64,000 nucleotides of DNA, from positions 614-64,613 of the forward strand of contig MFJU01000028.1 of NCBI GenBank assembly GCA_001779315.1, in the 5' to 3' direction. Source of the stretch: Candidatus Gottesmanbacteria bacterium RIFCSPLOWO2_01_FULL_42_22. Lineage in GTDB: Bacteria; Patescibacteriota; Microgenomatia; 2-02-FULL-39-11. The notes below the pieces were generated by a model. The model was given only the letters and a program-made list of their open reading frames with translations. It had not been told where the DNA came from and made no database searches. Positions 1-64,000 of the stretch are shown piece after piece. Made by a program: the position numbers and the translations under genes. Numbering within the stretch: position 1 is the first letter of the stretch; each line of letters begins with the position of its first letter.

Positions 1-427
1 TCACCCTCCGGCGAGCAATGTAGTTTATTTTAGAGTTCACATTTTTCTGTTTTCTTGTCGACCCACCCGCCCAAAATATTGTAGGCGGCGACCCCGATTT
101 TGTGCGAGAGAGCCTCCTAGGGGAGACTTCGCCCGTGTTTTTCTGAATTTATTATCTACTTCAGTCTCTGCCGGAGTTTATTTATGTTTATTATCGCCTG
201 CAGTCGCGGGGTCAGTCCTTAAATCCGCCCCCGCCTCATTTATCATTTCCCCTCTGAGCGTTCGATCTTCTTTGGTAGTTCGGACGGGTTCGCCCCGCGC
301 TTACTTCTCCAGGGCTTTTTTTGCGGGGCTCACGAAGTCGGGAGCACTCTTTGTATGTCTTTTAGCTCGGTTGTCTTTCTGTCGTGCTCCCTCCTTTTTA
401 GGAGGTTATATCCGAAGGGGCGGGGAC

Positions 428-446
428 GGCGGACACCGCCTTTTTA
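428..446 (+). terminator. GC hairpin GGCGG-ACA-CCGCC followed by TTTTT; rho-independent terminator-like
   Basis: Seen directly. It ends a roughly 450-nt ORF-free, GC-patchy stretch at the window start, so it may close an upstream + strand transcript or ncRNA. Confidence 0.4.
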
Positions 447-465
447 TATTAGATTTAATATTTAT

Positions 466-1188
466 TTAACGCGAATTACTTTTTATCTTTTTTACTATTT
501 CCTCGATATCTTTTTGACTTTTTGTTTTAGTTGATTCAATTTCTTTAAATAATTTCTTGGCTTCTTTAGATATATCTTCCTTTTTAATTGAAGAACCGCT
601 TGTTTTAATAAACCATCTGCCAATTTTTGTTCCAAGTGGAATATCTTTATTCGCCATTAATCTTACTTTAGCCATGAGTTGAATAGTGCGGTTTTGCATA
701 TCTGTAAGGAATGCCTCAATTGCAATAAGTTGTTCAGAATATATTTGAGCATTTATAAGATAGTCCTGTTTTTGTATATGATGTTGAATATAAGCATTTT
801 TGATATCCAGATATCCATCTGTCAGGCTGTCAATGTCATCGTTTAATTTCCTGAGTTGGTTATTAAAACTGAATAGATCGTTAATTAGATCGATGTCGTG
901 CAAATTTACATAATGAGAACGATTGATAGGTAATTGACGAATTTTGCTGAAATAAATATTTCCAGAAGTGATTGCGTTATTGAAGAAAGGGATAAGGAAG
1001 AGGTTATCATGGATAATCCCACCTAACTCATTTAATTGTGTTTCGAGAAGAACAAGAGCGTTGTAATGTTTTAGCTGTCTTTCGTAAATTTTGGAGAAGA
1101 ACTCTGCCAATCTTAAAAACAAAAACGCAAAGAAAGCACCTGCAAAGGCGCTGAATCCTTGAATTAAGAGTTCAGTCTTTGAGTCCAT
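466..1188 (-). CDS. hypothetical protein, N-terminal hydrophobic segment then helical/charged region
   Basis: Clean 240-aa ORF; no recognisable motif. Confidence 0.55.
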   Translation of the reverse strand: MDSKTELLIQGFSAFAGAFFAFLFLRLAEFFSKIYERQLKHYNALVLLETQLNELGGIIHDNLFLIPFFNNAITSGNIYFSKIRQLPINRSHYVNLHDIDLINDLFSFNNQLRKLNDDIDSLTDGYLDIKNAYIQHHIQKQDYLINAQIYSEQLIAIEAFLTDMQNRTIQLMAKVRLMANKDIPLGTKIGRWFIKTSGSSIKKEDISKEAKKLFKEIESTKTKSQKDIEEIVKKIKSNSR

Positions 1189-1516
1189 AATTTTTTTCTA
1201 TCTTTTGTGGATTAAGATCCTAAATTCTAATGGAACTGTTAGTGAAATTATACTCTAAAAAATGAAAAGTGCCTGAAAGATATTGTAGAAGTAAAAGAAG
1301 TGCATGGTTGTGCCCACGCGTGTGTGTTGCATGGCGCAACCACTCTTTTACTTTACTCTACGTTACCATTCAGGCAACTTTTCTTGTCACTTCAACTTGC
1401 GGAATTACGACACACAGGAGTGTGTCTTGGGTAAAGTGCGTTTCAGCACTTTCTTGGTTGCTTCTAACGGAGCCCTCCGTTCCCATTACGGGGCATTTAT
1501 ATTAAATATTTAACTT

Positions 1517-1954
1517 CTACTGAACAGGCTTGACGAACTCTGCGATGATATTGATCGAACCGTAATTCTCCTCCTCATGCGGGTTGGTGAGAGTAAAACT
1601 GGCGGGTGTGCTTTTGTCTGTCCGCTCAATGATGTATGATCCTGCCGGGAGTCGTTGACTAACGTAGTCAATAACTTCACCGTAGTCATCTCTAACGGTA
1701 ATGTTATTCCCATTATCAATCAGGATTTCACCACCCACTGCTGTAATTCTCACTTTTTCGTAGACCGAGAGATCAACGTTGCCAATCGGCGAGAAGTCTT
1801 TATAGATCTTCACGTCGCATTTGGCATTGTATCCTGCCCAAGAAGGACATAGGGAGCCAGTGCCTTCACTGACTCTACTTGTCAGGCATCCGGTCAGCAG
1901 GGTACTGACTACCACCAAAACAAAAAACGCTTTGTTACGCATTTTGGCCTCCAT
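1517..1954 (-). CDS. putative lipoprotein
   Basis: Signal peptide with lipobox LLTGC near the N-terminus, then a soluble beta-rich domain. Confidence 0.6.
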   Translation of the reverse strand: MEAKMRNKAFFVLVVVSTLLTGCLTSRVSEGTGSLCPSWAGYNAKCDVKIYKDFSPIGNVDLSVYEKVRITAVGGEILIDNGNNITVRDDYGEVIDYVSQRLPAGSYIIERTDKSTPASFTLTNPHEEENYGSINIIAEFVKPVQ

Positions 1955-2021
1955 AGTTGCTAGAGATGGTTTTAGAAATTCAAGGTTGTAGTTTTTAGAT
2001 GGTTTATTCTTCTCCTTTTAT

Positions 2022-2624
2022 CTATTCCTCAAAAGTTGAGGTTACGTCCATGGCGTAGTTCTTGTCGGCGTGACGCACGATCAGGGCTGTCGTGATAATC
2101 CCACCCGTCAGAGCGAGAATCACCAACAGAATGATGAGCAGCGCTGCCGCACTATCTTTGCTGCTCTTGCGCTTGCCGCCAAAGAAAAACTTCATGACGT
2201 TTTCCAACGCATCGCCAGAGTGGCTTGCCGCCGTCCAGACATTCCGAGCATGCGCGTAGGTGTTCCATGCCGCGACAGCCACATCACCCAGATTACGACG
2301 CTTCCAAGCTACGATCAGACTGTGGATCCAGATGACGGTGCCACTGCCGAGAAGCGCTGGGATCAAGATCAGATAGCCCAAGTCGAACATGACCGATGCT
2401 TGCTCGTAAGTCAGCAATTCGCCGATGACAGCGCCGACGGTCAGCAGAGTGAGGTATACCCAGGTGAATCCCACCGCTGCCATAACCACGGCTGCCCAGA
2501 CGATGACGCGTACCCAGCCGCCTACAACTTTTGCTTCAGTCCAGAAGCGACCAGCAGACCAGGCGTTCCACCAGCTAATACCAAAGTTCAGTATCAGCAT
2601 TCCGAAGAGGATCAATTCGTTCAT
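2022..2624 (-). CDS. polytopic membrane protein, unknown function
   Basis: About five hydrophobic helices. Preferred over the antisense ORF 2070..2699. Confidence 0.6.
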   Translation of the reverse strand: MNELILFGMLILNFGISWWNAWSAGRFWTEAKVVGGWVRVIVWAAVVMAAVGFTWVYLTLLTVGAVIGELLTYEQASVMFDLGYLILIPALLGSGTVIWIHSLIVAWKRRNLGDVAVAAWNTYAHARNVWTAASHSGDALENVMKFFFGGKRKSSKDSAAALLIILLVILALTGGIITTALIVRHADKNYAMDVTSTFEE

Positions 2625-2903
2625 GTGTCAGTCTCCTTATCAATAGATTTTTCAGACTTTAAGTCTGGCCATCCGAATGGAAAGCGCCCTAAGCACTAAA
2701 TTAATGCCCAAAGCGCTTCCCACTCAGAGAAGAGACTTTTAATCCGCAAGTTTTTAAAGTGCAAGAAATAGAAAACTTACAAGACAATAAAATAACGGGT
2801 GCAAAATACCCACTTTTATTTATCTTGTGAGGCTGAATACTACTATAGGCTTTCTTATCAATTTCTCCTTTGCATTTTTTTTCAAACTTGATATATTATT
2901 TTT

Positions 2904-2989
2904 GCACACAACTTATTGGATTGCTTTTTTAACGGCCGTCTTGGACAACTAGAGCAATCCAGTTGTGTGCACCAGGGCGGCCGTTAATG
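2904..2989. repeat. interleaved inverted repeats GCACACAACT...AGTTGTGTGC and TTAACGGCCG...CGGCCGTTAA with a GTGCAC centre
   Basis: Seen directly. Located 170 bp upstream of the left IR of the recombinase unit and shares the TGCACACA core with the IR termini. Confidence 0.6.
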
Positions 2990-3159
2990 TCCTTATTTTT
3001 AAAAATTTTTGCGTTTTCTTTTGGTTTGCTGACGCGGAGTAGAGCCGACAGTTTTAGGCGAAACCCCGATAGCAATCGGGGCCGACCTGCCCGCCGTAGC
3101 TAGGCGAAGGCGGGGCTAACGCAAGGCGGAAAAGTAAGTTCGAATTTTTTCGAAAATCA

Positions 3160-3256
3160 CTGCACACAGGGAATCCGCGTTTGAACGGGTATGGAGGCTC
3201 TCCGCGGGTGGGGGCGCGCAGAGCATGGCAAAAGGCTGCCGCAGGGAAACGGAGAG
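3160..3256. repeat. left terminal inverted repeat (~97 bp) of the recombinase unit
   Basis: Its reverse complement matches 4716..4813 with 1 mismatch and 1 single-base indel. Imperfect similarity continues inward to about 3280. Confidence 0.85.
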
Positions 3257-3314
3257 ATGGTCGATTTTTGAAAAGAAGCTCAAAAGAAAACGCAAAAATT
3301 TAAGAGAACTGCTT

Positions 3315-4892
3315 ATGAAATATATTGCTTATTGCAGGAAATCCACAGATGAAAAAGACCGGCAAGTTTTATCCATTGAGGCTCAAATTGCAGAACTTAA
3401 GGAATATGCTCAAAGAGAACATCTGGAAATTGTTGATTTTATAACCGAGAGTAAGACAGCAAAAGAGCCGGGGAGAGGAAAATTTAATGAGCTTTTGAAC
3501 TTAATCGAAAAAGGACGGGCAAACGGGATTGTTTCCTGGCACCCCGACAGACTTGCTAGAAACTCCATAGACGGCGGGAAAATCATTTATCTGATAGATA
3601 CAGGCAAGCTTGTTTCTCTGAAATTCCCTTCTTTCTGGTTTGAGAATACACCGCAAGGCAAATTCATGCTTTCAATTGCGTTCGGACAGAGTAAATATTA
3701 TGTAGATAACCTGTCTGAAAACGTTAAAAGGGGAATAAGGCAAAAACTTCGAAACGGGGTCTGGCCAGGTAAAGCCCCTCTCGGTTACTATAACGATCTA
3801 AAAGTCCATTCAATCTGTATTGATCCGGTCAATTCCAGAATTGTCAAAGCAGCGTTTGAGCTGTTTGTGTCAGGGAATAAGTCATTTACCGATATTGCCA
3901 GGTTTTTATTTTCAAAGGGGATAAAAAGAAAAACCGGAACGATACCACATATCAATCAAATCAGAAATATACTTGCCAATAAGTTTTATGTGGGGATTTT
4001 TTATCATAATGGGGAAATTTATGAAGGAACACATAAGTGTTTTATTTCCAAAGATTTATTCAGAAGAGCGCAGGAGAGATTAAAAAAGCTGGATAGGCCA
4101 CGAAATAAAGGCCATAACTTTCCGTTTGTCGGGATTGCCAGATGTAAGGAGTGCGGGGGAGCTGTAACCGCGGAAATCCATCGAAAATTCTATAAAAGTA
4201 CTAATAGACATGCGGATTATATTTATTACCGCTGTACCAAAAAATTCGGCCAGTGTTCACAAAAATATATTTCCGAAAATAATTTTGAAAAACAATTGAG
4301 AAAAATTATTTTAGATTCCTCTTTGCCATTAAGTTGGGAAAGAAATTGGAGAAAAAGGCTTGCAGATGTGGAGATAGACGAGCAAAAATCGGCACTAACA
4401 AAAATTACTCAATTAAAAGAGGATTATTCAGAGGTGAACACAAAACTTAACCTGCTTCTTGATAGCTTTCTTGACCGGACGATTGAGGCAGAAATATACA
4501 AGTCCAAGAAAAACGAGCTGATGGAGAAACGGATGAGAATTCAGGAGAAAATAGGAGAGATTGAAAAGAACGGCTCCAGTTGGCTCGAACCTATGAGAAA
4601 TTTTATGGATAGCGCCTTGCAGGCGCAAAAAAGCGCGCGGGCTAAAGATAATAACCAAGAATTGGGAATTATTGGTAAAACTGTCGGCTCGAACTTCTTT
4701 TTGGAAAATCGCCGACTCTCCGTTTCCCTGCGGCAGCCTTTTGCCATGCTCTGCGCGCCCCCACCCGCGCAGAGCCTCCATACCCGTTCAAACGCGGATT
4801 CCCCTGTGTGCAGGGCCAGGTGGAGTCGAACCACCATCAAAGGTTTTGGAGACCTCTATTCTGCCATTGAACTATGGCCCTATCGACCTTGA
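3315..4892 (+). CDS. large serine recombinase (resolvase/invertase-type catalytic N-domain, recombinase and coiled-coil regions)
   Basis: N-terminus MKYIAYCRKSTDEKDRQVLSIEAQ matches the large-serine-recombinase motif with the catalytic Ser in YCRKST. The ORF reads through the right IR and tRNA with no stop until 4890..4892, so the real C-terminus is uncertain. An in-frame upstream ATG at 3225 lies inside the IR. Confidence 0.8.
   Translation: MKYIAYCRKSTDEKDRQVLSIEAQIAELKEYAQREHLEIVDFITESKTAKEPGRGKFNELLNLIEKGRANGIVSWHPDRLARNSIDGGKIIYLIDTGKLVSLKFPSFWFENTPQGKFMLSIAFGQSKYYVDNLSENVKRGIRQKLRNGVWPGKAPLGYYNDLKVHSICIDPVNSRIVKAAFELFVSGNKSFTDIARFLFSKGIKRKTGTIPHINQIRNILANKFYVGIFYHNGEIYEGTHKCFISKDLFRRAQERLKKLDRPRNKGHNFPFVGIARCKECGGAVTAEIHRKFYKSTNRHADYIYYRCTKKFGQCSQKYISENNFEKQLRKIILDSSLPLSWERNWRKRLADVEIDEQKSALTKITQLKEDYSEVNTKLNLLLDSFLDRTIEAEIYKSKKNELMEKRMRIQEKIGEIEKNGSSWLEPMRNFMDSALQAQKSARAKDNNQELGIIGKTVGSNFFLENRRLSVSLRQPFAMLCAPPPAQSLHTRSNADSPVCRARWSRTTIKGFGDLYSAIELWPYRP
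4716..4813. repeat. right terminal inverted repeat; its last 3 nt overlap the tRNA-Trp 3' end
   Basis: See the left IR entry. Confidence 0.85.
4811..4881 (-). tRNA. tRNA-Trp (anticodon CCA)
   Basis: Cloverleaf folded by hand on the minus strand: acceptor AGGGCCA/TGGCCCT, D arm GTTC-AATGGCA-GAAT, anticodon arm GAGGT-CTCCAAA-ACCTT, 4-nt variable loop, T arm GGTGG-TTCGACT-CCACC, discriminator G. CCA is not encoded. Close to E. coli tRNA-Trp. Confidence 0.85.
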
Positions 4893-4955
4893 ATTATATC
4901 ACAAAAAACGTCTCTGTCAGTTGAAAAAAAGTAATATCTGTGGTGTCATAATAAT

Positions 4956-6884
4956 ATGTGGCCTTTGATCGCTGCCCTGATCGCCTCGGCCTTGGGCTTC
5001 ACCGCCGGGATGGTAGGCAATAAACCGGCATCTTACAACCGGAATACCTCTGTCCTTTCACCTACCCCATTTTACCGCGCCTGCTATAATCCTGAACCGG
5101 ACCAAATAATTACTTTAAACTGGCCTAACAATTTTATTGATTTGCCTGACCACCGCCGGAATCTACGTCCTGATGTATTCGCTTCCTTTCCGGAAACTTT
5201 TAACTCTATCCAAGATGAGGATGGCGACGGCATTGCCGACTGCAAAGCTTATGTCATGAACAGCAAAACTACGGAAAGCGAAATACCTTCTTTGACGCGT
5301 AATTTTATTAAAGTCAGAAGTGATGTGCGCATCTCAAGCTGCAAGACTGATGAACAGGCGGGACAATATGCCTCCGATTACGACTGCGGCTGGGATCCCA
5401 AACAGTCTCTGCGCGGCAGCTGTTTTATCAAAGAAAATGTCTATCCCCCTTTAAGGAAAATCGCGGAAACGGCAGTCGAGGGAGAAATTAGGGAAATATT
5501 CTGGAATCCCTTCAGTTACAACAACGGCTGTAATTACGAAGAGGGTCATAACTGCGGGCCGGGTGACTGGAATAGCCCAAATCTCAAAGATTTCATTTAT
5601 GTCTTGAAAAGGCGGGATGCCGTTGATAAAACTGAAAAACCGAATTGCCCCTCCCTCTGGGATGCCGGCAGCAGCAATGAATCAGCCTGTTCCCACTACT
5701 TTGATGTTTATCTGGCTGAGGATACTTACCAGGCTATGCAGACAGCCGGCATACCCCAGGATCCGAATGAGAGGATGTATTTCCTCAAAAAAATCCTGGA
5801 AAACTGCCGTGAGCAATCCACGTTTACGCCTTTGCCCGATTCAATGTTGTGGATCCCGCCCTCTTTCATCAGAAAACCATTTCTGCCGCCCTCAATCCAA
5901 AATATGCCGGGAAAAATCAATCCCGTCGCCTCAATAGAAAGAGTCAATTACCAAAGCTATATTTGGAGCAAACCGAATAAGTTTGTCAGCTCAAAAACCA
6001 ATCTTCTCAAATCAACTGAAAGACCGGGCACTCTCAATATATGCCCAGGCAGTTCAAGCAACTGTTATGATCCTATCGGCACAATTGATTTCCGCGATGA
6101 AGACGGAAACAGCGAATCATACCGGGTATATTCGCAAAGGTCGGCTCCGGAAACTTTTGTGCTGGTAAAAATAAGTGACCCCACCATCCTTCACACTTAT
6201 TTTATTACCCAGAAAGACCTGCCTGCCGCAATCGGACACAGGGATCCCTCCCTCCAGCTTAAAAATATGGAATTCCTCAGCCAAAACAGCTGGACTTGGG
6301 CTACCCCCTGGTGCAAACCGGCCATTTACCTCTATCCGGAAAAGGAGACAACACTCACAGTCAAACTCAATTTGGCAGGAGAGTTGACAGCAGATATGCC
6401 TGCCTATGATCCGAACATGGGCTGGCAGGTAAAAGCATCAGCGGATGGCCAACTGATTGTTGATAACAAAATATACCCGTATTTATATTATGAGGCGAAC
6501 ATAAAAGGCAATAAACTGCCTGAAAAAGGCTGGGTGGTCGAAAAGTCAAAAGTCAAAACTTTAATATCAAAAATCTTAGCCGAAATAGGTTTCAATCCAA
6601 AGGAAATCACGGACTTTTCAGAATATTGGCTGCCCAAACTTAAGGAAAAACCCTATTATTTCGTAACTTTTCTGCCGGAAGAAGAAATCAACCTCAAAGA
6701 ACAACTGATTTTTTCCCAAGAACCGGACACTATTATCCGTGCCAGAGTAATTTTTGAGGGATTGGCTGCCCCGTTTTCCGTTACAGAACCTGAAATCCAT
6801 AAAAAGAAAAGGAAAGGATTTACAGTCACTGACTGGGGGGCAACGTTAATCAATCATTCGTGCTCTGATTGGAAAATGGAATAA
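4956..6884 (+). CDS. large secreted or membrane-anchored hypothetical protein (642 aa)
   Basis: N-terminal hydrophobic leader, Cys-containing, no known motifs. Confidence 0.6.
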   Translation: MWPLIAALIASALGFTAGMVGNKPASYNRNTSVLSPTPFYRACYNPEPDQIITLNWPNNFIDLPDHRRNLRPDVFASFPETFNSIQDEDGDGIADCKAYVMNSKTTESEIPSLTRNFIKVRSDVRISSCKTDEQAGQYASDYDCGWDPKQSLRGSCFIKENVYPPLRKIAETAVEGEIREIFWNPFSYNNGCNYEEGHNCGPGDWNSPNLKDFIYVLKRRDAVDKTEKPNCPSLWDAGSSNESACSHYFDVYLAEDTYQAMQTAGIPQDPNERMYFLKKILENCREQSTFTPLPDSMLWIPPSFIRKPFLPPSIQNMPGKINPVASIERVNYQSYIWSKPNKFVSSKTNLLKSTERPGTLNICPGSSSNCYDPIGTIDFRDEDGNSESYRVYSQRSAPETFVLVKISDPTILHTYFITQKDLPAAIGHRDPSLQLKNMEFLSQNSWTWATPWCKPAIYLYPEKETTLTVKLNLAGELTADMPAYDPNMGWQVKASADGQLIVDNKIYPYLYYEANIKGNKLPEKGWVVEKSKVKTLISKILAEIGFNPKEITDFSEYWLPKLKEKPYYFVTFLPEEEINLKEQLIFSQEPDTIIRARVIFEGLAAPFSVTEPEIHKKKRKGFTVTDWGATLINHSCSDWKME

Positions 6885-6931
6885 AAAAGGCTCTTGCGAA
6901 GAAAGTTTTTTTATGATTAATTATTAGGAGT

Positions 6932-7615
6932 ATGGACCCGAATCCTGCAACCAATAATTCTTTGGGTTCCTCCACTCCAACCGGCACTCCGGATTCCAAC
7001 CAACCTCCGAAAATAAATTATTCTGTACCTAGTAGTTCCGCGGTTCCAAATACAGCCATACCGCAAACTGTTCCTTCATTTGCCTCTCCCTCAAACCCTA
7101 TGCCTCCATCCCCGCCTCCATTTACCCCGGGACCGCCTTCAACTCCCCCGCCTTTCTCACCGCCTCCTCCTGTGGGCCCTCTATCCCAGATGCCTCCTTC
7201 ATTCTCCCCGCCCCCAGAGCCTCCCCCCATCAGTAATCCGGTGATTGTTTCCTCCCAAGCTTCCGGAAAATTTCCCCTGATGGCGGTCATGCTAATTTTG
7301 ATTTTAATCATTAGCGGTTTCTCCGGCTCTTTCCTGTATTTCCGCTTTATCGGTAAAAATAACAGATCCGGCGGCTCAAAGATCATCAACGAAGACATGA
7401 CTCAACCGCAGATCAGCCGCGCCAAAGATAATATCGAGCTTCTGAAGCCATCAAGCGAGGCCGGCTCATTAAAACCAGGTGACATAAACTACAAAAATCC
7501 TTTTGACACAGCCGAGCAGGAAAATCCTTTTGCCAGCGAAAGTTCTTACCAAAACCCTTTCGGCGAAGAAGAGTCGCTCTCAAGCTATCAGAATCCGTTT
7601 GAAACAACACCATGA
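6932..7615 (+). CDS. proline-rich protein with a single TM helix
   Basis: N-terminal P/S/T-rich low-complexity region, a TM segment, and a C-terminal tail with repeated QNPF motifs. Confidence 0.55.
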   Translation: MDPNPATNNSLGSSTPTGTPDSNQPPKINYSVPSSSAVPNTAIPQTVPSFASPSNPMPPSPPPFTPGPPSTPPPFSPPPPVGPLSQMPPSFSPPPEPPPISNPVIVSSQASGKFPLMAVMLILILIISGFSGSFLYFRFIGKNNRSGGSKIINEDMTQPQISRAKDNIELLKPSSEAGSLKPGDINYKNPFDTAEQENPFASESSYQNPFGEEESLSSYQNPFETTP

Positions 7616-8499
7616 TAAAATTTCAAATTTTTCTTTCCTCACTGCTAATTTTTTTCTTTTATTTATATTTTGCTCAAAATATTTCCGCCGCTCCCCGCTA
7701 TCCGCTGCGGGAATTGGGCAGCTGCCGTGATGCCAAAGAGTGTTCGTTTTACTGCCAAATACCTAAAAATTATCCATCCTGCTGGTCATTCGGCAAATAT
7801 ATTTTAAACGGCAATGTCCTGGGAGAAACAACCGTCTCTGATGAAACAATAGCCAAAGAAAACAATGTCACGTTCCCGATTGCCGACTTAGGCAACTGCA
7901 ATAGTGTCGCCGAATGCCGCCAGTTTTGCGCTGTCGAAACTAATCGGGCTGCCTGTAAAGAATTCGCCCTCAAGAAAAAACTGCTAAAAGCCAAGGTCAA
8001 AACAATCAAACAGGACCTTTTGAATACCGCCAGAAAGGAACTGGGTTGCGTGAGCGCTGCGGCCTGTTTTGAATTCTGTCTGGATGAGGCCAACCGCGAT
8101 ACCTGCCAGGCTTTCGGAGAAACATATAGCCTGGTCAAAAAAGCAGCTGTAGAAGTCCAAGTAATTTTACCCGAAGTCCTGCAAAAAAGCCGCCTGGAAC
8201 TGGGCTGCAGCAATGAAGCAAGCTGTAAAAACCTCTGCGACCATCCGGATAACCAAAAAAAATGCGCCGCTTTTGCCAAAAAATATACCCTGCGTCAAAA
8301 ACAACCGCTAAAAACTGCCTCTTCTCTAAAGGGCTGCCAAACAGAAGAAGAATGCCGGCAGGAATGCCGCCTGAATCCCGACAAATGTCCGGGTTTCCCT
8401 ATAGAAAGGATTCCTTCTTTTGAAAACCTCTCTACCTCTACCAAAGAAGCAGAACCGACTGAAGCTGAATCGACTAAAGCCGCCAGCAGCGAATTTTAA
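7612..8499 (+). CDS. secreted cysteine-rich repeat protein with five ~35-aa 4-Cys repeats
   Basis: Signal peptide. Five repeats (about nt 7702..8410) of pattern LG-x-C-x3-4-[EA]-C-x2-[FL]-C-x5-8-C-x2-F. Confidence 0.6.
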   Translation: MIKFQIFLSSLLIFFFYLYFAQNISAAPRYPLRELGSCRDAKECSFYCQIPKNYPSCWSFGKYILNGNVLGETTVSDETIAKENNVTFPIADLGNCNSVAECRQFCAVETNRAACKEFALKKKLLKAKVKTIKQDLLNTARKELGCVSAAACFEFCLDEANRDTCQAFGETYSLVKKAAVEVQVILPEVLQKSRLELGCSNEASCKNLCDHPDNQKKCAAFAKKYTLRQKQPLKTASSLKGCQTEEECRQECRLNPDKCPGFPIERIPSFENLSTSTKEAEPTEAESTKAASSEF

Positions 8500-8581
8500 T
8501 ACCCCTCTTCCAAACCCGATTGACAAGGTAAAAAATTTCCCGTAACGTGAAATAAGATAGATAAAAAAAGGCGGTGATCAC

Positions 8582-8701
8582 ATGGCCAAAAGAAAAAATT
8601 CAGAAGATCTATTTAAAAGCCATCCGGAATTAAAATTCCTCTTAGTCGTTTTTTTGGGATTGGTAATAGTCTTCGGAGTAATTATTTTTAAAACAGGTTA
8701 A
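8582..8701 (+). CDS. small membrane peptide (39 aa), putative
   Basis: ATG preceded by a GGCGGTGA SD-like sequence. One TM helix. The stop immediately precedes the next ATG. Below the ORF-track size cutoff. Confidence 0.3.
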   Translation: MAKRKNSEDLFKSHPELKFLLVVFLGLVIVFGVIIFKTG

Positions 8702-9361
8702 ATGGACAGGGATTCCAACTATACCCATTTTGCCATTTTGATACTGCTCTTAGTGATTTCGGTCAATCTGCTAATTATTGACCTGAAAATTTTTTCGCCT
8801 GCAGCCGATTTACGCCTGTCCGAATCAAAGACCGAAGCTGCTCCTGAACAAAACAGAATTGGAATTTTCGATCCCAAACAACAAAACATCAGTTGTCCCA
8901 GCGACTGTCTCTCTTCTATAAAAAGCGCCACCGAAAGCCTGGTATTGCGGACCGGCAATCCTCCCATAACTGCTGAGAACAATTATCAGCCCCAAACTAC
9001 CAAAGAATATTTTATCCCTTTGGGAACCGGCACAACTTCCAAAAACAGCTGGGATAACCTGATTGCCACAGAAACAGTCATCGACACGAGTGTCTACGGC
9101 ACCATCAAAGAAGCTTATTTCATCGCCGGATTGAAAAATCCGACCGGCAACGGACAGGTCGAAGCTCAAATTTATAATGTCACCGACAAAAATCCGGTTT
9201 GGGGCAGTCATGTCATCATGAACGGCCCGACAGAACAAACTATCACTTCCGGAAAAATAGGGCTGGCCAACGGAGGGAAACTTTACCGCGTGCAGCTCAA
9301 AAGCAGTATAGGCTATGAAGTAAATTTGGAAAATGCCAGAATACGAATACTGGCTTACTAA
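8702..9361 (+). CDS. hypothetical secreted/anchored protein
   Basis: N-terminal signal anchor. Followed by palindromic repeat copy 1. Preferred over the antisense ORF 8825..9460. Confidence 0.55.
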   Translation: MDRDSNYTHFAILILLLVISVNLLIIDLKIFSPAADLRLSESKTEAAPEQNRIGIFDPKQQNISCPSDCLSSIKSATESLVLRTGNPPITAENNYQPQTTKEYFIPLGTGTTSKNSWDNLIATETVIDTSVYGTIKEAYFIAGLKNPTGNGQVEAQIYNVTDKNPVWGSHVIMNGPTEQTITSGKIGLANGGKLYRVQLKSSIGYEVNLENARIRILAY

Positions 9362-9364
9362 AAA

Positions 9365-9407
9365 TCCCGGATCGTCATACCTGCGACGATCCCGGATCGT
9401 CAGAGAG
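9365..9407. repeat. 40-bp palindromic repeat, copy 1 (CCCGGATCGTC-loop-GACGATCCCGG-ATCGTCAGAGAG)
   Basis: Same element at 34169..34210 and 47141..47178, same orientation. Confidence 0.8.
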
Positions 9408-9444
9408 TTGACAAGAATATTTTTTTGGGATACGTTGATAATAG

Positions 9445-9627
9445 ATGGCCGGCAAAACATTTAAGCAACATATTTTTTGGGCAACCAGCTTCAATCAAAT
9501 ACTGATTACGGGCTTGTGTTTCCTGTTGGTTTTTGTGGCTTTCCTCTATACCAGCTACTACTCTCCCACCTCCCAAGCAGCCAGTCCCAAGATGCCTTCT
9601 GATATCACCATTCCCTACGGAGACTGA
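9445..9627 (+). CDS. small membrane protein (60 aa), putative
   Basis: One clear TM helix. Confidence 0.35.
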   Translation: MAGKTFKQHIFWATSFNQILITGLCFLLVFVAFLYTSYYSPTSQAASPKMPSDITIPYGD

Positions 9628-9682
9628 AAAACCGCTTTCTCCATTGACAGGCTTTCCGAATTCTTCCTAAAATGAATCAGAG

Positions 9683-10732
9683 ATGGCTTATTTCCGGGCC
9701 TGTTTACTGATTATCCTGTTTTTATTGACATTTCCGCCAAAGATTGCCGGCCAAACTCCCGCCATGCCTCAAATATCCTTTGGCAATCTTTTAGGCACGC
9801 CCAGCCCGGTCAGGAATCTTTCAGTTGAAGAAAGTAAAGCTATACGCGTCAAAAAATTCCTGGAGATTATTTCTGAAAACGGCAAAAAGTCCCTGGCCCA
9901 ATTTGAGAAAAAAAGCAAACTGCCCCAGGTTTCCGGAGAATCAAAAAGCCTTTCCGATAATATCGCTTCCTACCTCATTACACCCGTACCTACCCTCAAT
10001 CCTTATCTTGAGAATATTCTGGCCGAAACGACAGCCAACTCGAATCATATGGGCCTACCTAATTATATTGAGCCAAAATCCATTTATACTATTGCACTCC
10101 TGGGAGACTCCATGACAGATACTTTGGGTAAAGAACTTATACACTTGCGTATTCTGCTTAAGGAAAATTTTCCCGGCAAGCAGTTTTTTCTGCTTAATTA
10201 CGGCCAGGGAGCCACGGATATCGAAAGCGGTTTGAAAAGGCTGACTGAGAGAACCACATATTTAGGAGAGTCCTATGCTCCCCTGGTCGCCTACAAGCCG
10301 GATATTGTGGTGGTAGAATCTTTCGCCTATAACCATTGGGGAGCGGAATTGTCCGACCTCAATAGGCAATGGCTGGCTATCGCCCGCATCATCGAAACCA
10401 TCCGCTCATATTCCCCTGATACCCGGATTATTCTGGCCGCAACAATTTCCCCCAATGCATTTAAATTCGGAGACGGCATCCTCAATTGGTCAAAAGATAT
10501 GAAATGGGACGCCTCAATCACCACCAAAGCCTATCTCTCGAACCTGATTAATTTTGCCACCTCCCAAAACTATCCGCTGGCTGACGCCTATAGTGCCTCT
10601 TTGGGAGCTGACAGCCAGGGGCTTTCCCGGTATATCAATCCTGTCGACAACCTCCATCCTTCCGAAGAAGGCAAGATGCTTTATGCACATAAGATTACAG
10701 AAACAATCAAACTTCACAATCTGATAAGATAA
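9683..10732 (+). CDS. secreted SGNH/GDSL-family hydrolase (esterase/lipase-like)
   Basis: Signal peptide. Block I LLGDSMTD and C-terminal DNLHPS (SGNH Asp-x-x-His). Confidence 0.65.
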   Translation: MAYFRACLLIILFLLTFPPKIAGQTPAMPQISFGNLLGTPSPVRNLSVEESKAIRVKKFLEIISENGKKSLAQFEKKSKLPQVSGESKSLSDNIASYLITPVPTLNPYLENILAETTANSNHMGLPNYIEPKSIYTIALLGDSMTDTLGKELIHLRILLKENFPGKQFFLLNYGQGATDIESGLKRLTERTTYLGESYAPLVAYKPDIVVVESFAYNHWGAELSDLNRQWLAIARIIETIRSYSPDTRIILAATISPNAFKFGDGILNWSKDMKWDASITTKAYLSNLINFATSQNYPLADAYSASLGADSQGLSRYINPVDNLHPSEEGKMLYAHKITETIKLHNLIR

Positions 10733-10736
10733 AGAC

Positions 10737-11504
10737 ATGCTCTGTCCTGATTGCAATCATCTACTGCAGAAACTGTCGGTGACCACCAAAGAGGGAGGAC
10801 GATTTGAAGTGGACCACTGCGGACGCTGCGGCGGCACCTGGTTTGACCCCTATGAAATCAACCGCATCCCATACCATGAAGTGGTTTCCCTGGCTCAATT
10901 GACGGTGCTGCCTCTTAAAAAAACGCCGGTAACCCAAAAACAGTTGTGCCCGCAGGACCATCAGGAGCTTTCTCCCCTGACCGGCGATGCCGTACCCCGC
11001 TCAGTGAAGCTCTTAACCTGCAGGAAATGCTTAGGCATCTGGGCCTCTCAAAAAGACCTCTGGCAATTCAAAAAGCACCAGCAAGACGTCATATCAGCTT
11101 ATGATGAAGGCAATAAATTCTTTCCCAACCTTTCCGTGGTTTTTGTGCCGGCTGTGACACTACTGCTCTTATTAATAACCACATTTACTACCATTTCGGG
11201 GCTGCAGAAACAAAAGGAAGACAGAATCATGGCAGAGGAGATCATCTCCAACCTGTCCCTTTCCAGGATCGCCGACGAATCCCTGGGGGTAACTTTCGAA
11301 ACAGCCGTGTCTGTCACCTCGGAAATATACTTGGGAATATCCGAAACAGCCGTTGTCAGGATACCGGTTTCCCCGCTCCCTTCCGTTTCCCACGCCACCA
11401 TCGTCAGAGGACTAAAAAAAGGACAAACTTATACTTATCAGATTGTCGTGACCGACTCTTCCGGTAAAACCTACCGCAGTCAGTACCAAACCTTCAGATT
11501 CTAA
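10737..11504 (+). CDS. tandem zinc-ribbon membrane protein with a C-terminal beta-rich domain
   Basis: CPDC...CGRCGGTWFD and a second CPQD...CRKCLGIWAS zinc ribbon, then a TM helix. Confidence 0.55.
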   Translation: MLCPDCNHLLQKLSVTTKEGGRFEVDHCGRCGGTWFDPYEINRIPYHEVVSLAQLTVLPLKKTPVTQKQLCPQDHQELSPLTGDAVPRSVKLLTCRKCLGIWASQKDLWQFKKHQQDVISAYDEGNKFFPNLSVVFVPAVTLLLLLITTFTTISGLQKQKEDRIMAEEIISNLSLSRIADESLGVTFETAVSVTSEIYLGISETAVVRIPVSPLPSVSHATIVRGLKKGQTYTYQIVVTDSSGKTYRSQYQTFRF

Positions 11505-11553
11505 ATTCCGACCCTTGACTTCGCAGCATTTTCTAGCTAGCTTAGACAAAGCT

Positions 11554-11784
11554 ATGCAGGTAAATATTTTTGAAGCCAAAACCAATCTCTCCAAACTTCT
11601 CGAACAAGTAGCTGAAGGCAAGGAAGTCGTTATCGCCAAAGCGGGAAAACCTATCGCCAAATTAGTTTCATACAAAGAAATACCTGCTCCCAGGAAATTA
11701 GGATTATGGAAAGGAAAAGTCTGGGTATCCAAAGACTTTGATGAAGAAGAGCCTGAAATAAACAAGCTTTTCTATGGGGAATAA
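11554..11784 (+). CDS. Phd/YefM-family type II antitoxin
   Basis: MQVNIFEAKTNLSKLLEQVAEGKEVVIAKAGKPIAKLV is typical of prevent-host-death antitoxins. The track ORF begins at 11515 but 11554 is the likely start. Confidence 0.7.
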   Translation: MQVNIFEAKTNLSKLLEQVAEGKEVVIAKAGKPIAKLVSYKEIPAPRKLGLWKGKVWVSKDFDEEEPEINKLFYGE

Positions 11785-11914
11785 CAAATATTTATTGGAT
11801 ACCAATATTTTTATCTGGGCAATGGGGAGAGAAGCAGACGACTTCCGCTTAAACTTATTCAACTTCTCCAAAATCCTCAAAATAGCATTTTTGTCAGTCT
11901 TTAGTTTCTGCTGA
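11774..11914 (+). pseudogene. truncated VapC/PIN toxin remnant (46 codons)
   Basis: Start overlaps the Phd stop (ATGGGGAATAA). MGNNKYLLDTNIFIW is the PIN-domain N-terminus including the first catalytic Asp. The ORF stops after 46 aa. Confidence 0.55.
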
Positions 11915-11942
11915 TCATAATATCTGGCGCTATAAAATCAAT

Positions 11943-12614
11943 TTACTCAAAGCCGAAAGGGACAGGCAAACGGAATACTGACCTGTGCAAGACACAACAG
12001 CCGTATTTTCCCAATGCTTTTATATGCAATTTAGTCCCGTATCCTTTATTCCTGCCCCATTTGTAGACCGGGAATTGCTTTGATAAATTTGCCATCAACC
12101 GGTCGCGGTAGACTTTGGCCATAATTGAGGCAGCGGCAATTGAAACTGATTTTTGATCGCCTTTGATAATATTCAGCTGGCGCCTCAATCCCCCGGGCAG
12201 ATGTTTCATCTTGTATCCGTCAATTATTATAAAATAAGACTTCCCATTCATTATTCCTAATTCCGAATTCATAATTCTTATAATTGCCCGCCTCATGGCC
12301 CTACCGGTCGCTCTGACAATGCCAAGAGTATCGATCTCTTCGACGCTTGCCTGCCCGATTGCGCTATTGAAATATTTCGGGATTATTTTCGCCAGAGCGC
12401 GCCGTTTTCCGGCACTCAATCTTTTGGAATCATCAATCCCCAATTTCAATATCGCTTCTTTAGAAGCGGGAGTTTTAATGAAGACCGCTCCGGCCACCAC
12501 CGGCCCTGCCAGGCTCCCCCGACCGACCTCATCCACCCCGACTACCGTCCCGATCCCCTGACGCCAGAATGACTCTTCGAATGAAAAATCCGGGAATTTT
12601 TTCACTACCTGCAT
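11943..12614 (-). CDS. rnhB: ribonuclease HII
   Basis: DEVGRGSLAGPVVAGAV motif and conserved RNase HII body. Confidence 0.85.
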   Translation of the reverse strand: MQVVKKFPDFSFEESFWRQGIGTVVGVDEVGRGSLAGPVVAGAVFIKTPASKEAILKLGIDDSKRLSAGKRRALAKIIPKYFNSAIGQASVEEIDTLGIVRATGRAMRRAIIRIMNSELGIMNGKSYFIIIDGYKMKHLPGGLRRQLNIIKGDQKSVSIAAASIMAKVYRDRLMANLSKQFPVYKWGRNKGYGTKLHIKALGKYGCCVLHRSVFRLPVPFGFE

Positions 12615-12790
12615 TATAACTTTTGTTTTATAATACCCTCAATGAACCGTAAATTGATTAGATTTGTCTTTATCGCTGTTGGTAATAATTGTTGATGCTA
12701 TTCTTTACACAGTTTTATCCCACCAAAAATCCTGAAAAACCGAACATTCTTATCCCTTTATCTCTATTCATTTGATCTCATATTAATGCT

Positions 12791-13192
12791 ATGATACGGG
12801 TATCTATGAATCTTAATGAAAAAGATTTTGAAAAATTAAATAAATTGGGCATAGAATGTCTTATTTTATGCGGATCTCAAGCTCAAAAAGTCGTCAATAA
12901 CAAAAGCGATTACGATTTTTTGGTCCTGGGACCCAAAAATCAAAAAACTTACGACATCTTATATGACATGCTCTCGGAAAAAATTAACAAACTGACTGAT
13001 ATCGATATTGTTTTTGAATCAGCCGCGCCCATGGAGTTTAAACAGCATGCGGCAAAATACGGAATTGTATTATATGAAAAAAGTTCCTCAGTCTTTGCCG
13101 ATTTCAAACAAAAAGTGATGATTGAATATTCAGATTTCGCACCATATAGGGCAATTTTTTCCAATGCTACACTTGCCAGAATTCAGCCATGA
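12791..13192 (+). CDS. minimal nucleotidyltransferase (MNT, MntA-like antitoxin)
   Basis: LCGSQAQKVVNNKSDYDFLVL, the GS-x9-13-DxD NTase motif. 4-bp overlap with the downstream HEPN gene. Confidence 0.65.
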   Translation: MIRVSMNLNEKDFEKLNKLGIECLILCGSQAQKVVNNKSDYDFLVLGPKNQKTYDILYDMLSEKINKLTDIDIVFESAAPMEFKQHAAKYGIVLYEKSSSVFADFKQKVMIEYSDFAPYRAIFSNATLARIQP

Positions 13193-13647
13193 TCAAATTA
13201 AAACTGGAAAAAGATATTATTGTCAAAAGAATGGACGGAATTGAAAGTGAAATTGCCGATCTTAATAAATTAGCTGAAAAAAGCTTGTCTGAATTTACCA
13301 CCGGCGACGGTTGGAAACTGGCACAATTTCATCTTCACAGAGCGCTTGAAGGAGTATTTAATATCGGTTCGCATATCTTATCCAGAATCCCCGGAGCAAC
13401 AGCCACTCAATACAAGGAAATTGCCTTAAAACTGGCTGAATTCCATATTGTGCCCAAAGAATATGCTGAAAAAAAGTTGGTTGAAATGGCCAAATACCGT
13501 AATCGCCTTGTTCATTTTTATGCTGAAGTAAGCCCTGAAGAGCTGTATAAGATCATAAAAGAAAATCTGGGAGATTTTAATATATTTCTTTCATCAGTCA
13601 AAAAAGTTTTAACCGATCCTCAGCAATTTGATCTGGAAGTGGAATAA
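13189..13647 (+). CDS. HEPN-domain protein (HepT/DUF86-like toxin)
   Basis: YRNRLVHFY (R-x4-6-H HEPN motif), translationally coupled to the MNT gene. Confidence 0.6.
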   Translation: MIKLKLEKDIIVKRMDGIESEIADLNKLAEKSLSEFTTGDGWKLAQFHLHRALEGVFNIGSHILSRIPGATATQYKEIALKLAEFHIVPKEYAEKKLVEMAKYRNRLVHFYAEVSPEELYKIIKENLGDFNIFLSSVKKVLTDPQQFDLEVE

Positions 13648-13922
13648 AGAAAAACTCTTTTAACCCGCCAAAAATTCCTGATTTTAATAACTCTTCTTGT
13701 CAAATTATAGGACTTGTTATAAAATACCCCAGGTTATCTAAAATCCCTGATCCTGCCCAAAATTTAATACCGATGTCAAAGTGTGATTTGGGTTATATAC
13801 CATATATAACTACTCTGCCCACCCCGTCTGCCGCAACTCTTCTATTGGAAAAAATTTCCCATAAACTCCACATCTTTATTTTATCTTATAGGACTTTTAT
13901 TCTTATTTGAAACCTGATTTCT

Positions 13923-13998
13923 CCTCGGATACACCTCCGAGGTGACAAAGCAACGACTTTGGCTCCTCGGATGGTGGAGGGATCTGACTCCCCCGAGG
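13923..13998. repeat. two tandem hairpins sharing CTCCTCGGAT...CCGAGGTGA flanks
   Basis: CCTCGG/CCGAGG stems seen directly inside a 1.35-kb ORF-poor region. Confidence 0.5.
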
Positions 13999-14574
13999 TG
14001 AAGGAATCAGAAATTGTTGAGATCGGAAAAGAGGAGGATAAAAAAACTTCCTTCTCTTTCCTGGTCTCTAACTAGGGATCAGAGGACGGGTCCCGGCTGA
14101 ATCCGGATTAACCAAGGCATTCGCGCCTGGAAAATCAGGACCCACAGCCGATGTCCCGTCATGTGTTGTGCTTACAACAGTCCGATCAAAGCATCGGACC
14201 GGTTGTAGCCATCGCACCTTAACAAGTGAATGAAGGAATAATTAATAAGATTTAATTAAGTAATTAAGGGGATTTATTAAGGCAATAGGTAATAGGTACT
14301 AGATAAAAAGAAGTTCTTTGGTTACCTGGTTAGTTACTTGGTTAGTCGGATGGTAGACGGTATGGAGCGAGGTGGAACTTGGCTGATTGGAAAAAAATTC
14401 ATCTCCCCTGCCTGTTAGTAAACAGGATTGCCCTACGTTTGGAGGAACCGGAATTTAGCCTCAGATGAACACAATTTATCATCAGGTAAAAATAGTGTTC
14501 AGTCGATCCTGAGGCTCTGCTCCGGTTTCTCCAGCAATTTGGGAGAATAGAATTTTTTAGAAAAGGAAGGAGAT

Positions 14575-14718
14575 ATGCCAAGAAAAGATCCGGAAGGAAA
14601 GTCAATCAAGGAAGAAAGAAAACGGGAAAAGAGGTATATACCTCCGAAATATCGTCGTCAAGAAAGACAGAAAAAAATAACAAAGAGAGACCAGGAAGAA
14701 AAGGAGACTGAAAAATGA
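14575..14718 (+). CDS. tiny K/R/E-rich ORF (47 aa), doubtful
   Basis: Good SD (GGAAGGAGAT). Sits in a strongly purine-rich tract, so composition alone could create it. Confidence 0.2.
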   Translation: MPRKDPEGKSIKEERKREKRYIPPKYRRQERQKKITKRDQEEKETEK

Positions 14719-14867
14719 GTCCAAAAAATACAGATAAAAGAAAACCGGTCAAACCGGGGTCTCGAAAAGACCGCAAGGGGAGACAAAAAACAGCTGAGGA
14801 AGAAAGACAGCAAAAGGAAAGGGAGGAAAGGAGAAAAAATCCAATCTTACCTATTCGCGGTGAATGA
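14715..14867 (+). CDS. tiny K/R/E-rich ORF (50 aa), doubtful
   Basis: ATGA overlap with the previous tiny ORF; same purine-rich tract. Confidence 0.2.
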   Translation: MSPKNTDKRKPVKPGSRKDRKGRQKTAEEERQQKEREERRKNPILPIRGE

Positions 14868-15020
14868 TTTTTTTTCCGACAAGTCCTGCAATGCAGGACT
14901 TGTCTGGTCTCATTCTTTCATTTCAGGGTAAGGTGTCCCTGAATAACAAAAAAACACCCGGTTACGGATGTGTTTTCCGTAACTGCAACTCCTTTTTAGA
15001 CAGCGCAACAGGAGGTCCCC

Positions 15021-17621
15021 ATGCGCGCGCGTTTCATTTTTATCAGCGCGCTGGGAATCTTTTTCCTTGCGCTGCTGATAATTCTTTCGACAGACACCGC
15101 TTGCGCTGCAAGCGGTCAGCCTGGTCCCTGTTTCCTCTTCCCGGAGGGAACTGACTGGTACCTTGGCGGTCGCGGTTATCACAACGGCTGCGAAGGAACA
15201 AATATCCAGTGTGGACCGATTATGGGTTACGACTATATCGCTCCGTTAGGGACGCCAATATTGGCGCCATTCGACGGAACGGTTACGGCATCATGCCATC
15301 ACGACGGTGTCGGCAACACCGTCTTCAAGATGGTCTCCTCCGATGGTGAATGGGAGTTCGGTTCCCTCCATCAGGAGTGCAAAGTTTCAGGTCCTGTCAA
15401 AGTAAAAGCAGGACAAGTCGTCGCCTACGTCGATAAGATAGGAATGGCGAATGGGATTCCCCATTCGCATGCCTGGTTCCGAAACACCAGGACTGGTCAG
15501 AATACCTCGGATCACGATCAGTTCTGGGATTGTCTCGGCGACGGTCCTCCCCCTCCCGAACCGCCTCCGCCAGGACCCCCGCCAGAGGAAAAAGAATGGT
15601 GGGAAAAAATCATTGATATGATCGAGGAATTCCTTGGGGGAGTGGATCTGTCAAAGATAATCGAGGCGATAAAGAATTGGTTCAATTCGATCCACCAACC
15701 GGGAGAACCGCCGGAACCAACCCCGCCGGAAACCAAGGTCCATAAGTTCTCCATCTCGGCTCAAAAGCCCAGTAACGAAGGTTACCAGCATAACGTCCGG
15801 GCTTTCTTTGCCTGGGTCACCTCCGGGTATGACCTCGGCAAGATGAACGAGATGGACTTGAACAACTTCGAGGGCTCCTGGACTCTCGAAGGTAAGGAGC
15901 GGACAACCATCAACGCTGTCTTCGGTACTGAAAAGTACGAAGAGGGCCAAGGCATGGTTGTTCCTCCGGGCTATAAAATCGGCGATGGCGTCTGTAATGC
16001 CGCCTCGATCACCGCGTTTGTCATGGCTGATGCCGGTGTTCAGGTCGAGTGTGATACACCTGATCATCCGCCGATCCCAGGCGTACCCCAAGAATGGTGG
16101 TGCACGGTCTGCATCCCCAGCCCGACATACGGGCAGTGCCAAGTGCAGGACGTGCATATGGCCAATCTTGGCTACGAGAAAGTAACCCTCCATTGGAAAG
16201 TTACCGGTGACACTCTCAGCATGTGGGTGGAAACCGAAAAACCTCCAACAGGAGGAGGAACCAAAGTCGACTGGTTTAAAATCGGGATCATTATCGGGGT
16301 AGTCTTCCTGATAATATTCCTGGTTAGTCGACGGAAACCGGAGCTAGCCGGCCAGGCTCTTGTCTGGACCCTCGACCACAGAAAGACGGTCAAAGGGATC
16401 CTGCATGAGGCCTTCAAACTGGCCTGGAGTTGGTTCATCGTGGTGATCTCGGTGGCAGTAATCTTTACGCCACAGTTGCGCGAGATCGTGCGCTTGGGAT
16501 TTATCAAGTGGATCGGCGGAGACACGCTGATTCAGAACTGGCAGATAGCAGCTCTGCTGCTTGCCATCTTGGCAAATCTTTTAATACGCGCAAGGGTTGC
16601 CCGTAAACAACCTAAGCCACGAAAAACCGCTCTGGTGCAGCGGCCGGACGGAAAAGTAATTGAAGTAATCCCCCACCGCAGGAAGAGGCGCTGGCGCTGG
16701 CTCTGGCTGGCAGTTGCTGTACTCTTCATCATCAGCCCGCTGGATGGAGATATTCCGGTGGTTGATGCGGTGGCTTTATTGGTGGCGTTGTTCCTCTTCG
16801 CTAGAGGACGCGGCTGGAAATGGCTCGTAATACTTGGAGTCATCATAACCGTAGCCGTCCTTCTGTTTGGAGGATGGTTCAACGCTTTTAACCCCAGCTA
16901 TGTAACTTATACGGGTCTTTACGGGCATCTGGGCCCGGGCGGCTGGGGCAGCCTATCAGAGTACAGCACTCCGGAACAGGCTGTGGAAGCTGTACAAAAG
17001 TACGCAAGTGAAGTGGATGCCTGGAACGGCTCCCGCCTGACTGTCCCGGTGGTTAATCTCGTCGAAAGAAACGAAGACGAGGCAACCATTGAGGCGGTCA
17101 TCAAGGCGTGTCTGCCGGTCCGCTGCATCGTGATGCTGGACATTTCTCCCCAGGAGGATGTCTTGGCAATCATCGAAAAGTGGACTTGGTGGAATAACGT
17201 TTGGTTCGATGTCGATCTCGAGCACCGGCAGGGTCGGGATATCACCGACCTCGAACTGAACTTGTGGAGCGCCAAGTACTTCACCTTGCGGCTCTCCCGC
17301 GGATTGTACCTCCCCGGGGTATTTGCCTTTTATGATTTTCGGAGCAATCCGAAGATCTGGCCGAACAAGGCCGTCATCTGGCGATACCCTAACGGCATCG
17401 TTGTACCCATCTTTGATGGGCACTGCCAGGGGGAACAATCCTGCAAAGAAGTTAAGTACAACGCAACCCGGCTCTTTCTTAAGAACTACGAGAAAGCCCA
17501 AGAGTTCGGGTTGATGGAATTTGTGACCAGGTGGGGCTGCGGCTCCCAGTACGGCGATTGCGGCTTTACTCCGCAGGAGTACTGGCAAGAGTTCAAGCCC
17601 CTGATTTACCTGGCACAGTAA
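15021..17621 (+). CDS. large multi-domain membrane protein with an N-terminal M23 (LytM-type) peptidase domain
   Basis: Signal peptide. GYDYIAPLGTPILAPFDGTV and GMANGIPHSHAWF match M23 motifs. A poly-Pro linker, at least 6 TM helices in the middle, and a large C-terminal domain. Confidence 0.65.
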   Translation: MRARFIFISALGIFFLALLIILSTDTACAASGQPGPCFLFPEGTDWYLGGRGYHNGCEGTNIQCGPIMGYDYIAPLGTPILAPFDGTVTASCHHDGVGNTVFKMVSSDGEWEFGSLHQECKVSGPVKVKAGQVVAYVDKIGMANGIPHSHAWFRNTRTGQNTSDHDQFWDCLGDGPPPPEPPPPGPPPEEKEWWEKIIDMIEEFLGGVDLSKIIEAIKNWFNSIHQPGEPPEPTPPETKVHKFSISAQKPSNEGYQHNVRAFFAWVTSGYDLGKMNEMDLNNFEGSWTLEGKERTTINAVFGTEKYEEGQGMVVPPGYKIGDGVCNAASITAFVMADAGVQVECDTPDHPPIPGVPQEWWCTVCIPSPTYGQCQVQDVHMANLGYEKVTLHWKVTGDTLSMWVETEKPPTGGGTKVDWFKIGIIIGVVFLIIFLVSRRKPELAGQALVWTLDHRKTVKGILHEAFKLAWSWFIVVISVAVIFTPQLREIVRLGFIKWIGGDTLIQNWQIAALLLAILANLLIRARVARKQPKPRKTALVQRPDGKVIEVIPHRRKRRWRWLWLAVAVLFIISPLDGDIPVVDAVALLVALFLFARGRGWKWLVILGVIITVAVLLFGGWFNAFNPSYVTYTGLYGHLGPGGWGSLSEYSTPEQAVEAVQKYASEVDAWNGSRLTVPVVNLVERNEDEATIEAVIKACLPVRCIVMLDISPQEDVLAIIEKWTWWNNVWFDVDLEHRQGRDITDLELNLWSAKYFTLRLSRGLYLPGVFAFYDFRSNPKIWPNKAVIWRYPNGIVVPIFDGHCQGEQSCKEVKYNATRLFLKNYEKAQEFGLMEFVTRWGCGSQYGDCGFTPQEYWQEFKPLIYLAQ

Positions 17622-17748
17622 AAATAAAAAAGAAAGGAGGTGATGCCTGACATCCTTCCGCAGGACCGGACTGCGCGTTCCGATAGACTATCGGAAACTA
17701 ACCGTAATTCCGGAAACGGAATGAGCAATTCCAACTTATTCGGGCAAA

Positions 17749-18357
17749 ATGCCCAAGGAGACTGAAATGAAGCTTTTTGAGCTTCTGACACATCTGTTTG
17801 AATGGTTGTTAGATCACCCGATTACCGCCCTTATCATCTTTGTCGGGATCGTAGTTACGGTTGTTTTAATCGTAATCTCGGTCAAATGGGCTAGGGGCGG
17901 TCCCAGATCCTTGGTGATCTTCGCTGTGAGCATCCTCTTCTTCGGGGTGTTCTTTCTCTGCCTGGTGGTCTCGATTATCTTTTCGAGCTGGGTCGGAACA
18001 TATTTGGCCAATCTAGTTATCACCAGGTATGGTCAAACGATAGAGGATGCAGAAAACATACTGCCGGATGGGATTCAGAGCGCACCCACGCCAGGAAGTG
18101 GCGGTAATGACGGTGGTGGCCAAAGCTGGCTCCCTGGACCATACGTGATTGACCACGCTTCCGGCTCATCCACCCTTCGTGAAGGATCAAGCGCAGAAAC
18201 ACAATCTCTTGGGGAGATCCCAAATGGCACTTCCGTTGAGGTCATCGAGTTTCAAGACAGCAACTGCCTCGATGAGGTGTGCTTTCGCGCACATATAAAA
18301 GCGCAAGGGAATTTTCCCGAAGGCTGGGTCCACGCTTCGACCCTCAAAAAGCCGTAG
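17749..18357 (+). CDS. membrane protein (2 TM) with a C-terminal soluble domain
   Basis: Hydrophobic helices; C-terminal region SH3-like by composition only. Confidence 0.5.
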   Translation: MPKETEMKLFELLTHLFEWLLDHPITALIIFVGIVVTVVLIVISVKWARGGPRSLVIFAVSILFFGVFFLCLVVSIIFSSWVGTYLANLVITRYGQTIEDAENILPDGIQSAPTPGSGGNDGGGQSWLPGPYVIDHASGSSTLREGSSAETQSLGEIPNGTSVEVIEFQDSNCLDEVCFRAHIKAQGNFPEGWVHASTLKKP

Positions 18358-18701
18358 CGTGTCCAGCTATCACCCCGAGCAGGCCGCCTGTCCTTACCCT
18401 AGCACTATCGCTAGGCGGCCTGCCTCGACGGCAAATCCTTCATTCACTAACCCGTGTCTGTGCTGCAACATATGAGTTTAAAAAGAGTCAATCCGGCCAA
18501 ATTAGGCCTCTATTCCTGAACAGGAAGACTCACTCACACAAGCAGCACAGACACAAATTTTTATATTGTTCCATTAAAAGGCAAATTGGATAATAATATT
18601 TACTTTGTCGCGTACACATGCTACAATTTGTTTTTTAATGATATAATATAACGAATTTTTTTGTATGAACTTTGATTATAAATTTCGTTAAGGAGGAAAA
18701 A

Positions 18702-19163
18702 ATGGTAGGAGAAGAAAATGGTATAGTTCGCTGGCATGAACAGGATAATTGGGGAGAATGGACAAATGAACAACAAAATCCTGAACAACCCCTTTCTGCA
18801 CCTGAACCAGGTGTTGATTACACAACAGGATTTGCCGGAAATGCCGGTAAAGAAATACGTGCTGTGGGTTCTGACCTTGGATATTTTACCGGACGAGGTG
18901 TACGAAACTTTGTATTGCAGGGATTGGCAGATTGGGCAAATCCGCCTGCAGAAGTGAAAGCTCGGAAAGTTCCAAAAGAAAAAGGCCCTTCATTCGGTCA
19001 AAAAGCCAGAGAAGCAACTGGCAGAGCTGCCAGAAGAGGGGCCAATGCTGCAATGCGTACCATCTTTGATTTCATGAGACGCCGATCTTCCGGCGAGGTT
19101 TCCCTCGGATTTCCTGTTGATGATATCGTGGAAGGTGAATTCAAAGACGTTACAGATCAATAA
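18702..19163 (+). CDS. hypothetical protein; shares an N-terminal DNWGxW motif with the next gene
   Basis: Strong SD (AAGGAGGAAAAAATG). The track ORF starts at 18672. Confidence 0.55.
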   Translation: MVGEENGIVRWHEQDNWGEWTNEQQNPEQPLSAPEPGVDYTTGFAGNAGKEIRAVGSDLGYFTGRGVRNFVLQGLADWANPPAEVKARKVPKEKGPSFGQKAREATGRAARRGANAAMRTIFDFMRRRSSGEVSLGFPVDDIVEGEFKDVTDQ

Positions 19164-19180
19164 TATTACATATATATAAT

Positions 19181-20683
19181 ATGAGCTATTTTGAAAGTGG
19201 TGATTGGCTAGGTCAAAGACCAGCAAAAGTTATAGGACAACCATCAAGCCAAGCTGGAGATTCATTTTTAACTCGAGACAACTGGGGTACTTGGGATTCG
19301 CAACCTACACAATATGCACTTGTACCCGTACAAAATCCTGACGATGGAGTCGATTTTTTTGACGCCGCAGGCAGAATAATAGCAGCCAAATACCTCACCA
19401 AACCGGGAAAACATGGAGAACCAAGTTTTGTTGACAGACAACAGGAAAAATTGGTACATCAATTAAACAGAAGTATGAGTTTATTCGGCGCCATGACGGA
19501 ACCGGTAGTAAATCCTTTCCCCGCCAATTTTAATCCGTTAATAGGTACTATTGCCCAACAGTATATTGATTTATTGCCAAGTGATGCTTTTACACCGACA
19601 CAGTTTGATACTCAAGTTGATTTGGACACAAGATTATTGGCCGAAAGGCTAAAATCAGGTAAATTGGATAAGGATTATGATATTACAGATGACGAGCGCC
19701 TGATTGCCCATGAAATCAATACTCTCATTGGTGCATATCCGGCCGCCAAGTTAGCTGAAATACTTAAAACACATGTCTTTGGCCGCGCCAATGATATCGT
19801 AGCATTAAGACATGCTAACAGGTTTACACACCTACAGCAAAGCCTTGCTAACGGAATGGAGAAATTAAATAGAATACAACCGGACAGATGGTTTGCTGTT
19901 GATTGGCTGACAAATTATCTATTGTTCACACCTGAAGAAAGGAAAGATTTACAAAATACCATCTGGACTATCACACCTACCCAAGTACACGTTAAAAGCA
20001 TTAGCAGGCTTGCTGAGGATGCCATAAGATATCCTCTAACAAATTTTAGTCCTCATGGAGGAAGCGATGATAGAATTTATGTCCAGGATGGAACTATGAA
20101 CTATGTTGATCGTTTAAGGAGCATAGGTATTCCTCAACTGCAACCTGCCATAAATACTTGGGCAAGAACGGGTATAGGTGGTCTGGTCGTATTCAGAAGC
20201 CTAAGAAGAGATGAAGAGGTAGCTAGATTCGGAGTCAGGAATTCTGCAGCTACATCAGATGCTATAAATAAATTAGGTGAAGTGGCAGGTAGCTATAAAT
20301 GGACTCTGGATAGAATGACCGAAAGTCTCAGAAACCCGGAAGGGGCTTATAAGTATCCTATCCGTCCCAATATGATCTTAGGATTGCTGCCCGACCCGCT
20401 TGTAACTGAAATTGATTTTAGAATAAGAAATAATGAAATTGATTGGGCATCCGGTTTGCCCCAGATTGCACAGGTTAAACAAGACTTAAAAGCACAATTA
20501 ACCGCTGCTGCCTTAAGAGCCGCTACCAATATCAGACCGGATGGAACCGTACCAAAGACCATGCAAGCTCCGGTTGATGAAGTTTCAAAACAGATTACAA
20601 CATGGAGTGGTGCGGAAGAAAGAATTAAAGGAAAAATTTCTCCTCCTGCAAAAAAATCAAGGAGCAGAAGGAGCCAAGATTAA
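19181..20683 (+). CDS. hypothetical 500-aa protein with a DNWGTW N-terminal motif
   Basis: Clean ORF, same operon. Confidence 0.6.
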   Translation: MSYFESGDWLGQRPAKVIGQPSSQAGDSFLTRDNWGTWDSQPTQYALVPVQNPDDGVDFFDAAGRIIAAKYLTKPGKHGEPSFVDRQQEKLVHQLNRSMSLFGAMTEPVVNPFPANFNPLIGTIAQQYIDLLPSDAFTPTQFDTQVDLDTRLLAERLKSGKLDKDYDITDDERLIAHEINTLIGAYPAAKLAEILKTHVFGRANDIVALRHANRFTHLQQSLANGMEKLNRIQPDRWFAVDWLTNYLLFTPEERKDLQNTIWTITPTQVHVKSISRLAEDAIRYPLTNFSPHGGSDDRIYVQDGTMNYVDRLRSIGIPQLQPAINTWARTGIGGLVVFRSLRRDEEVARFGVRNSAATSDAINKLGEVAGSYKWTLDRMTESLRNPEGAYKYPIRPNMILGLLPDPLVTEIDFRIRNNEIDWASGLPQIAQVKQDLKAQLTAAALRAATNIRPDGTVPKTMQAPVDEVSKQITTWSGAEERIKGKISPPAKKSRSRRSQD

Positions 20684-20698
20684 AAGAAAGGAAATATA

Positions 20699-21289
20699 AT
20701 GAAACCAAAAGAAATGGCATCTCAATCACATCAACCTGCTGCTCCAGCTTCTCCTCTTGAAGCTTTCAGTCAATTAAGATATAAACAAGTTCAATACTTG
20801 CAGAAATACTTTCCCGGATTAGAACCATCACACATTGTTGATCTTTTGAATACTTTTGCTCCAACAGCAGAACAAAAAGACCGTGCTGAACAGGCAGAGG
20901 AGTTACATCAGGCGAAAGCAAAAAGACATGACTTATCTGCCGGATTAGGTAATCTTTTAGTTGATGCTGAAAGGAGATTACAAACCACGATTGCAGAAAG
21001 CCAGAAACCTCATCCTCCAAGCGGAGTAAGAAAGTTTGTTGACCAACTGCTTCAACCCCTTACAGCTTTAAGTCAGGAAGCACAAAAAAAACGGGAGGGT
21101 CTGACAGGAATTCTTTTTAAGGATACTACTGAAGATACCCAGCCTATAAAAGTCGGAGAATCTGCTCAACAAGCAGACGTTCCTCCTTTTTTACAAAAGC
21201 ATGCAGTCCGTGCTGCATTATCATTTGATATTGATGAAAAACCCGAAAGTGGTAAGCAGAGGAATATTTGGGATAGAAGCGAGTGGTAA
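20699..21289 (+). CDS. hypothetical protein (196 aa)
   Basis: Clean ORF, 16 bp after the previous stop. Confidence 0.55.
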   Translation: MKPKEMASQSHQPAAPASPLEAFSQLRYKQVQYLQKYFPGLEPSHIVDLLNTFAPTAEQKDRAEQAEELHQAKAKRHDLSAGLGNLLVDAERRLQTTIAESQKPHPPSGVRKFVDQLLQPLTALSQEAQKKREGLTGILFKDTTEDTQPIKVGESAQQADVPPFLQKHAVRAALSFDIDEKPESGKQRNIWDRSEW

Positions 21290-21421
21290 AATATAAGTCA
21301 GGTGTATATCGATATTGTTTTCAAAAAGAACAATGTCCTACTCCCTCTATTCTTCAATTTATCCGCTCGTCTCCCGATACAATCGGGACTGATGAAAAAT
21401 TATATGCTATACTATTCTCAC

Positions 21422-21804
21422 ATGAAAGAAGAAGCTGAATTATGGTTTAATTTGGCTGTAGAAGATTGGGAAAATGCACTTCTTTTATGGAAAAACACCG
21501 CTACGGCTTGACAATATTTTCCTGCCAGCAAGCTGTCGAAAAAATTCTTAAAGCTTATATTGTTGAATATAAACGTAAAGTACCGCCTAAAACTCACCGT
21601 ATAGAAGATCTTATTGAAATAGCAGGTCTTAATCTAACCGAAATCCAAAATCCTCAAGTAATTGAACTTTCCAAAGCTTATATCAGGGTCCGTTATCCTG
21701 ACTTGAATAAACAATATTTCAAATCAAAAGAACTTACTGAGCCATTGTATAATATGGCCGAAGGAGTTTATCTATGGGTAAAAAGCAAATTCAAAAAGCC
21801 TTAA
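21422..21804 (+). pseudogene. HEPN-domain protein interrupted by a -1 frameshift in an A5 run (21491..21495)
   Basis: Frame A reads MKEEAELWFNLAVEDWENALLLWK. Frame B reads HRYGLTIFSCQQAVEKILKAY...KTHRIEDL. One extra A restores a typical HEPN. Could instead be a homopolymer sequencing error. Confidence 0.55.
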
Positions 21805-22091
21805 AAATATTTACAGAGCGAGCAAAAAAGAAATTCAATCCTGAACAGATCTTTTTATTTGGATCGTATGCTCGTGGCCAAGCTAATGAATATAGCGATG
21901 TTGATCTTATTGTCATCTCCAAAATATTTGTCAAAATTCCCCAAGAAAAACGGTTGGATATTCTCTACGATCTTACAAAGGGTCTTCGTCCAGATTTCCA
22001 TGTATATGGTTTTACCAAAAATGAGCTGGAAAAAGCTTCTCCTTTGACTACTTTGGGTGAAGCCAAAAAAACCGGTATTAGGTTAAGCTGA
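21774..22091 (+). CDS. minimal nucleotidyltransferase (MNT) partner of the upstream HEPN
   Basis: FLFGSYARGQANEYSDVDLIVIS NTase motif. Confidence 0.65.
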   Translation: MGKKQIQKALKIFTERAKKKFNPEQIFLFGSYARGQANEYSDVDLIVISKIFVKIPQEKRLDILYDLTKGLRPDFHVYGFTKNELEKASPLTTLGEAKKTGIRLS

Positions 22092-22125
22092 TTAGTTACG
22101 GCGAGGTGAAACGAAACGGGCGGAA

Positions 22126-22368
22126 TTATTCCTGGGTTTTATCTTTTCTTTCAAAAGCAGGACGATAACCAGGCTCTCCGGGAAGCGCTGTTGTTTCCCC
22201 CGGTTCAAAACCATGCAAATTCTCATATTCCGCAGCGGCATGATCTCCGAAACGTTCCCTGGTATGAGTAGTTTCTATTCTCCCCTTAAGATTACTCCCT
22301 CCTGCCTGATCTAACTCTTCTGGACTTCTGGGTCTTACAGGTGGAATTATTTTTGGGATTTCACTCAT
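22126..22368 (-). CDS. small hypothetical protein
   Basis: ORF only. Confidence 0.35.
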   Translation of the reverse strand: MSEIPKIIPPVRPRSPEELDQAGGSNLKGRIETTHTRERFGDHAAAEYENLHGFEPGETTALPGEPGYRPAFERKDKTQE

Positions 22369-22436
22369 TTTAAAATATTATACTATCTCTTTCATATTAT
22401 ATATTTTCCCTATACTCCAAAATAATTTATACTATA

Positions 22437-22778
22437 TTACCTTACTCTTCTAGTTATTTTCTGATTTGCTCTTGTCAAAGTTCCATCTCTTCTTACTCCA
22501 CCAATACTTGTCACTATTCCTCTATCAGTTAATACATCATATTCACTTATTGCTGGTCGTTCGTCAGGAATTTCCGGACCATAATTCAAAATTATCAATT
22601 TGGTTTTACACTCATCATAAGGTCCATCTGGTTCACGCATTTTTCTTCTCGCATTCGGTGGAACCTCGGTCCCCAGTTCCGGAAAAACATCAATTAACTC
22701 ATCAGGCGGAGTATGGAAATCTCGAAAAGAAGACTTTCCTCCTCCCGCAATATCTCTAGGGCTTTTGATTTCTAACAT
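22437..22778 (-). CDS. small hypothetical protein
   Basis: ORF only. Confidence 0.4.
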   Translation of the reverse strand: MLEIKSPRDIAGGGKSSFRDFHTPPDELIDVFPELGTEVPPNARRKMREPDGPYDECKTKLIILNYGPEIPDERPAISEYDVLTDRGIVTSIGGVRRDGTLTRANQKITRRVR

Positions 22779-22878
22779 ATAGATAAGGAATTATACAATA
22801 ATCTGATAATATCAAAAAATGTTTAAATTTCTTACAGCTTGAGGGATTTGAGGCAGTTTTTAAAGCCGGCTTGCCACC

Positions 22879-24294
22879 TCAATAGTAGACTGGATTTGAA
22901 AATTTGAAGCCAAAAAGGAAGAAAACGGCTAGGCCGAGAATGAAATAAATAATCAGCCAGACAACCGTCAGAACAACGGTTAATACCCCCCAACCCATTC
23001 CCTTTTTATATCCGTAATACAGCCCCGGAATGAATAAACCGACTATATAAACGCAGAAAGAAATTATCATTGCCGCTACTCTCAACAACATGGCAATCTG
23101 ATAATCGGCATAATTCAAATAGTTAAAGAGGAGAATTAATAAAATACCGTAACCGCCCAAAATCAGTGATGAAATAAAAGATATGCCTGCTGCCATAACT
23201 GCCCGTATACTGTTGTCTTCTTGGGTCTGATCGGACTTAATTTCCTTTTTTAAGGCGCTCCCACGTACATATTTCAGGATTTTTCTAGCCAGCAATGTAA
23301 TTAAAGCCAGCACCAGCAATATGCCAAATACTGAAACTATTATTTCTTTCCCGTATAACTTAAATCGGGAATTGGCGTAGATCCCGCTGACTTTATAAGA
23401 TTCAAGGGGTGCTAGGTTAGCCGCATTCTTCACAATCGCACCCTGGCCTATCTGGGAAATAACGTTATCTATAGCAGAGCTTGCAAAAGCCCCTCCTCCT
23501 TTTGCTTGCGGGGATTTCATCAACATTTCGCTGTTGGCGTATCTGTAACCGACTTCCCCCTGGCCGCCTTTGATGAACATATCCGCATCAGTCGAGATGC
23601 CTATATTGAGATTATTAATGGCATTGGCTGCCTTCAAAGACTCAATGGTAAATTTATAAGCTCCGAAAAAGTTTTTCCGGGCAAAACCTAAAGCCCTGAA
23701 ATAAACCAAAAAAGCCCCGGATTTTTCATTCTGAATCGGCTTTGGCAGAAAGATTTCCAGTGTATCGAGGCTATAATTATATTTGGCTCTCTGGTATTTC
23801 CCTCCGCCGTAATAGTCAAAATAATCGGGCTCACTGTACTCTAAACATCCCGGATTATATTTTAAAGGCATCCCTATCCCTTCCGGATTAAGCGGTCTCT
23901 GGGCATATCTCATACAGTAGCCCTGGGCGGTAATCTGGTAAGCGGCTATATCGGAAGGGAGTATTCTGGATGGCAACCTCAAGGAAACGGCAGTTAATTC
24001 CGATCCGTCCGGATTTAAGTTTGATAATGCAACTTTCAAAGTCACTACGGCTTCCCCATTGCCCCGCAAGACCACGGAATAATCGTGATTTTCACCGCTA
24101 AAATGCGGGGGCCGTCTGTCCGGTACCGGATAATATTCCGGAGCGATTTTCAGTTGGGCCGGTTCTGTTTGTTCGACAACATCCGGGTATCCGGACGGAG
24201 CAAGAAATATTTCCTGGGCGAAACCTGAAGACGGAATATTCAATAATACGAGACTCAAAATAAACGCAGAAACTGCCAAAAATAATTTCCTCAT
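22879..24294 (-). CDS. secreted protein with a C-terminal polytopic membrane domain
   Basis: Signal peptide. At least 5 C-terminal TM helices. Confidence 0.6.
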   Translation of the reverse strand: MRKLFLAVSAFILSLVLLNIPSSGFAQEIFLAPSGYPDVVEQTEPAQLKIAPEYYPVPDRRPPHFSGENHDYSVVLRGNGEAVVTLKVALSNLNPDGSELTAVSLRLPSRILPSDIAAYQITAQGYCMRYAQRPLNPEGIGMPLKYNPGCLEYSEPDYFDYYGGGKYQRAKYNYSLDTLEIFLPKPIQNEKSGAFLVYFRALGFARKNFFGAYKFTIESLKAANAINNLNIGISTDADMFIKGGQGEVGYRYANSEMLMKSPQAKGGGAFASSAIDNVISQIGQGAIVKNAANLAPLESYKVSGIYANSRFKLYGKEIIVSVFGILLVLALITLLARKILKYVRGSALKKEIKSDQTQEDNSIRAVMAAGISFISSLILGGYGILLILLFNYLNYADYQIAMLLRVAAMIISFCVYIVGLFIPGLYYGYKKGMGWGVLTVVLTVVWLIIYFILGLAVFFLFGFKFSNPVYY

Positions 24295-24358
24295 TTATGT
24301 TAATTAATCCACAAAATTCAGTCTCTGTCAATAAGCCTAAACAATCTTGCAGGCGATT

Positions 24359-25243
24359 TTAGAGTTTGAGGGATTTGAGGTAGTCTTTGAGTTGGCCGTT
24401 GATCTCGGGGTGTTTGAGGGCCAGATCGATAACTGTCCTCAAATATTCGAACTTATTGCCGGTGTCGTAATAATGGGCATTGTCGATTTCGCAGACCAAG
24501 ACTTTTTCTATCTTAATCAGCTGGTCTATCGCGTCCGGAAGCCATAATTCTCCGCCTTTGCCCGGTTTCAAGTTCTCAATAATCGGGAAAATCTCCGGCG
24601 GCAGGATATAAGCGCCGTGAGCAGCCAGATTGGAAGGAGCTCTATTAGGATCCGGTTTTTCGATTATCTGCAATACCTGGTAAACATTGTCCTCGATATG
24701 TTTAACCTCGGCGATACCGTAACGGGCCAGGTCCTTTTTGGATTTTATCCTGACGCCTGAGATGACCGGAGAACCGTATTTTTCATAGACATCAATCATT
24801 TGCTTCAATCTCGGAGGATTGGCATGAATAAATTCATCTCCCCATAAAACGGCAAACGGCTCGTTGCCGACGACATTCCTGGCGCACATGACCGGTGTGG
24901 CATTGCCATACGGCCCTTTTTGGCGGACATAAATGAAATTGGCCATATTGGCAATGCGGCGTACTTCGGAAAGCTCTTTTTCCTTGCCGGCTTCCTTTAA
25001 ACGCTGTTCCAGTTCATAAGGATAATCGAAATGATCCTCGATTGAACGCTTGTGCCAGCCTGTGATCATAACAATATCGGTAATGCCGGACTCAACGATT
25101 TCTTCAACCACATATTGGATTACCGGCTTATCTACAATCGGCAGCATTTCCTTGGGCATGGCTTTTGTCTGGGGCAAAAAGCGCGTTCCGAAACCCGCGG
25201 CTGGGATGACGGCCTTGCGGATAGAAACTGATTTTTTCTTCAT
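24359..25243 (-). CDS. galU: UTP--glucose-1-phosphate uridylyltransferase
   Basis: AVIPAAGFGTRFLPQTKAMPKEMLPIVDKPVIQY is the GalU signature. Confidence 0.85.
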   Translation of the reverse strand: MKKKSVSIRKAVIPAAGFGTRFLPQTKAMPKEMLPIVDKPVIQYVVEEIVESGITDIVMITGWHKRSIEDHFDYPYELEQRLKEAGKEKELSEVRRIANMANFIYVRQKGPYGNATPVMCARNVVGNEPFAVLWGDEFIHANPPRLKQMIDVYEKYGSPVISGVRIKSKKDLARYGIAEVKHIEDNVYQVLQIIEKPDPNRAPSNLAAHGAYILPPEIFPIIENLKPGKGGELWLPDAIDQLIKIEKVLVCEIDNAHYYDTGNKFEYLRTVIDLALKHPEINGQLKDYLKSLKL

Positions 25244-25317
25244 TAAATGATGACTAGTATAGTAATAAAGTTAGCTTTACAAGTCAACTTTTATCTGCTA
25301 GACTCGGAACTTACTTT

Positions 25318-25539
25318 ATGGCAAACCAACCCTCGCCCATGATGCCAGATTTTAAGGGAAATCCGGCGATTTTTTTAAAGGAGGTTAAAAGCGAATTAAG
25401 CAAAGTCATCTGGCCGACCCGCGACCAGGTCATCCGCTTCACTTTTGTGGTGATAGCGGTTTCCATCGTCTTCGGTTTCTATATCGGCGGCCTTGACCTG
25501 ATTTTTACTAAAATGACCAATCTTCTGGTAGGCAAATAA
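25318..25539 (+). CDS. secE: preprotein translocase subunit SecE
   Basis: Small single-TM protein with KVIWPTRDQV. Canonical position upstream of nusG. Confidence 0.75.
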   Translation: MANQPSPMMPDFKGNPAIFLKEVKSELSKVIWPTRDQVIRFTFVVIAVSIVFGFYIGGLDLIFTKMTNLLVGK

Positions 25540-25554
25540 GACAGACAGTATAAT

Positions 25555-26229
25555 ATGCTTATGGCAGACAAAGATAAAAAAGTAAAGAAAGACGAGGCTG
25601 AAAATCCTGCAGCCGAGGCAACTCCCGCAGATTCTTCCACGGACACACCGGCTGAAACACCGGCTGATGATTCCGACGCTCCCTCCGTGAAACCTATCGA
25701 AGAAAAAAAAGGCCAGTGGTTTGTAGTCCATACCTATTCCGGACATGAAAACAAGGCGGCCGAGGCTCTCAAACAAAGAGTGGCGGCCATGAATCTGGAA
25801 AAGAAAATCTTTGAGGTATTGGTGCCGACGAGAAATATCGTCCTTGTCCGCCACGGCAAAAAGGAAGAAACCAAGGAAAAAATCTTCCCCGGCTATATCC
25901 TGGTGCGCATGACTTTGGACGATGAAAGCTGGCTGGCAGTAAGAACTACCCAGGGAGTGACCGCCTTTGTCGGCATGGGCAATAAACCGACCCCGATTTC
26001 CGATAAGGAAGTCATGGCCATCATGAAATTCATGGAGCTCGAGGCTCCCAAATTCAGAGCCAAATTCTCCAAAGGCGAGGCAGTCAAGATTGTCGACGGG
26101 CCTTTTGCCGATTTCCTGGGAACGATCGACCACATCGACGAAGAAAAAGGCAAAGTCAAAGTGCTCGTCTCAATTTTTGGCCGCGAAACCCCGGTCGAGC
26201 TCGATTTCCTGCAGATTAGGAAATTATAA
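25555..26229 (+). CDS. nusG: transcription termination/antitermination factor NusG with an acidic N-terminal extension
   Basis: WFVVHTYSGHENKA NGN domain and a C-terminal KOW (GEAVKIVDGPFADFLGTI). Confidence 0.85.
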   Translation: MLMADKDKKVKKDEAENPAAEATPADSSTDTPAETPADDSDAPSVKPIEEKKGQWFVVHTYSGHENKAAEALKQRVAAMNLEKKIFEVLVPTRNIVLVRHGKKEETKEKIFPGYILVRMTLDDESWLAVRTTQGVTAFVGMGNKPTPISDKEVMAIMKFMELEAPKFRAKFSKGEAVKIVDGPFADFLGTIDHIDEEKGKVKVLVSIFGRETPVELDFLQIRKL

Positions 26230-26258
26230 TCTGACACATTCCCCTAAGGAAATTATAT

Positions 26259-26541
26259 ATGAGAAAAAATAAAAAATTAAAGTTTATTCCAAAATTTAAA
26301 AATGAAGACGAAGAACGAGAGTTTTGGGCAACAACTGATTCTTCAGAATATTTTGATTGGTCAAAAGCTGAAAAAGTCACCTTTCTCAATCTGAAGCCTT
26401 CTACGGAAACCATTTCTGCTGAGACTGCCTCAGTTTTTACTGGCCCGTATTAAACAACTGGCGAATTCCAAAGATGTCCCCTATCAGTCTCTGATGAAAA
26501 TCTATTTGGCTGAAAGGATTGAAAAAGAGCTGAATAAATAA
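26259..26541 (+). pseudogene. BrnA-like antitoxin interrupted by a +1 frameshift near 26418
   Basis: Frame A ends NLKPSTETIS. Frame B gives LRLPQFLLARIKQLANSKDVPYQSLMKIYLAERIEKE (BrnA-like ISLRLP...PYQSL). Deleting g26418 fuses them. No BrnT partner is seen. Confidence 0.5.
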
Positions 26542-26618
26542 AAGTATTCCCGGTTGAATTACCACACCTATCCTTTCTATCCTGGCTAAATGAAGAGCCT
26601 GACTCTACTTGGAATTAA

Positions 26619-26843
26619 TTACGGAGCCAGGACTGATGGAGCCGTCAGGGTTTCAATCGGGGAATTTGAGGCGGGGGTAGCCAGATTTGAAAGCTTGTAA
26701 GTATGCTCCAAATCACTGCCTTTTGAAGAGATACCGCTAAGACGAAGGAAGAGTGAGGCGGTGATGAAAATAAGCCCGAGAAGTGTCCCCCAAATAAGTT
26801 TGGTCTTGGAAAAAGCTAACTCCGTGGACCCCGTTTTTTTCAA
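26619..26843 (-). CDS. small membrane protein
   Basis: One TM helix. Confidence 0.4.
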   Translation of the reverse strand: MKKTGSTELAFSKTKLIWGTLLGLIFITASLFLRLSGISSKGSDLEHTYKLSNLATPASNSPIETLTAPSVLAP

Positions 26844-27039
26844 GATGTAAGGTACTTTATCCGAATAACTTTAGACTGTCAAATAGATGAGAATCTATAT
26901 TTAGTTTTCCTGCAGATTAAACTTTATAATTTTATAAATAACCTATAATTTAGATTAGTCAGCATGATTCCGAAATTCGACAGCCATCCAATCATTATCT
27001 TGAGATTTTGCGTAAATAGAATATAATCCGTTAAAAATT

Positions 27040-28254
27040 ATGGTAGAAAGAATTAGAGGTATCGGTGATAATTCTCAAGAATTGGAATTTTCGACTAGAC
27101 CTATAAAGATTTTATTTTTAAATAGTAAATTTCCGGGTTTTAATTTTCAAGCCGGAGGGTCGGAAAGAGCTTTGGAAAGACTTATAAATGGCCTTGACAG
27201 CCAATATCCCCGTCACTACCAATTGTCTTTATATGTTAAGGAGAACCGTAATATGGACCAGGATGTTCCCCTGCCCAATTCTGTATCCTATTCAGGCCAA
27301 AAGAGCCGCTTAGCATTAATTTCATATATATTAACAAACCAAAATCGGCATGATCTTCTGCATGTATATACCGGGATACTTCTTCCAAGCAGAATGCTGG
27401 GAATTATTGATGCTTTTTGGCACAAACCAATCATATTAAGAATTAATAGTTATAATATGATCCGAAATTATTCTCAATGTCCTCCCCTGCCCAGAAGATT
27501 ATTACTTAGTAAAATAAATAAATTTATCGCTCTTTCCCCGGAAATTGAGGAGGGTTTGCTGCAAATGGGTATCACAAGGGACCGCATAGCACTAATTCCA
27601 AACGGAATAGACATACAAATGTTCAGCCCACCGGAAAACTCTGCTCATAAAGAAAGCCTGCGGCAAAAATTATTCCCGAATATTCAAATGAGTAACAGGA
27701 TCGCCTTTCTGTACACCGGCCGCATTGAAGAAAAAAATAAAAAATGCCTGACGATGTTAGATCTCTGGTCTGCCTCTGATCTGCCAAATCAAGGCCATAT
27801 GATGGTAATGGCCGGACCAATAAACGAAGCTGATACAAACGCGAGAAATCGTTTAGAAGACTATAAAGAGAAAGGCATGAATATCGGTACATTTTGGACC
27901 GGTGCGCTTGAGACTAACCAACTGATAGAATATTATCGCGCGTCAGACTTCCATATCCTACCCAGTCTTCAGGAAGGCTTTTCCAATGCGTTAATTGAAG
28001 CTGCCGCCTGTGGCTTACCTCTGGTAGTCCGTAATTCAGTCAGCGGTAATTCCCAAATAGTCACATCTGCTACCGGTTTTCAGTTTGACAAAGATGAGAA
28101 TATAATACCACTTTTAACATATCTAACCCACATAGATGCACGGTCCTACGGAATAAATGCTAGACTGAGAGCTGAAAAGTTTGATAACCGCAATATTGTA
28201 AATCAATATCATCAACTGTATCAGTCTCTTGAGAGAATACCACGACATAATTGA
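27040..28254 (+). CDS. glycosyltransferase family 1 (GT-B, GT4-like)
   Basis: EGFSNALIEAAACGLPLVV near the C-terminus. Inserted between nusG and rplK. Confidence 0.7.
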   Translation: MVERIRGIGDNSQELEFSTRPIKILFLNSKFPGFNFQAGGSERALERLINGLDSQYPRHYQLSLYVKENRNMDQDVPLPNSVSYSGQKSRLALISYILTNQNRHDLLHVYTGILLPSRMLGIIDAFWHKPIILRINSYNMIRNYSQCPPLPRRLLLSKINKFIALSPEIEEGLLQMGITRDRIALIPNGIDIQMFSPPENSAHKESLRQKLFPNIQMSNRIAFLYTGRIEEKNKKCLTMLDLWSASDLPNQGHMMVMAGPINEADTNARNRLEDYKEKGMNIGTFWTGALETNQLIEYYRASDFHILPSLQEGFSNALIEAAACGLPLVVRNSVSGNSQIVTSATGFQFDKDENIIPLLTYLTHIDARSYGINARLRAEKFDNRNIVNQYHQLYQSLERIPRHN

Positions 28255-28425
28255 CGACTTTTCTTCCCTAAATAATCCACTTTCCATATCCTGCTTCACG
28301 TCCTTCACATTTTCTACTTTTTATGGTAATATTTATTTTACCTGTATTTAGCAGGGAGGCGATAGCCGATGACCGCAGATCATATTCTTCTGTCAACTCA
28401 TCCCCTATTTGCCTTTATACCAAAA

Positions 28426-28851
28426 ATGCCAGCCAAAAAAGTCAAAACAATCATCAAGCTTAATTTACCGGCAGGCGAAGCGACACCGGCGCCTCCCGTC
28501 GGACCGGCTTTGGGCCAGCACGGACTCTCCATTATGGATTTTGTGCGGGTTTACAATGAAAAAACCGCCGACAAAAAGGGGCAAGTCATTCCGGCTGTCA
28601 TCACCGTCTATACCGACAGAACCTTCTCATTCATCACTAAACTGCCACCGGTTGCCGAAATGATCAAAAAAGCCCTAAACCTTGAGAAAGGCAGCCAGAA
28701 AACCGGACGTGAATTTGCCGGCACTCTTTCCCACGCCCAGGCAGAAACCATCGCCAAAGAAAAAATGGGAGATTTAAACTGCGATACAATTGAAGCGGCT
28801 GTCAAAGTAATTGAAGGCACAGCCCGCAGTATGGGAGTAAAGATTGAATAA
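28426..28851 (+). CDS. rplK: 50S ribosomal protein L11
   Basis: MPAKKVKTIIKLNLPAGEATPAPPVGPALGQHGLSIMDF. The track ORF begins at an upstream non-ATG start. Confidence 0.9.
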   Translation: MPAKKVKTIIKLNLPAGEATPAPPVGPALGQHGLSIMDFVRVYNEKTADKKGQVIPAVITVYTDRTFSFITKLPPVAEMIKKALNLEKGSQKTGREFAGTLSHAQAETIAKEKMGDLNCDTIEAAVKVIEGTARSMGVKIE

Positions 28852-28875
28852 TCCTTCGACAAGCTGAAGATAAAT

Positions 28876-29754
28876 ATGGGAAAAATCAGAGTCTCAACTT
28901 TAGGAAGCAAAGAAGAAAAAGAAAGCCGAGAAAAACGGAAAGTCCAGCGTGAGGAGAAGAAAAAGCGTGCCGGAGCCGCCGGAGAGAAAGTCCATATAGC
29001 CGGACTTAAAGGCGGGCAAAGGGTCAAATCTGTCGGTACATCGGAGGAGGAAATTGATAAAATGGTCGCTTTGGCCCGCGAAGTTGAAAAAGACCAGACA
29101 GAAGGCATAAAACCGGAAACGGAAGAAGGCAAATCCAAGAAGAAAAAAAAGGCTAAAGTCAGGTCCAAAAAATACCAGGCGGCAGTCATGAAACTGGACC
29201 ACCAAAAAAAATATCCGCTCAATGATGCCCTTGAGGTTCTCCGCCAAGTTTCCTACGGCAAATTCAACGGCTCGGTAGAAATCCATATCAACGCTATCGA
29301 AAAAGGTTTAAGAGGTACTGTCAACCTGCCGCACGGCACCGGAAAAGAGATCAGAATTGTCATAGCTGAAGCATCCAATATCGATAAACTAGTCGAGGAA
29401 ATTTCCCAGGGCAAAATCAATTTTGACGCTCTTATCGCCCACCCATCAGCTGTGCCTAAACTGGCCAAAGTGGCCAAATTTTTGGGCCCCAGGGGTTTGA
29501 TGCCGAATCCGAAAGCCGGCACTATTTCCAGCGAACCAAAGAAACAGGCAGAAAAACTGAAAAAGGGAGAGGTCGCCTGGAAAAGCGAAGCGGATTTCCC
29601 CATCATCCACCAGGTAATCGGCAAACTATCCTTTAAGAACGGGCAGCTGGAAGAAAATTACCGGGCTTTCGTCAAATCAGTCGGCATAAATAAAATCAGC
29701 AGTATTACCCTCAAGTCTACCATGAGCCCCGGGATTAAAGTCCAAATTGAATAA
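28876..29754 (+). CDS. rplA: 50S ribosomal protein L1 with an ~85-aa K/E-rich N-terminal extension
   Basis: L1 core from SKKYQAAVMKLDHQKKYPLNDALEVL onward. Confidence 0.85.
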   Translation: MGKIRVSTLGSKEEKESREKRKVQREEKKKRAGAAGEKVHIAGLKGGQRVKSVGTSEEEIDKMVALAREVEKDQTEGIKPETEEGKSKKKKKAKVRSKKYQAAVMKLDHQKKYPLNDALEVLRQVSYGKFNGSVEIHINAIEKGLRGTVNLPHGTGKEIRIVIAEASNIDKLVEEISQGKINFDALIAHPSAVPKLAKVAKFLGPRGLMPNPKAGTISSEPKKQAEKLKKGEVAWKSEADFPIIHQVIGKLSFKNGQLEENYRAFVKSVGINKISSITLKSTMSPGIKVQIE

Positions 29755-29816
29755 ACTCTGCATCGGAAAAACTTTTATCATTGACTTTTTGCTTCGGAAA
29801 CTTCTTAATTAAAGTA

Positions 29817-30584
29817 ATGCCCGTCTCCGCATCCAGCTTCGCCGAGGCAAAGTCCAAACGGTTTTGGCCGGTTATTGTCCTTGTCCTAATCCTTTTTGCC
29901 CCGACAGCTTTCGGGGTAAATGCTGTTGTGTCGGCCCAAACGGCCACACCGGTCAAATCCATCAAATTCGGCAGTTTCACTCCCCCGCCGACCAATACCA
30001 AGACTCCTCTACCCTCACCGACCGCCTATGTTTCCATCCCACCTCTGTCAACTACTCCTGAACCTGACCCCAAAAAAATCTATTTCTTTTCCCAAAGGGA
30101 TCCAAGGTGGAGGACGTATAATCCATATACTGTCGGCCAACTTGGACCGTGCGGCTGCGGAGAAACGTCAACAGCCATGATTTTAACTAGTGTCTTGGAT
30201 AATTCCAGCAATCCTGATCAGGGCTATTATAATCCGCCAAGAATGTGGGATTATTATGAAAATCTCTATCCCGGGCGCTGCGGTACCGGTATAGAATGGC
30301 ATAAAAATACTTTGGAAAGCTTTGCGTTTCGAGCTTCAATAAATGCCTATGACCGGAATAACCCACAGGGAAGCAACAATGTGATAAAAAATTACCTGAA
30401 CAACGGCTATTTAGTGATAATCTACTATAAGCGTCCGGCCACTTACGGCCACTATGTCGTTTTGTCTGATATTATCGGATCAACAATCAAAGTCTATGAT
30501 CCTTACTATTTGCCAGGTGCCTCAATGCCTGTTACCATAGAATCGATAGCGATAATCCAAAGTTTTGTGGCAGCAAAAAAATAG
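29817..30584 (+). CDS. secreted papain-like (C39-like) cysteine peptidase
   Basis: Signal peptide. QLGPCGCGETSTAMIL (Cys) and GHYVVLSD (His). Leader contains IKFGSFTPP. Confidence 0.55.
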   Translation: MPVSASSFAEAKSKRFWPVIVLVLILFAPTAFGVNAVVSAQTATPVKSIKFGSFTPPPTNTKTPLPSPTAYVSIPPLSTTPEPDPKKIYFFSQRDPRWRTYNPYTVGQLGPCGCGETSTAMILTSVLDNSSNPDQGYYNPPRMWDYYENLYPGRCGTGIEWHKNTLESFAFRASINAYDRNNPQGSNNVIKNYLNNGYLVIIYYKRPATYGHYVVLSDIIGSTIKVYDPYYLPGASMPVTIESIAIIQSFVAAKK

Positions 30585-31050
30585 ATTTATGGAAAATATA
30601 AGAATATTCATCATAAATCATAAGAAGCTGATCATTATCCTTTTGATAACGATCATTTTGATTACTATCTTTTTGGTGTCACTGTTTCTTTTTAATACTT
30701 CGTCAGCGCCACCTCCGGAAGTCAAAACCACTCCTTTTCCTTTCCAACCGAATGGTGATTTTCGTCCTTTTGACAAACTAACTAATCTTACTCCTACCAT
30801 GCCTTTTACCGGAGCAGATGATGCGGCAAACGAAAAGTATATGCAAAAGCATCCGGAACTGACCACTGAGGCGGAACTCAAAGCCAAGCTGCCAATTGAG
30901 ACGGATGATTTTACTTTGGATTATTCATACCCAGAAGATAAATTTACCGTCACTTTTAAACAACCTGGAATAGTATCTCAAAAAATATTTGAAGATTGGA
31001 TGGAATCGATGGATCTTGGTGATAAAAACCGCTTCATTTTTCTCAATTGA
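30565..31050 (+). CDS. membrane-anchored hypothetical protein
   Basis: N-terminal TM. Confidence 0.5.
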   Translation: MWQQKNRFMENIRIFIINHKKLIIILLITIILITIFLVSLFLFNTSSAPPPEVKTTPFPFQPNGDFRPFDKLTNLTPTMPFTGADDAANEKYMQKHPELTTEAELKAKLPIETDDFTLDYSYPEDKFTVTFKQPGIVSQKIFEDWMESMDLGDKNRFIFLN

Positions 31051-31082
31051 CAAAAAATCCCAAAATCCGTCAAAATAGGTTA

Positions 31083-31796
31083 ATGCCCAAAAAATTTTGG
31101 CCAGCAATGCTTCTGGTTCTTCTCTTTAATTAGGTTTTTGTCTCCCATATCAGCCTTGCCCAAACCAATGATAAAACTATTAAATTCGGCACATTCACTC
31201 CTCCAGCAACGCGTACTCCCACCAACAGACCGCCTGCTACTCCCACACTTTATGGCCAACCATCAATTACACCTCCCAATGGCAACGGTAACGGAGGAGG
31301 GTCAACTGCCAAAGTAAAGGATTTGGTTTCTGAAATCAGAAGGTATTGCCCAAACGGAATCGTGAAAGTGGAAAACGTCGATTGTGTAGACAGTATCAAT
31401 ATCAATCCCAACAGAAAACCGATGGTCGTGACTTTAATCAAACTTTCAACTCTTTATGCCTGTCCAGGATTCCTGCAATGTGTTGGATTTGTCCAGGCGG
31501 GAACGGCACTTGTCAACGGGTCGCCTCTCTCTATAGATCAACATGCTATTAATTACGCCACCAAGATTCCGGATGGCTATGCTTTCATCGAAAATTTCTC
31601 AGGTGTTAATATAAAAGTAGATGATTTACCTATCTGGGATTATGATACCTATGGGCATATTGCCTATGTTTTAAATGCCTATTCAAATCATGTCTTTCAG
31701 GTAGCTGAAGCCAATGCCCCAAAAGACGGCTATGTCGGCATAAGTTTCAAGACCACCGACAGCCCTAATTTTATCGGATTTTTGAGGAGGCAGTAA
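31083..31796 (+). pseudogene. secreted CHAP-domain amidase/peptidase with an in-frame TAG at codon 17 (31131..31133)
   Basis: CHAP motifs CPGFLQCVGFVQAG and GHIAYVL. The leader parallels the C39-like gene (KKFWP...SLAQT...IKFGTFTPP) but carries TAG inside the signal peptide. Could also be a base-call error or suppressed stop. Confidence 0.5.
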
Positions 31797-32509
31797 TGAA
31801 AAAATATTAAAAATTCATCATAATTTTTACGGTAATTTTAGGCCTGGCCGCCCTGTTTTTATTCAAAAGAAATTCTGCCATACCGAATAGAGAGAACAGG
31901 GTGACTGATAAATCCCCTAACAACCAAAATAATCAGGATGCAATTTTTGAGGAAAATCTGCCTCCTGAAATCATATCAGTCTCGCCCGAGGATAATGAGT
32001 TGAACGTCTCACTCAATTCTGTCATCACCATCACCTTTAATAGGAATTTCCGGCCGAATGAAATTGCTTTTTCCATGGCCCCGCAGACAGAAAGCAAAGT
32101 GGAAGTAACTGATAATATCCTGACTGTCACTCCCCTTAACTTGCAGGCAGGAATGAAATATACCTATATTATTAAATACGCTGTCCGTGCCAACCCCAGC
32201 CGGACGTATTCATTTACGACAGAGGGTCCCCTGCAGGAATTTCCGGACACGCGCGATGAGGAAGCGGTTAAACGGGAAAATGAATTCCAACTTGCGAATC
32301 ATCCTGATGTCTTTCTGGCCAATCAGACGCCGTATTCTTCCCCATCTTTCGAGGTAACGGCGGAATTTGACGATACGCTCTCGAATCCCCATTTTATCTT
32401 TACAGTTTTTCTCAAAACTAAGATGGGCCGGGCTGATTTCAACACTTGGGCATTCTCTTTGGGACTGACTGAAGAAAAACTAAATCAGCTGTCTATCGAT
32501 TACCGCTAA
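31796..32509 (+). pseudogene. secreted Ig-like-domain protein with an in-frame TAA at codon 5 (31808..31810)
   Basis: Strong SD GAGGAGG, then ATG at 31796 reading MKKY-TAA-KFIIIFTVILGLAALFLF (signal anchor). Body PPEIISVSPEDNELNVSLNSVITITFN is Ig-like. The track ORF starts at GTG 31901. Confidence 0.45.
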
Positions 32510-32526
32510 AATCAGATCGTTTTTCC

Positions 32527-32913
32527 TTAGACTTTTTTCTTTTTTCCTAAATTGAGGGCGGCCAAGATAATCGAAGCAAACAACAAACCCCAACCTATAA
32601 GATAAAAAATTACCGGAAGAACATCTGAAATAAGCAGGTTTAACAATCTTTGCAGCCGGAAGTGAGGAGTAATTGTGATCAGAGAATTGAGGGTCTGTTC
32701 CCTGAAGGCGGCAATGAGATGTTTATCGTATTCGAATGAAAAAAGCAGTATGGCAAAAGCTAAAAAAATCATGGTGGCAAACCTGGAGGGGCGGTAGAGT
32801 GAAAGAATTATGCCTATAATCAATCCGGTCAGATAGGCAAAAGCGATATAGTTATGGATAAATAGAAGATAGAGTGCCACAATAATATTCTGCCTCAAAT
32901 CCGCTGCCAGCAT
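32527..32913 (-). CDS. polytopic membrane protein
   Basis: 4 TM helices. Confidence 0.5.
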   Translation of the reverse strand: MLAADLRQNIIVALYLLFIHNYIAFAYLTGLIIGIILSLYRPSRFATMIFLAFAILLFSFEYDKHLIAAFREQTLNSLITITPHFRLQRLLNLLISDVLPVIFYLIGWGLLFASIILAALNLGKKKKV

Positions 32914-33034
32914 AAGACTACTATTTTAACAGTTTGGTGTGCCACTTGCCACATTTTGCTATATCTGGTAAGATTTATAAATCCTAAAGACAGCGGGTTC
33001 CCGACTTGGTCGAGGATTAAACCAAAAGCCTGCC

Positions 33035-33086
33035 GAGGGAGACAAAATACGTATTTGTATCGTCCCCTCCTTTAGAGGGGATTTTT
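33035..33086 (+). promoter_or_regulatory. rplJ leader: two alternative hairpins immediately upstream of the start codon
   Basis: GAGGGAGACAAAATAC/GTATTTGTATCGTCCCCTC and CCCCTCC-TTTAGA-GGGG then ATTTTT before ATG. Resembles an L10-leader-type attenuator. Confidence 0.4.
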
Positions 33087-33629
33087 ATGAGAAAAGCTAA
33101 ACCTAATCAAAAAAAAGAAGATACAGTCAAAGATTTAAACGGAAAATTCACCAGGGCAAAGGCTTTTTTCCTGACCGACTATAAAGGCCTGACACATAAA
33201 GAGCTCGAGGATCTCCGGCGCAGGCTGAAAAAAGTTGAGGCGGAATACGTGGTTGCCAAAAATACCCTCATTAAAATCGCGCTGGAGCAAACTGGCAAGC
33301 AAACCTCCGGACAGCTCAAGGACCACCTCAAGGAATCAACGGCTACCATGTTTGCCTATGGCGATGAGATGGCGGCTGTCAAAGCATTATCTGATTTTGC
33401 CAAAAATTTGACGCTTCCCAAAATTAAGGCTGGGCTTTTTTCCGGCAATATCGCTTCGGAAGCTGATTTTCAAAGGCTGGCAACGCTTCCCTCCCGTGAT
33501 ATCCTCTTAGCTACGCTTTTGAACGGGCTTAATGCCCCAATACAGAAATTTCACTATGCTCTTTCCTGGAATCTGGTAAAATTTGTGACTGTTTTAGATA
33601 ACATTAAAAGCAAAAAACCAAGTAATTAA
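33087..33629 (+). CDS. rplJ: 50S ribosomal protein L10
   Basis: Conserved N-terminal region (KAFFLTDYKGLTHKELEDLRRRL). Confidence 0.85.
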   Translation: MRKAKPNQKKEDTVKDLNGKFTRAKAFFLTDYKGLTHKELEDLRRRLKKVEAEYVVAKNTLIKIALEQTGKQTSGQLKDHLKESTATMFAYGDEMAAVKALSDFAKNLTLPKIKAGLFSGNIASEADFQRLATLPSRDILLATLLNGLNAPIQKFHYALSWNLVKFVTVLDNIKSKKPSN

Positions 33630-33763
33630 ATTCAAAATCCAAATAACAAATAACAAATCAAATCCAAATAACAAATAACAAATTTTTTGAGTTTTGAATT
33701 TTGAGCTTGATTTGAATTTTGAATTTTGTCATTTGAATTTCTAACGAAGGGTGGTGATAATAG

Positions 33764-34153
33764 ATGGCAAAACTAACTAAGGATGATATTTTAAAAGCAG
33801 TAGAAGATATGTCAGTCATGGAATTGGCTGATCTGGTCAAGGCTCTGGAAGAGAAATTCGGCGTTTCAGCTGCACCGACAGCTGTGGCCGCACCAACCGG
33901 AGGCGCTCCCGCCGCAGGCGGTGAAGCCGCTCCTGAACAGACTACTTTCAATGTAGTTCTGGCAAACGCCGGCGGCAATAAAATTGCTGTCATTAAGGCA
34001 GTCAGGGAATTGGTGCCGACACTCGGTCTGACAGAAGCTAAAGCATTGGTCGAATCAGCTCCCAAGGACGTTTTAACCGGCGTCAACAAGAAAACAGCTG
34101 AAGAAGCCAAAACCAAACTGACAACCGCAGGTGCTACAGTCGAACTAAAATAA
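33764..34153 (+). CDS. rplL: 50S ribosomal protein L7/L12
   Basis: [34 protein letters not shown]...ATVELK. Confidence 0.9.
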
Positions 34154-34168
34154 GATAATTGTAATTTT

Positions 34169-34210
34169 CCCCGGATCGTCAAATATACGACGATCCGGGA
34201 TCGTCAGAAA
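34169..34210. repeat. 40-bp palindromic repeat, copy 2
   Basis: CCCCGGATCGTC-AAATATAC-GACGATCCGGG-ATCGTCAGAAA, 16 bp after the rplL stop. Confidence 0.8.
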
Positions 34211-34453
34211 ATCCCCCGATAATGTTAATGTCTGGGGATATTTGTGGTAAATTTACCCTTTCGCTCAATTTTCGTCACCTACTTATTTTTACCTTCAATC
34301 TATAAAATAATATATCAAACTAAATGCTCTCTTTTGATCTTTATTGACAACAATAAAGTCTATGTGTTACATTTAGTATCTAATTGACCCTGTCAACTGC
34401 CCTCCGAGTTGGAGGGTCTGCCTCTTTATAAAGATTATTAGGAGAATCAACTT

Positions 34454-34654
34454 ATGGCATTCGGCGATGATTGGCCGGAACTTCTAACTGTACGCGAGGT
34501 CGCGAAAATATTAAGAGTTTCCCCCCTGACCATCAAAAGATGGGGCAAACGCGGCAAACTGCCGGCCATCCGCATCAATTCCCGGGGAGACCGCCGCTAC
34601 AAAAAGGAAGCTGTCCTCTGGCTCCTGGGTATGCAGCAAAAAGGCCAGGTTTAA
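34454..34654 (+). CDS. excisionase/MerR-type HTH DNA-binding protein
   Basis: LLTVREVAKILRVSPLTIKRWGKRGKLPAIRI matches the excisionase-family HTH. Confidence 0.6.
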   Translation: MAFGDDWPELLTVREVAKILRVSPLTIKRWGKRGKLPAIRINSRGDRRYKKEAVLWLLGMQQKGQV

Positions 34655-34924
34655 TCATATTGCATCAATGGCAATAAAGCCGACCTGCCCCGTTAAAGGT
34701 TCTTCACCGGCGACTCTATTTTGTAAAAATCTTAACCCGATAATCTTGGATTTTTCTTCCTGAGAGAGGACTCTTTTCTGATAATCTATACCCATACCAC
34801 TTAATAATTTCCCTATCAATGAAATTTTATATGATTGATGCTCCAAAAAACCTACGACCGGAGAAGTTTCGAGATCATAAACATCTTCCATGGATTTAAA
34901 GAGAGCTATAATTGGCAGGATCAA
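34655..34924 (-). CDS. hypothetical protein
   Basis: ORF only. Confidence 0.35.
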   Translation of the reverse strand: MILPIIALFKSMEDVYDLETSPVVGFLEHQSYKISLIGKLLSGMGIDYQKRVLSQEEKSKIIGLRFLQNRVAGEEPLTGQVGFIAIDAI

Positions 34925-35781
34925 ATACTTATGGCTTTCAGCTCTTCGGCGGCAATAGTCGGGTCAATCACATTGACGGAAAGGCCTGTACCCAGCTCAA
35001 AACCGGCTCTGTGAACAAGTCTGGGGATAATCCTCAAAAACCAGTTTTTAGCATGATGGATATAAAAATTATAGGAAAAGGGCATCTGTGTGTGGCTTTT
35101 GGAGATTGTCTGGTCGTGATATTTGACCTTCAACTTTTTTAAGGCATTCTGCAGAATGACGGACAGGTCTTTCAGTTCCTCATCAGCTGTATCCCCATAA
35201 ACTGTACCTTCTTTTTTGGGAGCAATCCAAACCTCATAAGGCCACTGGGAAAAATCAGGACAATAGGTGACAAAAAAATTATTATCCTCAACCACATTCA
35301 TGATCGGCTCGCGAACCAGGGCATCCAGATTGATCTGCCGAGGAATTAGGACCAGCTGGGAATGGGGATGGGCCAGGGACGCTCCGGCCAGAGAGCCGTG
35401 ATTGGCAAAAAGCATGACCTGGCCGCTGCCGGCGTGGATCTGAAACCGCTGGCGGTAAACCGTCAAAAGCTGATTGACCTGATTGAGGTCAAACTCGGCA
35501 ATATCCTTGTTATGGTCAGGGCTGTGGATAATGACTTCGTGAGTATCGGTAATGGGAAATTTATTGGGGATAACCCTGATTTTCCAGCCCGGCTTGTCTT
35601 TCTCCCCCTCCCCGATTCTCATGATCTCCGGAGGCGTCATTGCCTCGTTCCCGCTGCAAAAAACGCAAACTGAAGGCTTCTCCTCCTCTTTCTTTAACCC
35701 ATGCTCGTCAGGACGGGATGTCCTGGTTTGGGAAATGACAATCCAGCGCTGGGTTTTAACATCAGGGACAAATTTGGCCAT
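34921..35781 (-). CDS. galT: galactose-1-phosphate uridylyltransferase-like HIT-family protein
   Basis: CVFCSGNE zinc motif and AHPHSQL (GalT His-Pro-His active site). Confidence 0.6.
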   Translation of the reverse strand: MAKFVPDVKTQRWIVISQTRTSRPDEHGLKKEEEKPSVCVFCSGNEAMTPPEIMRIGEGEKDKPGWKIRVIPNKFPITDTHEVIIHSPDHNKDIAEFDLNQVNQLLTVYRQRFQIHAGSGQVMLFANHGSLAGASLAHPHSQLVLIPRQINLDALVREPIMNVVEDNNFFVTYCPDFSQWPYEVWIAPKKEGTVYGDTADEELKDLSVILQNALKKLKVKYHDQTISKSHTQMPFSYNFYIHHAKNWFLRIIPRLVHRAGFELGTGLSVNVIDPTIAAEELKAISI

Positions 35782-35886
35782 AAATTAACTGATTAAAGTA
35801 TTACGCATTGGGGATTAAGTATCAAGTATTGAAAGCAAAAAATCAGGCCAATACTACCCAATTTCATCATTCAGCGATTTATGTTA

Positions 35887-36909
35887 TTAGTTATTTTTTT
35901 TAGAGAGAGGTATTTTATCCACAGTTTGTCGAATCTGGTCATGACTTCCATCAAAGTTATATAAATCAGACCAGGTTTCGATCCTGATAATTCCTGAAAG
36001 CGACTTACGACTTACATCTACTTGGAAAGACAGTTCAAAATTATTCCCAAAAGAAATATTGTAGTTGTCTATCACAAATGTATTTGTTTCATCATAATAA
36101 ATTTGGCCCCAACCAGCTTGATTGGAACTGAAGGATGATGTTTTCTGCATTCCCGATGGTAAAATGATTTTCATAAAAGGATCAATGGCGACATTCATTT
36201 CTGAATTTGGAATTACTTTAATGGTGATAATAAAAGTTTTACTTCCATTTACTCCTCCCGGATCGAGATCGACAGACACCGAAGATTGCGGTGTGATCAT
36301 GAGGGGATTCGTGTCAAGTATATCCGTTTTAGCTTTGGCTTTCGCTTCGGCTTTATTAAGCAGATCAAGATCATCGGGAGAGTCTGTGAGTGAAAGATCA
36401 TCAGTCAGGGATAAATTAAAGGGAAGCAGATTTAATTTATCGATGATATCTTTAAGATAATATGGAGGGGTCCAATTTTTCTCTTTAGGTTTTTCTTCAC
36501 CCAACATATCCCAGTCGATATTGCCGGACGGATCTGTAAATCTTAGCGGATTATTCCGTACATATGCATATCTATTTGTTCCGTCACTGGCAGTATCTGC
36601 CTGGGTGAATTTGCCGATTGTAGGATTGTAGTAGCGGGCATTGTAGTAGTAGAGGCCGGTTTCATCAGTATCGGAGACCTGGCCGGTATATTGTCTCTTT
36701 GTAGTCAAGTTGCTGTCGGCTGACCTGGTTTCACCAAAGGGATAATAGACCTGTTTTGAGGCTTTCTTGCCTGTACTGTCAGTCGTCAGCACGGTTGAAC
36801 CCAGATGGTCCTGGTGGACAAAATAGAGGATTTCTGCGGCAAATATGGAGCCTGGCAAAAGCAGACAGAGCAAAAGAAGAAATAATATCAGGTAGATTCT
36901 CAATTTCAT
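35887..36909 (-). CDS. RHS core + C-terminal domain cassette 2: signal peptide, RHS repeat-associated core, unknown 200-aa C-terminal domain
   Basis: Core LYFVHQDHLGSTVLTTD...YYYNARYYNPTIGKFTQADTASDGTNRYAYVRNNP is almost identical to cassette 1. The tail is unrelated. Confidence 0.7.
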   Translation of the reverse strand: MKLRIYLILFLLLLCLLLPGSIFAAEILYFVHQDHLGSTVLTTDSTGKKASKQVYYPFGETRSADSNLTTKRQYTGQVSDTDETGLYYYNARYYNPTIGKFTQADTASDGTNRYAYVRNNPLRFTDPSGNIDWDMLGEEKPKEKNWTPPYYLKDIIDKLNLLPFNLSLTDDLSLTDSPDDLDLLNKAEAKAKAKTDILDTNPLMITPQSSVSVDLDPGGVNGSKTFIITIKVIPNSEMNVAIDPFMKIILPSGMQKTSSFSSNQAGWGQIYYDETNTFVIDNYNISFGNNFELSFQVDVSRKSLSGIIRIETWSDLYNFDGSHDQIRQTVDKIPLSKKNN

Positions 36910-37279
36910 ATCTTCTACCTCAGTCTATAACAAATCAAATCAGGAAAGCAAAAGATCATATTAGTGTTAGAAGATTTCACTCGTAATGGGAATTATATGG
37001 TCCATCAATTAATTGTTATAAAAGATATCCGAGGATGAAAAAGCTCCATTTCCTCAACCATACTCTAACTTAGAATTTCACTCTCTCACCCTCAAGCAAG
37101 TATATACCTAATCTCTATTCGCTCGGCAGCTAATAAAAGCATTGGAGAGGGCTGGTTTTCAGATAGTTTCACAAATAAGAGGGAGTTCGAAGAATATGTT
37201 TAGTCCAACATAAAATCCCCGAGGTGTCGAATCTATTCCACCTGGGAGGAGAAAAATAAGGTGGAAATTTTATTTATTT

Positions 37280-38473
37280 TTAATTCGGATGGAAAGGAGT
37301 CCGTTTCTTCTTTGTAAAATCATAAGCTTCAAAAGATGATGCATTTGGATATTTTTCTTCTAAATATAAATCAAGAAAATCGACTCTTAAACCTGGATCT
37401 TTTACATAAATAGTCGAATCTGATGTTAAAATAGATACTTTATGACGTATTTCATCTCCTGTTGGCTTAAATTTTCCTGTTTTAAAAGACAAGTCTGTTG
37501 CATCAAGTCCTTGATATCTTGCGGCATCAGTAAGTAGCGCAGCTCGATGCCTACATATCCCGCCACAACCAGTATTCCATAAATTTGTAAAACCATTTTC
37601 TGCATCCATCATCTCATCAGCAAGACTTGCTGACTGAGAATTATAAGGAACACTTTTATTTATGATATCACCCAGCTCATCAAACTTTGAAACTGGGGTA
37701 TCCATTTCCGTAGTTTGCATAGCCAAGTATTGGAATAACTCTTCATCGCTACTAAACTGGGGTGTAGCTGTAGCTAACACATCATCAATTTGTGTTGATG
37801 CAGCAGTTCCAGGTAAAGGATTGATACACTCAGGACCTCCACCGCTAGCTAAACAAAGACCGGTGTCTGCTATTTCTAATAGTGGTCCCAGAGGAGGAAA
37901 TATCGGAATCAACATTGCCAGGTAAATACTCGTGATCGCTGCTACATCCGACAAAGATGCATCAGCTCCTGGGCCTATTGGCGGTACTCTTCCTCCTCCA
38001 CGGTGAGCTCCGGGTTTTGTTTCATCAGGTGGCGGAGGTGGTAGTTCGTCTTTTCCCGGAAATGCGCTTTGGTGTCCTGAAGGATCAACTAAAGCAATTG
38101 GATTATTTCTGACATATGCATATCTATTTGTTCCGTCACTGGCAGTATCTGCCTGGGTGAATTTACCGATTGTAGGATTGTAGTAGCGGGCATTGTAGTA
38201 GTAGAGGCCGGTTTCGTCCGTATCGGAGACTTGGCCGGTATATTGTCTCTTGGTCGTCTGATGGCCGACCGGTAATGATTGTTTTCTGGTTTCTCCAAAC
38301 GGGAAATAGACTTGTTTGGAAGCATTCTTGCCGGTTGTGTCAGTGGTAAGTAATGTACTACCCAGATGGTCCTGATGGATATAATATAGAGTTTCGGCGG
38401 ACAAGACTGAAGCAGGGGCAAACAGTGAAAATAAAGTAAGTAATATTAAAGCGACGATTTTTTTAGCTACCAC
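37280..38473 (-). CDS. RHS core + C-terminal domain cassette 1: signal peptide, RHS core, poly-Pro linker, unknown 260-aa C-terminal domain
   Basis: LYYIHQDHLGSTLLTTD...RYYNPTIGKF core. The tail has Cys/His/Asp candidates (GCGGICRHRA, IRHKVS, KDPGLRVD). Starts 3 nt after the RHS stop. Confidence 0.7.
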   Translation of the reverse strand: MVAKKIVALILLTLFSLFAPASVLSAETLYYIHQDHLGSTLLTTDTTGKNASKQVYFPFGETRKQSLPVGHQTTKRQYTGQVSDTDETGLYYYNARYYNPTIGKFTQADTASDGTNRYAYVRNNPIALVDPSGHQSAFPGKDELPPPPPDETKPGAHRGGGRVPPIGPGADASLSDVAAITSIYLAMLIPIFPPLGPLLEIADTGLCLASGGGPECINPLPGTAASTQIDDVLATATPQFSSDEELFQYLAMQTTEMDTPVSKFDELGDIINKSVPYNSQSASLADEMMDAENGFTNLWNTGCGGICRHRAALLTDAARYQGLDATDLSFKTGKFKPTGDEIRHKVSILTSDSTIYVKDPGLRVDFLDLYLEEKYPNASSFEAYDFTKKKRTPFHPN

Positions 38474-38475
38474 TC

Positions 38476-41400
38476 TTATTTAAAATCTAAAATAGTAAAG
38501 TTTATTTCCCCCGGGGAAAGTTTTAAGTTAACCACCGGCGTAAATGATCCAAACTTTAACTGGGGAATCGCAGTCGGTGTTAAAACAGCCGGATTTACAG
38601 TCGGAGTTGGAATAGTTTCCGGCAGCGGTTGATTTGCCGGTTTTAGGAAAAATATTTTGGCGATAAAATCCAAAATCAAGTCCACTAAACTAAGTTCCGG
38701 TTGATTTTGAGTTCCCAAGACTGTTTGCTGGTTGGCAGAACCCTTGATTTCCACAAAAATCCGATAATTTCCGGGCTCTTGGGGCACGGTATAATCCCAG
38801 GAACTTTGATATCGACCGGGTGTATCAGCTAATTCTTGAGCCGGAATCGGATCAGATATTTGTATTTCTTGTCTGTCTCTTTCTACATGAAAGATCATGC
38901 TATCAACTTTAATGTTCGGCTTAAGTGTTTTGGCAAAGGCAGTCAAAGTGACTTTATATCCGGCAAAAAAATTACCGGAATAGGTAAGACCATCGTTATT
39001 ATAGGATGTTGACAGATTTTCCCTGACGGCCGCTAATTTTCCGGCAAAGAAGTAATTTTGCCGCCAGCCGACTTGCGTATCGGGGTTGATGACGACTTCC
39101 AGCTCCGGATTAATATAATAAGTGCTATCGGCCCCGGTAATAATTTTGGCGATTCTAGCGCCCGTGGCATCATAGTAAAATTTGCTTTCTTTAAAACGAG
39201 AATCAACAGGAGAAACTTTTATAAGCCGGTTGTCCTTATCGTAAGTGTATAACCGCTCTGAATCCGAGGCGAGATTACCTACTTTGTCATAAGAATAGGT
39301 GTTAGTTTTTGAAGCGTCAGTTACCGTTAGCGGACGATGATAGAAAGAGCCGTTATAATCACTGTAGGCAAGAGTAGTTGTTGAGGAACCTTCGGTTTTA
39401 CTTAAAATGTTGTTAAGATCATCATAAGAGTAGTTGGCAGTATAGGCACCGGCCACATCCTTTAAACGGCTTAAGGCATCATAAGTAAAATTTTGGGTAA
39501 GGTAAAAAGGACTGGCAGCAGGAACCATGGGGTTATCGTCATTGATTTTTCTAATATTACCAAGCGGATCATATAGATAAGAGATCTTAATTTCATCTTT
39601 ATCAGCAAGAGCAGTCCCTATCACTTTCAATGTAGTCAGTCTGCTGTTGGTTGGATTATAGGTGAATAAGTTATTAACACCGTTACCGGAGGAAAATCTA
39701 ATTAATTGGCCGTCTTTGTTATAGCGGGCATTGGTGACATAATTGTTTGTTCCGGCAAGTTTCGTCAAATAAGGACGATTATAGGTATAAGTGATGGTTT
39801 CTGCAGGAATTGATAAACTGGTACTGCCTGATCGGGTTTGCGTTTTTACTCTTCCGCCCAAATCATAAGTAAAAGAGGTGCTGAAATTTTGGTTATTGAT
39901 GGCAGTATTGGGTAAATTTGACAAAGTCAAAGTACTGCTTGTCACCCTACCGCGGTGGTCATATTGGGATTTGACAGTTTGCAGCAAAGATCCGCTGCTT
40001 AAATCATATGAGCGCACTTGGCAGGATTTGCCAACTCCGTTGGTACAGCTATCGTAAATGTTTTCCAGAAGTAAAGTGGAATTTACTGATTTGCTTAAAA
40101 GTCTGTTAAGGGAATCATAAGAAAGAGTAGAGACATCACCCCGGGGATTGGTTTGAGTTTTGAGATTGCCGATTTTATCATATTCATAACGCCAGGAATT
40201 TACATCTCCGCTCATACTTGGACTCATATCGGCATCCCACATCCTGGTCTTTCTGCCCAAAGTATCGAATTCAACTATATTAATTACATTAGTTAATGTG
40301 TCTTTAGTTGTGGTTACAGAACCTAAAATCGGATGATATTCAAAACTGGTGGAATAAGTTTTACTGTCAGCAATTTCTTTAACTTCGAGAGTTTGTCCAA
40401 AAGCATCTTTGGTTGTCTGGTTGAAAGTACAAAGTGTTGCTGGATCAGTATCGGTACAGTTTTTATTGGAAGATTTAGTTAGCAGCGGATTTCCGCCCAC
40501 ATCATACTCGGTCGTCTCACTTGTTCCGTCAGGATAATTGACCGTAGTTGCCCTGCCCATTCCATCATAGGTGTATTTTACCTTTTGGATATTGGCACTA
40601 CCGGCGAAATCTCGGGTATCGAATGAGTTTTGTGTGCTTGGAATATAAGGATTTGCCGTGTAGTTAAGGCTCTGGTATTCCGGCTGACCCAAAGCATTAA
40701 ATGATTGGGATTTGATGATATCTCTGAAGGCATCGGCCACCGGTAGACCGGCATTTGAATACTCGTTTTCATACCAGAGTTGTCGAGTCTGAACAGTCTG
40801 GCCCAAGCCGTTATAATATGTGTGGGTTGCCGAGACTTTGCCGGCAGCACCGTTATCGGCAAAGCGGGAGGCGCTGTAAACCATCATTTTTGGACCTTTA
40901 CCATTCAATTGCTTACCTAGTCCTATCAAACAGTGATTAGCATCGTTACACGGTGCGATATCATCTCCGTTGAAATAATAATATTTGTTGAAAGAATCGG
41001 CTTTGGTACTGCTGGCAGGGTTCTTGCCCGGCAGGTAGGTCTCGGTAGCTCTTCCAAAAACATCATAAACACTATTGCTGACCTTGCCATTGGCATCTGT
41101 GACCCGAACAGGTATGCCCAAAACACCGCCATAATTGGGATGGGTGGAATCGGCGATATTAAAATCATAGACTGTCGTGGTTGACTGCCCCAAATTGTTG
41201 GTAACTTTTAGCGGATACAGATGAAAAACATTGTCATAAGTGGTGGTGCTGGATCGTCCCAAGGGGTCGGTGATTTTTGTCACTAACCAGGGGTAAGTCG
41301 CGTCGTAAGCGGAAGTCGTATCAGCATAAGCAGATCCGTTAATTAAGACGCTGGTTTTAGTCGGCAGGCCGTAGCTATTGTAAGTTATTTGGCTGTGATT

Positions 41401-43995
41401 GTACTTGGTTCCTGTTGGAGAACTAGCAGTCCAGCTTTCTTTGGGCCGAGGCAGAATCCATTTGAGAGTGTCGGCGTCTGTATAGTCGGTGTAGGATACT
41501 TTTTTGATATCAGAAGTATCATCCTGGTTGGGATCACTACAGCTCACCTTACCGTAATTAGTGGCCGTATGCAGCTGGGCATAAACATCATCAGTGCCAT
41601 CAATTTTTCTATGATCAGTGAATGTTTTAGTACAAAGAACTGCATTGTCTCCGACGAATTCTTTACTGACGTTATCTCTGGGAATAACCAAAGAAATGGA
41701 TGTTTCCGGATCGTAAGTGGCACATTTGTCATTTAAATTCCAGTCATAATAGCCTTCCCAGGGACCAAACATCGGACCGAAACGGATGGTAGAGCTGGAG
41801 GATGTTTCAGTTCTGCGGCCAGGTTTTTGCACATCGAAATTTATCGTTTTATAAGCAATTCCTTTCAAGGGACTGGGTTTGAAGCAAGTGGCAGTATCGA
41901 GTGCCTGGTAGTAAAATGATTTGGATTTAGCAACGACCTTATCGGTTGAATTTTTTTCATAGACAGTTGTTTCGACCTCGGGGTAACCCAAAAATTCAAA
42001 ACCGGAGAAGCTGTTGAAAATTTCCGCTCCCTCATCTGTTTCGCTATAATTTTTGACAGCTCCAAGACCCAAAGTAGCTCCGTTTCCGCTATAGTCATAG
42101 TTGGTCCGGACGCTATTTCCCATGCCATCCTCAACTATTTGGCTACTTATTCTGTGCCTTTGGGTGTTGAATTCATTGTCGGTCTTGCAGGTTTCTCCGT
42201 TTAGAGCTACTTTATCCGTGTCGCAGTATTTGATATTGAGAGCATTATTATTGGTGGCATCTTTCCAATACTCAAAAGTGACTTTTCCGCCATAGCCGTT
42301 TTCGGCTGTTTGCAAAAAGAAATCAGAGGGGGTTTTTACCTGATCAAGCAAATTCCTACCCCAAACAAATGAGGATAGAGGGCAGCCGCCCTTAAATTCT
42401 GCACAATCAGTACCGTAAGAAAAGGTATAGTTTGGCAGGCGTTTGGCGTGGGGATTTACATCAGGATCGTCACTGTAGACTTTAATAATCCTCAAAAGAG
42501 AATGAATAACCTGACCGTCTTTTACCTCCGCATCGTTTTCGGCTTTCCCGTCGCCATCGTCTAAGTGTTTTGCCGGAACCCAGCCGTATGAGTAATCCAA
42601 AACGTAAACCTTTCTTACCTTACCCAGAGTTTTGACAATTATTTTCTTCAGCCTTTCCAAATTACGGAGAGGTCTTTTGGGACTTGGGTTATCACCCTGG
42701 TGGATTTTATAGTCAAGTCTAGCCTCTCTCTGGAAAGAAATCTCGTTTTTTCCATAAGTAATAGATGACGGATAAACGGCTGAGACGTATCTATCGCCAT
42801 GCCCAGCATCTTCGATTTTCAGATTATAGCTATAGTTGATTTCAACAGGAACAGTAAAGATACTTTCAACTTTCGAGAGATACCATCTGTAGGTAAGGGA
42901 ATGATAACCGAGGGTATTGTTGCCCCAAATCAACCAGGCGTTGGGGCCAACGGGGCTTGAGTCATTGTCATATAAGGGATACCAGTCGTATTCTTTATTT
43001 TCCAGATCCTCATTGGTATCCGGGTCGTATGTTTTTTGCCAGGCTGTGGTGGTCGTTGGAGTGCCGAAATAATGCTTTGTACCATCTCCGGTTGTTACCA
43101 GCCAGTGATATCTGCAAAAATAGGTACCATCGTCGGCAGCATCTCTTTTGCATCTTGACCATCTTTCCACTTTCACTTTCAAATTTGGCACTGTCCTCCA
43201 GACACTATACTTTCCGTAATCAGTTCCTGCTTCACTTTCTTTTGATAAATTAGCACTACCGCCTGAAAAGGCTAAAATAAAGGCGTCATCACTCTGACCG
43301 GTTAGGGCACGCATGGATGAGCCTTTGGTATCCCGGGCGATATATTGTACTCCACCCAAATTCCAACCCAAACCAACCATGCCAGACTGATTCTGGTAGG
43401 GATGGTCAGTCCAACCCCGATAGCTGGTAAGAGTACCTAAGTTGAGATCATCAACACTTGAGGAGGAATAAGAAAGATCAAGTGAGGGAGTAAGGCCAGC
43501 AGGACCGGGCGGCAGATCAATAGGGTAGGAGACAGTAGCAGCTCCATTGAAGGCGTCGCTGCCAAAAGCTCTGCTGGATGGTAATTGCATGTTAGAAGTG
43601 CCTGCCTCATCAGAAGCAGCTGCCAGCGGATCGAAATCGCTTGTCACTCCTTTGACTCTCGGATTCTCTTTTTCAATCTCTTTGAGGAGCAAAACATAGT
43701 CCGGTCCATCAATTACATCATCGCTATTATAATCGTAGAACAGATCCTGGGTTTTGAGTGCCTTAAAATAGCCGGGAACGGATGGTTTAATAAGCCCAAA
43801 TTTTTTCAAAGAACGGCGGAAAGCCAGAGTGTTCTTTGCCGGAAAAATATTCTTTTTAATGATCAAAAAAGCACCAAGAGATATCAATGATAAAATTAAA
43901 ATCGTCAGGAAAATTACCTTGAGTTTGGGAGACCAAGTTTTATGAATGTCAGGCACGTTTAACTTAACCGTATTACAGAAAAGGATAACCGTCAA
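38476..43995 (-). CDS. RHS/YD-repeat family protein (1839 aa) with an N-terminal TM anchor and a T/P-rich tail ending LKFGSFTPVV
   Basis: Dozens of YD-type repeats (YDxxGRL, TYDxxGN, YxYDxxG). No core domain inside this ORF. Confidence 0.8.
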   Translation of the reverse strand: MTVILFCNTVKLNVPDIHKTWSPKLKVIFLTILILSLISLGAFLIIKKNIFPAKNTLAFRRSLKKFGLIKPSVPGYFKALKTQDLFYDYNSDDVIDGPDYVLLLKEIEKENPRVKGVTSDFDPLAAASDEAGTSNMQLPSSRAFGSDAFNGAATVSYPIDLPPGPAGLTPSLDLSYSSSSVDDLNLGTLTSYRGWTDHPYQNQSGMVGLGWNLGGVQYIARDTKGSSMRALTGQSDDAFILAFSGGSANLSKESEAGTDYGKYSVWRTVPNLKVKVERWSRCKRDAADDGTYFCRYHWLVTTGDGTKHYFGTPTTTTAWQKTYDPDTNEDLENKEYDWYPLYDNDSSPVGPNAWLIWGNNTLGYHSLTYRWYLSKVESIFTVPVEINYSYNLKIEDAGHGDRYVSAVYPSSITYGKNEISFQREARLDYKIHQGDNPSPKRPLRNLERLKKIIVKTLGKVRKVYVLDYSYGWVPAKHLDDGDGKAENDAEVKDGQVIHSLLRIIKVYSDDPDVNPHAKRLPNYTFSYGTDCAEFKGGCPLSSFVWGRNLLDQVKTPSDFFLQTAENGYGGKVTFEYWKDATNNNALNIKYCDTDKVALNGETCKTDNEFNTQRHRISSQIVEDGMGNSVRTNYDYSGNGATLGLGAVKNYSETDEGAEIFNSFSGFEFLGYPEVETTVYEKNSTDKVVAKSKSFYYQALDTATCFKPSPLKGIAYKTINFDVQKPGRRTETSSSSTIRFGPMFGPWEGYYDWNLNDKCATYDPETSISLVIPRDNVSKEFVGDNAVLCTKTFTDHRKIDGTDDVYAQLHTATNYGKVSCSDPNQDDTSDIKKVSYTDYTDADTLKWILPRPKESWTASSPTGTKYNHSQITYNSYGLPTKTSVLINGSAYADTTSAYDATYPWLVTKITDPLGRSSTTTYDNVFHLYPLKVTNNLGQSTTTVYDFNIADSTHPNYGGVLGIPVRVTDANGKVSNSVYDVFGRATETYLPGKNPASSTKADSFNKYYYFNGDDIAPCNDANHCLIGLGKQLNGKGPKMMVYSASRFADNGAAGKVSATHTYYNGLGQTVQTRQLWYENEYSNAGLPVADAFRDIIKSQSFNALGQPEYQSLNYTANPYIPSTQNSFDTRDFAGSANIQKVKYTYDGMGRATTVNYPDGTSETTEYDVGGNPLLTKSSNKNCTDTDPATLCTFNQTTKDAFGQTLEVKEIADSKTYSTSFEYHPILGSVTTTKDTLTNVINIVEFDTLGRKTRMWDADMSPSMSGDVNSWRYEYDKIGNLKTQTNPRGDVSTLSYDSLNRLLSKSVNSTLLLENIYDSCTNGVGKSCQVRSYDLSSGSLLQTVKSQYDHRGRVTSSTLTLSNLPNTAINNQNFSTSFTYDLGGRVKTQTRSGSTSLSIPAETITYTYNRPYLTKLAGTNNYVTNARYNKDGQLIRFSSGNGVNNLFTYNPTNSRLTTLKVIGTALADKDEIKISYLYDPLGNIRKINDDNPMVPAASPFYLTQNFTYDALSRLKDVAGAYTANYSYDDLNNILSKTEGSSTTTLAYSDYNGSFYHRPLTVTDASKTNTYSYDKVGNLASDSERLYTYDKDNRLIKVSPVDSRFKESKFYYDATGARIAKIITGADSTYYINPELEVVINPDTQVGWRQNYFFAGKLAAVRENLSTSYNNDGLTYSGNFFAGYKVTLTAFAKTLKPNIKVDSMIFHVERDRQEIQISDPIPAQELADTPGRYQSSWDYTVPQEPGNYRIFVEIKGSANQQTVLGTQNQPELSLVDLILDFIAKIFFLKPANQPLPETIPTPTVNPAVLTPTAIPQLKFGSFTPVVNLKLSPGEINFTILDFK

Positions 43996-44160
43996 GGATT
44001 TGAAGTTTAAAGTAAGAGATCATTATAATTATTGTCCGACCATTTTAGGATAGATGTTTATCCTCTTGCTCCGCCGAAGGAATGTTATAGTGTATTTTTT
44101 ACTGCCTTCAAAATTTTTAATCTTGAAATCTCGCGTATCATTATGATACGCTAAAACCAT

Positions 44161-45213
44161 ATGAATGATACGCAAGTTAATTCCCGACAAATAAAAATAT
44201 TACAATATCTCTGGACAAAGCCGACTACAACGCGCAAAGACATCGAGTCCGTTTTTCCTCAAGGATCAGTTTCCAGAATTACCCTGATTCGGGACCTTAA
44301 TAACCTCATCGAAAAGGGAATGATTCAACAATCCGGAGGTGGGAAATATATCAAATATTCACTTGTTCCGGACAAAGAAATCTTAGTACCTATAAATATA
44401 AATGAATATTTTCAGAGTCCGATTGATACTCGTTATGTCCGATACCCGTCATTCAATAATGGAGTCATCATTAAGCTTAACAACCTGTTTTCAAGCGATG
44501 AACTCCGTATATTTGAGCAGGGAAGAAAGCAGTTGCAAAGTCGCTTTGAAACTGTCGATCCGTCAATCATCAAACGGGAACTTGAACGGTTTACTATTGA
44601 ATTCTCCTGGAAATCATCACGTATTGAAGGAAACACCTATTCTCTATTAGAAACTGAGGAACTGATTAAAAACAAAAAAGAGGCACAAGGACACTCAAAA
44701 GAAGAAGCAATTATGATTCTCAATCATAAATCTTCTTTTGATACGATACTGGCCAACAAATCAACATTCCGGCAAATCAGCGAATATGATATCCGGTCGA
44801 TTCATAAAGAACTTGTCAAGGAACTCGATATTACCCCAAACATCAGGGAATATGGAGTTGGTATTACCGGCACGATATATAAACCGTTAGATACAAAATG
44901 GCAGATTGAGGAATCGCTTCATGCTGTTGTGGACCACGTCAAATCTGTCACAGATGTTGCGGAAAAATCTCTCATACTGCTGGCGATGATCTCCTATCTC
45001 CAACCTTTTGTCGATGGAAATAAACGCACCGCCCGGATGGTAAGTAATGCAATACTATTGGCAAACGGATATTATCCCCTTTCATATAGGAGCGTTGATG
45101 AAGTTGAATTTAAGAAGGCTTTGATTCTTTTCTACGAACAGAATAATCTTTTCCATTTGAAACGGATATTTTTGGACCAGCTGCAATTTGCAATTCAACA
45201 ATACTTCGTCTAA
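44161..45213 (+). CDS. Fic/Doc-family protein with an N-terminal winged HTH and a degenerate motif (QPFVDGNKRTAR)
   Basis: The canonical HPFx[DE]GNGRxxR has H replaced by Q and G by K (motif at 44998..45036). Confidence 0.6.
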   Translation: MNDTQVNSRQIKILQYLWTKPTTTRKDIESVFPQGSVSRITLIRDLNNLIEKGMIQQSGGGKYIKYSLVPDKEILVPININEYFQSPIDTRYVRYPSFNNGVIIKLNNLFSSDELRIFEQGRKQLQSRFETVDPSIIKRELERFTIEFSWKSSRIEGNTYSLLETEELIKNKKEAQGHSKEEAIMILNHKSSFDTILANKSTFRQISEYDIRSIHKELVKELDITPNIREYGVGITGTIYKPLDTKWQIEESLHAVVDHVKSVTDVAEKSLILLAMISYLQPFVDGNKRTARMVSNAILLANGYYPLSYRSVDEVEFKKALILFYEQNNLFHLKRIFLDQLQFAIQQYFV

Positions 45214-45578
45214 GTCAATATTGTTGCCCCTGGCGGTTTGCAGGAGAACTAGATTCTGCGGATCTTATCCGAACTTTTTTAATATAGAAGAATAGAACAA
45301 CTATACTCTCCAGTTCGACTTTTTAACAAATTTCTGTTGCTGTTCCCGGAGTCTTCTCCTTAAATCATTGGTTATGCCTGTATAAAAAAGAGAATTAAGG
45401 TAATTGGTGGCGATATAAACAGAGCAAGACTTAACTATTAAAAATAAATTTACGCTGAGGCTGGCTTTCTCGCTAGGCTCGAAATGACTTCAGAATCGTT
45501 TAATCAATTACCCACTGCCGTTATCATAAGACCCGAACAATTGAGGACTGGCAATACGGCAAGAGTAAGGAAAGAAGA

Positions 45579-46109
45579 TTAAGTTAAGGCTTTGTCGAAG
45601 ATGGATTTGATGAATTTTACTTCATAAAGGGTCAGGTCACGGCTTTCTCTAAAATTGATTTCATGTTTTTGCGATATTTCCAGCTTGCCCCGATTGTCGG
45701 AGAGCTGGCTATAGCGGAAGCGGCTGAAAATAATTTCCGGCCAAATATTTTTCACCTTTTCATCAAATAAGGACAAATTCAGCCTCCACGTCTCTATATC
45801 GGGTGTGCCTTCAGGAATGATATCCGAAATCAGAGTCACTTCTGAAAGCTGCGGCTGATATTTCCGCTTATCCTTATTTACCTGCGGCAAGACCAGAGTC
45901 TTAATTTTATATAAAGGAAAATTATTGGGTATATCAGTCAATTCCATTTCTTCTCCTTTCTGATACCAAATTTTTTCGCTGATATTGCCCTTTTTCCCCT
46001 CGTTTTGCAGCAAACTATAGAGATTTTCGAACCAATCTGACAGCAGACTTTCTTCGGGTTTACGGTAGATATCCAACCAGGAATTCAAAGACTTTAAAAT
46101 CCTTTTCAT
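45579..46109 (-). CDS. hypothetical protein
   Basis: Internal Met (MKRILKSLNSWL) chosen as the start. The track ORF extends to 46262 and overlaps the next gene. Confidence 0.4.
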   Translation of the reverse strand: MKRILKSLNSWLDIYRKPEESLLSDWFENLYSLLQNEGKKGNISEKIWYQKGEEMELTDIPNNFPLYKIKTLVLPQVNKDKRKYQPQLSEVTLISDIIPEGTPDIETWRLNLSLFDEKVKNIWPEIIFSRFRYSQLSDNRGKLEISQKHEINFRESRDLTLYEVKFIKSIFDKALT

Positions 46110-46165
46110 ATTCTTATGATAACTCACGAATGATGACACTGGAAAGGAGAAAAGGGGAAGACAAC

Positions 46166-47119
46166 TTAGATCCTGGAGGAAGTATAGGAGAAGATAACCA
46201 TGTACGTAGATAAGGACATGATGCCAAGGCCAAGCCAGAAAAGAGTCAGGAAGGAAAAACATGTACTATTCAGCCCAAATAAAACAGTCAAAACCATGAA
46301 TAAGGCTAAGGCCAGGGCAATGATCTGAAAATTTTTCCGGCGGTAAATTTTGATAAAGATCCAGGACAACAACATTTGAACGGCAAAACCGATCAAACCC
46401 CAATAGGAAATGCGGCAGGTAGCGCCGCGGAAAAGAGGTGACATCCAAAGATTAGACCGGCCTGCAACCGGCCTGGTAGCTCTAGCTTCCTCGATGCCTA
46501 AAACAGGCACCACAGTCACGACAGTCCTGTTTAAATCGGTCCTGATGACAAAACGGGAAAAAGCAGCTCCCTGGTTCAAAGTCGGGGTAGGAGTCGGACT
46601 GGGAGGTGTGGAAGTAGCCGTCGGACTTTCGGCAGGGGCAAGCAATCCGATTTTCATACTGAAGGATAATGACTGGTCTGCCAAAGTATTGCCGGAAGTT
46701 TTGTCCATCAATAAAACGAGCTGATACTCTTTTATTTCCTGGACATCAATTTCTCCCAAGGAAATCTCGTCGTTATTAAAGACTTCGGTAAAAGTACCCG
46801 TCCAGACTGTTGAACCACTGGGTAAAGACTTGACTGTCAGGCTGGTCGCCGAAGTAATTGCTCCTGTGGATGATTCGTCATACGTACCCAGAGCCGCGCT
46901 TTTTTTACTGCCGGAGGTATTGTGGATTCGGAAAGTCTTAGAAATTTCTTTGCCCGGATACCATTTGTCTGTCGGGAAATAATCGGTCACCGGAGAGGGG
47001 GTGCAGCCGGAATCATTGCAGGTCAGATCAAGATCGGAGGCTTGTACTTCCTGCCGGACTAACAGACTGCAGAATTGAAACAGAGAAAATATTATGAATA
47101 TTAAAATTAGTTTCTTCAT
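46166..47119 (-). CDS. secreted protein with a C-terminal multi-TM region, in a cluster with SipW/TasA-like genes
   Basis: Signal peptide, beta-rich middle, T/P-rich linker, 3 TM helices at the C-terminus. Confidence 0.55.
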   Translation of the reverse strand: MKKLILIFIIFSLFQFCSLLVRQEVQASDLDLTCNDSGCTPSPVTDYFPTDKWYPGKEISKTFRIHNTSGSKKSAALGTYDESSTGAITSATSLTVKSLPSGSTVWTGTFTEVFNNDEISLGEIDVQEIKEYQLVLLMDKTSGNTLADQSLSFSMKIGLLAPAESPTATSTPPSPTPTPTLNQGAAFSRFVIRTDLNRTVVTVVPVLGIEEARATRPVAGRSNLWMSPLFRGATCRISYWGLIGFAVQMLLSWIFIKIYRRKNFQIIALALALFMVLTVLFGLNSTCFSFLTLFWLGLGIMSLSTYMVIFSYTSSRI

Positions 47120-47140
47120 ATATATAGATTTGCAAAAAAT

Positions 47141-47178
47141 CCCGGATCGTCATACCTACGACGATCCGGGATCGTTAG
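47141..47178. repeat. 40-bp palindromic repeat, copy 3; acts as a terminator on the minus strand
   Basis: On the minus strand, stem ATCCCGGATCGTC, loop GTAGGTAT, stem GACGATCCGGGAT, then TTTTTT. Contains the stop codon of the SipW-like gene. Confidence 0.8.
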
Positions 47179-48488
47179 AAATTGGATTCCAGATGATAAA
47201 TTTTTCCGGTTACACTGGCCACATCAAGACCCAGTTTGAGATTTTGAATGCCTGTATGGGGGGTGCAATCCGGTGGCGAACAGGTGCCCAAATAGAAACT
47301 CTTGCTGTCTTCGGCTTGACCCGACAGGGTTACTGTACCGGAATATGCTTGAGGCAAAGTATCGGTATCATAAGTCAAACTGTAATTATAAGAAACAAAG
47401 CGGGAAAGCCGGCTGACAGTGTATGAGACATTCTGACCGTCTTCTGAAAGGCTGGCCGATAAAAGAGGCGGCCGGGAATCGATAGTTGCTTTCCAAACCG
47501 AACTCCAGGGACTGCAGTTATCCAGACTGTCACAGGATTTGACCCTCCACCAGTAAGTGCCGTCGGGCGTACCCGGAGCCGGAATTTGCGAATTTGTTAG
47601 TTTGCCAGACTGGTAAGCCAGGGGTGAAAAACCGCTATTTCTGGCACTTTGATAGATATAGTAAACGGGATTATTCATATTCTGCCAGTCACTAACATCC
47701 GACCAATCCATGACCAATCCATCCGTTTCCCTGACGATATTATCGGGCGGAACAATCAGCAAAGGAGACGCAGGCGGCACATAATCTTTAGACGAGATAG
47801 AAACACCCGATACAATCGAGGCGGATGAAAAAAGCGCGGTGATCTGCCTGACAAAAAAAGGACTAAACGTAAAACCGGCCAATACGGAAGCGATGAAAAT
47901 ACCTGTCAGATTATAAGCCCGTTTCTTTGCCAATTCATCAAATCCGCTAAGAATTTCCCTGATTTGCCAAATGATTAAAAGCAAACCCGGAATTCCCACC
48001 AATAGCAAAAAACCGACAGACGACCGGACGGCAGAAGCCAGAAACCCCAAATAGGGAATTGACAAAAACCATAAACCGCGCACCATGGATGTGGAAACTT
48101 CCCATTTATCAGCCTCGCGGTTATTATCTCCTTTGGTGAAGAAAAGCCTGCGGCCTTGCGAAATCTTTATCTTTTCTACCCGGTGAAGAACGGTTTTACT
48201 TTTATCCTCCGGGGAATAAAAAGCAATGATATCTTTTTCACGTACTAAAACAGGATCAATCGGCAAAACCAGGGCAACCGCGCCGCTCTTTATTGCCGGC
48301 GACATGGAACCCGAAGTGACAATAAAGCTGGAAAAGAGGTTTTTGGTCGGTAAATACGGGGAAGCCACAACCATCAAAGCCGAGAGGATCATGGAAAAAA
48401 TAAACCATTCGGCAATCTTTCCGAATTTGAATAATATTTTTGGCCAATGTTTCGTATTTGGCCTGTCTGGATCAAGTCTTTGATACAT
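47175..48488 (-). CDS. SipW-like type I signal peptidase with a long C-terminal extension (TM plus ~250-aa beta-rich domain)
   Basis: VTSGSMSPAIKSGAVALVL (catalytic Ser box) and TKGDNN box as in B. subtilis SipW. Confidence 0.65.
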   Translation of the reverse strand: MYQRLDPDRPNTKHWPKILFKFGKIAEWFIFSMILSALMVVASPYLPTKNLFSSFIVTSGSMSPAIKSGAVALVLPIDPVLVREKDIIAFYSPEDKSKTVLHRVEKIKISQGRRLFFTKGDNNREADKWEVSTSMVRGLWFLSIPYLGFLASAVRSSVGFLLLVGIPGLLLIIWQIREILSGFDELAKKRAYNLTGIFIASVLAGFTFSPFFVRQITALFSSASIVSGVSISSKDYVPPASPLLIVPPDNIVRETDGLVMDWSDVSDWQNMNNPVYYIYQSARNSGFSPLAYQSGKLTNSQIPAPGTPDGTYWWRVKSCDSLDNCSPWSSVWKATIDSRPPLLSASLSEDGQNVSYTVSRLSRFVSYNYSLTYDTDTLPQAYSGTVTLSGQAEDSKSFYLGTCSPPDCTPHTGIQNLKLGLDVASVTGKIYHLESNF

Positions 48489-48543
48489 ATATTCTCATCC
48501 GATGGTCCGACGTGACGTCGGGCCGTCGGTGAAAATATACTTT

Positions 48544-49092
48544 TTACTCTTGAGTTCCGGTTAAGGTAAAACCAACTCCCGGCATGCTTAAATTAGCCGC
48601 TGTATTATCAGCAGTATCAGACATCCTGAAATACAGATTGTAAAGCGTTTCACTATCCGGAGTTATCGAACCTAAAGACGCCGGATTGGTAAACCAGTCA
48701 TTTAAAGATTTCCAACCTACAACAGTATTATCCAGAGAATCGGCTACCCTCATCTCAATTACGTCTTTTAAAAGCGTTCCCCAACCGGATCCGCCGGTTG
48801 TCAATGCCATAACTACTCCTAAATTAATCGGAGCAGTCGAAGCATTTTTTAACCACATTTCCTGTACCGGAGAAACGTAACCCGGATACATATTGGCTAA
48901 ATCAATGGTCGAATTCCAGGTCGCTTCGTAGCTATCGTCATCCCAAATTTGCAGAGTGGCATTGCCGGAAGCAAAGGAAACGTTTTCCAAAGTCGCCTGT
49001 GAAGAAAACAGGGCAACCGCTCCTCCTGCGACTGTTGCGGTTATCATGACGAGTCCTATAAGTCCAAAAAGAATTTTTTTCAATTTACTCAC
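48544..49092 (-). CDS. TasA/camelysin-like (peptidase M73 family) secreted protein
   Basis: Signal peptide then ALFSSQATLENVSFASGNATLQI, resembling the TasA N-terminal AAFND...FASGTLDL. Confidence 0.55.
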   Translation of the reverse strand: MSKLKKILFGLIGLVMITATVAGGAVALFSSQATLENVSFASGNATLQIWDDDSYEATWNSTIDLANMYPGYVSPVQEMWLKNASTAPINLGVVMALTTGGSGWGTLLKDVIEMRVADSLDNTVVGWKSLNDWFTNPASLGSITPDSETLYNLYFRMSDTADNTAANLSMPGVGFTLTGTQE

Positions 49093-49726
49093 CCCCTTTG
49101 GGCAAAAAATAACCGGCTTCCCTATTCCATCAGCAAAGATGAAACAGCTTGAACCGGTTTGCCTAAAAATTGGTTATTTTTGCCCATTCATTCCGGGCAG
49201 GTGGTTTAAGCAGGATTTAGAAATTGATTATAGGTTTATATAAAAAAATATATTTTCAGGAGCAGAAGTACTATTCAGTTGACTATGATAATCCAAACCT
49301 CATGTAAATACAAATAGACAATCATCTATATATTCTTGTGTAATTAAAAGACCTATGAAACAATCAGTGGAGTTGAGCGCGAAAAGTAAAGTGGTAGAAG
49401 TATTTTTGCCACATTTCTGCAGTTTGCCTGTATTTATTTTCTCCGTAAAAAAAATCAGCAAAGAGTTCCTTACATCGGCATAATTCCTTAAGTTTCCCCT
49501 CATCACGGCCGACACCTGTAATTGTCAAATCTAGGAGCTCCAAAGCGCGAAAGAAGGCCGCCGGGCAATAATTTTTATTTCTTCCAGGCTGATTTTTTCA
49601 GAAATTATTTTCATTGCGATATGATTATTATATATGATTATTATAGATTATCCTGACTTAGCCTCCTAGTGACCAAACTGAAACAATCATTATTGAAGAT
49701 TTAAGCTCGTATGATAAGATATCTGC

Positions 49727-50092
49727 ATGAAAAAGGGCACCGCTCATAACTGCCGGGCGATTGTCGTCGGCTGTATGGATTTCCGCTTGAGAAGCGACAT
49801 CCGAAAGTGGACAGCTAAACTCGAAGGAGGCTTTGACAGGCTGGCTATTGCCGGAGGGGTAAAAAATCTTCCATTTGTCCTTGAGCAGGTAGAACTTTCA
49901 TATAAACTGCACCATATCTGTGAAGTCTATCTGATGAACCATGAAGACTGCGGGGCTTACGGGGAAGAAGGGACTTTAAAAAAACACCGTCAGGACCTCT
50001 CCTTCGCCAAAAAGATCATCAAACAAAAATTCCCCAAGCTCAAGATTGTCACCCTCTTTCAAAAACTCAACGGCAACTTTGTGGAAGTTTAA
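49727..50092 (+). CDS. small protein with beta-carbonic-anhydrase-like zinc-site motifs
   Basis: GCMDFRL (CxDxR) and NHEDCGA (HxxCG). Only 121 aa, shorter than typical beta-CAs. Confidence 0.35.
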   Translation: MKKGTAHNCRAIVVGCMDFRLRSDIRKWTAKLEGGFDRLAIAGGVKNLPFVLEQVELSYKLHHICEVYLMNHEDCGAYGEEGTLKKHRQDLSFAKKIIKQKFPKLKIVTLFQKLNGNFVEV

Positions 50093-50136
50093 ATTTAAAA
50101 AAGTGCTTCCGGATTGGTCAGAGCTTAGCTTTGCTT

Positions 50137-51090
50137 TTACGGAAGAAGACTCATTATGTCCCCGGTAATGTAATTGCCGTCTTGGGGAATATACTGTTGA
50201 GCGGTATATTGATCTACCCTGGTTTGCCAGTTTTCTGCCCTGTTGGTTGGAGAAATCGAAGTATACTGGTCAGGAAATTGCATGGAAATACTGGGCGGAT
50301 TGCGATTTGTAATAATTGATAAAATCTCATCAGCATGAGCTTTTGGCAGTATATAGACACATTTTTGCCGGGAATTGGCATTTTTATATTTATTGGCCAA
50401 AGTCAATAAAAAAGCAGAGTTTATGGTCATGCGATAGGTACTCTCATCACCTCTGCCGCCGAACAATCTCTCAACTCCGTGTTTGGCGGCAACATCCATA
50501 AAGCTGTTCTGATTGGCCGGATCGAGTACCCAAATCGGCTTCCCGTAGTTCATGCTGAATTTGTATATTTTGGAAAAAAACGGAATAAATTTTTCATCAG
50601 GATCGGCAATGAAATTTACCCAAAAGCTGCTTTTTTTCATTTCTTCAATTGCCGGCGGATAATATTCGGGAATCACACAGCTGCTGCTCTCAATTGCTTC
50701 CTTAATTTTTTTCATCTTTTCCTTATTTTCTACATCCTCTAAATGATGTTCTGTCATTAAAAAAGTCACCGTAAAAAAATCATTCAGCTTTAAGGTCCTT
50801 ACTTCCAAACCTTCCAGCGGATTTTCCACGGTTATGCTATTAACATCTATCGTCGACTCCATGGTTATTTTCCTGGAATTTTGCTGTTGATCACCAGATA
50901 AAGGTTGTACTGCAACTGTCGAATCCATGTTTCCTATTTGTCCCTGAATCGGCTCTTTACTTGGTATGTGAGTTTCAGGAGGAGGCGGTTTTAACCGGCA
51001 AGACGCAAGGACAGCACTTCCAAAAGCCACGCCTAAAAATCTTAAAAAATCCTGGCGGTCCATTTCAGCTAAATTGACCATAACTTTCAA
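50137..51090 (-). CDS. putative lipoprotein
   Basis: RQDFLRFLGVAFGSAVLASC leader with lipobox LASC. Tat-like but only one Arg. Confidence 0.5.
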   Translation of the reverse strand: MKVMVNLAEMDRQDFLRFLGVAFGSAVLASCRLKPPPPETHIPSKEPIQGQIGNMDSTVAVQPLSGDQQQNSRKITMESTIDVNSITVENPLEGLEVRTLKLNDFFTVTFLMTEHHLEDVENKEKMKKIKEAIESSSCVIPEYYPPAIEEMKKSSFWVNFIADPDEKFIPFFSKIYKFSMNYGKPIWVLDPANQNSFMDVAAKHGVERLFGGRGDESTYRMTINSAFLLTLANKYKNANSRQKCVYILPKAHADEILSIITNRNPPSISMQFPDQYTSISPTNRAENWQTRVDQYTAQQYIPQDGNYITGDIMSLLP

Positions 51091-51224
51091 AGATTACTAT
51101 AGGATAATAAGGACAGGCAATGCATCACCAATACATAGCGGATCCTGATTTATCTATTGATAAAAGTCTATTTGATTGAGGCTGTAGCGGGGAGTATGAT
51201 AAAATTTATACTATCGGACTTTGT

Positions 51225-51785
51225 ATGACAGTCTATTTCACTGCTTCAATCGTCGGCAAAAAATACCATTTGATTAATTACCTGAAAATTATTGATATCC
51301 TTAAATCTAAAAACTGCCAGGTTATTTCCGACCACATTATCAAATCGACCGAATCTGAAGTCAAGCTGGAAAACAAAGAAGACCGGTTGAAGTTCCATAA
51401 ACAGCTGGAAAAATGGATATCATCTGCTGATTTTATCGTCGCAGAAACGACCTTTCCTTCCATTTCAGTCGGTTACGAAATATCGCTGGCCGAAGCTTTC
51501 CTCAAACCGATCCTGATACTTTTTTCCGAAGGCAATCCCCCCTCTCTTCTGGCCCACCACCGGGATGAAAAATTGATCTGTGAAAAATATAGCGGGGAAA
51601 ACCTTCCCGGCCTTATTGATGATTTTATCAATTACGTCAGAGGCAACAATGATACACGCTTCACTTTTTTTATCACTTCCAAAATCGCCTCTTTCCTGAA
51701 TAAGGTCTCAAAACGGGAAAAACTGCCAAAATCGGTTTACCTGCGGCAGCTTATCGAAAAAGAAATGAAAACTGGCGGAAAATAA
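51225..51785 (+). CDS. DNPH1/RCL-like nucleotide hydrolase domain fused to a C-terminal ribbon-helix-helix domain, paralog A
   Basis: VYFTASIVGKK...ADFIVAETTFPSISVGYEISLAEAFLKPILILF parallels DNPH1 (VYFCGSIRGG...VVVAEVTQPSLGVGYELGRAVAFNKRILCLF) including the catalytic Glu. C-terminal RFTFFITSKIASFLNKVSKREKLPKSVYLRQLIEKEM is RHH-like. Confidence 0.6.
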   Translation: MTVYFTASIVGKKYHLINYLKIIDILKSKNCQVISDHIIKSTESEVKLENKEDRLKFHKQLEKWISSADFIVAETTFPSISVGYEISLAEAFLKPILILFSEGNPPSLLAHHRDEKLICEKYSGENLPGLIDDFINYVRGNNDTRFTFFITSKIASFLNKVSKREKLPKSVYLRQLIEKEMKTGGK

Positions 51786-51867
51786 TTTTTTTACCCGACA
51801 CCCCTTCTTTTTCAATGCATATCGGTTATGCATTGAGATTGTCATAAAGCTCTATTTAAAATAGGGC

Positions 51868-53113
51868 ATGACACTAATTTCTGAAAACTTCTGCTGGATC
51901 AATCATCCAGAATTTTCTTCCGGTGATCCGCTTTTGGATAAAACCGCCGGCCTATTTGCCTCTCTAATGACCGGTCAAATCCCCGACCGGCAGACCGCGG
52001 ATTACCTACCCATCAACGGAGGAGCCGTATCTGCTCCGGCTGAAGCCAGTCTTCTGCTGCAATACGGTTTAACAGACCATGAAGACTCCCTGCTCTCCGA
52101 TTCCGATCTAAATTTAATCCCTGAAAGCCTGCTGGAAATGTTGCGCTGTGCTGATGAAATGAGAATTATTGATGCCCGCCGGAAAATTTTTGATGACAGC
52201 CGGCGGATAAAGGAACTTGAAGCGGAAAAAGCCCAGGTAGTCCAATCACGGATTGATGCTGTTTTAACTTTTTTTGCCCAACAGAAACCGTTACACATTC
52301 CGGAAAACTCCGGCCATCCTCCCGATGAACGAACAGCTTTGCTTGCCCGGCTGCTTCAGCCTGAGATCAGAACGAATAGAGCTAATACCGATACGGCTTT
52401 GCGCGGAGGCAGAACGTTACTTTTCAGTCGTGAGGAAATCGATGATACAGCCAGAAAGACTGCCGCAGTCTCTGCCTCTGCCATGGCAGAATTGGATCTT
52501 CTGGAAAGACAAACAGACCGGCTCCGGCGGGAAAAATCAAGCCTAAATACTTCTCTGACGGATTTAATTCGTTTGAATCGCCTCCTTAAAGAAAACCAAA
52601 GCATAATTTATCACTATTTTTTTAAAAAGGAAAAACGCCAGATTCTGGATAATATGCCTCCTTTATCTGATGAGAGCCGGAATCTGTTTCAGTTGGCCGG
52701 ATTGTGTGCTTTTATTCAGGGAGTCCTCTACCGCAAATTTACCCCGAGTAATAAGCTTCCCCGAAGCATAGATCTTAAAAAAACCGCTAAAAATATGCTT
52801 GCCTATGCTTGCCCAGGTACATCATCAAAACCGCAGGGGGATTGATGCCCTGCTTAAAAGAATGGAGGCGGTCATTCTGAAAAACCCAGCCGCTTCGCAA
52901 AATCAATTAAATGATTTCCTCGACAGGTTAAGGTCAATGGAAAAAGAACTAAAACCAAATCCCAAGACGGAAGTTGAGCGGACAAGACCGGCTGAAAACG
53001 GCAGGCCGGTCCTTTATTATTTGATATCCGTCATGGAAAATATAGGAACCCCAAATCATCCCGTCTGGCAAAGGAAGGCATGGCTGATCCCTAAAGAATT
53101 TGGCAATCGATAA
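51868..53113 (+). pseudogene. hypothetical ~415-aa gene split by a 10-bp tandem duplication (52795..52814)
   Basis: ATGCTTGCCT/ATGCTTGCCC direct repeat. Removing one copy joins ORF 51868..52845 in-frame to ORF 52799..53113. Confidence 0.55.
52795..52814. repeat. 10-bp tandem duplication causing a +1 frameshift
   Basis: Seen directly. Confidence 0.8.
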
Positions 53114-53384
53114 TTCACCTATTTCCCAAGACAGAGGGAAAAAATATTGGGGCGATATGTCAAAGGTAACATCAAAGGACCTCGAGGCTATGCATCAACT
53201 TGCCCGGGACTGGGGAATGATTAGGGCCAGGTATGAAATAGATGCTGCCCGAGCTAAAGCCAATGGCAGACCATTCTCACCAGTTAGAATTAGTGATGAG
53301 CATCCTGCACCTGAAGTCATGACTTTCCAGGAATTTGAGGAATTATCCAGAGAAATGGGCAGTCGAAACAGACAGAACAATTAG
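53100..53384 (+). CDS. small hypothetical protein
   Basis: ORF only. Overlaps the end of the previous gene by 14 nt. Confidence 0.35.
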   Translation: MAIDNSPISQDRGKKYWGDMSKVTSKDLEAMHQLARDWGMIRARYEIDAARAKANGRPFSPVRISDEHPAPEVMTFQEFEELSREMGSRNRQNN

Positions 53385-53413
53385 GAATTTTAATCAGTTA
53401 TAATAAGGTATTC

Positions 53414-53971
53414 ATGAAGGCTTATTTCACCGCTTCAATCACCGGCAAAAAGCAGTATTTACCGAATTATCAGTATATTCTGGACGAACTGCGGCAACAT
53501 AAATTGGAGGTCATTTCCGACCATATCATAAAGACCGAAGAGTCCGAAGTTAATTTAAGTAAGCGTGAAGACCGCCTGAAATTCCACAAACAGCTCGAGA
53601 AATGGATATCATCATCAAACTGCATGGTAGCCGAAGTCTCATTCCCCTCAATCAGCGTCGGCTATGAAATTTCCCTGGGGCTTCATTTAGGCAAACCAGT
53701 CCTGGTCCTTTATAACGAGGGCTATCCCCCATCGCTTCTGGCTGAACACAAAGATGAAAAATTAATAACGGAGCGTTACAGCAAGGAAACTCTGCCGGGA
53801 ATAATCGGGGACTTCGTAGAATTCGTCAAAGGTCCGGCGGATATGCGCTTCACTTTTTTCATCACCCGGGAAATCGCCGCCTATTTGGATAAAGTCACTG
53901 TCAGAAAAAAAGTCCCCAAAGCAGTATACCTTCGCAAACTGGTCGAGGAAGACATGAAGAAAAACAGCTGA
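53414..53971 (+). CDS. DNPH1/RCL-like nucleotide hydrolase domain + RHH fusion, paralog B
   Basis: AYFTASITGKK...CMVAEVSFPSISVGYEISLGLHLGKPVLVLY. Same architecture as 51225..51785. Confidence 0.6.
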   Translation: MKAYFTASITGKKQYLPNYQYILDELRQHKLEVISDHIIKTEESEVNLSKREDRLKFHKQLEKWISSSNCMVAEVSFPSISVGYEISLGLHLGKPVLVLYNEGYPPSLLAEHKDEKLITERYSKETLPGIIGDFVEFVKGPADMRFTFFITREIAAYLDKVTVRKKVPKAVYLRKLVEEDMKKNS

Positions 53972-54682
53972 CTAATTATTCACCTCTGCTTGAATAGGGC
54001 ACATCAGGAGCTGATTGTAACCGGTGGCGGAAACTTTGACTTCTTCCCCACCAGACAGGAAAAAATTGGCAGGCTCAATCTTCCAGCTGAACGGATCGGC
54101 AATCAGAAGTTTCAGGCTATTATTTCCCCCGCTGCTTTTCAAATCCTGCATAATGCAATAATATCCGGCAGGACAGAATTGGGGCGGCCGGATGACGTAG
54201 TGGCCGCCTGTTAAACTGACCTGGCCGTAACCTTTGATATCGGTCATTAAAGAGCGACAGGAAGAGGCACTGTTTGACTGGATAGCGGAGAGCATTTCTA
54301 TTTTTCCCCGGCAGACGGTGAAGCTGCCCGAATAGGGATAAAGCTGTCCGCAGGCTGATGTACGGGCAATGAGGCTAACTTTCCCTGTGGTTTCGGCAGG
54401 TGAAACGAAACGGGTGGGTAATGGATAGACGCGGCTTGGCATTGGCATGGGATAGGGCTTGTAGGAATCTGAAATAGGCGGAATAATTCTGGCGCGGCCT
54501 GAAATCGGCCTGTCTGAAATAAAAGCTTTGGCCAGCGGCAGCCAAAGATACGATCTCAAAGCAGACAATGCCAGAAAAAAGAAGACAACTAAAACTAATT
54601 TTGCTGTTTTGCCCATAAAAAAATGCCCTTTATCGGGCAGTAAAGACATCTTATCCTCAAGACCTTTTTCTGTCAAGCTCAT
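53972..54682 (-). CDS. membrane-anchored Cys-rich hypothetical protein
   Basis: N-terminal TM. ORF only. Confidence 0.45.
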   Translation of the reverse strand: MSLTEKGLEDKMSLLPDKGHFFMGKTAKLVLVVFFFLALSALRSYLWLPLAKAFISDRPISGRARIIPPISDSYKPYPMPMPSRVYPLPTRFVSPAETTGKVSLIARTSACGQLYPYSGSFTVCRGKIEMLSAIQSNSASSCRSLMTDIKGYGQVSLTGGHYVIRPPQFCPAGYYCIMQDLKSSGGNNSLKLLIADPFSWKIEPANFFLSGGEEVKVSATGYNQLLMCPIQAEVNN

Positions 54683-54870
54683 CCTAAAGAGTGTGTTGAA
54701 TAACTCTTGGTCATTTCGAATGAAATGAGAAATCCAGGCACGAAGTGCTGCATTTTACGCTGACGCTAGATTTCTCGCTACGCTCGAAATGACAATATGA
54801 AAAACGTTTTTCATCAGACTCTGTACATAACTTGACATGTACTAATAAAAATATGATATAATACGACACT

Positions 54871-55077
54871 ATGGTAGAAAAATTCGTACCTAAAATTGCA
54901 CCTGATGATGTTGAATCTATCTTTCAAGCAACGGCTGATCATCTTGGAATCAGCGTTGAAGAGGTTATGCAGATATCTAGAGATGTTATGGAATCAGGAA
55001 CTGCGGTATTCTTTGAGCGTAGAGGTGAAGCACGAGTTCCTGTCACAAAATCTTCTCAAGACTTACCCAAACCTTAA
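54871..55077 (+). CDS. small hypothetical protein
   Basis: ORF only. Confidence 0.25.
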   Translation: MVEKFVPKIAPDDVESIFQATADHLGISVEEVMQISRDVMESGTAVFFERRGEARVPVTKSSQDLPKP

Positions 55078-55606
55078 TTTATTGATTCTTTATGGAAACT
55101 GAGAAATACGTTTCCGATTCTTGACTGCCTTATTTAATTTTCAATTGTCAGCAGTCCGCGATACTCGACCACGCTGCGCTCTCAGATAGATTTTCAAACC
55201 ATTCTATCCTCAAGTCTCATAATACAGTATATGCGGTTCTAACCCCGCAGAATCTCTTCCATATTCCGCTATACTCATTTTAATTTGATAAAATTGTGTA
55301 AAATTACTTCGGAATTACTGAAAAACCGCAAATCAAGAAAGCTTACGTCAGACGGACGGCTCGTTGGAGATTTGGGAGAAAAATTAATCCAGATGGTTCT
55401 TTTGAGGAAATTTACAATGGCCCAGGGAAATATCTTAAACAGCTTACTATGAAAAGCAAATCACCATACAATCGTCTGCATCTTCTCCCTATAAATAAGT
55501 TGAGAGAGATATCCGAAGTAATTCCGAAGAATGATAAGATTAAAAACTCCTGTGTCTGAAAATACGGTCCAGGCTGAAAACAAATTTGTCTTATCCAAAC
55601 AGAAAA

Positions 55607-56266
55607 TTACGGCAGGTCGCTATGCCGGGAGCGGATAGGCAGATAAAAGGAAAGAACGAGAGCTAAGACTACCGAAACCAGGAAAAAGTAGAAGACGATC
55701 TCACCCGGAATCAGCCAGACCCGGGCATTGAGAAAGAGGCGCCCCGAGGTCTGTGCGGGAACGGGATGATTCTGAATTTTTGCCAGCCAGGATAAAAAGA
55801 CCATCGGAAAAATGATCAGATAGTTTCTCCGTAATCTCCAGGCAACCGATTCCAGCCTCGACATCGGCACTTTCAAACTGCGGAAACTGGCAGCCAATTT
55901 TTCCCGCCATTGTCCGTCATCCCGTTTTTTAACTTTGCCCAGGAATATCTGGGATAAAAGCTGTTTTTCGATGATTCTTGTCCTCTCCCGAAGAAGGCTG
56001 TAGTAACGATACCTGCGGGACTCAATATACAGGAAAAACCAGACAAAAACATAATTGACCAGAATAATCGAATGGGGAGCTGAAGGATTGGTAAAAACAA
56101 AGGAAAGCATGGCGGCAGTCACCACGATCGACCAGTTGGTGGTCGTGTCGAGGCGGTTGCGCCAATTGGTTTCACGGTAAACTTCTGCCCGGTAATAGTG
56201 GTAGACAAAACCGTAGTAGGATTCGGGGAGGGATTCCAGATCCAAAACATCAGAATCATCAGCCAT
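55607..56266 (-). CDS. polytopic membrane protein (DUF2270-like by memory)
   Basis: YYRAEVYRETNWRNRLDTTTNWSIV then 3-4 TM helices. Confidence 0.5.
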   Translation of the reverse strand: MADDSDVLDLESLPESYYGFVYHYYRAEVYRETNWRNRLDTTTNWSIVVTAAMLSFVFTNPSAPHSIILVNYVFVWFFLYIESRRYRYYSLLRERTRIIEKQLLSQIFLGKVKKRDDGQWREKLAASFRSLKVPMSRLESVAWRLRRNYLIIFPMVFLSWLAKIQNHPVPAQTSGRLFLNARVWLIPGEIVFYFFLVSVVLALVLSFYLPIRSRHSDLP

Positions 56267-56278
56267 GAATTAATTATA

Positions 56279-57130
56279 TCAGAATAATGAAGTCCAGTCC
56301 TTATAGAAGCTGACAAGTCCGCGGTCGGTCAGCATATGCTGTAAATCATATGTCTGCCAATCCCTGCCCAACTTGACATCAGCCCGATAAGGAATCGGTC
56401 TTAATTCCGGTTTATTATAGAGATAATCATCAGCGGGATTTCTGAAGTTTTCATCAGCCCATAGTTGGAAGATTTTAAAGGGAATGGTGATGATGTCCGA
56501 TTTAAGCAAAAGCGCATACAAGATGTGATCAAGATTTCTGACTGAAGCGGTGAGAACTTCCACATGACCATCTCCATTTTCATACAAATTGAGGATATTT
56601 TTAACAACCTCCATGCCGTTTTCTCCGATATCATCCAACCTGCCTACGAATGGAGAAATAAATATAGGATATTTAGCCCCCCGGGTAATTTCATAGACGG
56701 CAGCCGCCTGGCTCTGTGAAAAAACCAGTGTGATGTTTATTGGCATTTCAAGACTTGCTTTGCCAGCCGCTTTTAAGCCTTCGTGAGTTGCGGGAAACTT
56801 GATCGAAGCATTGGGAATCCATTTGTTTCTCTCCCTGGCCTGCTCCAACATATCTCCGGCGCTAGTTTTTTCATCGGCAAAGACCTGAATTGAGATTGAG
56901 CCGCCGGGAATGACTGAGCTCATTTCCCGGACTATCCGTTTATATTCAGCTAAAGCATCTTTTTCGGTCAGTTTGCCACTCTTTTCCACCAAATTCCTAG
57001 CAATCAGGGTCGGGTTGGTCGTCTGTCCGTCCAGAGGGAAACCTAAGGTAACCGACCGACGCTCTGAAGCTTCTTTAGTTTCTGTAGGGCTACCGCCGTC
57101 AATGAAAATTTTTGAAGGTAATCTGTTCAT
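56279..57130 (-). CDS. tal: transaldolase / fructose-6-phosphate aldolase family (short type)
   Basis: KIFIDGGSP...GQTTNPTLI, IKFPATHEGL, TLVFSQSQAAAV...ISPFVGRLDD. Confidence 0.8.
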   Translation of the reverse strand: MNRLPSKIFIDGGSPTETKEASERRSVTLGFPLDGQTTNPTLIARNLVEKSGKLTEKDALAEYKRIVREMSSVIPGGSISIQVFADEKTSAGDMLEQARERNKWIPNASIKFPATHEGLKAAGKASLEMPINITLVFSQSQAAAVYEITRGAKYPIFISPFVGRLDDIGENGMEVVKNILNLYENGDGHVEVLTASVRNLDHILYALLLKSDIITIPFKIFQLWADENFRNPADDYLYNKPELRPIPYRADVKLGRDWQTYDLQHMLTDRGLVSFYKDWTSLF

Positions 57131-57368
57131 AATGATATAATACCAGGCTGAATGGGAAAAGAAAACCCTAATCCGAATTGGGAAGGCTTAAAGAAGGTCG
57201 GCAAGACGGCTTTAATCGCCGTGGCAATCGGCTTTATAGGCCTAGCTTTATTATAATTTCAACTATTTTTCCCTTATTTCCGTGGGTAACTAAACTATAG
57301 GTCTGTGGATAAATTTATTATAGGTTTAATCCTTGACTTTGTAGTCAATACTGACTACAATCAATCAC

Positions 57369-58193
57369 ATGGATATCTTTAAACTGACACGATCCATCAC
57401 CCGGCAAAAAATTCTGACACTTTTCCTGGCTGATCCCGGAGAGGCTCATTACCTTCACGAAATTGCCAGAATATTATCAATTTCCGCAGGCAATATCAGG
57501 CGGGAAATGAAAACCATGGCCGCTTCCGGATTATTCAATTCTTACAGCCTTGGCCGGCTGCTATATTTTAAAATTAATCAGAATACGGCACTTTTTGAAA
57601 CTGTTAAATCTTTAACCATGAAAACAGCTCCCCAGACAAATAACGACATTATCGCCAAGGCTTTTTTGTGGACTGCTAAACCTTCCCCTATTGCTCTTCA
57701 GAGTGAAATATATTGCCAAACAAGAGATATTTTCCAGGTAAGACTACAGACTTTTACGGAACATCTGGAAGCTAAATTGGGAACCGGCGCCTATTTGGTT
57801 TCGGCGGTGGCCGGAGAAATCGGCAATAACTCCTTTGACCATAATCTGGGAAATTGGCCTGATATGCCCGGTGTCTTATTCGCACATGCCAAAAAAATAG
57901 TAGTTTTAGCCGACCGCGGACAGGGTATCTTAAAAACCTTACAAAACGTCCGGAGTCAAATAAAAAATGACAGGGAAGCGCTTTTGATCGCCTTTACCGA
58001 AATTATTTCCGGGCGTTTCGGCGAAAAAAGAGGCAACGGCTTGAAATTTGTCTCATCTATTATTAGGGAAAAGAAATGGTGCTTGGAATTCTATTCCGGA
58101 AGAGGTTTTTTAAAACTGGCAAGGGAGACGAAATTGAAGATTACGGAATCACCAAGAGTAATTAAAGGCTGTTTGGCTGTGCTAAAATATTAA
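57369..58193 (+). CDS. winged-HTH + GHKL-type ATPase (anti-sigma-factor/serine-kinase-like)
   Basis: N-terminal ArsR-like HTH. EIGNNSFDH (N box), DRGQGI (G1), GNGL (G2). Confidence 0.55.
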   Translation: MDIFKLTRSITRQKILTLFLADPGEAHYLHEIARILSISAGNIRREMKTMAASGLFNSYSLGRLLYFKINQNTALFETVKSLTMKTAPQTNNDIIAKAFLWTAKPSPIALQSEIYCQTRDIFQVRLQTFTEHLEAKLGTGAYLVSAVAGEIGNNSFDHNLGNWPDMPGVLFAHAKKIVVLADRGQGILKTLQNVRSQIKNDREALLIAFTEIISGRFGEKRGNGLKFVSSIIREKKWCLEFYSGRGFLKLARETKLKITESPRVIKGCLAVLKY

Positions 58194-58194
58194 A

Positions 58195-58470
58195 ATGACA
58201 ATCAAACTCTCTAAATTCGGCGAAATGCTCATTTCCAGACCGGCCGGCCGGGAGGCATATTTTTCAGCTAAGGCTTATTTATTGGGTAAAAATCCTGGTA
58301 TGGTCGAATTTGACTTCGATAAAATAAAAGTCCTGACTCCTTCATGGATTGACGAGTTTATTGCTTTACTGAAAAATGATTTTCCAAAAACGAAAATCAA
58401 GTTTCTGCACTCACACAATCCGACAGTAATTTCTAGCTTAAAAATAATCTCCGCTTCCCCTTCGGCTTAA
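58195..58470 (+). CDS. STAS-like (DUF4325-type) small protein, putative partner of the upstream ATPase
   Basis: 91 aa, translationally coupled (2-nt gap). Family named from memory. Confidence 0.45.
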   Translation: MTIKLSKFGEMLISRPAGREAYFSAKAYLLGKNPGMVEFDFDKIKVLTPSWIDEFIALLKNDFPKTKIKFLHSHNPTVISSLKIISASPSA

Positions 58471-58865
58471 TTTACCTCTTCGGCTAACGGCCTGGTCTGG
58501 ACCAGTTGAAAATAATTGCCGTCGGGATCGACAAAAGTGGCTATTTTGCCGTAATCCTGGACATGGTAGATATCCTGGATTTTTTTGACTTTGGCCTTTT
58601 CCAATCGTACTACTTCCTTTTCGATATTATCGACCTCGAAATTGATCATATACCTTTCCGGCTCCTTGTTTTTGCCTTCAACTTTGTCGTGGTGCATGAC
58701 TACTAAATAAGGGCCCTTGCCCGGATTGAATCCGACAAATACGTCTTCATCATCCCCATACTCCCCCTCCATCCCGACTTTCAGCCCCAGAGTATCCTTG
58801 TAAAACTTGGACAATTTTTCCGGATTTTCGGAAAAAAGGAGGATTGATTCTATCCTTTTGATCAT
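58467..58865 (-). CDS. VOC/glyoxalase-family protein
   Basis: Small beta-alpha-beta-beta-beta duplicated fold pattern, FYKDTLGL and FVDPDGNYFQL. Confidence 0.55.
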   Translation of the reverse strand: MIKRIESILLFSENPEKLSKFYKDTLGLKVGMEGEYGDDEDVFVGFNPGKGPYLVVMHHDKVEGKNKEPERYMINFEVDNIEKEVVRLEKAKVKKIQDIYHVQDYGKIATFVDPDGNYFQLVQTRPLAEEVN

Positions 58866-59047
58866 TTAATTATTTTTCTCCCAATAAATATTGATAATTA
58901 TCTATATATAAAACATTTAATGATAGAAAACAAGATGATAATAGGCCCAATATTATCCTCAATGGAACGGAAATCGATGGCTGGAACCTATGGCAAACAG
59001 CGCGAAATAAACTAACAACCTACGGTCGGGGATCTTAGTCATGTGCT

Positions 59048-60946
59048 TTAGAGGGTTTGGACAGCTTTAATGATGGCTTTGGCATCTATACCTTCTAAAG
59101 CCAGAAGTTCGGCGGGTTTGCCGCTTCTGGGCATTTTGCTGACAGCCAATTTGGTAATTTTGACATTGGGATCGGAAGCGAAGACATTTAAGACAGCATC
59201 GCCCAATCCCCCTTCGAACCAGTGGTCTTCGACGGTTATGACTTGGGCCGTCCCAACGCCATTTGCCCCGAAAGCTTTCGGGGGCCTTGCGAGGCTGGAT
59301 AGGGTTTTAGCATCGATGGGTTTTATGGAGTAACAATCAACTACTGTCACTCCAATCCCCACTTTGGCTAATTCCTCTTGGGCTTTGAGGGCTTCGAAGA
59401 GAGTAACGCCGGCAGCAATAATCAGTATTCGGATTTCGGATTTCGGATTTCGGATTTTTGGCAAGTGGATTTTGCAGCCTCCAATAGGAAATTCCTCATT
59501 GTTGTCATATATAACGGAAGTGGCCGGACGGGAGGTCCTTAGATAACTGATACACTGGCAATTGATCATTTCTTCGACCAATTTCTCGGTTGAAACGGCA
59601 TCGGCAGGATAGAGAACGGTAGAGCCGTTGACCGCCCGGAACATGGCCAAATCCTCCAAACCCATTTGTGACGGTCCGTCCTCGCCGATTGAGACGCCGG
59701 CATGGGAGCCGCATATTTTGATATTTGCTCCCGAGACAGCAGCCATGCGGATCTGGTCGAAACCTCGGGTCAGGAAAGCGGCAAAAGTGGAGACAAAAGG
59801 AATATAGCCTAATTTGGCAAAGCCTACGGCCGCCCCGACCATGTTCTGCTCGGCAATAAACATTTCAAAAAAGCGGCCGGGATATTTCGCCTGGAATATT
59901 TCGGCATAGGTCGAATTTTTGACATCGCCGTCTAATGAAACCAATAAGGGATATTTCTCCCCCAGCCTGGCCAGGGCATTACCGTATGCCTTGCGTGTAG
60001 CCGCCGAATCTCCGGTTTTGTATTTGGTGTTCGGTATTTGGACGGTGGTATTTTTTTTGTTTTTAATAGCCGGTGCCGCTTTAGCTACTTCACCGCGCAG
60101 ATTTAAATCAACTTTTCCCAATTCTTTTAAGGCTTTTACCAAATCCTCCGGAGCAAGCGGCTTGCCGTGCCAACCCTCCTTGTTTTCGATAAAAGAGACG
60201 CCTTTGCCTTTGACGGTTTTGGCGATGATGACTGTCGGCTGTTTGACTGTTGATGACTGGATTTTTTGGAAAGCTTGGCTGATTTGATTCAGATTGTGGC
60301 CGTCCAAAACTTCTGTTTGCCAGCCGAAAGCTTTGAAACGTTTTTCATAAACTTGCGTATCCCAGCCCAGCATCGTCTCCCGGCTTTGGCCTAAGCGGTT
60401 GACATCGAGGATGGCGGTAAGGTTGTTTAACTTGTAATATGACGCAAGATTAACAGCTTCCCAAACTGATCCTTCGGCCATTTCCCCGTCTCCTAAGAGA
60501 ACAAAAACCCGGGGCAGGCTTTTTATGGAAGGCAGATTTTCATTATACTTTCTGATGGCCAGTGCCATACCGAATCCGATGGATAGCCCCTGACCGAGAC
60601 TGCCGGTGGCTACTTCGGTAAATTTGAAACGGGGTGTCGGATGGCCCTCAAGCGGCGAATCGATGCGGCGCAGGCTTTTTATTTCTGTTTCAGTAATTTG
60701 ATTGGCTGCCAGAAATAACGAATAATAAAGGGGCGAGGCATGACCTTTGGAAAAAATCAGGCGGTCGTTGGCTAAATTCTCTGGTTTATCAAAATCAAAA
60801 TGATAGAACCGGCCGAACATCAAAACCGTCATCAGATCAGCAGCGGAAAGTGACGAGGTCGGATGGCCGCTCCCGGCTGATGAAGAAGAAACCAGGCTGT
60901 AATATCTTACTAATTTAGCTAAAGCCGACAGTCTAGCAGTATTCAT
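59048..60946 (-). CDS. tkt: transketolase
   Basis: GSGHPTSSLSAADLM, HFDFDKPENLANDRLIFSKGHASPLYY, TPP and pyrimidine domains, complete 632 aa. Confidence 0.9.
   Translation of the reverse strand: MNTARLSALAKLVRYYSLVSSSSAGSGHPTSSLSAADLMTVLMFGRFYHFDFDKPENLANDRLIFSKGHASPLYYSLFLAANQITETEIKSLRRIDSPLEGHPTPRFKFTEVATGSLGQGLSIGFGMALAIRKYNENLPSIKSLPRVFVLLGDGEMAEGSVWEAVNLASYYKLNNLTAILDVNRLGQSRETMLGWDTQVYEKRFKAFGWQTEVLDGHNLNQISQAFQKIQSSTVKQPTVIIAKTVKGKGVSFIENKEGWHGKPLAPEDLVKALKELGKVDLNLRGEVAKAAPAIKNKKNTTVQIPNTKYKTGDSAATRKAYGNALARLGEKYPLLVSLDGDVKNSTYAEIFQAKYPGRFFEMFIAEQNMVGAAVGFAKLGYIPFVSTFAAFLTRGFDQIRMAAVSGANIKICGSHAGVSIGEDGPSQMGLEDLAMFRAVNGSTVLYPADAVSTEKLVEEMINCQCISYLRTSRPATSVIYDNNEEFPIGGCKIHLPKIRNPKSEIRILIIAAGVTLFEALKAQEELAKVGIGVTVVDCYSIKPIDAKTLSSLARPPKAFGANGVGTAQVITVEDHWFEGGLGDAVLNVFASDPNVKITKLAVSKMPRSGKPAELLALEGIDAKAIIKAVQTL
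59431..59458. repeat. tandem heptamer GGATTTC (x~3.5) inside the tkt coding sequence
   Basis: Seen directly. In-frame 21-nt unit encoding a small insertion (PKIRNPKSEIR) relative to typical transketolases. Confidence 0.7.
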
Positions 60947-61016
60947 AAATCACATTATAAAACATGAATAGGTAAATTGAACAGAAGAAGCTGGAATGTA
61001 TAGATTTGTATTTATT

Positions 61017-61658
61017 TTATGCCTGACCCTGTATAGATTCTATGATTGATTCTATCGCCTTTTTTATATCAGGGGCGTTGAAAAGATAGGAATTGGAGTT
61101 AATGCGGCTGGCCCCTGCACTGATGACTTTGGCGGCATTTTCGGCAGTCATCGCCCCGTCAACACAGATGGGCAGGTCAAAAAAAGCTTCTTTGATTTTT
61201 TTTATTTTATCTTCCGTTGCCGGCATATAGGGTTGGCCTGAAAAACCGGCCTTGATGGCCATGATCAAGACTGCGTCGATATTATCAAGATAAGGCGCAA
61301 TTTTTTCATAAGGGGTAGGACCGTCAATGGCCAAGCCGACCTCGATGTTTTTTTTATAAGCTTCGGCCATAAAATCATCAATACCTTCGGCTTCGATATG
61401 GGCATAAATGCGTTTAAAACCGCTATCAGCATATACGGCTACCAATTTTGCAGGTTCTTTTACCATCAGATGGACTTCCAGATTTAATTTGGTCTTAAGA
61501 TTTTTAAAGGAGGAGGGATCGGTTTTGCTGTCATTGGGAACCAGGAGGCCGTCTGCCACATCAATTTGCACCCATTCCACCAGGTTTTCCACTAAGCGGA
61601 TCTTTTTCTCTATTTCTGAAAAATCCTTTTCCAAAATCGCCGGAATTACTTCTACCAT
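61017..61658 (-). CDS. rpe: ribulose-phosphate 3-epimerase
   Basis: VQIDVADGLLVPN, EVHLMVKEP, YAHIEAEG, LIMAIKAGFSGQ. Confidence 0.75.
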   Translation of the reverse strand: MVEVIPAILEKDFSEIEKKIRLVENLVEWVQIDVADGLLVPNDSKTDPSSFKNLKTKLNLEVHLMVKEPAKLVAVYADSGFKRIYAHIEAEGIDDFMAEAYKKNIEVGLAIDGPTPYEKIAPYLDNIDAVLIMAIKAGFSGQPYMPATEDKIKKIKEAFFDLPICVDGAMTAENAAKVISAGASRINSNSYLFNAPDIKKAIESIIESIQGQA

Positions 61659-61725
61659 TAATTAATTCAGAATAGCAAACAAATCGCAAGTTGAAAAGAA
61701 GGGAAAGATATGACAAGATAAATAT

Positions 61726-62679
61726 ATGTTCAGGTTGAAACAGGCCAAAACTAAATTAATGGTAGTGCAAATACTGGCTATAGTTCCATTCCTGCTGTTT
61801 ATCTTCTATTTATTTGACCTCTGGTTCCAAACCAACCGCAGCAATGTCCTAGAAGAAAATTTAAACCAGGCTAAACTGCTAGCTCTGTATATTAATGACA
61901 ACCTTAATCACGGTTTAAAATTAGCAAAGTCTGTAGCCAGATCGCCTGACTTTATGAATATATATAACAATAATCCGGAACTGGTAAGACGTACCATCCG
62001 ATCGTTGGTTGATAACAATCCGGAACTGAGTAGTATGTACATTTTGAATAAGGAAGGAATAGTTATCCAGTTTGAATCGTCAATGCAAGTTAATAATGCC
62101 ATCGGTACATCAGTAACTGATCGCGATTATTACCAGCAAATAATGGAAACGCATAAAAGCTATGTTTCGGATCCGTTAGTCGGCAAACTGACAGGTACGA
62201 AAATTGTCACTATGGGTGATCCGGTCATCGTCGACAATGAAGTTGCAGCTATTGTTGTCTCATCAATAGATTTGAAAAAATTGACAAAACAAATGGAAAA
62301 ACACATGGAGACAAAGGGCTTAAAATACATTTATATTTTGGATAAAAAGGGAAATCTAACCGTATCCCCCTTTAGTGACAATATAGAGGTCGATAATCAA
62401 GAAATATTTAAAAATGAAGCTTTCTTTAATGAAGTTTCCAAAGGTAATGATGTCCTATTGGATAATAAAACTATGCCTATATTAAATGATAATGTACTCG
62501 GGGCTGCGGTCAGGGTCGAAGATTTCGGCTGGACAGTCATAAGTTTTCAAAGAACAATTGATATATTTTCTCCCCTGTTTAAAGTCCAAGCTGTTTCCTG
62601 GTTGATAATACTCTGCTCGCTTTCATTTGCCATTTTGGTTATTTCCTATCATCTCAAAAAAATAAGAATCATTTTTTAA
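61726..62679 (+). CDS. membrane protein with an extracytoplasmic sensor-like (Cache/PDC-like) domain between two TM helices and no output domain
   Basis: TM - ~250-aa domain - TM topology. Domain call is by architecture only. Confidence 0.45.
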   Translation: MFRLKQAKTKLMVVQILAIVPFLLFIFYLFDLWFQTNRSNVLEENLNQAKLLALYINDNLNHGLKLAKSVARSPDFMNIYNNNPELVRRTIRSLVDNNPELSSMYILNKEGIVIQFESSMQVNNAIGTSVTDRDYYQQIMETHKSYVSDPLVGKLTGTKIVTMGDPVIVDNEVAAIVVSSIDLKKLTKQMEKHMETKGLKYIYILDKKGNLTVSPFSDNIEVDNQEIFKNEAFFNEVSKGNDVLLDNKTMPILNDNVLGAAVRVEDFGWTVISFQRTIDIFSPLFKVQAVSWLIILCSLSFAILVISYHLKKIRIIF

Positions 62680-63056
62680 CGGTTTTTAATTCATTCCCAT
62701 TTTTTAAACCTATAATTATCTTCCGCTGATGGAAATTAATCCTGGCTGTATTTGATCATTACAACAGTCTGCATTTAATCAGGTAAGTCTCCTAAAGCAT
62801 AATATCTTTACCTCAAAGACTAATATTGAATAAGTTTAATGAACAATTAATAGTTTTTAATTGACAGGACTTGACAAAATTCTAATTTTTATTTTATTGT
62901 TAGTTAAGAGGAGGAAAAGACCAAATCTATCCATTACTAGCCTCATATTTCTGATCGAATCTATACATTTGACCTCTAATTATCTTTAAGGATCAGGCAG
63001 ACCCATAAAGATAAATAAAAAGGCTCAACCTGAGCAGGGTGGGCTAAAATTTCTAA

Positions 63057-64000
63057 ATGCTTAGTCCTAAGTCTGGTCGTGATCAGAAACTGATCTATTC
63101 AATCGGTGAGGCAGCCGCATTCCTCGGCGTGTCGATCATGACCCTAAGGAGATGGACGAAGAGCGGAAAGATTCACTTTATTAAGACACCAGGAGGTTTC
63201 CGCAGATTTCCGCATGACGAACTGGTCAGAATAAAAAAGTACGGGTTAAATTCCAAACCTGTCTTCACTTTATCCCAAGCAACCAATGAATTGGGAGTTT
63301 CACGTCAAACTTTAAAAAGATGGAAAAAGTCAGGTAAAATCAAATGGTATCAAGCTGCCCATCGAATACTTTTCCCGAAAGAAGAAGTAGATGCTTTAAA
63401 ACATAAGTCTGAAAGTACTTACACTTCACCTTCACATGATTATCTTCATTTAGGCGCCATATTGTCTTCACTGTTTGTTTTTTATTTGGTTTTTGTAAAT
63501 TTAGCTACAGAAATAAAGGTAGCAGGTATATCTGCAATCCCCCGGCCTCTGGCTGGTGCTATTTCAACATTAATTGTGCCATTCAATCCTAAATTGGCAG
63601 CAGATATCTCCTCAAGAATCAAACCGGCGGATCTTTCTTTTGCTCAATATGCCCAACCATCTGAAATTTCAGGAAACCCTGACATCACAGTCTTATCACG
63701 GACAGAAAATGAGTCTCAGGACAATGCTGTAAATCCTGGAATTAAGGGAGAAGAAGGTATCACTGGCCAAACTGGAGCAACCGGAGAGACCGGGGTACAG
63801 GGAGCAACCGGACCTTCTGGTCTGACAGGTGTTTCGGGAAGTGCGGGAGCCGCAGGGGCATCAGGAATTTCAGGGGCTACCGGTCCGACAGGAGCTGATG
63901 GTGAAAAAGGAATCCAAGGAGCTACCGGTCCGACAGGAACTGCCGGAACTGAAGGATCTCAAGGTCCGACTGGTTCAACCGGAAGTACCGGTGTAACAGG
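63057..64000 (+). CDS. partial (3' end beyond window): tandem excisionase/MerR-type HTH domains, TM segment, collagen-like Gly-X-Y repeats
   Basis: [25 protein letters not shown] and [23 protein letters not shown], then [25 protein letters not shown]... running to the window end. Not in the ORF track because no stop is reached. Confidence 0.6.

Follow-up and report, generated by a model that had tools for sequence, protein, structure and literature searches.

Large serine recombinases (LSRs) that act as integrases, such as those of phiC31, Bxb1, A118/LI, TP901-1 and TnpX, combine Resolvase, Recombinase and zinc-ribbon domains and use att sites of ~50 bp with a 2-nt crossover core. Insertion at tRNA 3' ends is typical of tyrosine rather than serine integrases, and archaeal tyrosine integrases of the SSV type (type I) are encoded by genes that contain attP, the ORF being partitioned into large N and C parts upon integration. 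The small serine recombinases Hin, Gin, Cin and Pin carry a C-terminal helix-turn-helix and use 26-bp sites together with a Fis-dependent enhancer; their genes are found with a segment bounded by inverted repeats, both orientations of which coexist in populations. The yeast 2-micron plasmid, which replicates and has an amplification function, has FLP/FRT inside 599-bp inverted repeats, FLP being a tyrosine recombinase. Among tRNA-targeting islands, tycheposons integrate at the 3' ends of tRNA genes, which they restore; their cargo varies, and tens of tRNA nucleotides are duplicated as direct repeats. Tyrosine recombinases are present in 910 of 937 tycheposons, the rest having LSRs (bioRxiv 10.1101/2020.12.28.424599). 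For the LI integrase, the zinc-ribbon-domain motif lies 5 bp further inward in attB than in attP (PMC3783163).

Here we describe a locus in which an LSR gene flanked by inverted arms adjoins tRNA-Trp, within a 64-kb stretch of DNA, called the window below. We consider it likely that the locus is an integrated small mobile element driven by the LSR and targeting tRNA 3' ends, the arms being two copies of its attP region. Its domain set, predicted ~50-bp att site and 2-nt core (GA in a nested insertion, L113) resemble those of the LSR integrases, and, compared to the host site, its outer motif is 4 bp more distant from the core, parallel to the 5-bp shift of LI (PMC3783163). Unlike those integrases, the element appears to target the 3' ends of many tRNA genes through the universal T-loop; the P arm of its putative attP mimics the host half-site, and this attP lies inside the recombinase ORF and is present twice, inverted. 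A recombination directionality factor was not evident in the smallest units, which have ~0.6 kb of cargo and no conserved ORF.

SSV-type integrases likewise have attP in the integrase gene but are tyrosine enzymes, and where they are split into large parts the element would exchange only ~13 codons; we know of no spare inverted 3'-end copy among them. With Hin and its relatives the element shares a serine recombinase gene with a segment bounded by inverted repeats, but its enzyme is a 525-aa LSR, its arms are ~100 nt long, one of them coding, and a single orientation is seen among assembled contigs. The circle inferred for the element is reminiscent of the 2-micron plasmid in that two identical long inverted repeats, each holding a recombinase target, would divide it into a recombinase segment and a second segment and are kept identical; in contrast to that plasmid, the element has a serine enzyme, and no sign of replication or of inversion between its attP copies was seen. 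As with tycheposons, insertion is at tRNA 3' ends, the tRNA is restored, cargo varies and tRNA fragments from repeated use are found (L030 and L048), but only 4–5 nt are common to the recombined sites, and the long repeats are inverted and internal to the element rather than direct. A full-text literature search did not find the architecture described for serine integrases, namely the combination of a tRNA-mimicking attP arm, an attP within the ORF and a second, inverted attP.

Recombinase gene and inverted arms

The LSR ORF occupies 3315..4892 of the plus strand (ATG at 3315, stop at 4890-4892) and encodes 525 aa as integrated, its last ~26 codons consisting of antisense tRNA and flank. The preliminary description had called the product a large serine recombinase, an identification borne out by matches to the Pfam models Resolvase (PF00239, 4e-23, residues 4-150), Recombinase (PF07508, 2e-13) and Zn_ribbon_recom (PF13408, 3e-8), the latter two exceeding their curated cut-offs. 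The protein thus has a resolvase catalytic domain with the nucleophilic serine as well as recombinase and zinc-ribbon domains, and R8 and S10 are invariant across 14 aligned homologs. Solved structures matched in sequence to the catalytic domain only, the rest of the protein being too distant from any solved LSR. The JGI and NCBI annotations omit the gene, which is attributable to its overlap with the tRNA; more generally, annotated C-termini of these LSRs are antisense-tRNA artefacts and annotation pipelines mishandle the gene.

The arms, at 3160-3256 and 4716-4813, form 97-nt inverted repeats with 98% identity over 98 aligned columns, differing by one mismatch (C3203 versus G) and one 1-nt indel (GGG at 3169-3171 versus CCCC at 4801-4804), and weaker similarity reaches inward to 3281 and 4691. 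Both the near-perfect repeats of ~97 bp and their imperfect continuation over ~25 bp had been noted before and hold at this resolution. Two exact occurrences of a 30-nt core of the arm were counted in the 64-kb window, compared to 0 expected by chance. The left arm, termed X (3160..3281, plus strand; near-perfect over 3160-3256 and degenerate over 3257-3281), is a non-coding inverted duplicate of the 3' end of the LSR gene. The right arm (4691..4813, minus strand, that is, X in the tRNA sense) is the true 3' coding region of that gene and contains a GC-rich hairpin (4742-4769, plus-strand numbering) that shows covariation. An earlier statement that a single gene lies between the repeats is correct in that the LSR gene is the only real one there, but its ORF reads through the right arm and into the antisense tRNA. 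Through the arm, the LSR frame is free of stop codons in all 34 loci examined and encodes a conserved peptide, R(R/Q)LSxxYKKGFAxL..SLSV.

The arms are 97–126 nt long. Within a locus they are 100% identical, compared to 73–92% between loci of one family. The arms evolve in concert, and the preliminary description, which proposed recent origin or ongoing gene conversion, was right to this extent; gene conversion would keep the two arms identical. In the window copy, each arm has its own private mutation. Because of these mutations, and because the additional G in the right arm would shift the frame of the restored tail described below, this copy may be inert.

Attachment sites and a model of integration

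To the left of the LSR gene, a conserved region begins with interleaved inverted repeats a1 b1 a2 b2 (2903..2987, plus strand), an architecture that is also found in L012, L016 and L018 with compensatory sequence changes and that occurs again downstream of the full-length LSRs of L120 and L121. Motif A (AAATTTTTGCGTTTTCTTTTG, 3003..3023, plus strand) is the perfect inverted partner of motif A' (..AAAACGCAAAAATTT, 3281..3301, plus strand), which lies directly 5' of the LSR start codon; the sequence of this pair is conserved in other families, and A' is present in nearly all loci, even where LSR and tRNA share direction. Motif B (GAGCCGACAGTTTTA, 3042..3056, plus strand) is T-loop-like and repeats, in inverted orientation, the LSR codons for ..KTVGS.. 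(4676-4690); it is kept as GTTCGAGCCGACAGTTTT in 33 aligned left regions. It is followed on the same strand by segment S (3057..3137), which consists of GC-rich hairpins, and by a pseudo-tRNA T-arm (GTTCGAATTTTTTCGAAAATCA, 3138..3159), whose minus strand encodes the conserved LSR tail ..VIFEKIRTY... and which would be the P-type half-site of attP. In the form GGTTCGAATTTTTTCGTAAA, this pseudo-T-arm is conserved outside the left arm in ~40 loci.

Three sites share the core CTGCA. At site F, the pseudo-T-arm, the core (3160..3164, plus strand) and the left arm as X half make up an intact, inverted copy of the putative attP. At site D, which is attL-like, the right arm is the X half and is fused to the tRNA at nt 71-74, the core corresponding to tRNA nt 71-73 plus C74. 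Site U, attR-like and at the left end of the element, lies before the start of the window (approximately positions -166 to -87) and in L001 occupies 6520-6599, the reverse complement of window 3085-3164; the 3085-3137 part of segment S is duplicated there in inverted form. The core was delimited by three-way comparison of window 3160-3164, window 4809-4813 and L001 6520-6524, it is at least 4 nt long in ten other loci, and the predicted crossover dinucleotide lies within it.

The tRNA-Trp(CCA) gene at site D is intact (4810/4811..4881, minus strand; ARAGORN; Rfam tRNA 65.7 bits), with a complete acceptor stem and the T-loop hexamer GTTCGA at 4831-4826, and provides the B-type half of the site. 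Its overlap with the right repeat, already pointed out in the preliminary description, amounts to the final 3–4 tRNA nucleotides. A promoter-like site for the tRNA (4893..4920, minus strand) reads CTGACA, 16 nt, TG and TATAAT, with 11 of 12 matches, and is a consensus match only. T-loop-type motifs occur within ~25 bp on either side of the core. The distance from GTTCGA to the arm boundary is 16 nt in 32 of 42 attP copies versus 12 nt in 33 of 42 tRNA junctions. Motif spacing in the X half-site is attB-like rather than attP-like, so the sites map poorly onto the canonical attP/attB/attL/attR scheme.

An in-silico fusion of the right arm with the pseudo-T-arm restored a conserved C-terminal tail, x(V/L)YEKIRTxF.., followed by a stop in 39 of 40 loci, with the stop reached within 10–19 codons. 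This suggests that attP lies inside the ORF and that integration replaces the tail. The consensus recovered from these loci agrees with an antisense ORF across site F (3116..3295, minus strand, from the ORF list), which encodes a complete spare C-terminal end of the LSR, ..LSVSLRQPFAMLCAPPPAESLHTRSNADSLCAVIFEKIRTYFSALR, and its stop. A YEKIRTxF-type tail is present in ~8% of database homologs, and in L120 and L121 the whole left region recurs as a complete inverted copy downstream of full-length, tailed LSR genes.

Based on these observations, all made by comparing assembled MAG and metagenome contigs, we propose that attP spans ~50 bp, comprising the pseudo-tRNA T-arm, a 4–5-nt core that reproduces tRNA nt 71-74 and encloses the 2-nt crossover, and the first part of segment X, and that it is positioned inside the LSR frame ~13 codons short of the stop. 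In the un-integrated element, two attP copies would form long inverted repeats bracketing the LSR gene. In the window copy, the downstream attP would have recombined with tRNA-Trp: the X half of this site would have remained with the gene as the right arm, fused to the tRNA, the pseudo-T-arm half would have moved to the far end of the element, just beyond the window, and the final LSR codons would have been exchanged for antisense tRNA. The upstream attP would have remained intact, with its X half as the left arm. The recombinase probably recognises the universal T-loop motif GTTCGA in both partners, which would lie 4 bp closer to the core in the tRNA than in attP, and the element would select tRNAs whose final bases fit the core, with the discriminator base re-supplied. 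Should both attP copies be equivalent, an additional assumption, for example, selection or survivorship, would be required to explain why one mode of integration outnumbers the other by ~20:1. A palindromic crossover core was considered as a source of inverted products and rejected, since most cores (TCAC, CGAC and CAGC) have no palindromic dinucleotide at a fixed offset.

More speculatively, and we regard this extension as doubtful, an attP inside the ORF might serve as a state sensor and control directionality without a separate directionality factor. The full-length YEKIRTxF enzyme would then be made only from the excised form or from the rare form integrated through the upstream attP, while integration through the downstream attP would swap the tail for arbitrary antisense-tRNA residues, altering or silencing the enzyme and locking the element. 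Rare inversion between the arms, through the inverted spare attP and 3' end, could return the gene to full length downstream of the tRNA promoter and so re-mobilise the element. Given the mimicry of the tRNA half-site by the pseudo-T-arm, integration would then be a reaction of the same type as excision.

Boundaries, cargo and distribution of the element

The mobile unit, taken from the attR-like site U to the tRNA junction, holds three to four further ORFs at 466..2624 on the minus strand, encoding 240 aa (466-1188), 145 aa (1517-1954) and 200 aa (2022-2624), plus a 38-aa gene-finder ORF; no Pfam match was obtained for any of the three larger ones. A 5.1-kb block is missing from a related strain, L109, with the left breakpoint at the CTGCA core, and gene order there is CopG, directly tRNA-Trp and then a 642-aa gene. 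L109 is not a clean empty site: it has a different tRNA-Trp and, on the other side, an 18-nt fragment of the window-type tRNA. In L113, another LSR gene is interrupted by a nested insertion whose ends are exactly U and D; three-way site comparison there leaves only the 2-nt core GA in common, as judged from sequence rather than from cleavage mapping. L033 and L055 have the stretch from U to D in common between unrelated flanks. The two true ends of the element are not inverted repeats of one another.

A third site near the left arm was not found within 1.5 kb upstream in 19 loci; that of the window copy is 3.3 kb upstream of the left arm, beyond the window. For the window copy, the exact empty-site pattern had 0 matches in metagenome contigs and an excised circle was not found. 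Scanning viral contigs with the single sequence yielded no relatives, and a profile scan yielded five, none of them circular.

The preliminary description had suggested looking for copies elsewhere. In 60 of 80 related Patescibacteria loci, an LSR lies between arms that are at least 50 nt long and at least 90% identical, and 36 of these pairs show full identity. The tie to a tRNA 3' end, also part of that description, extends to 43 loci in which the right arm joins the tRNA, representing ten tRNA species, and the tRNA is intact at these junctions as in the window. Closely related units were found at tRNA-Glu, tRNA-Lys and tRNA-Val in different hosts, and some MAGs, including some CPR genomes of roughly 1 Mb, have several copies per genome at different tRNAs. 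In four loci (L019, L068, L076 and L119), the tRNA is joined to X and then to the start of the LSR gene in the same direction. The junction of a real tRNA with X there indicates that the upstream attP copy has been active over evolutionary time.

More than 7,900 LSR homologs, ~60% identical, were counted among the matches listed. In Candidate Phyla Radiation bacteria the element family is very abundant and apparently undescribed. It is probably among the main causes of assembly breaks, insertion and tRNA-to-tRNA rearrangement in Patescibacteria MAGs. Serine integrases are prized for genome engineering, and the family offers thousands of natural variants, each apparently tuned to a 2–4-nt core beside a universal motif. 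Many contigs end exactly at the arms.

Alternative readings of the arms

An active invertible switch, in which recombination between the arms by the LSR or RecA flips the gene, seems rather unlikely. The flip would re-fuse the ORF to the spare tail of the left copy behind the strong tRNA promoter (ON), and the window would represent the OFF or locked state. Such a switch would fit the full in-frame tail and stop codon encoded by the left copy on its minus strand, the concerted evolution of the arms with 100% identical pairs in 36 loci, the strong promoter-like site directing tRNA transcription toward the arm, the contigs that break precisely at the arms and the co-directional tRNA, X and LSR of L019, L068, L076 and L119a, although integration by way of the upstream attP would account for the last just as well. 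A single orientation was found in all 46 contigs spanning the locus in the source population (22 plus 24 from overlapping sets covering many samples, read by gene look-up), and the flipped junction had 0 matches in metagenome contigs, so the Hin/Gin-like invertible segment proposed in the preliminary description was not borne out. Base-by-base alignment of ten of these contigs and nine more revealed no sequence or orientation heterogeneity, the contigs being essentially identical across the locus. Furthermore, the restored tail was absent from all 71 complete genomic LSR ORFs, and in the window the +1 G of the right arm would spoil the restored frame. Polarity of the att sites accounts for the orientation bias across loci.

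It is quite improbable that the arms act at the level of RNA or transcription, with the X hairpin terminating or stabilising transcripts that enter the recombinase gene from the side of the tRNA or, on the opposite strand, from that of the pseudo-tRNA leader, and with the inverted copy as an insulator or leader rather than a recombination site. X does follow a tRNA or tRNA-like module in the same sense on both strands, and many families have a T-run after the hairpin (GCAAAGCCCTTTTTG). The hairpin, which was specified by hand for the covariation measurement, is kept by compensatory changes despite a variable peptide (71.6% paired versus 57% in shuffles; 49 versus 18 double-change cells). However, the conserved T-run motif is accounted for by the YKKGFA codons, X of the window lacks a T-run downstream of the hairpin and a mismatch breaks the stem in its left copy. 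RNAalifold found no consensus structure in the aligned arms, fold z-scores of -0.4 and -1.3 were not significant, and Rfam returned only the tRNA at gathering score, with chance-level matches at E up to 5 in the arms and left region; a known RNA family there was rejected on the Rfam search and z-scores. An RNA role would also not need 100% DNA identity, and real tRNAs have recombined at the core of the left copy.

Finally, a minimal IS-like transposon with the 97-nt arms as terminal inverted repeats and the serine recombinase as transposase, also raised in the preliminary description, is hardly credible: the single gene between long inverted repeats and the several copies at different tRNAs in some MAGs would suit it, but conserved element sequence extends ~250–500 nt beyond the left arm, the right arm is coding sequence, insertion boundaries (L113; L033 versus L055; window versus L109) fall at U and D rather than at the arms, and instead of target-site duplications flanking the arms there is only the 4–5-nt core common to three sites, the pattern expected of conservative site-specific recombination.

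Inverted repeats and recombinase gene beside tRNA-Trp

The near-perfect inverted repeat of the preliminary description was borne out: its two 97-nt arms, 3160-3256 and 4716-4813, are reverse-complementary except for a single mismatch (C3203) and an additional G (in 4801-4804, compared with GGG at 3169-3171), and degenerate similarity extends inward as far as 3281 on the left and 4691 on the right. A 30-nt arm core occurs exactly twice in the 64-kb window, with none expected by chance. As also described, the right arm reaches the 3' end of tRNA-Trp(CCA) (4810/4811-4881, minus strand), which shares its last 3-4 nt with the arm and has a promoter-like site directly upstream (4920-4893, 11/12 consensus match). 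Domain models confirmed that the enclosed gene encodes a large serine recombinase (LSR), with Resolvase, Recombinase and zinc-ribbon domains all present. The claim that this single gene lies between the repeats holds for its start (ATG at 3315) but not for its end, because the reading frame continues across the right arm, then through the tRNA in antisense, and ends at 4892. Owing to this overlap with the tRNA, several pipelines omit the gene; JGI and NCBI gene calls on identical DNA leave out 3315-4892, and where the gene is called, its final ~26 residues are translated antisense tRNA.

The LSR protein is annotated in Candidatus Gottesmanbacteria GW2011_GWC2_42_8. Using overlapping sets of contigs that carry this exact protein, its upstream neighbour or its downstream neighbour, we found identical gene order and orientation in 22 of 23 contigs read with the exact protein (the remaining one differs downstream) and in all 24 read with the upstream neighbour. 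In base-by-base alignment across the locus, ten of these contigs were nearly identical, as were nine further contigs where the 2.3 kb separating the 200-aa gene from the 642-aa gene was compared. This single orientation counts against the earlier suggestion of an invertible segment, and membership tests placed the element outside both Hin/Gin-type switches and insertion sequences with terminal inverted repeats, the latter because the mobile unit is larger than the repeat-bounded segment (see below). It appears instead to behave like a serine-integrase integrative element, and its protein falls in that family by the tests applied. The window copy has one private mutation per arm, the left breaking a hairpin stem and the right causing a +1 frameshift of the would-be tail; no polymorphism was seen among the population contigs compared, and this copy may be inert.

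Arms, attachment sites and extent of the mobile unit

Related units with repeats of their own were found among 80 loci from different Patescibacteria MAGs (encoded relatives 53-62% identical). Inverted repeats of ≥50 nt and ≥90% identity flanked the LSR in 60 of the 80, with 36 pairs perfect, and in 43 loci the right arm overlapped a convergent tRNA 3' end (Gln, Glu, Pro, Lys, Val, Trp, Leu, Gly, Ile or Asp). On this comparative evidence, the arm-LSR-tRNA architecture is shown to be general. Many of the contigs terminate exactly at an arm. Arms are highly divergent between loci, including between copies within one genome, and identical within a locus compared with 73-92% identity between loci of the same family; sequence comparison thus shows that they evolve in concert. 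Gene conversion would homogenize them, and is expected to outpace mutation for 100-nt repeats. Closely related units adjoin tRNA-Glu, tRNA-Lys and tRNA-Val in different hosts, so the arm segment read in tRNA sense (X) is element DNA, which rules out a native tRNA trailer.

The DNA directly outside the left arm is kept across families and consists of GC hairpins, then GGTTCGAATTTTTTCGTAAA, then 3 nt. This element (3138-3159 in the window) is, judging by its sequence, a mimic of the tRNA T-arm, and we refer to it as the pseudo-T-arm. A spacing of 16 nt separates the end of its GTTCGA hexamer from the arm boundary in 32 of 42 loci; for the real tRNA T-loop hexamer the spacing is 12 nt in 33 of 42 tRNA junctions. 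Rutherford et al. 2013 (PMC3783163) reported for serine-integrase sites that the attB copy of the zinc-ribbon-domain motif lies 5 bp nearer the centre than the attP copy. Based on these spacings and the published shift, site F at the left arm (pseudo-T-arm, core, X) can be read as an intact attP, site D at the right arm (tRNA, core, X) as a putative attL and a far upstream site, U, as a putative attR, where the core is a 4-5-nt stretch matching tRNA nt 71-74 (CTGCA in the window). The boundary of the arm coincides with tRNA nt 71, and the discriminator base is therefore re-supplied by the element. Because the X side also has an inverted T-loop-like motif spaced as in attB, the sites do not map cleanly onto the canonical att scheme.

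Site U is an inverted copy of the pseudo-T-arm and core, found 0.6-3.8 kb upstream in at least 11 loci (70-97 nt long, 89-100% identical). For the window's element it sits a short way beyond the window edge, at about -166..-87 (6520-6599 of L001, which includes the same locus plus upstream DNA), with 50 nt at 100% identity, including CTGCA, then 30 nt at 90%. Three comparisons show the mobile unit to span U to D. First, the segment common to L033 and L055 is exactly U-to-D, with unrelated flanks. Second, L113 contains a complete unit (U, cargo, F, LSR, D) at 3512-6509 that splits the LSR gene of a second element between codons ..FMLS and IAFGQ.., and comparison of the three sites left only a 2-nt core, GA, in common. 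Third, a related strain (L109), whose neighbouring 642-aa protein is 88% identical, is without the whole 5.1-kb block (240-, 145- and 200-aa ORFs plus LSR), and its left breakpoint coincides with a CTGCA core. The empty site envisaged earlier was not recovered: a scan of metagenome contigs did not find the exact predicted junction, and L109 is not a clean empty site, having a different tRNA-Trp plus a 5' fragment (18 nt) of the tRNA type found in the window. Within L109 735-900, the complete, different tRNA-Trp has its own TATAAT box, and the fragment adjoins the shared promoter. This fragment could be what remains of a previous element carrying a real tRNA instead of a pseudo-T-arm.

The attachment site and the recombinase reading frame

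The LSR frame is stop-free through the right arm in 34 of 34 loci; other frames often have stops. The encoded peptide is conserved (..GSNFFLxxR(R/Q)LSxxYKKGF(A/D)xL, a variable stretch, SLSV), and its codons, read as the reverse complement, account for the conserved nucleotide motif GCAAAGCCCTTTTTGAA. Such conservation shows the right arm to be coding sequence, with the predicted attP inside the LSR ORF. Past the core, integrated ORFs are antisense tRNA in varying frames, with tails of 2-120 residues. We built in silico the junction expected in an excised circle by placing the reverse complement of the pseudo-T-arm of each locus after its right arm; the ORF stayed in frame in 39 of 40 loci, running into a conserved tail, x(V/L)Y(E/K)K(I/V/C)RTxF(K/R).., with a stop 10-19 codons on. 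The pseudo-T-arm thus doubles as YEKIRT coding sequence. A complete spare LSR 3' end is present in the window as a minus-strand ORF (3116-3295) ending in ..NADSLCAVIFEKIRTYFSALR and a stop. YEKIRT-type tails occur in ~8% of homologs among the best database matches and in 0 of 71 complete chromosomal LSR ORFs in the 80 loci. In L120 and L121, where the tail is intact, a full inverted duplicate of the entire left region comes after the LSR gene; in L119 what lies downstream of the LSR is instead another site of the pseudo-T-arm type.

We infer that the un-integrated element carries its LSR between two long inverted attP regions. Integration by the downstream copy would give the common, window-type state, and by the upstream copy the rare state with tRNA, X and LSR in one direction, an arrangement seen in L019, L068, L076 and one of two elements in L119. 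The LSR would recognize the T-loop motif and cross over at tRNA nt 72-73, and integration would exchange its tail. Candidate roles for the duplicated attP are a spare site, an inversion switch restoring the ORF, and autoregulation or transcriptional insulation. Convergent loci may be in excess because tail-less, quiescent insertions survive. The duplicated inverted attP is reminiscent of the 2-micron circle; to our knowledge, an attP inside a recombinase ORF is paralleled only by SSV-type tyrosine integrases. A full-text literature search found no description of T-loop mimicry, attP inside the ORF and duplicated inverted attP in combination.

Hairpins, nested copies and miniature derivatives

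A GC-rich hairpin mid-X is kept through compensatory changes (71.6% of cells paired compared with 57% after shuffling and 28-48% in slid controls; double changes in 49 cells compared with 18); it was specified by hand, and RNAalifold consensus prediction gave none. An Rfam search of the arms and left region returned no family other than tRNA, and their overall fold was not significant. The conserved left region also contains short inverted pairs (motifs A/A' and B/B') and, at 2903-2987, two interleaved inverted-repeat pairs (a1 b1 a2 b2) that could form mutually exclusive hairpins, with a T-run after the second. Kept with compensatory changes in L012, L016, L018, L120 and L121, this arrangement looks like an attenuator. 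In nearly all families the motif AAAACGCAAAAAT(T) (3281-3301 in the window) precedes the LSR start codon by 14-35 nt. An inverted partner ~260-300 nt upstream completes a pair that encloses the entire attP copy, and the motif may act as an operator or promoter element.

Nested insertions recur as ~900-aa 'double recombinases', one complete LSR element inside another's LSR gene (L113 3151-7682, protein P0003; clusters P0002-P0017). The interrupted gene is broken at ..FMLS|IAFGQ.., with a T-loop-like TTTGGA 12 nt from the GA core, and the first ORF continues through its arm into the second gene. The 16 such clusters among the matches listed make LSR genes a recurrent secondary target. Two IMG/VR contigs classed as viral (33 kb and 17 kb) carry N-terminal LSR fragments (L116 60-410, L117 4-354) that end near residue 116 (..TPQGKF|) before unrelated DNA; this position may also serve as the target of another, phage-sized element.

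A 69-nt segment (L001 6451-6519), ~235-167 nt ahead of the window start and between two TGCAG cores, has an X-like start (AAGAAATTGC) and a degenerate pseudo-T-arm-like end; it resembles what an older element at this tRNA would leave after collapse. A palindrome without recombinase (L076 5400-5600) runs through pseudo-T-arm, core, X start and hairpin, then the same reversed, and is a putative MITE-like miniature derivative with two arms fused at the hairpin. In L030 (5507-5579) and L048 (5500-5565) a 3' tRNA fragment, positioned just past an intact tRNA, is fused to the arm, a classic signature, by its structure, of repeated integration at one tRNA. Finally, related Shapirobacteria genomes share a host flank (tRNA-Glu TTC ... 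tRNA-Lys) that is on one side of the recombinase cassette in L065 and on the other in L068 and L076, and in L068 the cassette sits between two real tRNA-Glu genes; these flanks are evidence that the sites can mediate rearrangements between tRNA genes.

Follow-up and report, generated by a model that had tools for sequence, protein, structure and literature searches.

A short peptide motif, KFG[ST]FTP, occurs in two settings on exported proteins of Candidatus Gottesmanbacteria. In one it lies near the N terminus of cell wall hydrolases, and in the other it forms part of a C-terminal module. The motif is conserved, it is restricted to exported proteins and its position is near-terminal. Our preferred interpretation, to which we assign a probability of about 40%, is that it is a short linear docking or recognition peptide, carried on a flexible Pro/Thr-rich (P/T) linker at the protein terminus and read by a common extracellular partner. 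The two settings would then be functionally equivalent, with docking as the function of both.

The stretch of DNA analyzed (the window) is 64,000 nucleotides in length. A search of all six frames gave exactly three matches to KFG[ST]FTP, at 29964-29984(+), 31182-31202(+) and 38536-38556(-). The number expected from composition is 0.0006, and 300 triplet shuffles produced one match in total. The first is an N-terminal copy, IKFGSFTPP (29961..29987, + strand), in a C39-like peptidase, and the second, IKFGTFTPP (31179..31205, + strand), is likewise N-terminal, in a CHAP gene. The third, KFGSFTP (38536..38556, - strand), is the RHS version of the module element [ST]L[KQ]LGTF.P, and the RHS open reading frame (ORF) ends ...PQLKFGSFTPVVNLKLSPGEINFTILDFK. 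The initial annotation had described the motif as common to both peptidases and the end of the RHS protein, and the three matches confirm this. It had also stated that each gene uses different codons. The RHS copy does have codons of its own, aag ttt gga tca ttt acg ccg, which differ from those of the peptidase copies at all seven third positions, but the two peptidase leaders are paralogous DNA with the shared codons aaa ttc ggc a.. ttc act cc. The whole 5′ leader module, together with its upstream DNA, aligns at the DNA level with the CHAP gene of another genome, and this module has been exchanged between genes. A DNA repeat fits the paralogous peptidase leaders, but as a full account of the motif it is ruled out by the codons of the RHS copy.

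Within the lineage the motif was found only on proteins with an N-terminal signal peptide or membrane anchor, always beside P/T linkers and close to a protein terminus. It is kept in orthologues, and its conservation is therefore at the level of protein, as originally proposed. All the named matches, to the motif as to the C-terminal module, come from Gottesmanbacteria or unclassified Microgenomates; outside the lineage there were four chance matches in tiny non-coding ORFs and one in an unrelated FtsH tail. Neither a random scatter among cytoplasmic proteins nor absence from orthologues was observed. The idea of a CPR-specific sorting, attachment or docking signal gains from the recurrence of a terminal module on exported proteins, but "CPR-specific" is too broad a term for this distribution.

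The two peptidase genes are located between pairs of ribosomal protein genes. rplK and rplA occupy 28369-29754, and rplJ and rplL occupy 33087-34153, with a gap of about 3.3 kb between the pairs. The upstream boundary is rplA, encoding L1 (28876..29754, + strand; Pfam Ribosomal_L1, E = 2.2e-27), and the downstream boundary is rplJ, encoding L10 (33087..33629, + strand; Pfam Ribosomal_L10, E = 2.3e-26). Rfam models applied at the gathering threshold detected no L10 leader and no other RNA in the cluster region. The first gene of the cluster (29817..30584, + strand) encodes an exported C39-like (papain-fold) peptidase identical to P0001 of Cand. Gottesmanbacteria, with ...AQTATPVKSIKFGSFTPPPT after the signal peptide, then a P/T linker and then the catalytic domain. 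Its match to Peptidase_C39_2 (PF13529) covers profile positions 11-143 of 143 with a score of 18.4 bits (E = 0.0034), below the cutoff of 24; the sequence presents a candidate Cys (GPCGCGETS) and a candidate His (GHYVV). Next comes a protein of 153 aa (30589..31050, + strand) that has a membrane anchor at its N terminus and matches no family, and then the gene of a CHAP-domain wall hydrolase with a leader of the same type as that of the C39-like peptidase (31083..31796, + strand). The window copy scores 23.6 bits against CHAP (PF05257), below the Pfam cutoff of 26, in a gene interrupted by an in-frame TAG; its orthologues P0003-P0011 have precomputed PF05257 matches. Searches of PDB sequences with the C39-like protein and with the CHAP protein gave nothing significant. 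Both domain scores are weak and sub-cutoff, yet they are consistent with the C39-type and CHAP identities first assigned.

The CHAP stop overlaps the start of the next gene in the sequence TAATG. This gene (31796..32509, + strand) encodes a membrane-anchored Ig-like protein with a match to Pfam Big_5 (39.8 bits, E = 8e-10), and also contains an in-frame stop codon, TAA. We considered whether the Big_5 protein, in its C-terminal half, has a domain in common with the 153-aa protein, and rejected the idea (BLASTP E = 11). The last gene, on the opposite strand (32527..32913, - strand), encodes a 128-aa polytopic membrane protein that adjoins Big_5 in related genomes too; tblastn found it with 67-69% identity in L016, L017, L018 and L023. 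The CHAP-Big_5 pair is kept in L001, L016, L017, L018, L025 and L026, and the order CHAP, Big_5, 128-aa membrane protein 3′ of rplKA is seen again in related genomes. The region had been regarded as a 3.3-kb insertion between rplA and rplJ. The separation of these two genes is real, but a one-off insertion is contradicted by the recurrence of this gene order in relatives. The region is a lineage-conserved envelope cluster with variable extra cargo, here the C39-like peptidase.

The CHAP gene had been taken as an open frame from 31083 to 31796. It is not, because codon 17 (31131-31133), within the signal peptide, is TAG, and this is unchanged in seven independent assemblies. The TAA in Big_5 is at codon 5 (31808-31810), where an orthologue has Leu, and is likewise found in seven independent assemblies. 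Intact CHAP orthologues are represented by P0003-P0012. Every other ORF in the window is normal under table 11, which makes reassignment of TAG or TAA unlikely. In this genome the CHAP copy of the motif sits behind the TAG, and we have counted this against a docking function.

The leaders of the two peptidases are parallel, as the initial annotation had it, with a basic N terminus, a hydrophobic stretch, AQT, the motif and then a T/P linker. Among 13 leaders of this type, no other stretch from the signal peptide to the enzyme is as well conserved as the block K[ST]IK[FL]G.FTPP.T.TPT. Four of its positions (K50, P56, T61 and T63) never vary, and three others (I49, F54 and P57) show conservation of 90% or more, in contrast to the divergent signal peptides and linkers. 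The peptide K[ST]-I-K-[FL]-G-x-F-T-P-P is situated about 8-10 residues past the predicted signal-peptidase site, with the Pro/Thr linker next. In all 13 leaders the motif is preceded by the hydrophobic segment and by a signal-peptidase-I site of AQT type, and the conserved Glu of type IV pilin-like signals is absent. This differs from the organization of class III (type IV pilin-like) signal peptides, in which the cleavage motif G|F-x-x-x-E lies ahead of the hydrophobic segment. One leader type is found on three cargo domains, i.e., CHAP, the C39-like domain and the unrelated C terminus of P0013. The C39-like orthologue P0002 retains the leader as IKLGSFTPPPT. The motif is degenerate in P0010 (PKFGIFFPP) and P0011 (IKFQILPIP), where CHAP and Big_5 are still present, and it is therefore not indispensable.

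The N-terminal form of the motif is rare, with two real matches in 185,579 species genomes and three in a metagenome scan, all of them CHAP or C39. A leader-only profile (A2) gave no match in a database of 5.8 billion proteins, not even to its training sequences, so that this result reflects the limit of the method with a short, biased query and not absence. The N-terminal form is one small leader family spreading by recombination, and not a proteome-wide signal. The proposal of a signal carried by wall-active enzymes is weakened by this confinement to a single family, and by the interruption of one of the two peptidase genes in this genome.

The third copy of the motif belongs to an RHS/YD-repeat shell protein of 1839 aa with an N-terminal membrane anchor (38476..43995, - strand; RHS_repeat (PF05593), E = 3.5e-17; SpvB; YD_repeat TIGR01643). 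The shell has neither the RHS core nor a toxin, and a C-terminal module stands there instead (38479..39003, - strand; phmmer, alignment A4, AlphaFold pLDDT 83). A separate ORF of 397 aa, 3 nt past the RHS stop (37280..38473, - strand), has a signal-peptide-like N terminus, an RHS-associated core (YYIHQDHLGS...DPSG; TIGR03696, E = 3.8e-22) and a C-terminal toxin-like region. A second, orphan ORF (35887..36909, - strand) has a signal peptide, an RHS core (TIGR03696, E = 2.7e-22) and a different C-terminal region. Repeats and TIGR03696 core are thus not combined on one polypeptide, the core being on these two ORFs and not on the shell, and the arrangement is a split variant of the RHS system.

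The RHS tail matches the C termini of about 35 diverse proteins (phmmer against 1.84e9 representatives). We defined the module (A4) by three successive parts at the very C terminus of a signal-peptide protein, namely an Ig-like sandwich, the element [ST]L[KQ]LGTF.P and a final hairpin. Its members comprise 150-200 aa, with the Ig-like sandwich followed usually by an amphipathic helix, and then by a P/T linker, [ST]L[KQ]LGTF.P and the terminal β-hairpin. A regular expression located this element in 32 of the 35 tails, at a distance of 23-34 residues from the C-terminal end, and the other three have close variants of it. A hydrophobic signal or anchor is present at the N terminus of 23 of 25 full-length module proteins. 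The RHS tail aligns over its full length with the module (184 bits against the module HMM). Its parts are, in order, an Ig-like β-sandwich, the amphipathic helix LSLVDLILDFIAKIFFL, a P/T linker, QLKFGSFTP and, as the terminal β-hairpin, VVNLKLS/EINFTI; it lacks the four Cys conserved in the family. The motif is the best-conserved segment of the tail, and a conserved P-[ST]-G is found about 6 residues upstream of it. The distance from motif to hairpin is not constant, and in some members, as in the leaders, an inserted SPTPTP follows the motif; this is consistent with a linear motif that is independent of its surroundings. Two AlphaFold models give pLDDT values of 93-98 for the sandwich and terminal hairpin, and the motif is not assigned as a strand by DSSP and falls in blocks of pLDDT 62-79, low values that may signify modeling uncertainty and not flexibility.

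No relative of the module was found in Pfam, NCBIfam or PDB sequences, using the window proteins, 10 module proteins and, against the PDB, the module profile. Foldseek returned only generic Ig-like/E-set matches (TM 0.3-0.5), and the literature on Gottesmanbacteria sorting signals and Rhs proteins, and on CPR sortases and surface proteins, yielded nothing on motif or module. The module is a C-terminal domain uncatalogued so far that ends dozens of unrelated exported Gottesmanbacteria proteins. Since the RHS copy of the motif is found within it, the motif behaves as expected of a sorting, anchoring or docking element.

Are the motifs of the leaders and modules the same? Comparison of the leader and module profiles by hhalign gave a single match, in which the two motifs are aligned (P = 4.2e-4). 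An HMM of the motif, made from modules and omitting the window sequence, scored 11 of 13 leaders at 8.5-15 bits, above all of 3341 background six-frame ORFs except true modules; the other two leaders were below this range. The leaders are mutually homologous, and so amount to about one independent observation. An alternative explanation, which we consider possible but less probable than docking, is that these are two unrelated look-alikes. The module motif would be a structural lead-in to the hairpin, with the whole Ig-like domain responsible for anchoring or binding; the hydrolase motif would be a lineage-specific start of the mature protein, as linker or propeptide; and the similarity would arise by convergence of a hydrophobic-alternating strand sequence beside P/T linkers. 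It is consistent with this that the hhalign probability is just 34% over about 17 columns, that the leader E-values are modest (0.003-0.4), that the RHS copy itself scores 6.6-8.1 bits against other modules with the motif HMM, and that the N-terminal form is limited to one leader family. However, convergence does not readily explain the clean separation in rank from the background ORFs. The extended pattern [ST]-[IL]-[KQ]-[LF]-G-[ST]-F-x-P, then P/T, is common to leaders and modules, with SPTPTP directly after the motif in some modules too, and both contexts are terminal, embedded in linkers and on exported proteins of one lineage.

The CHAP wall hydrolase, the translationally coupled, membrane-anchored Big_5 protein and the small polytopic membrane protein constitute the conserved core of the cluster. 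The hydrolases are exported by the Sec pathway and have the motif peptide near the mature N terminus, and in the module the two final strands complete the Ig-like sandwich after the motif. If docking is the function, a shared extracellular partner would read the motif on its flexible P/T linker, and the wall hydrolases, together with the RHS shell and the other proteins that bear the module, would be kept or positioned on the cell surface. No receptor or other partner, no sorting enzyme, no attachment chemistry and no conserved co-located gene was identified, which counts against docking; the neighborhood of two other module proteins (L019), which is uninformative, contained no sortase-like enzyme and no recurrent partner gene.

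It is improbable that the motif is instead a processing signal, either the site at which an envelope protease removes a propeptide or tail, or one where a glycosyltransferase initiates O-glycosylation of the adjacent Thr/Pro linker. The T/P-rich stretch always abuts the motif, the motif is near termini, and the P-[ST]-G of the module faintly recalls LPXTG-type cleavage sites. However, the two strands that follow the module motif are predicted to be integral to the sandwich (pLDDT 93-97), so that cleavage there would break the domain. Furthermore, the motif is not followed by the hydrophobic or basic tail needed by sortase-type signals, and no candidate enzyme was found nearby. The least probable of these explanations is that an Ig-like acceptor receives the motif as a donor strand or edge strand. 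The motif would pack in cis in the modules (which have a predicted Ig-like domain of their own) and in trans in CHAP, where docking on the co-translated, membrane-anchored Big_5 protein would tether the enzyme to the cell. In its favor, the CHAP and Big_5 genes are neighbors with overlapping stop and start in every genome examined, and the motif shows the hydrophobic alternation of a β-strand (L/I-x-L/F-G-x-F). Against it, neither AlphaFold model has a strand at the motif, neither the C39-like nor the P0013 cargo has its own Big_5 partner, and the motif decays in P0010 and P0011 while Big_5 persists.

Returning to docking by a linear peptide, a life attached to other cells is assumed for CPR/Patescibacteria and, to our knowledge, little is known of how they display surface enzymes and toxins. 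The module family is definable and can be converted to an HMM for annotating exported Gottesmanbacteria proteins, and the short conserved peptide in modules and peptidoglycan hydrolase leaders is a candidate surface-targeting tag. If the tag has a receptor, this would identify the surface-display machinery of the lineage; if it has none, the module is still a useful marker of the lineage secretome. A more ambitious proposal, which we regard as speculative and on balance unlikely, is that Gottesmanbacteria possess a docking system of their own, in which a tag of about 10 residues, N-terminal on hydrolases and C-terminal in the Ig-like module of the RHS shell and many other exported proteins, plugs onto a common surface receptor and so assembles a surface arsenal against or on a host cell. 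In function it would correspond, within the CPR, to cohesin-dockerin or T9SS-CTD sorting, but be made from unrelated parts.

How do these proteins compare with known systems? Like canonical Rhs/YD toxins (the TcB-TcC cocoon), the RHS locus has YD/RHS repeats, an SpvB-like N-terminal region, a TIGR03696 core and toxin tips that vary, one of them an orphan located downstream. In contrast to such toxins, the shell ORF terminates ahead of the core, with an Ig-like module as its last part, and core and toxin are on separate ORFs having their own signal-peptide-like N termini; this splitting is unusual. The hydrolases resemble secreted CHAP, NlpC-P60 and C39-like enzymes such as PcsB, to which the CHAP core in the window has a weak match, in the order signal peptide, linker and C-terminal cysteine peptidase domain. 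The targeting regions of such enzymes are coiled-coil, LysM, SH3b or choline-binding repeats, whereas here there is one short motif and a P/T linker.

Sortase (LPXTG) and exosortase or archaeosortase (PEP-CTERM, PGF-CTERM) signals are, like the motif, short, conserved, lineage-restricted and near the C terminus of exported proteins, often after P/T-rich linkers. They are tripartite, comprising motif, hydrophobic transmembrane helix and basic tail, whereas the module motif precedes an amphipathic β-hairpin of a folded domain. The module tails end ...GCKEI.F.I or ...EINFTILDFK with neither a hydrophobic stretch nor an Arg/Lys tail, and their terminal residues are predicted to be β-strands of the sandwich. 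Unlike such signals, the motif is also found N-terminally. The T9SS CTD of Bacteroidota (Por CTD, TIGR04183) is, like the module, an Ig-like β-sandwich at the extreme C terminus of many unrelated signal-peptide proteins. It serves as a common handle for export or surface attachment, a role that the module may share. The module differs in its internal amphipathic helix, P/T linker and conserved linear motif, and NCBIfam models for the T9SS CTD, PEP-CTERM and other CTERM signals had no match on the RHS tail or 10 module proteins (E <= 0.01-0.1). T9SS is a system of diderm Bacteroidota and not of CPR, and we know of no PorU-like sortase in this lineage.

A further comparison is with the cohesin-dockerin, SLH, CWB2 and GW systems of Gram-positive bacteria. 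Pfam cohesin, dockerin, SLH and CWB2 had no match in the window proteins or 10 module proteins, and the putative tag is a peptide only about 10 residues long, compared with the folded 70 aa of a dockerin. Nevertheless, P/T-linked enzymes carry a small terminal docking element in those systems, as they would here, with one tag on different catalytic cargos, and in cohesin-dockerin and similar systems it is β-sandwich modules that provide the docking or anchoring partner.

Six-frame translation of the window bears out that the motif KFG[ST]FTP is present in exactly three copies, i.e., in the C39-like peptidase gene (29964-29984, plus strand), in the CHAP gene (31182-31202, plus strand) and close to the end of the RHS protein (38536-38556, minus strand). 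The number expected from composition is 0.0006, and 300 triplet shuffles gave one match altogether. The parallel leader architecture of the two peptidases, with signal peptide, AQT, motif and P/T linker, is likewise real. The initial annotation had the motif encoded by different codons in each gene. This is true of the RHS copy (aag ttt gga tca ttt acg ccg), in which every third position differs from the peptidase copies, but the C39-like and CHAP copies have codons in common, both reading aaa ttc ggc a.. ttc act cc. with the dots marking the variable bases. The entire 5′ module of the C39-like gene, with ~60 nt of upstream DNA, also aligns with the 5′ module of the CHAP gene in a related genome. 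Since the peptidase codons match and the 5′ DNA aligns across the two kinds of gene, the leaders are paralogous stretches of DNA that have been transferred from one gene to another. The C39-like gene carries a 33-nt insertion (29823-29855, VSASSFAEAKS) between its MP start and the KRFWP of the signal peptide, relative to the 5′ module of the CHAP gene at the related locus L001, which is near-identical elsewhere.

Between rplK and rplA (28369-29754) and rplJ and rplL (33087-34153) lie the C39-like peptidase (29817-30584), a 153-aa anchored protein (30589-31050), CHAP (31083-31796), a Big_5 protein (31796-32509) and, on the minus strand, a 128-aa polytopic membrane protein (32527-32913). The genes are where they were said to be, but they are not a one-off insertion; rather, they belong to a conserved arrangement that recurs downstream of rplKA in related genomes. 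There CHAP-Big_5 is usually followed by the opposite-strand 128-aa membrane protein, and CHAP and Big_5 have a start-stop overlap in every case showing both. The cargo in between differs, being an M64/NHL protein, LytR_cpsA_psr, GIY-YIG or none. Between rplA and CHAP, this variable position is occupied in two related loci by a 704-aa Peptidase_M64 and NHL-repeat protein (L001, 1656-3770) and by a LytR_cpsA_psr protein (L017, 7842-8999); the motif is absent from both of these envelope enzymes. The rplKA-rplJL locus of the window is present in at least seven independent assemblies, and the C39-like protein encoded there has an identical counterpart, annotated as hypothetical, in Candidatus Gottesmanbacteria bacterium RIFCSPLOWO2_02_FULL_42.

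The CHAP gene cannot be read as the uninterrupted frame 31083-31796 that was originally described. A TAG at codon 17 (31131-31133) falls midway through the signal peptide, and the next in-frame start (31323) is 3′ of both leader and motif. The Big_5 gene has a TAA at codon 5 (31808-31810) where its orthologue has leucine (MKKY*KF compared with MKKYLKF). Each stop is found in seven of seven assemblies. Thus two adjacent genes each have a stop in the N-terminal hydrophobic segment, fixed in the sampled population, with the remainder of the frame intact. Recent pseudogene formation, read-through or an internal restart could each account for this. Among other assemblies and relatives there are frame breaks in Big_5 (L009, 3029-3449; L022, 10434-10854), in rplA (L005, 9169-9462) and in the RHS tail (L004, 18663-20766), which could be assembly errors or genuine strain variation.

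Two further features of the window were observed. The 3′ end of a large serine recombinase gene (3225-4892, plus strand; Resolvase, Recombinase and Zn_ribbon_recom domains) overlaps a tRNA gene (4811-4881, minus strand), and an integrated element may have its boundary here. DNA of 52-54% GC, compared with ~42% in the rest of the window, contains the gene (15021-17621) for an 866-aa protein that has several transmembrane segments and, at its N-terminus, an M23 peptidase domain; this DNA may be foreign.

Searches found twelve further leaders, on CHAP orthologues (P0003-P0008 and P0010-P0012), on a C39-like orthologue (P0002) and on P0013, whose C-terminal region, behind the same leader, is unrelated. 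On alignment of 13 leaders the best conserved block is K[ST]IK[FL]G.FTPP.T.TPT, while signal peptides and linkers diverge. K, P and two T show no variation within it, conservation is at least 90% at I, F and P, and the fifth residue of the motif is unconstrained (S, T, Y, I or N). In the two CHAP proteins most distant from the rest the motif has degenerated, to PKFGIFFPP and IKFQILPIP. A degenerate DNA scan for IKFG[ST]FTPP in 185,579 species, one genome each, gave six matches. Two are CHAP orthologues from Gottesmanbacteria; the remaining four, which lie in 25-40-codon ORFs of unrelated bacteria, are due to chance. Three of four metagenome matches to IKFGxFTPPP are the known C39 and CHAP genes. 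The fourth, judged a chance match, is IIKFGRFTPPPPAPK in the P-rich C-terminal tail of an unrelated FtsH homologue (L024, 642-670), the sole in-gene match outside the lineage. On the strength of this alignment and these scans, the N-terminal form is genuine and under selection, and is limited to one small leader family of this lineage.

The RHS copy of the motif lies within a larger module. A phmmer search of 1.84 billion representative proteins with the 248 C-terminal residues of the RHS protein gave 78 matches, about half of which align to the RHS-repeat part alone. Some 35-40 cover query residues 70-245, each at its own extreme C-terminus, and define a module that begins with C-x-C-[DE] and a β-rich domain (...YHVE.DG.EIA.S.PI.A...RY...W.YT.P....YRIW..I.C..K). 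There follow VLG, an amphipathic helix (e.g., SLLDSLLNFLSRVFLL), a P/T linker and the motif element P-[ST]-G-x-x-[ST]-L-[KQ]-L-G-T-F-x-P, and the module ends with 5-17 variable residues, sometimes SPTPTP, and G-C-K-E-I-x-F-x-I. A loose regular expression places the motif at 23-34 residues before the C-terminal end in 32 of 35 tails, the remaining three having the close variants LKLQAF, LQLQPL and PQLGTF. The passengers are mutually unrelated (RHS, Hint/intein-like, CarboxypepD_reg-like, Cys-rich repeats, and many with no family match), and by a simple heuristic 23 of 25 full-length proteins have an N-terminal hydrophobic signal or anchor. All named members are from Gottesmanbacteria or an unclassified Microgenomates bacterium, and one, A3J20_04940, is from the genome of the window itself. 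Neither Pfam nor NCBIfam has a model for the module, and it has no sequence relative in the PDB. The RHS copy lacks the four conserved cysteines of the family.

AlphaFold2 models were made for the RHS tail (mean pLDDT 83 over 185 aa) and for a compact family member at locus L019 (mean pLDDT 86 over 158 aa). They agree on an Ig-like sandwich of seven strands (pLDDT 93-98), which the protein's final two strands come back to complete (pLDDT 93-97). Confidence is low for the helix and linker. The motif, the best-conserved segment of the tail, is assigned no strand, and the blocks that hold it have pLDDT 62-79. A Foldseek search of the PDB gave generic Ig-like/E-set matches only (RhoGDI, NPC2, the Wzt carbohydrate-binding domain and CARDB; TM 0.3-0.5). 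In its C-terminal form the motif belongs to an Ig-like module that is recurrent and uncatalogued.

The RHS gene itself is split (35887-43995, minus strand). A 1839-aa shell ORF without RHS core or toxin ends in the Ig-like module, and 3 nt past its stop codon a second ORF (37280-38473) starts in another frame, with a signal-peptide-like N-terminus, the RHS-associated core (LYYIHQDHLGS...DPSG) and a toxin-like region. A second similar tip (35887-36909) follows, with a different C-terminal region; in both tips the signal-peptide-like segment passes directly into the core. Directly upstream of the RHS gene, on the opposite strand, is a Fic/DOC family protein with a winged-helix-like N-terminal region (44161-45213).

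Are the two forms related? A motif HMM built from 31 modules, the window sequence being excluded, was searched against 3341 six-frame ORFs of all fetched loci. Eleven of the 13 leaders (8.5-15 bits) rank immediately below the true modules; the best background ORF scored 5.6 bits, excepting one decoy chosen by the DNA pattern itself. The leaders of P0010 and P0011 were not among the matches listed, and P0011 was at background level in an earlier run. Comparison of leader profile and module profile by hhalign gave one local alignment, of 'qt.tp.KTIKFGsFTPP' on 'Pt...sLkLgTF.P' (P-value 4.2e-4, probability 34%). Short as it is, this is suggestive of a relationship. Because the leaders are mutually homologous, the 13 amount to about one independent observation. 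The strongest rival to the reading preferred below, and not much less probable, is that the likeness is coincidence or convergence and the module the true functional unit.

The linear peptide is conserved, and is always on exported proteins, adjoining P/T linkers and near a terminus. Our preferred reading, with a probability of about 0.4, is that it acts as a recognition or docking peptide. A common extracellular partner would read the motif, and its binding would keep wall hydrolases and module-bearing proteins at the cell surface or position them there. High conservation, low structural confidence, variable hairpin spacing and several cargos are more in keeping with a short linear motif than with a structural strand of the core. 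No partner for the motif was identified, and a point against docking is that some CHAP orthologues dispense with the motif. That it is a signal for processing or glycosylation is unlikely, and donation of a strand to the neighboring Big_5 protein, whose gene overlaps that of CHAP, seems the least probable of these explanations.

Most modules (e.g., L019, 4657-5130) have a conserved [VIL]-[LI]-x-P-[ST]-G ahead of the motif (LAPTG, LRPTG, IAPSG), with the proline at least 90% conserved. This has a faint likeness to LPXTG, but the module has no subsequent transmembrane segment or basic tail. Sortase-type signals have a transmembrane helix and basic tail, neither of which follows the motif here, and the leader signal peptide is of the wrong type for pilins. 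No HMM for the known sorting and docking systems matches either. Motif and module thus fail each membership test that could be run, and are not classed with any described family. In function they are most like the terminal sorting and docking elements, i.e., the T9SS CTD, sortase and exosortase signals, and cohesin-dockerin.

Follow-up and report, generated by a model that had tools for sequence, protein, structure and literature searches.

In the RHS proteins of solved structure, the conserved C-terminal core spirals inward and seals the YD-repeat cocoon, with its strands packed within that cocoon, and holds an aspartyl autoprotease (PMC8765631). In the canonical loci, orphan rhs-CT/immunity cassettes accompany a main rhs gene (PMC3482391). 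In the Tc toxins, several TcC subunits, among them one encoded at a distant 'orphan' locus, are interchangeable partners of a single TcB (PMC11067744). Here we describe a locus of an ultra-small bacterium of the CPR in which the repeats and the core are encoded by separate genes, a split layout of which no published description was found.

Organization of the locus

The locus lies in a stretch of DNA of 64,000 nucleotides (the window) and contains three genes in the ORF list, all on the minus strand, as are all the features given below. A large gene codes for a shell, and two short genes, of 397 and 340 aa, code for core-bearing cassettes, each made of a signal peptide, an RHS-associated core and a tail that is unrelated to that of the other. 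Four assemblies, NCBI GCA_001779415.1 and three from ENA, agree in every base of the 8109-bp region 35887-43995, and the gene boundaries and the stop codon between shell and cassette 1, already reported in an earlier note on this DNA, are therefore supported at the assembly level.

The junction of shell and cassette 1 (38471..38478) reads TAA-GA-GTG in all four assemblies, with the shell stop at 38476..38478, two nucleotides, and the cassette-1 start at 38471..38473 in a different frame. The earlier note was right in placing cassette 1 directly after the shell, but its position for the stop, 38474..38476, has to be corrected. The junction is read, from its sequence, as one of translational coupling; at loci L001 and L076 the stop and start of shell and cassette overlap by 4 nt. 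The distance of only 2 nt and the change of frame would also be compatible with a split that is an artefact or a product of decay, whether from misassembly, from a nonsense or frameshift mutation of recent date, or with the two genes fused in translation by programmed frameshifting. Nonetheless, such an origin is most improbable. The sequence is the same in the four assemblies, the shell frame is closed by two stops (TAA and a later TAG), the cassette-1 frame is closed two codons 5' of its GTG, and a fusion would leave a signal peptide buried in the protein. Moreover, the last strand of the shell lies 181 aa ahead of the stop, and the same split is found in 13 distinct loci with differing junction sequences.

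The shell gene

The shell gene (38476..43956) codes for 1826 aa from a GTG at 43956 in the NCBI/ENA call, and the ORF is open back to a TTG at 43995, which gives 1839 aa. Profile searches matched the shell to Pfam RHS_repeat (3.5e-17) and TIGR01643 (2.2e-10), with no match to the RHS-associated core model TIGR03696, which bears out the earlier description of an 1839-aa RHS/YD-repeat protein without a core. The translation has a single hydrophobic span near the N-terminus, VIFLTILILSLISLGAFLII (aa 27-46; 43858..43917), with K residues on its flanks, and the same feature is present in the ortholog at L076. We infer that this span is a signal anchor, which would tether the shell to the membrane. 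A SpvB-like segment (aa 203-317; 43045..43389) gave a weak match to Pfam PF03534, just above the cut-off of 22 bits (E=3.4e-5, 23.6 bits); segments of this type form the N-terminal region of TcB, where a beta-propeller gate goes with them, and of other RHS proteins. In a phmmer search of PDB sequences, the shell found only Tse5, and weakly.

The body of YD repeats (39019..42447) was delimited by blastp to the fused 1966-aa RHS protein of L010, residues 54-1590 of which align with shell aa 517-1658 in three segments, the longest being of 955 aa with 44.5% identity. The body ends in ...NYFFAGKLAAVRE, the last strand ahead of the position where the core starts in fused RHS proteins. The translation continues past the split point with a C-terminal extension of about 181 aa (38479..39018) made of a beta-rich segment, a P/T-rich linker and a short conserved end. 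The T/P-rich tail that had been noted for the shell is thus present, and can now be described as a part of this extension, which lies beyond the expected start of the core. The extension matched no family in Pfam or NCBIfam; it is kept in the L076 ortholog, where the linker is longer, and in other shells the extension ranges from 2 to 403 aa.

The two cassettes

Cassette 1 (37280..38473; 397 aa, NCBI A3J20_03395; ORF list and TIGR03696) consists, in order, of a signal peptide, the core, a Pro-rich linker, a pre-toxin module and a peptidase-like tail. The signal peptide (aa 1-25; 38399..38473) has a predicted cleavage site VLS|AE, according to the family-wide pattern at -3/-1. The core (38075..38398), a putative plug and aspartyl autoprotease, matched TIGR03696 with E=3.8e-22 over aa 56-134 and carries DHLGS, Asp109, Asp130 and the motif P-IALV-DPSG. 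The linker HQSAFPGKDELPPPPPDETKPG... (37952..38074), which the translation shows beyond the predicted cleavage site, is similar to the poly-Pro stretch that follows the core in RHS2 (PDB 5kis_B). The pre-toxin module (37799..37951), a hydrophobic helix VAAITSIYLAMLIPIF followed by D-T-x-x-C...C...N-P-x-P-G, matched no Pfam family and is common to about 21 of 90 tails, which continue into different toxin domains. The effector domain of tail 1 (37283..37771) is predicted to have the papain-like alpha+beta fold and Cys-His-Asp triad of the transglutaminase-like cysteine peptidase superfamily, with Cys307/His344/Asp359 as the candidate triad.

Cassette 2 (35887..36909; 340 aa, NCBI A3J20_03390; ORF list and TIGR03696) has a signal peptide, the core, an acidic linker and a beta-sandwich tail. 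Its signal peptide (aa 1-24; 36838..36909) is predicted from the family-wide pattern to be cleaved at IFA|AE. The core (36523..36837), with DHLGS, QAD at aa 103-105 and DPSG at aa 126-129, matched TIGR03696 with E=2.7e-22 over aa 55-129 and is also supported by tblastn. The tail (35902..36294) is an all-beta domain of the Ig-like sandwich kind, of pilin, collagen-adhesin or cohesin type. Its AF2 model (block-mean pLDDT 58-79) gave Foldseek matches to BcpA, SpaD, EbpB, Cna/ACE and cohesin with E of about 1e-4 to 1e-3. Two secreted Cys-rich proteins, P0121 and P0122, end in this same domain, which also matches, more weakly (E 2e-5), eight stretches of the Ig/RTX-type protein P0123. The model and these matches make an enzyme less likely for tail 2 than a beta-sandwich of adhesin type.

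The 370-bp spacer between the cassettes (36910..37279) contains a promoter-like site (36992..37019) and an RBS, GAGGT (36917..36921), for cassette 2, and shows no similarity to other loci except for one chance-level 28-nt match. In RHS polymorphic toxins a cognate immunity gene lies directly 3' of each toxin tip. Here no immunity-sized ORF was found at the locus, in agreement with what the earlier note had reported for both cassettes: in the small-ORF search the spacer has no ORF longer than 26 aa, and the 105-bp gap 3' of cassette 2, judged too short for a conventional immunity gene, has no ORF of at least 40 aa wholly inside it. This is mirrored in the tightest related arrays, where cassettes follow one another at 5-22 nt or with an overlap.

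Conservation of cores, signal peptides and tails

As had been noted, the two cassettes combine near-identical cores with different tails. The cores share 83% protein identity and 82% DNA identity over 301 nt, and the comparison gives a dS of 0.85 and a dN/dS of 0.14, values by which the cores are under purifying selection. Together with the presence of the split in 13 loci, they lead us to reject the recent split of a fused gene that had been offered as the alternative. In alignments of relatives, D109, D130, P131 and G133 are invariant or nearly so. The two aspartates and the cleavage motif match D1324/D1346 and PxxxxDPxG of RhsA, whose cocoon is sealed by the conserved region at the C-terminus (PMC8765631). 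The best PDB sequence matches of the cassette core are TcC-type cores, with E of about 1e-15.

Sec signal peptides were called by simple rules (a basic n-region, a hydrophobic h-region and small residues at -3/-1). Among the class-1 relatives (defined below by their split point), a K/R n-region and a hydrophobic core are present in 63/73, Ala at -1 in 54/73, and V/A/T at -3 in 54/73. The class-1 cleavage site follows V-x-A, and the mature end leads straight into ETLYYIHxDHLGS. The signal peptides of the two cassettes in the window are only 28% identical, so that their character is kept while their sequence has diverged. The proposal of separate genes for the core-plus-tail modules, each having a start and a Sec-type signal peptide of its own, therefore holds, and 63 of 73 relatives are alike in this.

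The tails of 107 relatives fall into 46 sequence clusters. Their length varies within a narrow range (median 261 aa, IQR 252-274), similar to the size of TcC cargo, and by this analogy would be consistent with a limit set by the size of a cavity. The ortholog at L076 has the same N-terminal two-thirds, with the same core and linker, and a different toxin tip, indicating that tails are exchanged over evolutionary time.

This change of tip, the tandem arrays 3' of a main rhs gene and the 82% DNA identity of the cores over 301 nt are what would be expected of classical silent orphan cassettes that serve as a recombination reservoir for the main gene, their hydrophobic N-termini being incidental. 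This explanation is nonetheless improbable, given that the main gene has no core to recombine into and that the cores are under purifying selection. The cassettes have start codons, an RBS and signal peptides, and the features of these peptides are kept across sequences that are 28% identical. The orphan rhs fragments of other phyla have no signal-peptide-type N-termini. Unlike classical orphan cassettes, which are 5'-truncated, signal-less and paired with immunity genes, the cassettes described here are complete, carry signals and have no accompanying immunity genes.

Recurrence of the split and complementarity of the ends

A coreless shell with cassettes was found in 13 distinct Microgenomates loci, on contigs of Gottesman-, Woese-, Ames- and Roizmanbacteria type, with differing junction sequences. 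In all 13 coreless shells examined, one to four tandem cassettes come next on the same strand, mostly at a distance of a few nucleotides or with overlapping stop and start codons. The exceptions are L016, where about 500 nt lie in between, and L008 and L082, with one extra small gene between shell and cassettes. This linkage was found from the cassette side and then, independently, from the shell side (5/5 close relatives). By this sequence comparison, the layout is conserved across the whole bacterial group. Repeats, core and toxin are not part of one polypeptide: between shell and core lie a stop codon, a switch of frame and a signal peptide.

The ends were mapped on the fused 1966-aa RHS of L010. 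In class 1 (the window, L001, L002, L005 and L076), the shell ends at 1590 and the cassettes start at 1594-1601. In class 2, the end of the L016 shell is at 1511, one repeat before that of class 1, and the L016 cassette starts earlier too, at 1535; the cassettes of L008 also start early, at 1531-1533. The mature cassette thus starts at the core in class 1, or one repeat before it in class 2. Given that the ends match at both split points, shell end and cassette start co-vary, and shell and cassette sum to exactly one RHS. The earlier view of the cassettes as independent secreted proteins stands as far as their own genes and signals are concerned, but from these mapped ends they are probably not fully independent, as they supply exactly what the shell lacks.

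No shell was found within 10 kb of the signal-peptide cassettes at L014, L015 (Patescibacteria), L033, L060 (Omnitrophota) and L071 (Peregrinibacteria), and these cassettes may therefore act alone or with a distant shell. This observation, the start, RBS and signal peptide that each cassette has of its own, and payloads (peptidases and an adhesin-like domain) that look fit for extracellular action speak for cassettes that are autonomous secreted pro-toxins, in which the core would be a self-cleaving leader or chaperone that frees the tail after Sec export, and the shell would be a separate, non-binding protein such as an adhesin. We consider this unlikely, if still a serious contender. It leaves unexplained why the end of the shell and the start of the cassette fit each other exactly, at two split points, why cassettes follow every coreless shell and are often translationally coupled to it, and why the length of the tails varies so little. 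In addition, the core of solved RHS proteins consists of strands packed inside the cocoon (PMC8765631), which makes folding or cleavage of an isolated core unlikely.

Proposed assembly

The reading that we favor, with somewhat better than even confidence, is a two-part, Sec-exported RHS cocoon in which interchangeable plug-protease-cargo subunits close one anchored shell outside the cell. The large gene would give rise to a YD-repeat cocoon that is held at the cell membrane by the N-terminal anchor and stops exactly one strand short of the conserved C-terminal core, and the small secreted proteins would supply the missing core in trans. After cleavage of the signal peptide, the predicted N-terminus of the mature cassette is the first core strand, ETLYYIHQDHLGS; next come the protease dyad and the PxxxxDPxG motif, and then some 260 aa of cargo. 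Outside the membrane, the cassette would dock on the open shell by strand complementation, closing it, and would then cleave itself after DPSG, with the tail left behind, either as cargo or on display as a domain. Several cassettes would compete for one shell (two here, up to at least four elsewhere), so that one scaffold could carry alternative payloads without recombination; those encoded here would be a transglutaminase-like cysteine peptidase and an adhesin-like beta-sandwich.

Both parts would cross the membrane unfolded and mature only outside, and the payloads look envelope- or surface-directed, which would explain why an immunity gene is not needed. Against docking, the route by which a 260-aa tail would enter a pre-formed extracellular shell is a difficulty, and the variable extensions of the shells (2-403 aa), located at the docking point, might hinder it.

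Comparison with known systems

The closest parallel to such a two-part cocoon is the Tc BC sub-complex (TcB plus TcC, e.g., TcdB2-TccC3, or YenB with YenC1/YenC2/YenC3 (RHS2)), where an RHS cocoon is made from two polypeptides, as would be the case here according to the complementary ends and the linkage of the genes. In both, the core with its aspartyl protease and, at the C-terminus, about 30 kDa of cargo belong to the second polypeptide, and immunity genes are absent. Alternative cargo subunits of the Tc toxins pair with one shell subunit, as the cassettes here would. The cleavage site is succeeded by a poly-Pro stretch like that of RHS2, and the shell also has the weak SpvB match. The split, however, is here about 570 residues later, with the cassette matching only residues 580-725 of RHS2: TcC adds hundreds of repeat residues, whereas the second subunit here would add zero or one repeat and the core. 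The predicted anchor of the shell and the Sec signals of the cassettes imply that the two would be put together outside the cell and not in the cytoplasm. No TcA-like translocator was found among the annotated neighbors of the locus, and the host is a CPR bacterium, not a pathogen of insects or mammals.

The canonical Rhs loci of E. coli, Salmonella and Serratia share with this one the large YD-repeat gene followed by an array of cores with variable tails, the polymorphism of these tails, the PxxxxDPxG motif and the Asp dyad. They differ from it in that the main gene here is coreless, each cassette is a full gene with a signal peptide, immunity genes are absent, and delivery would not be via T6SS.

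WapA-type Sec-exported RHS toxins of Gram-positive bacteria (e.g., PMC12704120) resemble the present system in the N-terminal Sec signal, the lack of an outer membrane and a cocoon that would have to fold after export. Unlike it, they are single polypeptides that include the core and are paired with an immunity protein. The orphan modules of WapA are not known to have signal peptides.

Teneurin-type YD shells are eukaryotic and single-chain, with an uncleaved plug, and are anchored to the membrane, as the present shell would be. Their C-terminal domain can sit outside the shell, with a role in binding rather than toxicity (PMC8765631), and by analogy the adhesin-like tail 2 may be comparable to this external domain.

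Results

Organization of the locus

The locus consists of three open reading frames, all on the minus strand and in the same direction: a large RHS/YD-repeat gene, here called the shell, and two short genes, cassettes 1 and 2, each encoding a signal peptide, an RHS-associated core and a C-terminal tail. The shell ORF spans 38476..43995 (-), with the start annotated by NCBI being a GTG at 43956, which gives a protein of 1826 aa, and its N-terminus carries a single hydrophobic span. In Pfam and NCBIfam scans, the shell matches RHS_repeat (3.5e-17), SpvB (3.4e-5) and TIGR01643, and gives no match to the core model TIGR03696, which is found at approximately 3e-22 in each of the two cassettes. The HMM scan thus agrees with the earlier note, where the main RHS ORF was said to lack a core and the cores to lie on separate genes. 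The shell ends with a TAA at 38476..38478 (and not at 38474..38476, as that note had it), and two bases on, in another frame, a GTG at 38473 starts cassette 1 (A3J20_03395, 397 aa). A gap of 370 bp separates this gene from cassette 2 (A3J20_03390), a 340-aa ORF that starts with ATG and has GAGGT as its ribosome-binding site; both cassettes are annotated as hypothetical.

Directly upstream of the shell gene, in divergent orientation, 44161..45213 (+) encodes a 350-aa protein that combines a winged-helix/HTH region at its N-terminus with a Fic domain (PF02661, 6.9e-12). This gene is probably not part of the RHS system, given that it is missing from the syntenic locus L082 on another contig. Upstream of it, three same-direction genes at 45579..48488 (-), with products of 227/176, 317 and 437 aa, gave no match in Pfam; a clear signal peptide and a hydrophobic C-terminal end are seen in the product of 317 aa. 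The sole tRNA of the window, a tRNA-Trp (CCA) at 4810..4881 (-), sits antisense within the 3' end of a putative 555-aa mechanical ORF at 3225..4892 (+).

Authenticity and age of the split

Across the 8109-bp region four assemblies are identical, and all of them keep the stop of the shell. In the shell frame another stop lies two codons further on, and the frame of cassette 1 is closed two codons 5' of its GTG. The cores of the two cassettes share 83% protein identity, with a dS of 0.85 and a dN/dS of 0.14, and their signal peptides are only 28% identical; judged by these values, the duplication of the cassette is old and both copies are constrained. An assembly artefact and a frameshift fusing shell and cassette 1 are rejected given the identical assemblies and the stops in both frames. 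The recent split of a fused gene, which had been offered as an alternative, is likewise discarded, given the divergence and constraint of the cores and the recurrence of the layout in relatives.

Architecture in relatives

Nearly all of the 120 best relatives of cassette 1 have lengths of 220-580 aa, and those that are named belong mostly to Microgenomates-group CPR bacteria. In the majority (class 1) the signal peptide is directly joined to 'ETLYYIHQDHLGS', and in class 2 one added repeat, 'FLYDGSGQRIAK...YYISP...', lies between signal peptide and core. A scan of species-representative genomes with the core alignment gave 75 loci. In L001-L018, which have the cores nearest to the query and are labelled as, or resemble, Patescibacteria, the core lies within short signal-peptide ORFs. 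Other phyla mostly have the core either joined to over 1000 aa of repeats or in signal-less fragments, the exceptions with signal peptides being Omnitrophota, one Verrucomicrobia contig and Peregrinibacteria. The taxon labels of several related contigs are dubious: those of L003, L007, L010, L012, L013 and L016-L018 are labelled 'uncultured Gammaproteobacteria/Pseudomonadales', carry cassettes nearest to Roizman-/Woesebacteria proteins and have CPR-like gene content, and they are probably mis-binned or mislabelled MAGs.

The separate-gene layout noted for the window, a coreless shell and then cassettes, recurs in the same order in relatives found from either search side. In L001, a shell of 1725 aa precedes cassettes of 415, 368 and 381 aa, with neighbours overlapping by 4 nt or separated by a 4-nt gap. 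At least two cassettes accompany the shell of L002 (1855-aa ORF) and L081 (1844-aa gene call), and two that of L008 (1467 aa, plus a 306-aa ORF). One cassette each is found with the shells of L005 (2191 aa), L016 (1671 aa), the ortholog locus L076 (1914 aa), L082 (1847 aa) and L083 (in three ORFs). When shell aa 1366-1659 were used as query, five of five close metagenome relatives were coreless and followed by one to four cassettes, most of them spaced by 12-22 nt.

In some relatives the shell is itself spread over two or three ORFs that follow one another or overlap (558+1215+407 aa, for example), as in L083 (2410..8950), L084 (1971..7107), L086 and L088. Frameshifts arising in assembly or in the strain may account for some of these breaks, given that L087 has the L086 shell as a single ORF. 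L082, which shares the GalT-like and MerR neighbours, has a small IVP gene of PF05635, the 23S rRNA intervening-sequence four-helix-bundle family, between shell and cassette and a second copy nearby (8605..9000 and 11172..11495).

Signal peptides and core

Signal peptides were assessed by a simple rule. Of 73 class-1 proteins, 54 have Ala 10 residues ahead of DHLGS, 54 have V, A or T two residues further N-terminal (-3), and 63 have a basic n-region with a hydrophobic core. This conserved pattern looks like a signal peptidase I site, in support of the proposal that the cassettes have signal peptides of their own. Cleavage is predicted between VLS and AE in cassette 1 and between IFA and AE in cassette 2, with AETLYYIHQDHLGSTLLTTDTTGK as the predicted N-terminal peptide of the mature cassette and a predicted C-terminal peptide ending in ...NNPIALVDPSG. 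The core retains two paired Asp residues, in cassette 1 D109 and D130, and a P-x4-D-P-x-G motif, which match D1324/D1346 and the cleavage consensus of RhsA, a protein whose conserved C-terminal region spirals within the cocoon and seals it (PMC8765631). By PDB sequence comparison, the nearest solved structures are of the TcC type (RHS2 at 6e-16; also TccC3, TccC2 and YenC2); matches to T6SS Rhs proteins are no better than 1e-7.

Complementary ends of shells and cassettes

The split points were mapped onto L010, a fused RHS relative of 1966 aa that shares a contig with the split locus L016. In class 1, comprising the window, L001, L002, L005 and L076, shells end at L010 positions 1590-1594 and cassettes start at 1594-1601 (1586 in L002, whose ORF start is uncertain). 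In class 2, the shell of L016 ends at 1511, just past a Cys-rich knot, and its cassette starts at 1535; the cassettes of L008 start at 1531-1533, and blastp gave no shell end there. That the two ends vary together argues most strongly for shell and cassette as parts of one machine. The main rival explanation is that the cassettes act alone, as autonomous secreted pro-toxins, and it is supported by cassettes found far from any shell; it explains neither the matched ends nor the strict linkage found with the shell as the query.

Past the split point, shells extend by 2 to 403 aa. The 181-aa extension in the window has no family match in Pfam or NCBIfam and no similarity to the tail of cassette 2 (tail 2), and is kept in L076, there with a longer linker. 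A dockerin/EF-hand-like motif, 'YDYNSDDVIDGPDY', lies just after the membrane anchor of the window shell (43705..43737, -), and the shells of L084-L088 carry another, 'DADFDNNGVINGVDFGIW', at their C-terminal end.

Tails

Past DPSG, cassette 1 has a Pro-rich linker and then a module made of a hydrophobic helix and D-T-x-x-C...C...N-P-x-P-G (aa ~175-225, window 37799..37951), with a C-to-C spacing of 6-9 residues and no Pfam family. This pre-toxin module is common to about 21 of 90 tails, with effector domains diverging after it, and may be a membrane-interaction or translocation element. The effector domain of tail 1, used alone as query, retrieved only one near-identical fragment and, for this reason, ten relatives from the first search were used for the structure alignment.

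Tail 2 has three relatives in a word-indexed search and four in an exhaustive one. Its model, of moderate confidence, is an all-beta sandwich for which Foldseek finds resemblance to Gram-positive pilins, to domains of collagen-binding adhesins, to chitin-binding domains and to cohesin. Two secreted Cys-rich proteins end in this domain, and eight stretches of an Ig/RTX-type protein match it more weakly (E 2e-5). The modelled fold of tail 2 points to a role in binding and not to an enzyme. A dockerin-cohesin-type contact between tail 2 and the dockerin-like motifs of the shells is conceivable on this model, with cohesin at rank 25 only among the matches.

Overall, 107 tails fall into 46 clusters, and tail length is narrow (median 261 aa, IQR 252-274). 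Few tails are annotated, the matches being to transglutaminase-like, peptidase C39-like, methyltransferase and pretoxin-HINT families, and no nuclease, deaminase or ADP-ribosyltransferase family was matched in Pfam. Tail 2 has no match in Pfam, and NCBIfam gave nothing for the tails apart from the core. HExxH occurs in 27 of 90 tails (~30%), against fewer than one expected by chance by our own estimate.

Immunity genes and the spacer

A small-ORF search of the 370-bp spacer found ORFs of at most 26 aa, in accordance with the claim that no immunity-sized ORF follows cassette 1. The spacer shows no coding or nucleotide similarity to the other fetched loci save a 28-nt chance-level match, and Rfam gave no match at the locus. 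Promoter and terminator scans were at or near background; upstream of cassette 2 a single promoter-like site, scoring 10/12, stands out. In related arrays, cassettes are packed without room between them. The gene after the cassette in L076 (11305..12285) encodes a 326-aa product whose signal resembles that of a lipoprotein (...SAWMAAC) and which has a motif like that of trypsin, 'GSGGICF'; it is not an obvious immunity protein.

Discussion

The sequence data are best fitted by a split RHS system, in which a Sec-exported, membrane-anchored open shell would be served by interchangeable, Sec-exported plug-protease-cargo subunits; we infer that these dock, are cleaved and become encapsulated. A tentative reading, to which we give somewhat less than an even chance, is that the RHS cocoon is completed outside the cell, the anchored open shell being closed in trans by secreted subunits of plug-protease (~110 aa) and cargo. 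It would then be a single surface device of an ultra-small episymbiont, with alternative effectors (peptidases, binding domains) against host or competitors, and immunity would be needless because nothing folds or matures before export. Neither signal-peptide-bearing RHS core genes nor a split RHS in CPR bacteria are described in the literature covered, of which the coverage was incomplete.

If the parts assemble, a minimal plug made as a subunit of its own would suffice to close and load an RHS/Tc cocoon once exported. Such a route of assembly would be new for this widespread encapsulation device and a natural template for modular cargo loading, with a bearing on Tc-based protein delivery (PMC6868009). 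The effector repertoire of Microgenomates is large, diversifying and mostly unannotated, with HExxH, papain/transglutaminase-like peptidases and adhesin-like domains, and provides concrete candidates for the action of these uncultured bacteria on their partners. A polymorphic toxin system consistently without immunity genes also bears on the question of kin competition versus host interaction.

The nearest known system to the split RHS is the BC sub-complex of Tc toxins, where one TcB pairs with several TcC, one of them from an orphan locus (PMC11067744). The CPR version differs from it in that a TcA partner is not evident, the split point lies approximately 570 residues later, and both parts carry export signals.

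Follow-up and report, generated by a model that had tools for sequence, protein, structure and literature searches.

The window (the whole 64-kb stretch of DNA that was analysed) carries two related genes on its plus strand, paralog A at 51225..51785 (186 aa, of the mainstream ortholog type) and paralog B at 53414..53971 (185 aa), which share 63% identity over 182 aa without a gap (BLASTP E 2e-87). Both open reading frames, and in both the motifs YFTASI.GKK and VAE[TV][TS]FPSISVGYEIS, are present as described in an earlier, sequence-only reading of this DNA. Directly after A lie a 19-bp palindrome (51815..51833, ATGCATATCGGTTATGCAT; no strand assigned), proposed here as an operator, and a promoter-like site abutting it (51833..51862, plus strand); these are followed by a pseudogene (51868..53384, plus strand), which A and B bracket. 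A candidate promoter of A was located at 51172..51205 on the plus strand by consensus match only, as either TTGATT-17-TATGAT or TTGAGG-18-TAAAAT, and a variant half-site pair (51120..51136, no strand assigned; ATGCAT-N5-ATACAT, 11-nt spacing) sits between A and a divergent 317-aa gene.

In paralog A, a DNPH1-like domain (residues 1-138) is followed by a ribbon-helix-helix (RHH) tail (residues ~141-182); B has the same architecture, with all key residues kept. When searched with the profiles for Nuc_deoxyrib_tr and RHH, as the earlier reading had proposed, both proteins were matched by each, with scores slightly under the Pfam cut-offs: PF05014 (Nuc_deoxyrib_tr) at residues 3-105 with 26.5 bits for A and 25.4 bits for B (cut-off 28.8), and PF12651 (RHH_3) at residues 144-178 with 18.4 and 16.5 bits, respectively (cut-off 21.6). 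Among 120 close homologs, PF05014 was matched by 119 (best E 6e-9) and RHH_3 by 104 (best E 9.4e-7), the latter in agreement with the RHH-like C-terminal segment recognized before. The DNPH1/Rcl-like nature of the N-terminal domain, likewise first proposed from its motifs, was borne out by a PDB search with the 120-homolog profile, in which DNPH1/Rcl was the sole match (E 2.5e-14 to 2e-11), and by Foldseek, where every one of the best 50 matches was DNPH1 (E 3e-9, target TM 0.71-0.84). The AF2 monomer model (pLDDT 85) consists of a flavodoxin-like core, an extended segment (139-151) and two helices (152-165 and 169-182); the tail is a beta-alpha-alpha unit whose strand, R-F-T-F-F-I, alternates polar and hydrophobic residues, and a profile of the tail retrieved weak PDB matches to CopG, CopG-family and antitoxin RHH chains (E 0.05-0.3).

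Far from being a local accident, the fusion defines a conserved family of ~185-aa proteins that is widespread in the ultra-small Microgenomates (CPR). The family comprises 625 close homologs (62-95% identity among the top 120), with relatives in 116 species genomes, and was found at E <= 1e-10 in 928 cluster representatives (50% identity), full length in nearly all of the top 150. The check for the same fusion in other genomes was thus answered broadly, and a family of this size and conservation contradicts an origin by a local frameshift joining two genes. Its distribution over Gottesman-, Roizman-, Davies- and Woesebacteria (55-92% identity) looks like vertical conservation, and purifying selection on both paralogs is strong, with dN/dS = 0.06 for A and 0.08 for B, the value for B measured against its counterpart in Gottesmanbacteria GW2011_GWA2_43_14 (GWA2_43_14 in the following). 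Most genomes hold a solo copy with unrelated neighbours, which differ among Roizmanbacteria, Daviesbacteria and other loci, and no conserved neighbourhood was found beyond the element directly downstream. The paralog B type was found in the window and in GWA2_43_14 only, the two B copies being 80% identical. A literature search for a DNPH1-like domain fused to RHH retrieved no paper on the family, just as the earlier reader had known of none.

Residues were counted in the 120 close homologs and in 133 diverse representatives of the fused family. Invariant in the close homologs are Y4, H37, S79 and E85 (also S8 and P106), of which the first four align to Tyr24, His56, Ser98 and Glu104 of human DNPH1; Asp36, beside His37, matches human Glu55. 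Human Asp80 aligns to Leu61 within an ungapped anchor (H58/Q60/W64 versus H77/Q79/W83), and this position is always hydrophobic, with Asp or Glu in 0 of the 133 fused-family members. Asp80 belongs to the Y24-D80-E104 triad of DNPH1, where published work assigns it the likely role of general acid (PMC10483697, PMC12751057). In DNPH1, His56 and Arg30 participate in the proton relay and in base contact, and the 5'-phosphate is bound by Ser98, the backbone of the GSIRGG loop and Ser128' of the partner subunit. Human Arg30 corresponds to Val10, at a position that varies between V, I, A and T, and a PPS(L) loop (P106 invariant, S107) may stand in for Ser128', in a region where the alignment is uncertain. 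Among the diverse members, conservation is highest at residues of the RHH tail, namely R174 (131/133), R145 (124/133), F146 and L176, and relaxed at the catalytic positions: 93 members have Glu at position 85 (22 have Leu, 6 Ile) and 78 have Tyr at position 4 (30 have Phe, 12 His). About 30% of these members have lost the Glu and retained the RHH residues. The glutamate that had been called catalytic is therefore confirmed as invariant in close homologs, but stands in an incomplete triad. With a pocket that keeps the Tyr-Glu pair, the His and the phosphate-binding Ser and is without the general-acid Asp, efficient hydrolysis appears less likely than binding or very slow turnover.

DNPH1/Rcl (2'-deoxynucleoside 5'-phosphate N-hydrolase; 5hmdUMP N-hydrolase) is thus the sole solved relative by profile and the best by fold (TM ~0.8), sharing with the family the equivalents of Tyr, His, Glu and Ser, the AE...PS..VGYE motif and a probable dimer. 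Unlike DNPH1, the family is bacterial (Microgenomates), has an additional 45-aa RHH tail and the two substitutions at Asp80 and Arg30, and its activity is putative. Its invariant Y4, H37, E85 and S79 also fit a working enzyme in which the RHH tail has another purpose. CPR bacteria (Patescibacteria) cannot make nucleotides and must scavenge them, and in such a host A and B could be housekeeping salvage enzymes, i.e. active dNMP/NMP N-glycosidases releasing (deoxy)ribose 5-phosphate and base, with the RHH tail used only for oligomerisation or DNA tethering; a hybrid would be a 'trigger enzyme' that catalyses as well as regulates. The invariant pocket, including Asp36 next to His37, speaks for such enzymes, as do the strong purifying selection, the solo gene amid unrelated neighbours, a transaldolase and a transketolase encoded 2-7 kb downstream in the window, and a transaldolase-like gene that follows the palindrome at another locus (L014). 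We nevertheless consider them rather unlikely: the general acid is replaced throughout the family, Arg30 by Val10, a good part of the diverse members dispense with the Glu but not with the RHH residues, and such enzymes offer no reason for the conserved palindrome and promoter that accompany the 3' end of the gene.

This palindrome has the consensus ATRCATMA-N3-TKATGYAT, that is, two ATGCAT-type sub-sites 13 bp apart. A scan of the window returned a single good copy (1 mismatch), and a genome-wide repeat was rejected for this reason. Around the orthologs, ±4 kb were scanned per genome. Of 85 orthologs, 47 have the palindrome directly 3' of the stop codon, an enrichment of ~70-fold, with 48 matches of the full motif in the 15.7 kb adjoining stop codons versus 26 in the remaining ~595 kb; ATGCAT itself occurs within 150 nt past the stop codon in 39 of the 85 (~5 expected), versus 8 of 85 upstream regions. 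Past the motif, a -10 box starts after 22-23 nt in 45 of 48 sites, and the next start codon follows after 30-40 nt in 26 loci, regardless of the gene. In the window, the promoter-like site is composed of TTGAGA, an 18-nt spacer and TAAAAT (10/12 matches), has the top promoter-like score within 50900..54200, and ends 5 nt short of the ATG at 51868, so close that the transcript should be leaderless. The association is not universal, as 35 of the 85 orthologs have neither the motif nor a small membrane-protein gene nearby, and no motif is found downstream of paralog B; in GWA2_43_14, a third paralog, C, has Cys at the conserved Arg145, yet the best palindrome comes after C. Upstream of the gene, comparison of 76 non-redundant regions revealed no shared auto-operator or repeat and only a -10 box (tgGTATAATA) as enriched, typically 6-8 nt from the ATG, and an upstream auto-operator was consequently rejected. 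The half-site pair upstream of A is perfect in the sister genome (ATGCAT-N5-ATGCAT); its geometry is unlike that of the main motif.

The 3' end of a gene is the usual place for terminators, and the palindrome, in which an 8-bp hairpin is possible, might be unrelated to the fusion protein and act as a terminator or RNA-stability hairpin, or as the site of another factor for the downstream promoter, all the more as we infer the binding of the motif by the protein. We hold this to be very unlikely. The palindrome arms were without RNA covariation (pairing in 81.8% of cells versus 80.5% in shuffles), A·C mismatches are common (14/46 at one pair, 17-19 at two others), the site in the window has neither a T-run nor a terminator call, and Rfam gave no match there; for lack of covariation and of a T-run, the RNA hairpin or terminator was rejected. 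What is conserved is sequence, not structure, at a fixed spacing to the -10 box. Distant copies with the same geometry precede other genes (a permease, small membrane proteins and the transaldolase-like gene of L014), and in 17 loci the motif is kept with the fusion gene despite a differing downstream gene. A 19-bp palindrome at a fixed distance from a leaderless-type promoter is new and suggests a concrete candidate operator.

The gene after the motif usually encodes a membrane protein of 55-77 aa, for which no Pfam match was obtained. The genes driven from the motif also include an amino-acid permease, a Na+/H+ exchanger and the transaldolase-like gene, and in the window it is the pseudogene that follows. 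Small hydrophobic products downstream of an RHH protein could point to a toxin-antitoxin-like or anti-phage module, in which a small membrane-damaging peptide, or else a 544-aa protein (the intact relative of the pseudogene), would be kept under repression by the RHH protein until its DNPH1-like domain senses nucleotides that are phage-derived or depleted; alternatively, this domain would itself deplete dNMPs. RHH tails are typical of antitoxins, the tail gave a weak NCBIfam RelB-like match (E 0.17), and the top PDB match of its profile is an uncharacterised 73-aa protein, which we take to be the RHH antitoxin of a toxin-antitoxin pair. RHS and Fic genes occur in the surrounding, variable region of the window, and the sister locus carries AbiEii. 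The preference of DNPH1 for a modified nucleotide, 5hmdUMP being its best substrate (PMC10483697), would fit as well. Against such a module stand the vertical-looking conservation across the four lineages, a dN/dS below 0.1, the permease, exchanger and transaldolase-like gene among those driven from the motif, and the place of the operator between two genes, whereas type II systems have it before the operon; in addition, none of the 7 locus proteins had a match in PADLOC. We regard the module as highly improbable. Two roles put forward in the sequence-only reading, a dNMP-depleting toxin with its own repressor and a defence module, are without support, given the PADLOC result, the dN/dS of ~0.06-0.08, the mostly solo copies and the absence, among the loci compared, of a conserved neighbour from a known toxin family.

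The pseudogene is split into fragments 51868..52845, 52799..53113 and 53100..53384. Its intact relative is P0121 of GWA2_43_14, an orphan, mostly helical protein of 544 aa, with 39-55% identity (tblastn, BLASTP). The first lesion (52794..52813, plus strand) is a 10-bp tandem duplication, TATGCTTGCC twice, which shifts the frame; as noted before, it breaks the gene, and with one copy of TATGCTTGCC removed a 411-aa ORF results. The second (53096..53105, plus strand) is the junction of an out-of-frame deletion of ~45 codons, by which P0121 residues ~418-462 are missing. The supposedly separate 94-aa ORF at 53100..53384 is the C-terminal part of the same pseudogene, cut off by this second lesion. 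Searches of the bracketed gene with Pfam, NCBIfam and PADLOC were without match, protein searches and a metagenome scan found the GWA2_43_14 protein as the only homolog, and its AF2 model (pLDDT 46) is helical and uninformative.

The arrangement of A and B around this gene is present in two genomes only. The 3' end of paralog A and the sequence downstream of it are closer to paralog C of GWA2_43_14 than to the A of that genome, and the last ~15 codons of A probably derive from C. The ancestral locus was most likely a tandem array of A, a small membrane-protein gene, C, the 544-aa gene and B, which is collapsing as the paralogs recombine where they are conserved, in the RHH-coding stretch at the 3' end. 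The bracket is what this decay of the tandem paralogs has left. That A and B might delimit a mobile element or cassette was also considered and rejected, as hybrid genes in sister genomes account for the pattern; no integrase or transposase was seen at the A-B locus.

On balance, we lean towards A and B being RHH one-component regulators that sense nucleoside monophosphates, are possibly still enzymes, and act on the downstream palindrome. Most likely, the RHH tails at the C-terminus pair up and recognise the 19-bp palindrome, which abuts the -35 position of a predicted leaderless promoter right after the regulator gene, so that the regulator would control whichever gene comes next. For the N-terminal DNPH1-like domain, the proposed ligand is a nucleoside or deoxynucleoside 5'-monophosphate, whose pocket would lie where two such domains dimerise; occupancy of this pocket would determine how the two RHH units are arranged or how tightly they bind, much as in NikR. 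Repression through occlusion of the -35 position is the favoured sign. Adjacency and co-inheritance suggest the link between protein and motif; its direct binding, the nucleotide ligand and the sign of regulation are what we infer. Of the three roles considered originally, a nucleotide-sensing autoregulator comes closest, in that a sensing regulator is the best fit, but the operator-like site is downstream, at the promoter of the next gene. In a more specific version, which we think unlikely, the protein would be a trigger enzyme or a sensor of modified nucleotides, and a long-lived nucleotide complex would switch the RHH tail on or off the palindrome; this complex might be a covalent Glu85-deoxyribosyl-phosphate intermediate, unresolvable without the Asp, and its ligand a specific (deoxy)nucleotide, e.g. 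a phage-type modified dNMP.

Several known regulators resemble the proposed one in part. NikR combines RHH and a dimerising ligand-binding domain in one chain and has a palindromic operator with two separated half-sites; A and B likewise have RHH and a proposed ligand-binding domain in one chain and a two-sub-site palindrome as proposed operator, but with the RHH at the C-terminus (order reversed), a DNPH1/NDT instead of an ACT-like sensor, a presumed nucleotide ligand instead of nickel, and sub-sites 13 bp apart instead of a 16-bp separation. The trigger enzymes PutA, BirA and NadR, of which PutA uses RHH, also join an enzyme fold and a DNA-binding domain in a single polypeptide; these are demonstrably active, whereas the present family has an incomplete catalytic set and an unrelated fold. 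With the CopG/Arc/MetJ repressors and type II antitoxins it shares the RHH tail pattern and a proposed operator that reaches the -35 region; those are small stand-alone proteins or have a toxin-binding tail, whereas the present family has a nucleotide-hydrolase-like domain of 138 aa and its candidate site lies past the end of its own gene. NrdR, a nucleotide-sensing repressor built from an ATP-cone and a zinc ribbon, is similar in concept, as a transcription factor with a nucleotide-binding sensor (proposed in our case), but both domain folds are unrelated and its regulon is different.

The window clearly illustrates how tandem paralogs collapse when they recombine at conserved 3' ends. To our knowledge, almost nothing is known of gene regulation in CPR bacteria, and within Microgenomates the fusion family ranks with the better conserved proteins. 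The candidate regulon comprises the small membrane protein, the permease and the ion exchanger; if confirmed, it would offer a first handle on nucleotide-responsive transcription in CPR bacteria, and the fold of DNPH1, a current cancer-drug target, would have been reused as a sensor. Should the trigger-enzyme or modified-nucleotide-sensor version hold, the production of a small membrane protein and of transporters by CPR bacteria would be coupled to nucleotide quality or scavenging, and the family would provide the first cis-element and regulon for any Microgenomates transcription factor, together with a new use of the DNPH1 fold in sensing.

Both open reading frames were confirmed at the positions assigned by the sequence-only reading, 51225..51785 (+) for paralog A (186 aa) and 53414..53971 (+) for paralog B (185 aa). 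The two proteins are paralogous, with 63% identity across 182 residues in a gapless alignment (E 2e-87), and purifying selection is strong on both (dN/dS 0.06 for A and 0.08 for B, with dS close to saturation). In a Pfam HMM check, each matched Nuc_deoxyrib_tr (residues 3-105) and RHH_3 (residues 144-178), with all four scores, taken individually, slightly below the curated cut-offs. With A as query, 625 proteins were retrieved; the best 120 are nearly all full-length (~185 aa, identity 62-95%), with PF05014 matched by 119 and RHH_3 by 104, and named hosts among them are Candidatus Gottesman-, Roizman- and Daviesbacteria. A profile search against 1.84 billion representatives yielded 928 cluster representatives at E <= 1e-10, and both domains are covered in nearly all of the best 150. 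The local frameshift considered earlier as a possible origin of the fusion is countered by these full-length two-domain homologs in many genomes; as homologs across the family cover both domains, their sequences indicate that the architecture is ancient and selected. Literature searches for a DNPH1-like/RHH fusion found no paper.

In a scan of one genome per species, relatives were present in 116 genomes, all CPR/Microgenomates-like, many of them filed as 'uncultured Gammaproteobacteria', a label we judged implausible. Dozens of TPA metagenome bins so labelled (L015, L018, L020-L023 and many others) hold the Microgenomates-type gene at 55-67% identity, some on contigs of 0.4-1 Mb, and have probably been assigned to the wrong taxon.

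A profile of the 120 homologs, compared with all PDB sequences, matched DNPH1/Rcl only (rat 2.5e-14, human ~3e-12). In the AlphaFold monomer model (pLDDT 85.4), residues 1-138 form a flavodoxin-like core, and the best 50 PDB matches in Foldseek were all DNPH1 (target TM-score 0.71-0.84), bearing out the proposed fold. DNPH1 uses a catalytic triad of Y24-D80-E104, plus H56 and R30, and holds the phosphate through Ser98, loop backbone amides and Ser128' (PMC10483697, PMC12751057). An active salvage enzyme, or a trigger enzyme, would fit the invariance of Tyr4, His37, Glu85 and Ser79 across the 120 fusion-family sequences. However, in a gapless alignment Asp80 of DNPH1 corresponds to Leu61, a position holding Asp or Glu in 0 of 133 diverse fused-family members, and Arg30 is replaced by Val10. 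The catalytic glutamate noted in the sequence-only reading is thus upheld for close homologs and lost in about 30% of the wider family (Glu in 93 of 133 members, Leu in 22, Ile in 6), whereas the most conserved residues there belong to the RHH (Arg145 in 124/133, Arg174 in 131/133). Given this triad pattern and the relaxed nucleophile beside a conserved RHH, we read the N-terminal domain as a nucleotide-monophosphate pocket retained for binding, and catalysis appears doubtful.

Assignment of the C-terminal tail as RHH is supported by the Pfam matches, by the AF2 model, in which an extended segment is followed by two helices, and by a tail-only profile with weak matches to CopG, a CopG-family regulator and other RHH chains. 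In the tail strand, R-F-T-F-F-I-T, residues alternate as in an RHH ribbon.

Comparison of ortholog upstream regions found no operators before the regulator gene. Downstream, 39 of 85 orthologs carry ATGCAT within 150 nt past the stop codon (about 5 expected); in full, the element is a palindrome of 19 bp, ATRCATMA-N3-TKATGYAT. Allowing <=2 mismatches, it matched 48 times in 15.7 kb beside stop codons versus 26 times in the other ~595 kb, a roughly 70-fold enrichment; the one good copy in the 64-kb window lies at 51815..51833, between A and the pseudogene. A role of the palindrome unrelated to the fusion protein is a rival explanation. As caveats, 35 of the 85 orthologs have neither motif nor small membrane-protein gene close by, B is without a motif after its stop, and paralog C of Gottesmanbacteria GW2011_GWA2_43_14 is without Arg145, yet the best palindrome stands 3' of it. 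Since variation in one arm is independent of the other (pairing in 81.8% of cells versus 80.5% in shuffles, 50 of 500 shuffles reaching the observed value) and A·C mismatches are common, the comparison argues for a DNA site over an RNA hairpin. A -10-like hexamer begins 22 or 23 nt past the element in 45 of the 48 sites, and the next start codon follows 30-40 nt past it in 26 loci, irrespective of the gene; from this spacing the element is predicted to cover about -53 to -35 of a leaderless promoter. Among promoter-like sites of the region, the best one, TTGAGA-18-TAAAAT at 51833..51862 (+), abuts the window palindrome, with 5 nt between its end and the ATG at 51868; terminator prediction gave no call there.

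Upstream of the orthologs (L009-L088; window 51172-51224), a -10 box, tgGTATAATA, is the sole element enriched, usually 6-8 nt before the start codon and without a Shine-Dalgarno sequence, which suggests that leaderless mRNAs are the norm in Microgenomates for the regulator gene and motif-driven genes. Between the divergent 317-aa gene and A, a variant half-site pair, ATGCAT-N5-ATACAT (51120..51136), is spaced by 11 nt versus 13 nt, and is perfect in L001/L009, the closest relative (ATGCAT-N5-ATGCAT). In locus L012, a motif copy with standard spacing and a degenerate right arm lies 8 nt ahead of the -10 box of the regulator itself. These sites may reflect lineage-specific autoregulation.

The next gene in 33 of 85 loci, absent from the window, encodes a protein of 55-77 aa whose C-terminal helix is hydrophobic (consensus W..AW..L.L.EKL.WI.F..NT.AI.TL.E.L.LK); these proteins have no Pfam match and form an undescribed family. 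The motif is present at 31 of these 33 loci, and 17 loci have it with another gene. In L016, L024, L032, L035, L041, L050, L058 and others, the small + strand ORF begins 30-70 nt past the palindrome. Other motif-driven genes encode an amino-acid permease, a Na+/H+ exchanger (L054, same spacing) and an uncharacterised family of 250-370-aa proteins. Motif copies farther from the regulator keep this geometry in front of small membrane-protein genes, a transaldolase-like gene (L014 5470 (-)) and, 1.8 kb away, the same permease family. In three genomes (L023 6396; L025 3602, - orientation; L029, adjacent), the gene behind a palindrome so spaced is an AA_permease_2 gene. In L017, L019, L079 and L084, an unannotated 254-373-aa protein, without a Pfam match, takes the place of the small membrane protein; a C-terminal motif, I/V-G-x-x-G-x-P-[LWI]-[VRS]-[RG]-[RS]-[AI], appears common to the four.

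A 544-aa gene is motif-driven in GWA2_43_14 and, as a pseudogene (51868..53384 (+)), in the window. The GWA2_43_14 locus carries, in order, A (83% identity to window A), a short remnant of the small membrane-protein gene (L010 4743-4880), the divergent paralog C (36-40% identity, GYE replaced by GIQ), the intact 544-aa gene and B (80% identity to window B). By this comparison, the 94-aa ORF previously taken as separate is a piece of the same gene as the 'unknown gene'. The 10-bp tandem duplication said to break the latter (TATGCTTGCC twice, 52794..52813) is real, and removal of one copy restores a 411-aa frame, but a second independent lesion is also present; with two such lesions, the window copy reads as a true pseudogene. 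The 544-aa protein is an orphan in protein searches and a metagenome scan, and its predicted model was uninformative.

In L001/L009 (Gottesmanbacteria RIFCSPHIGHO2_02_FULL_39_14), the flanking genes are the same but enclose a single gene. Over its first ~480 nt this gene agrees with window A (90-100% in most 40-nt windows), and over the final ~50 nt and the flank downstream it agrees with window B, identifying it by sequence as an A/B recombinant with everything between deleted. In its final ~15 codons and the sequence beyond them, window A is closer to C than to A of GWA2_43_14; its probable origin is an A/C hybrid, with loss of the small gene and of the body of C. Among 89 loci, multiple copies within 4 kb occur only in the window genome and GWA2_43_14. 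A toxin or defence module is a further rival reading of the locus; searches of NCBIfam and PADLOC there returned nothing useful. From the GWA2_43_14 array and the hybrid genes, we interpret the bracket as a tandem array of paralogs that is decaying through recombination at the conserved RHH-coding ends.

The flank is also variable: between homologs of the window 236-aa gene and DUF2270, L001 (7422-9517) has three genes (one of 377 aa, one of the AbiEii family and one of 70 aa), where the window (54683-55606) has short ORFs only. Two adjacent genes ~7 kb upstream of the locus look like a polymorphic-toxin neighbourhood; they encode an RHS-repeat, SpvB-like protein of 1839 aa (38476-43995 (-)) and a Fic/DOC-domain protein with an N-terminal winged-helix-like region (44161-45213 (+)). 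A Pro_CA_2 putative carbonic anhydrase (49727-50092 (+)) lies upstream and a transaldolase (56279-57130 (-)) downstream, both syntenic with L001, with a transketolase at 59048-60946 (-).

The simplest account of the fusion protein would be a one-component regulator, for which we infer the link to the motif, the ligand and the sign of regulation. RHH dimers would read two ATGCAT-type sub-sites, each itself dyad-symmetric and suited to an RHH ribbon. The DNPH1-like domains would form a dimer whose interface binds a nucleotide monophosphate, and occupancy of this site would set DNA affinity and thereby control the adjacent promoter. Repression by occluding the -35 position is preferred, and activation would be possible at this location. 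Transport and pentose-phosphate functions among the genes behind the element hint at a small regulon.
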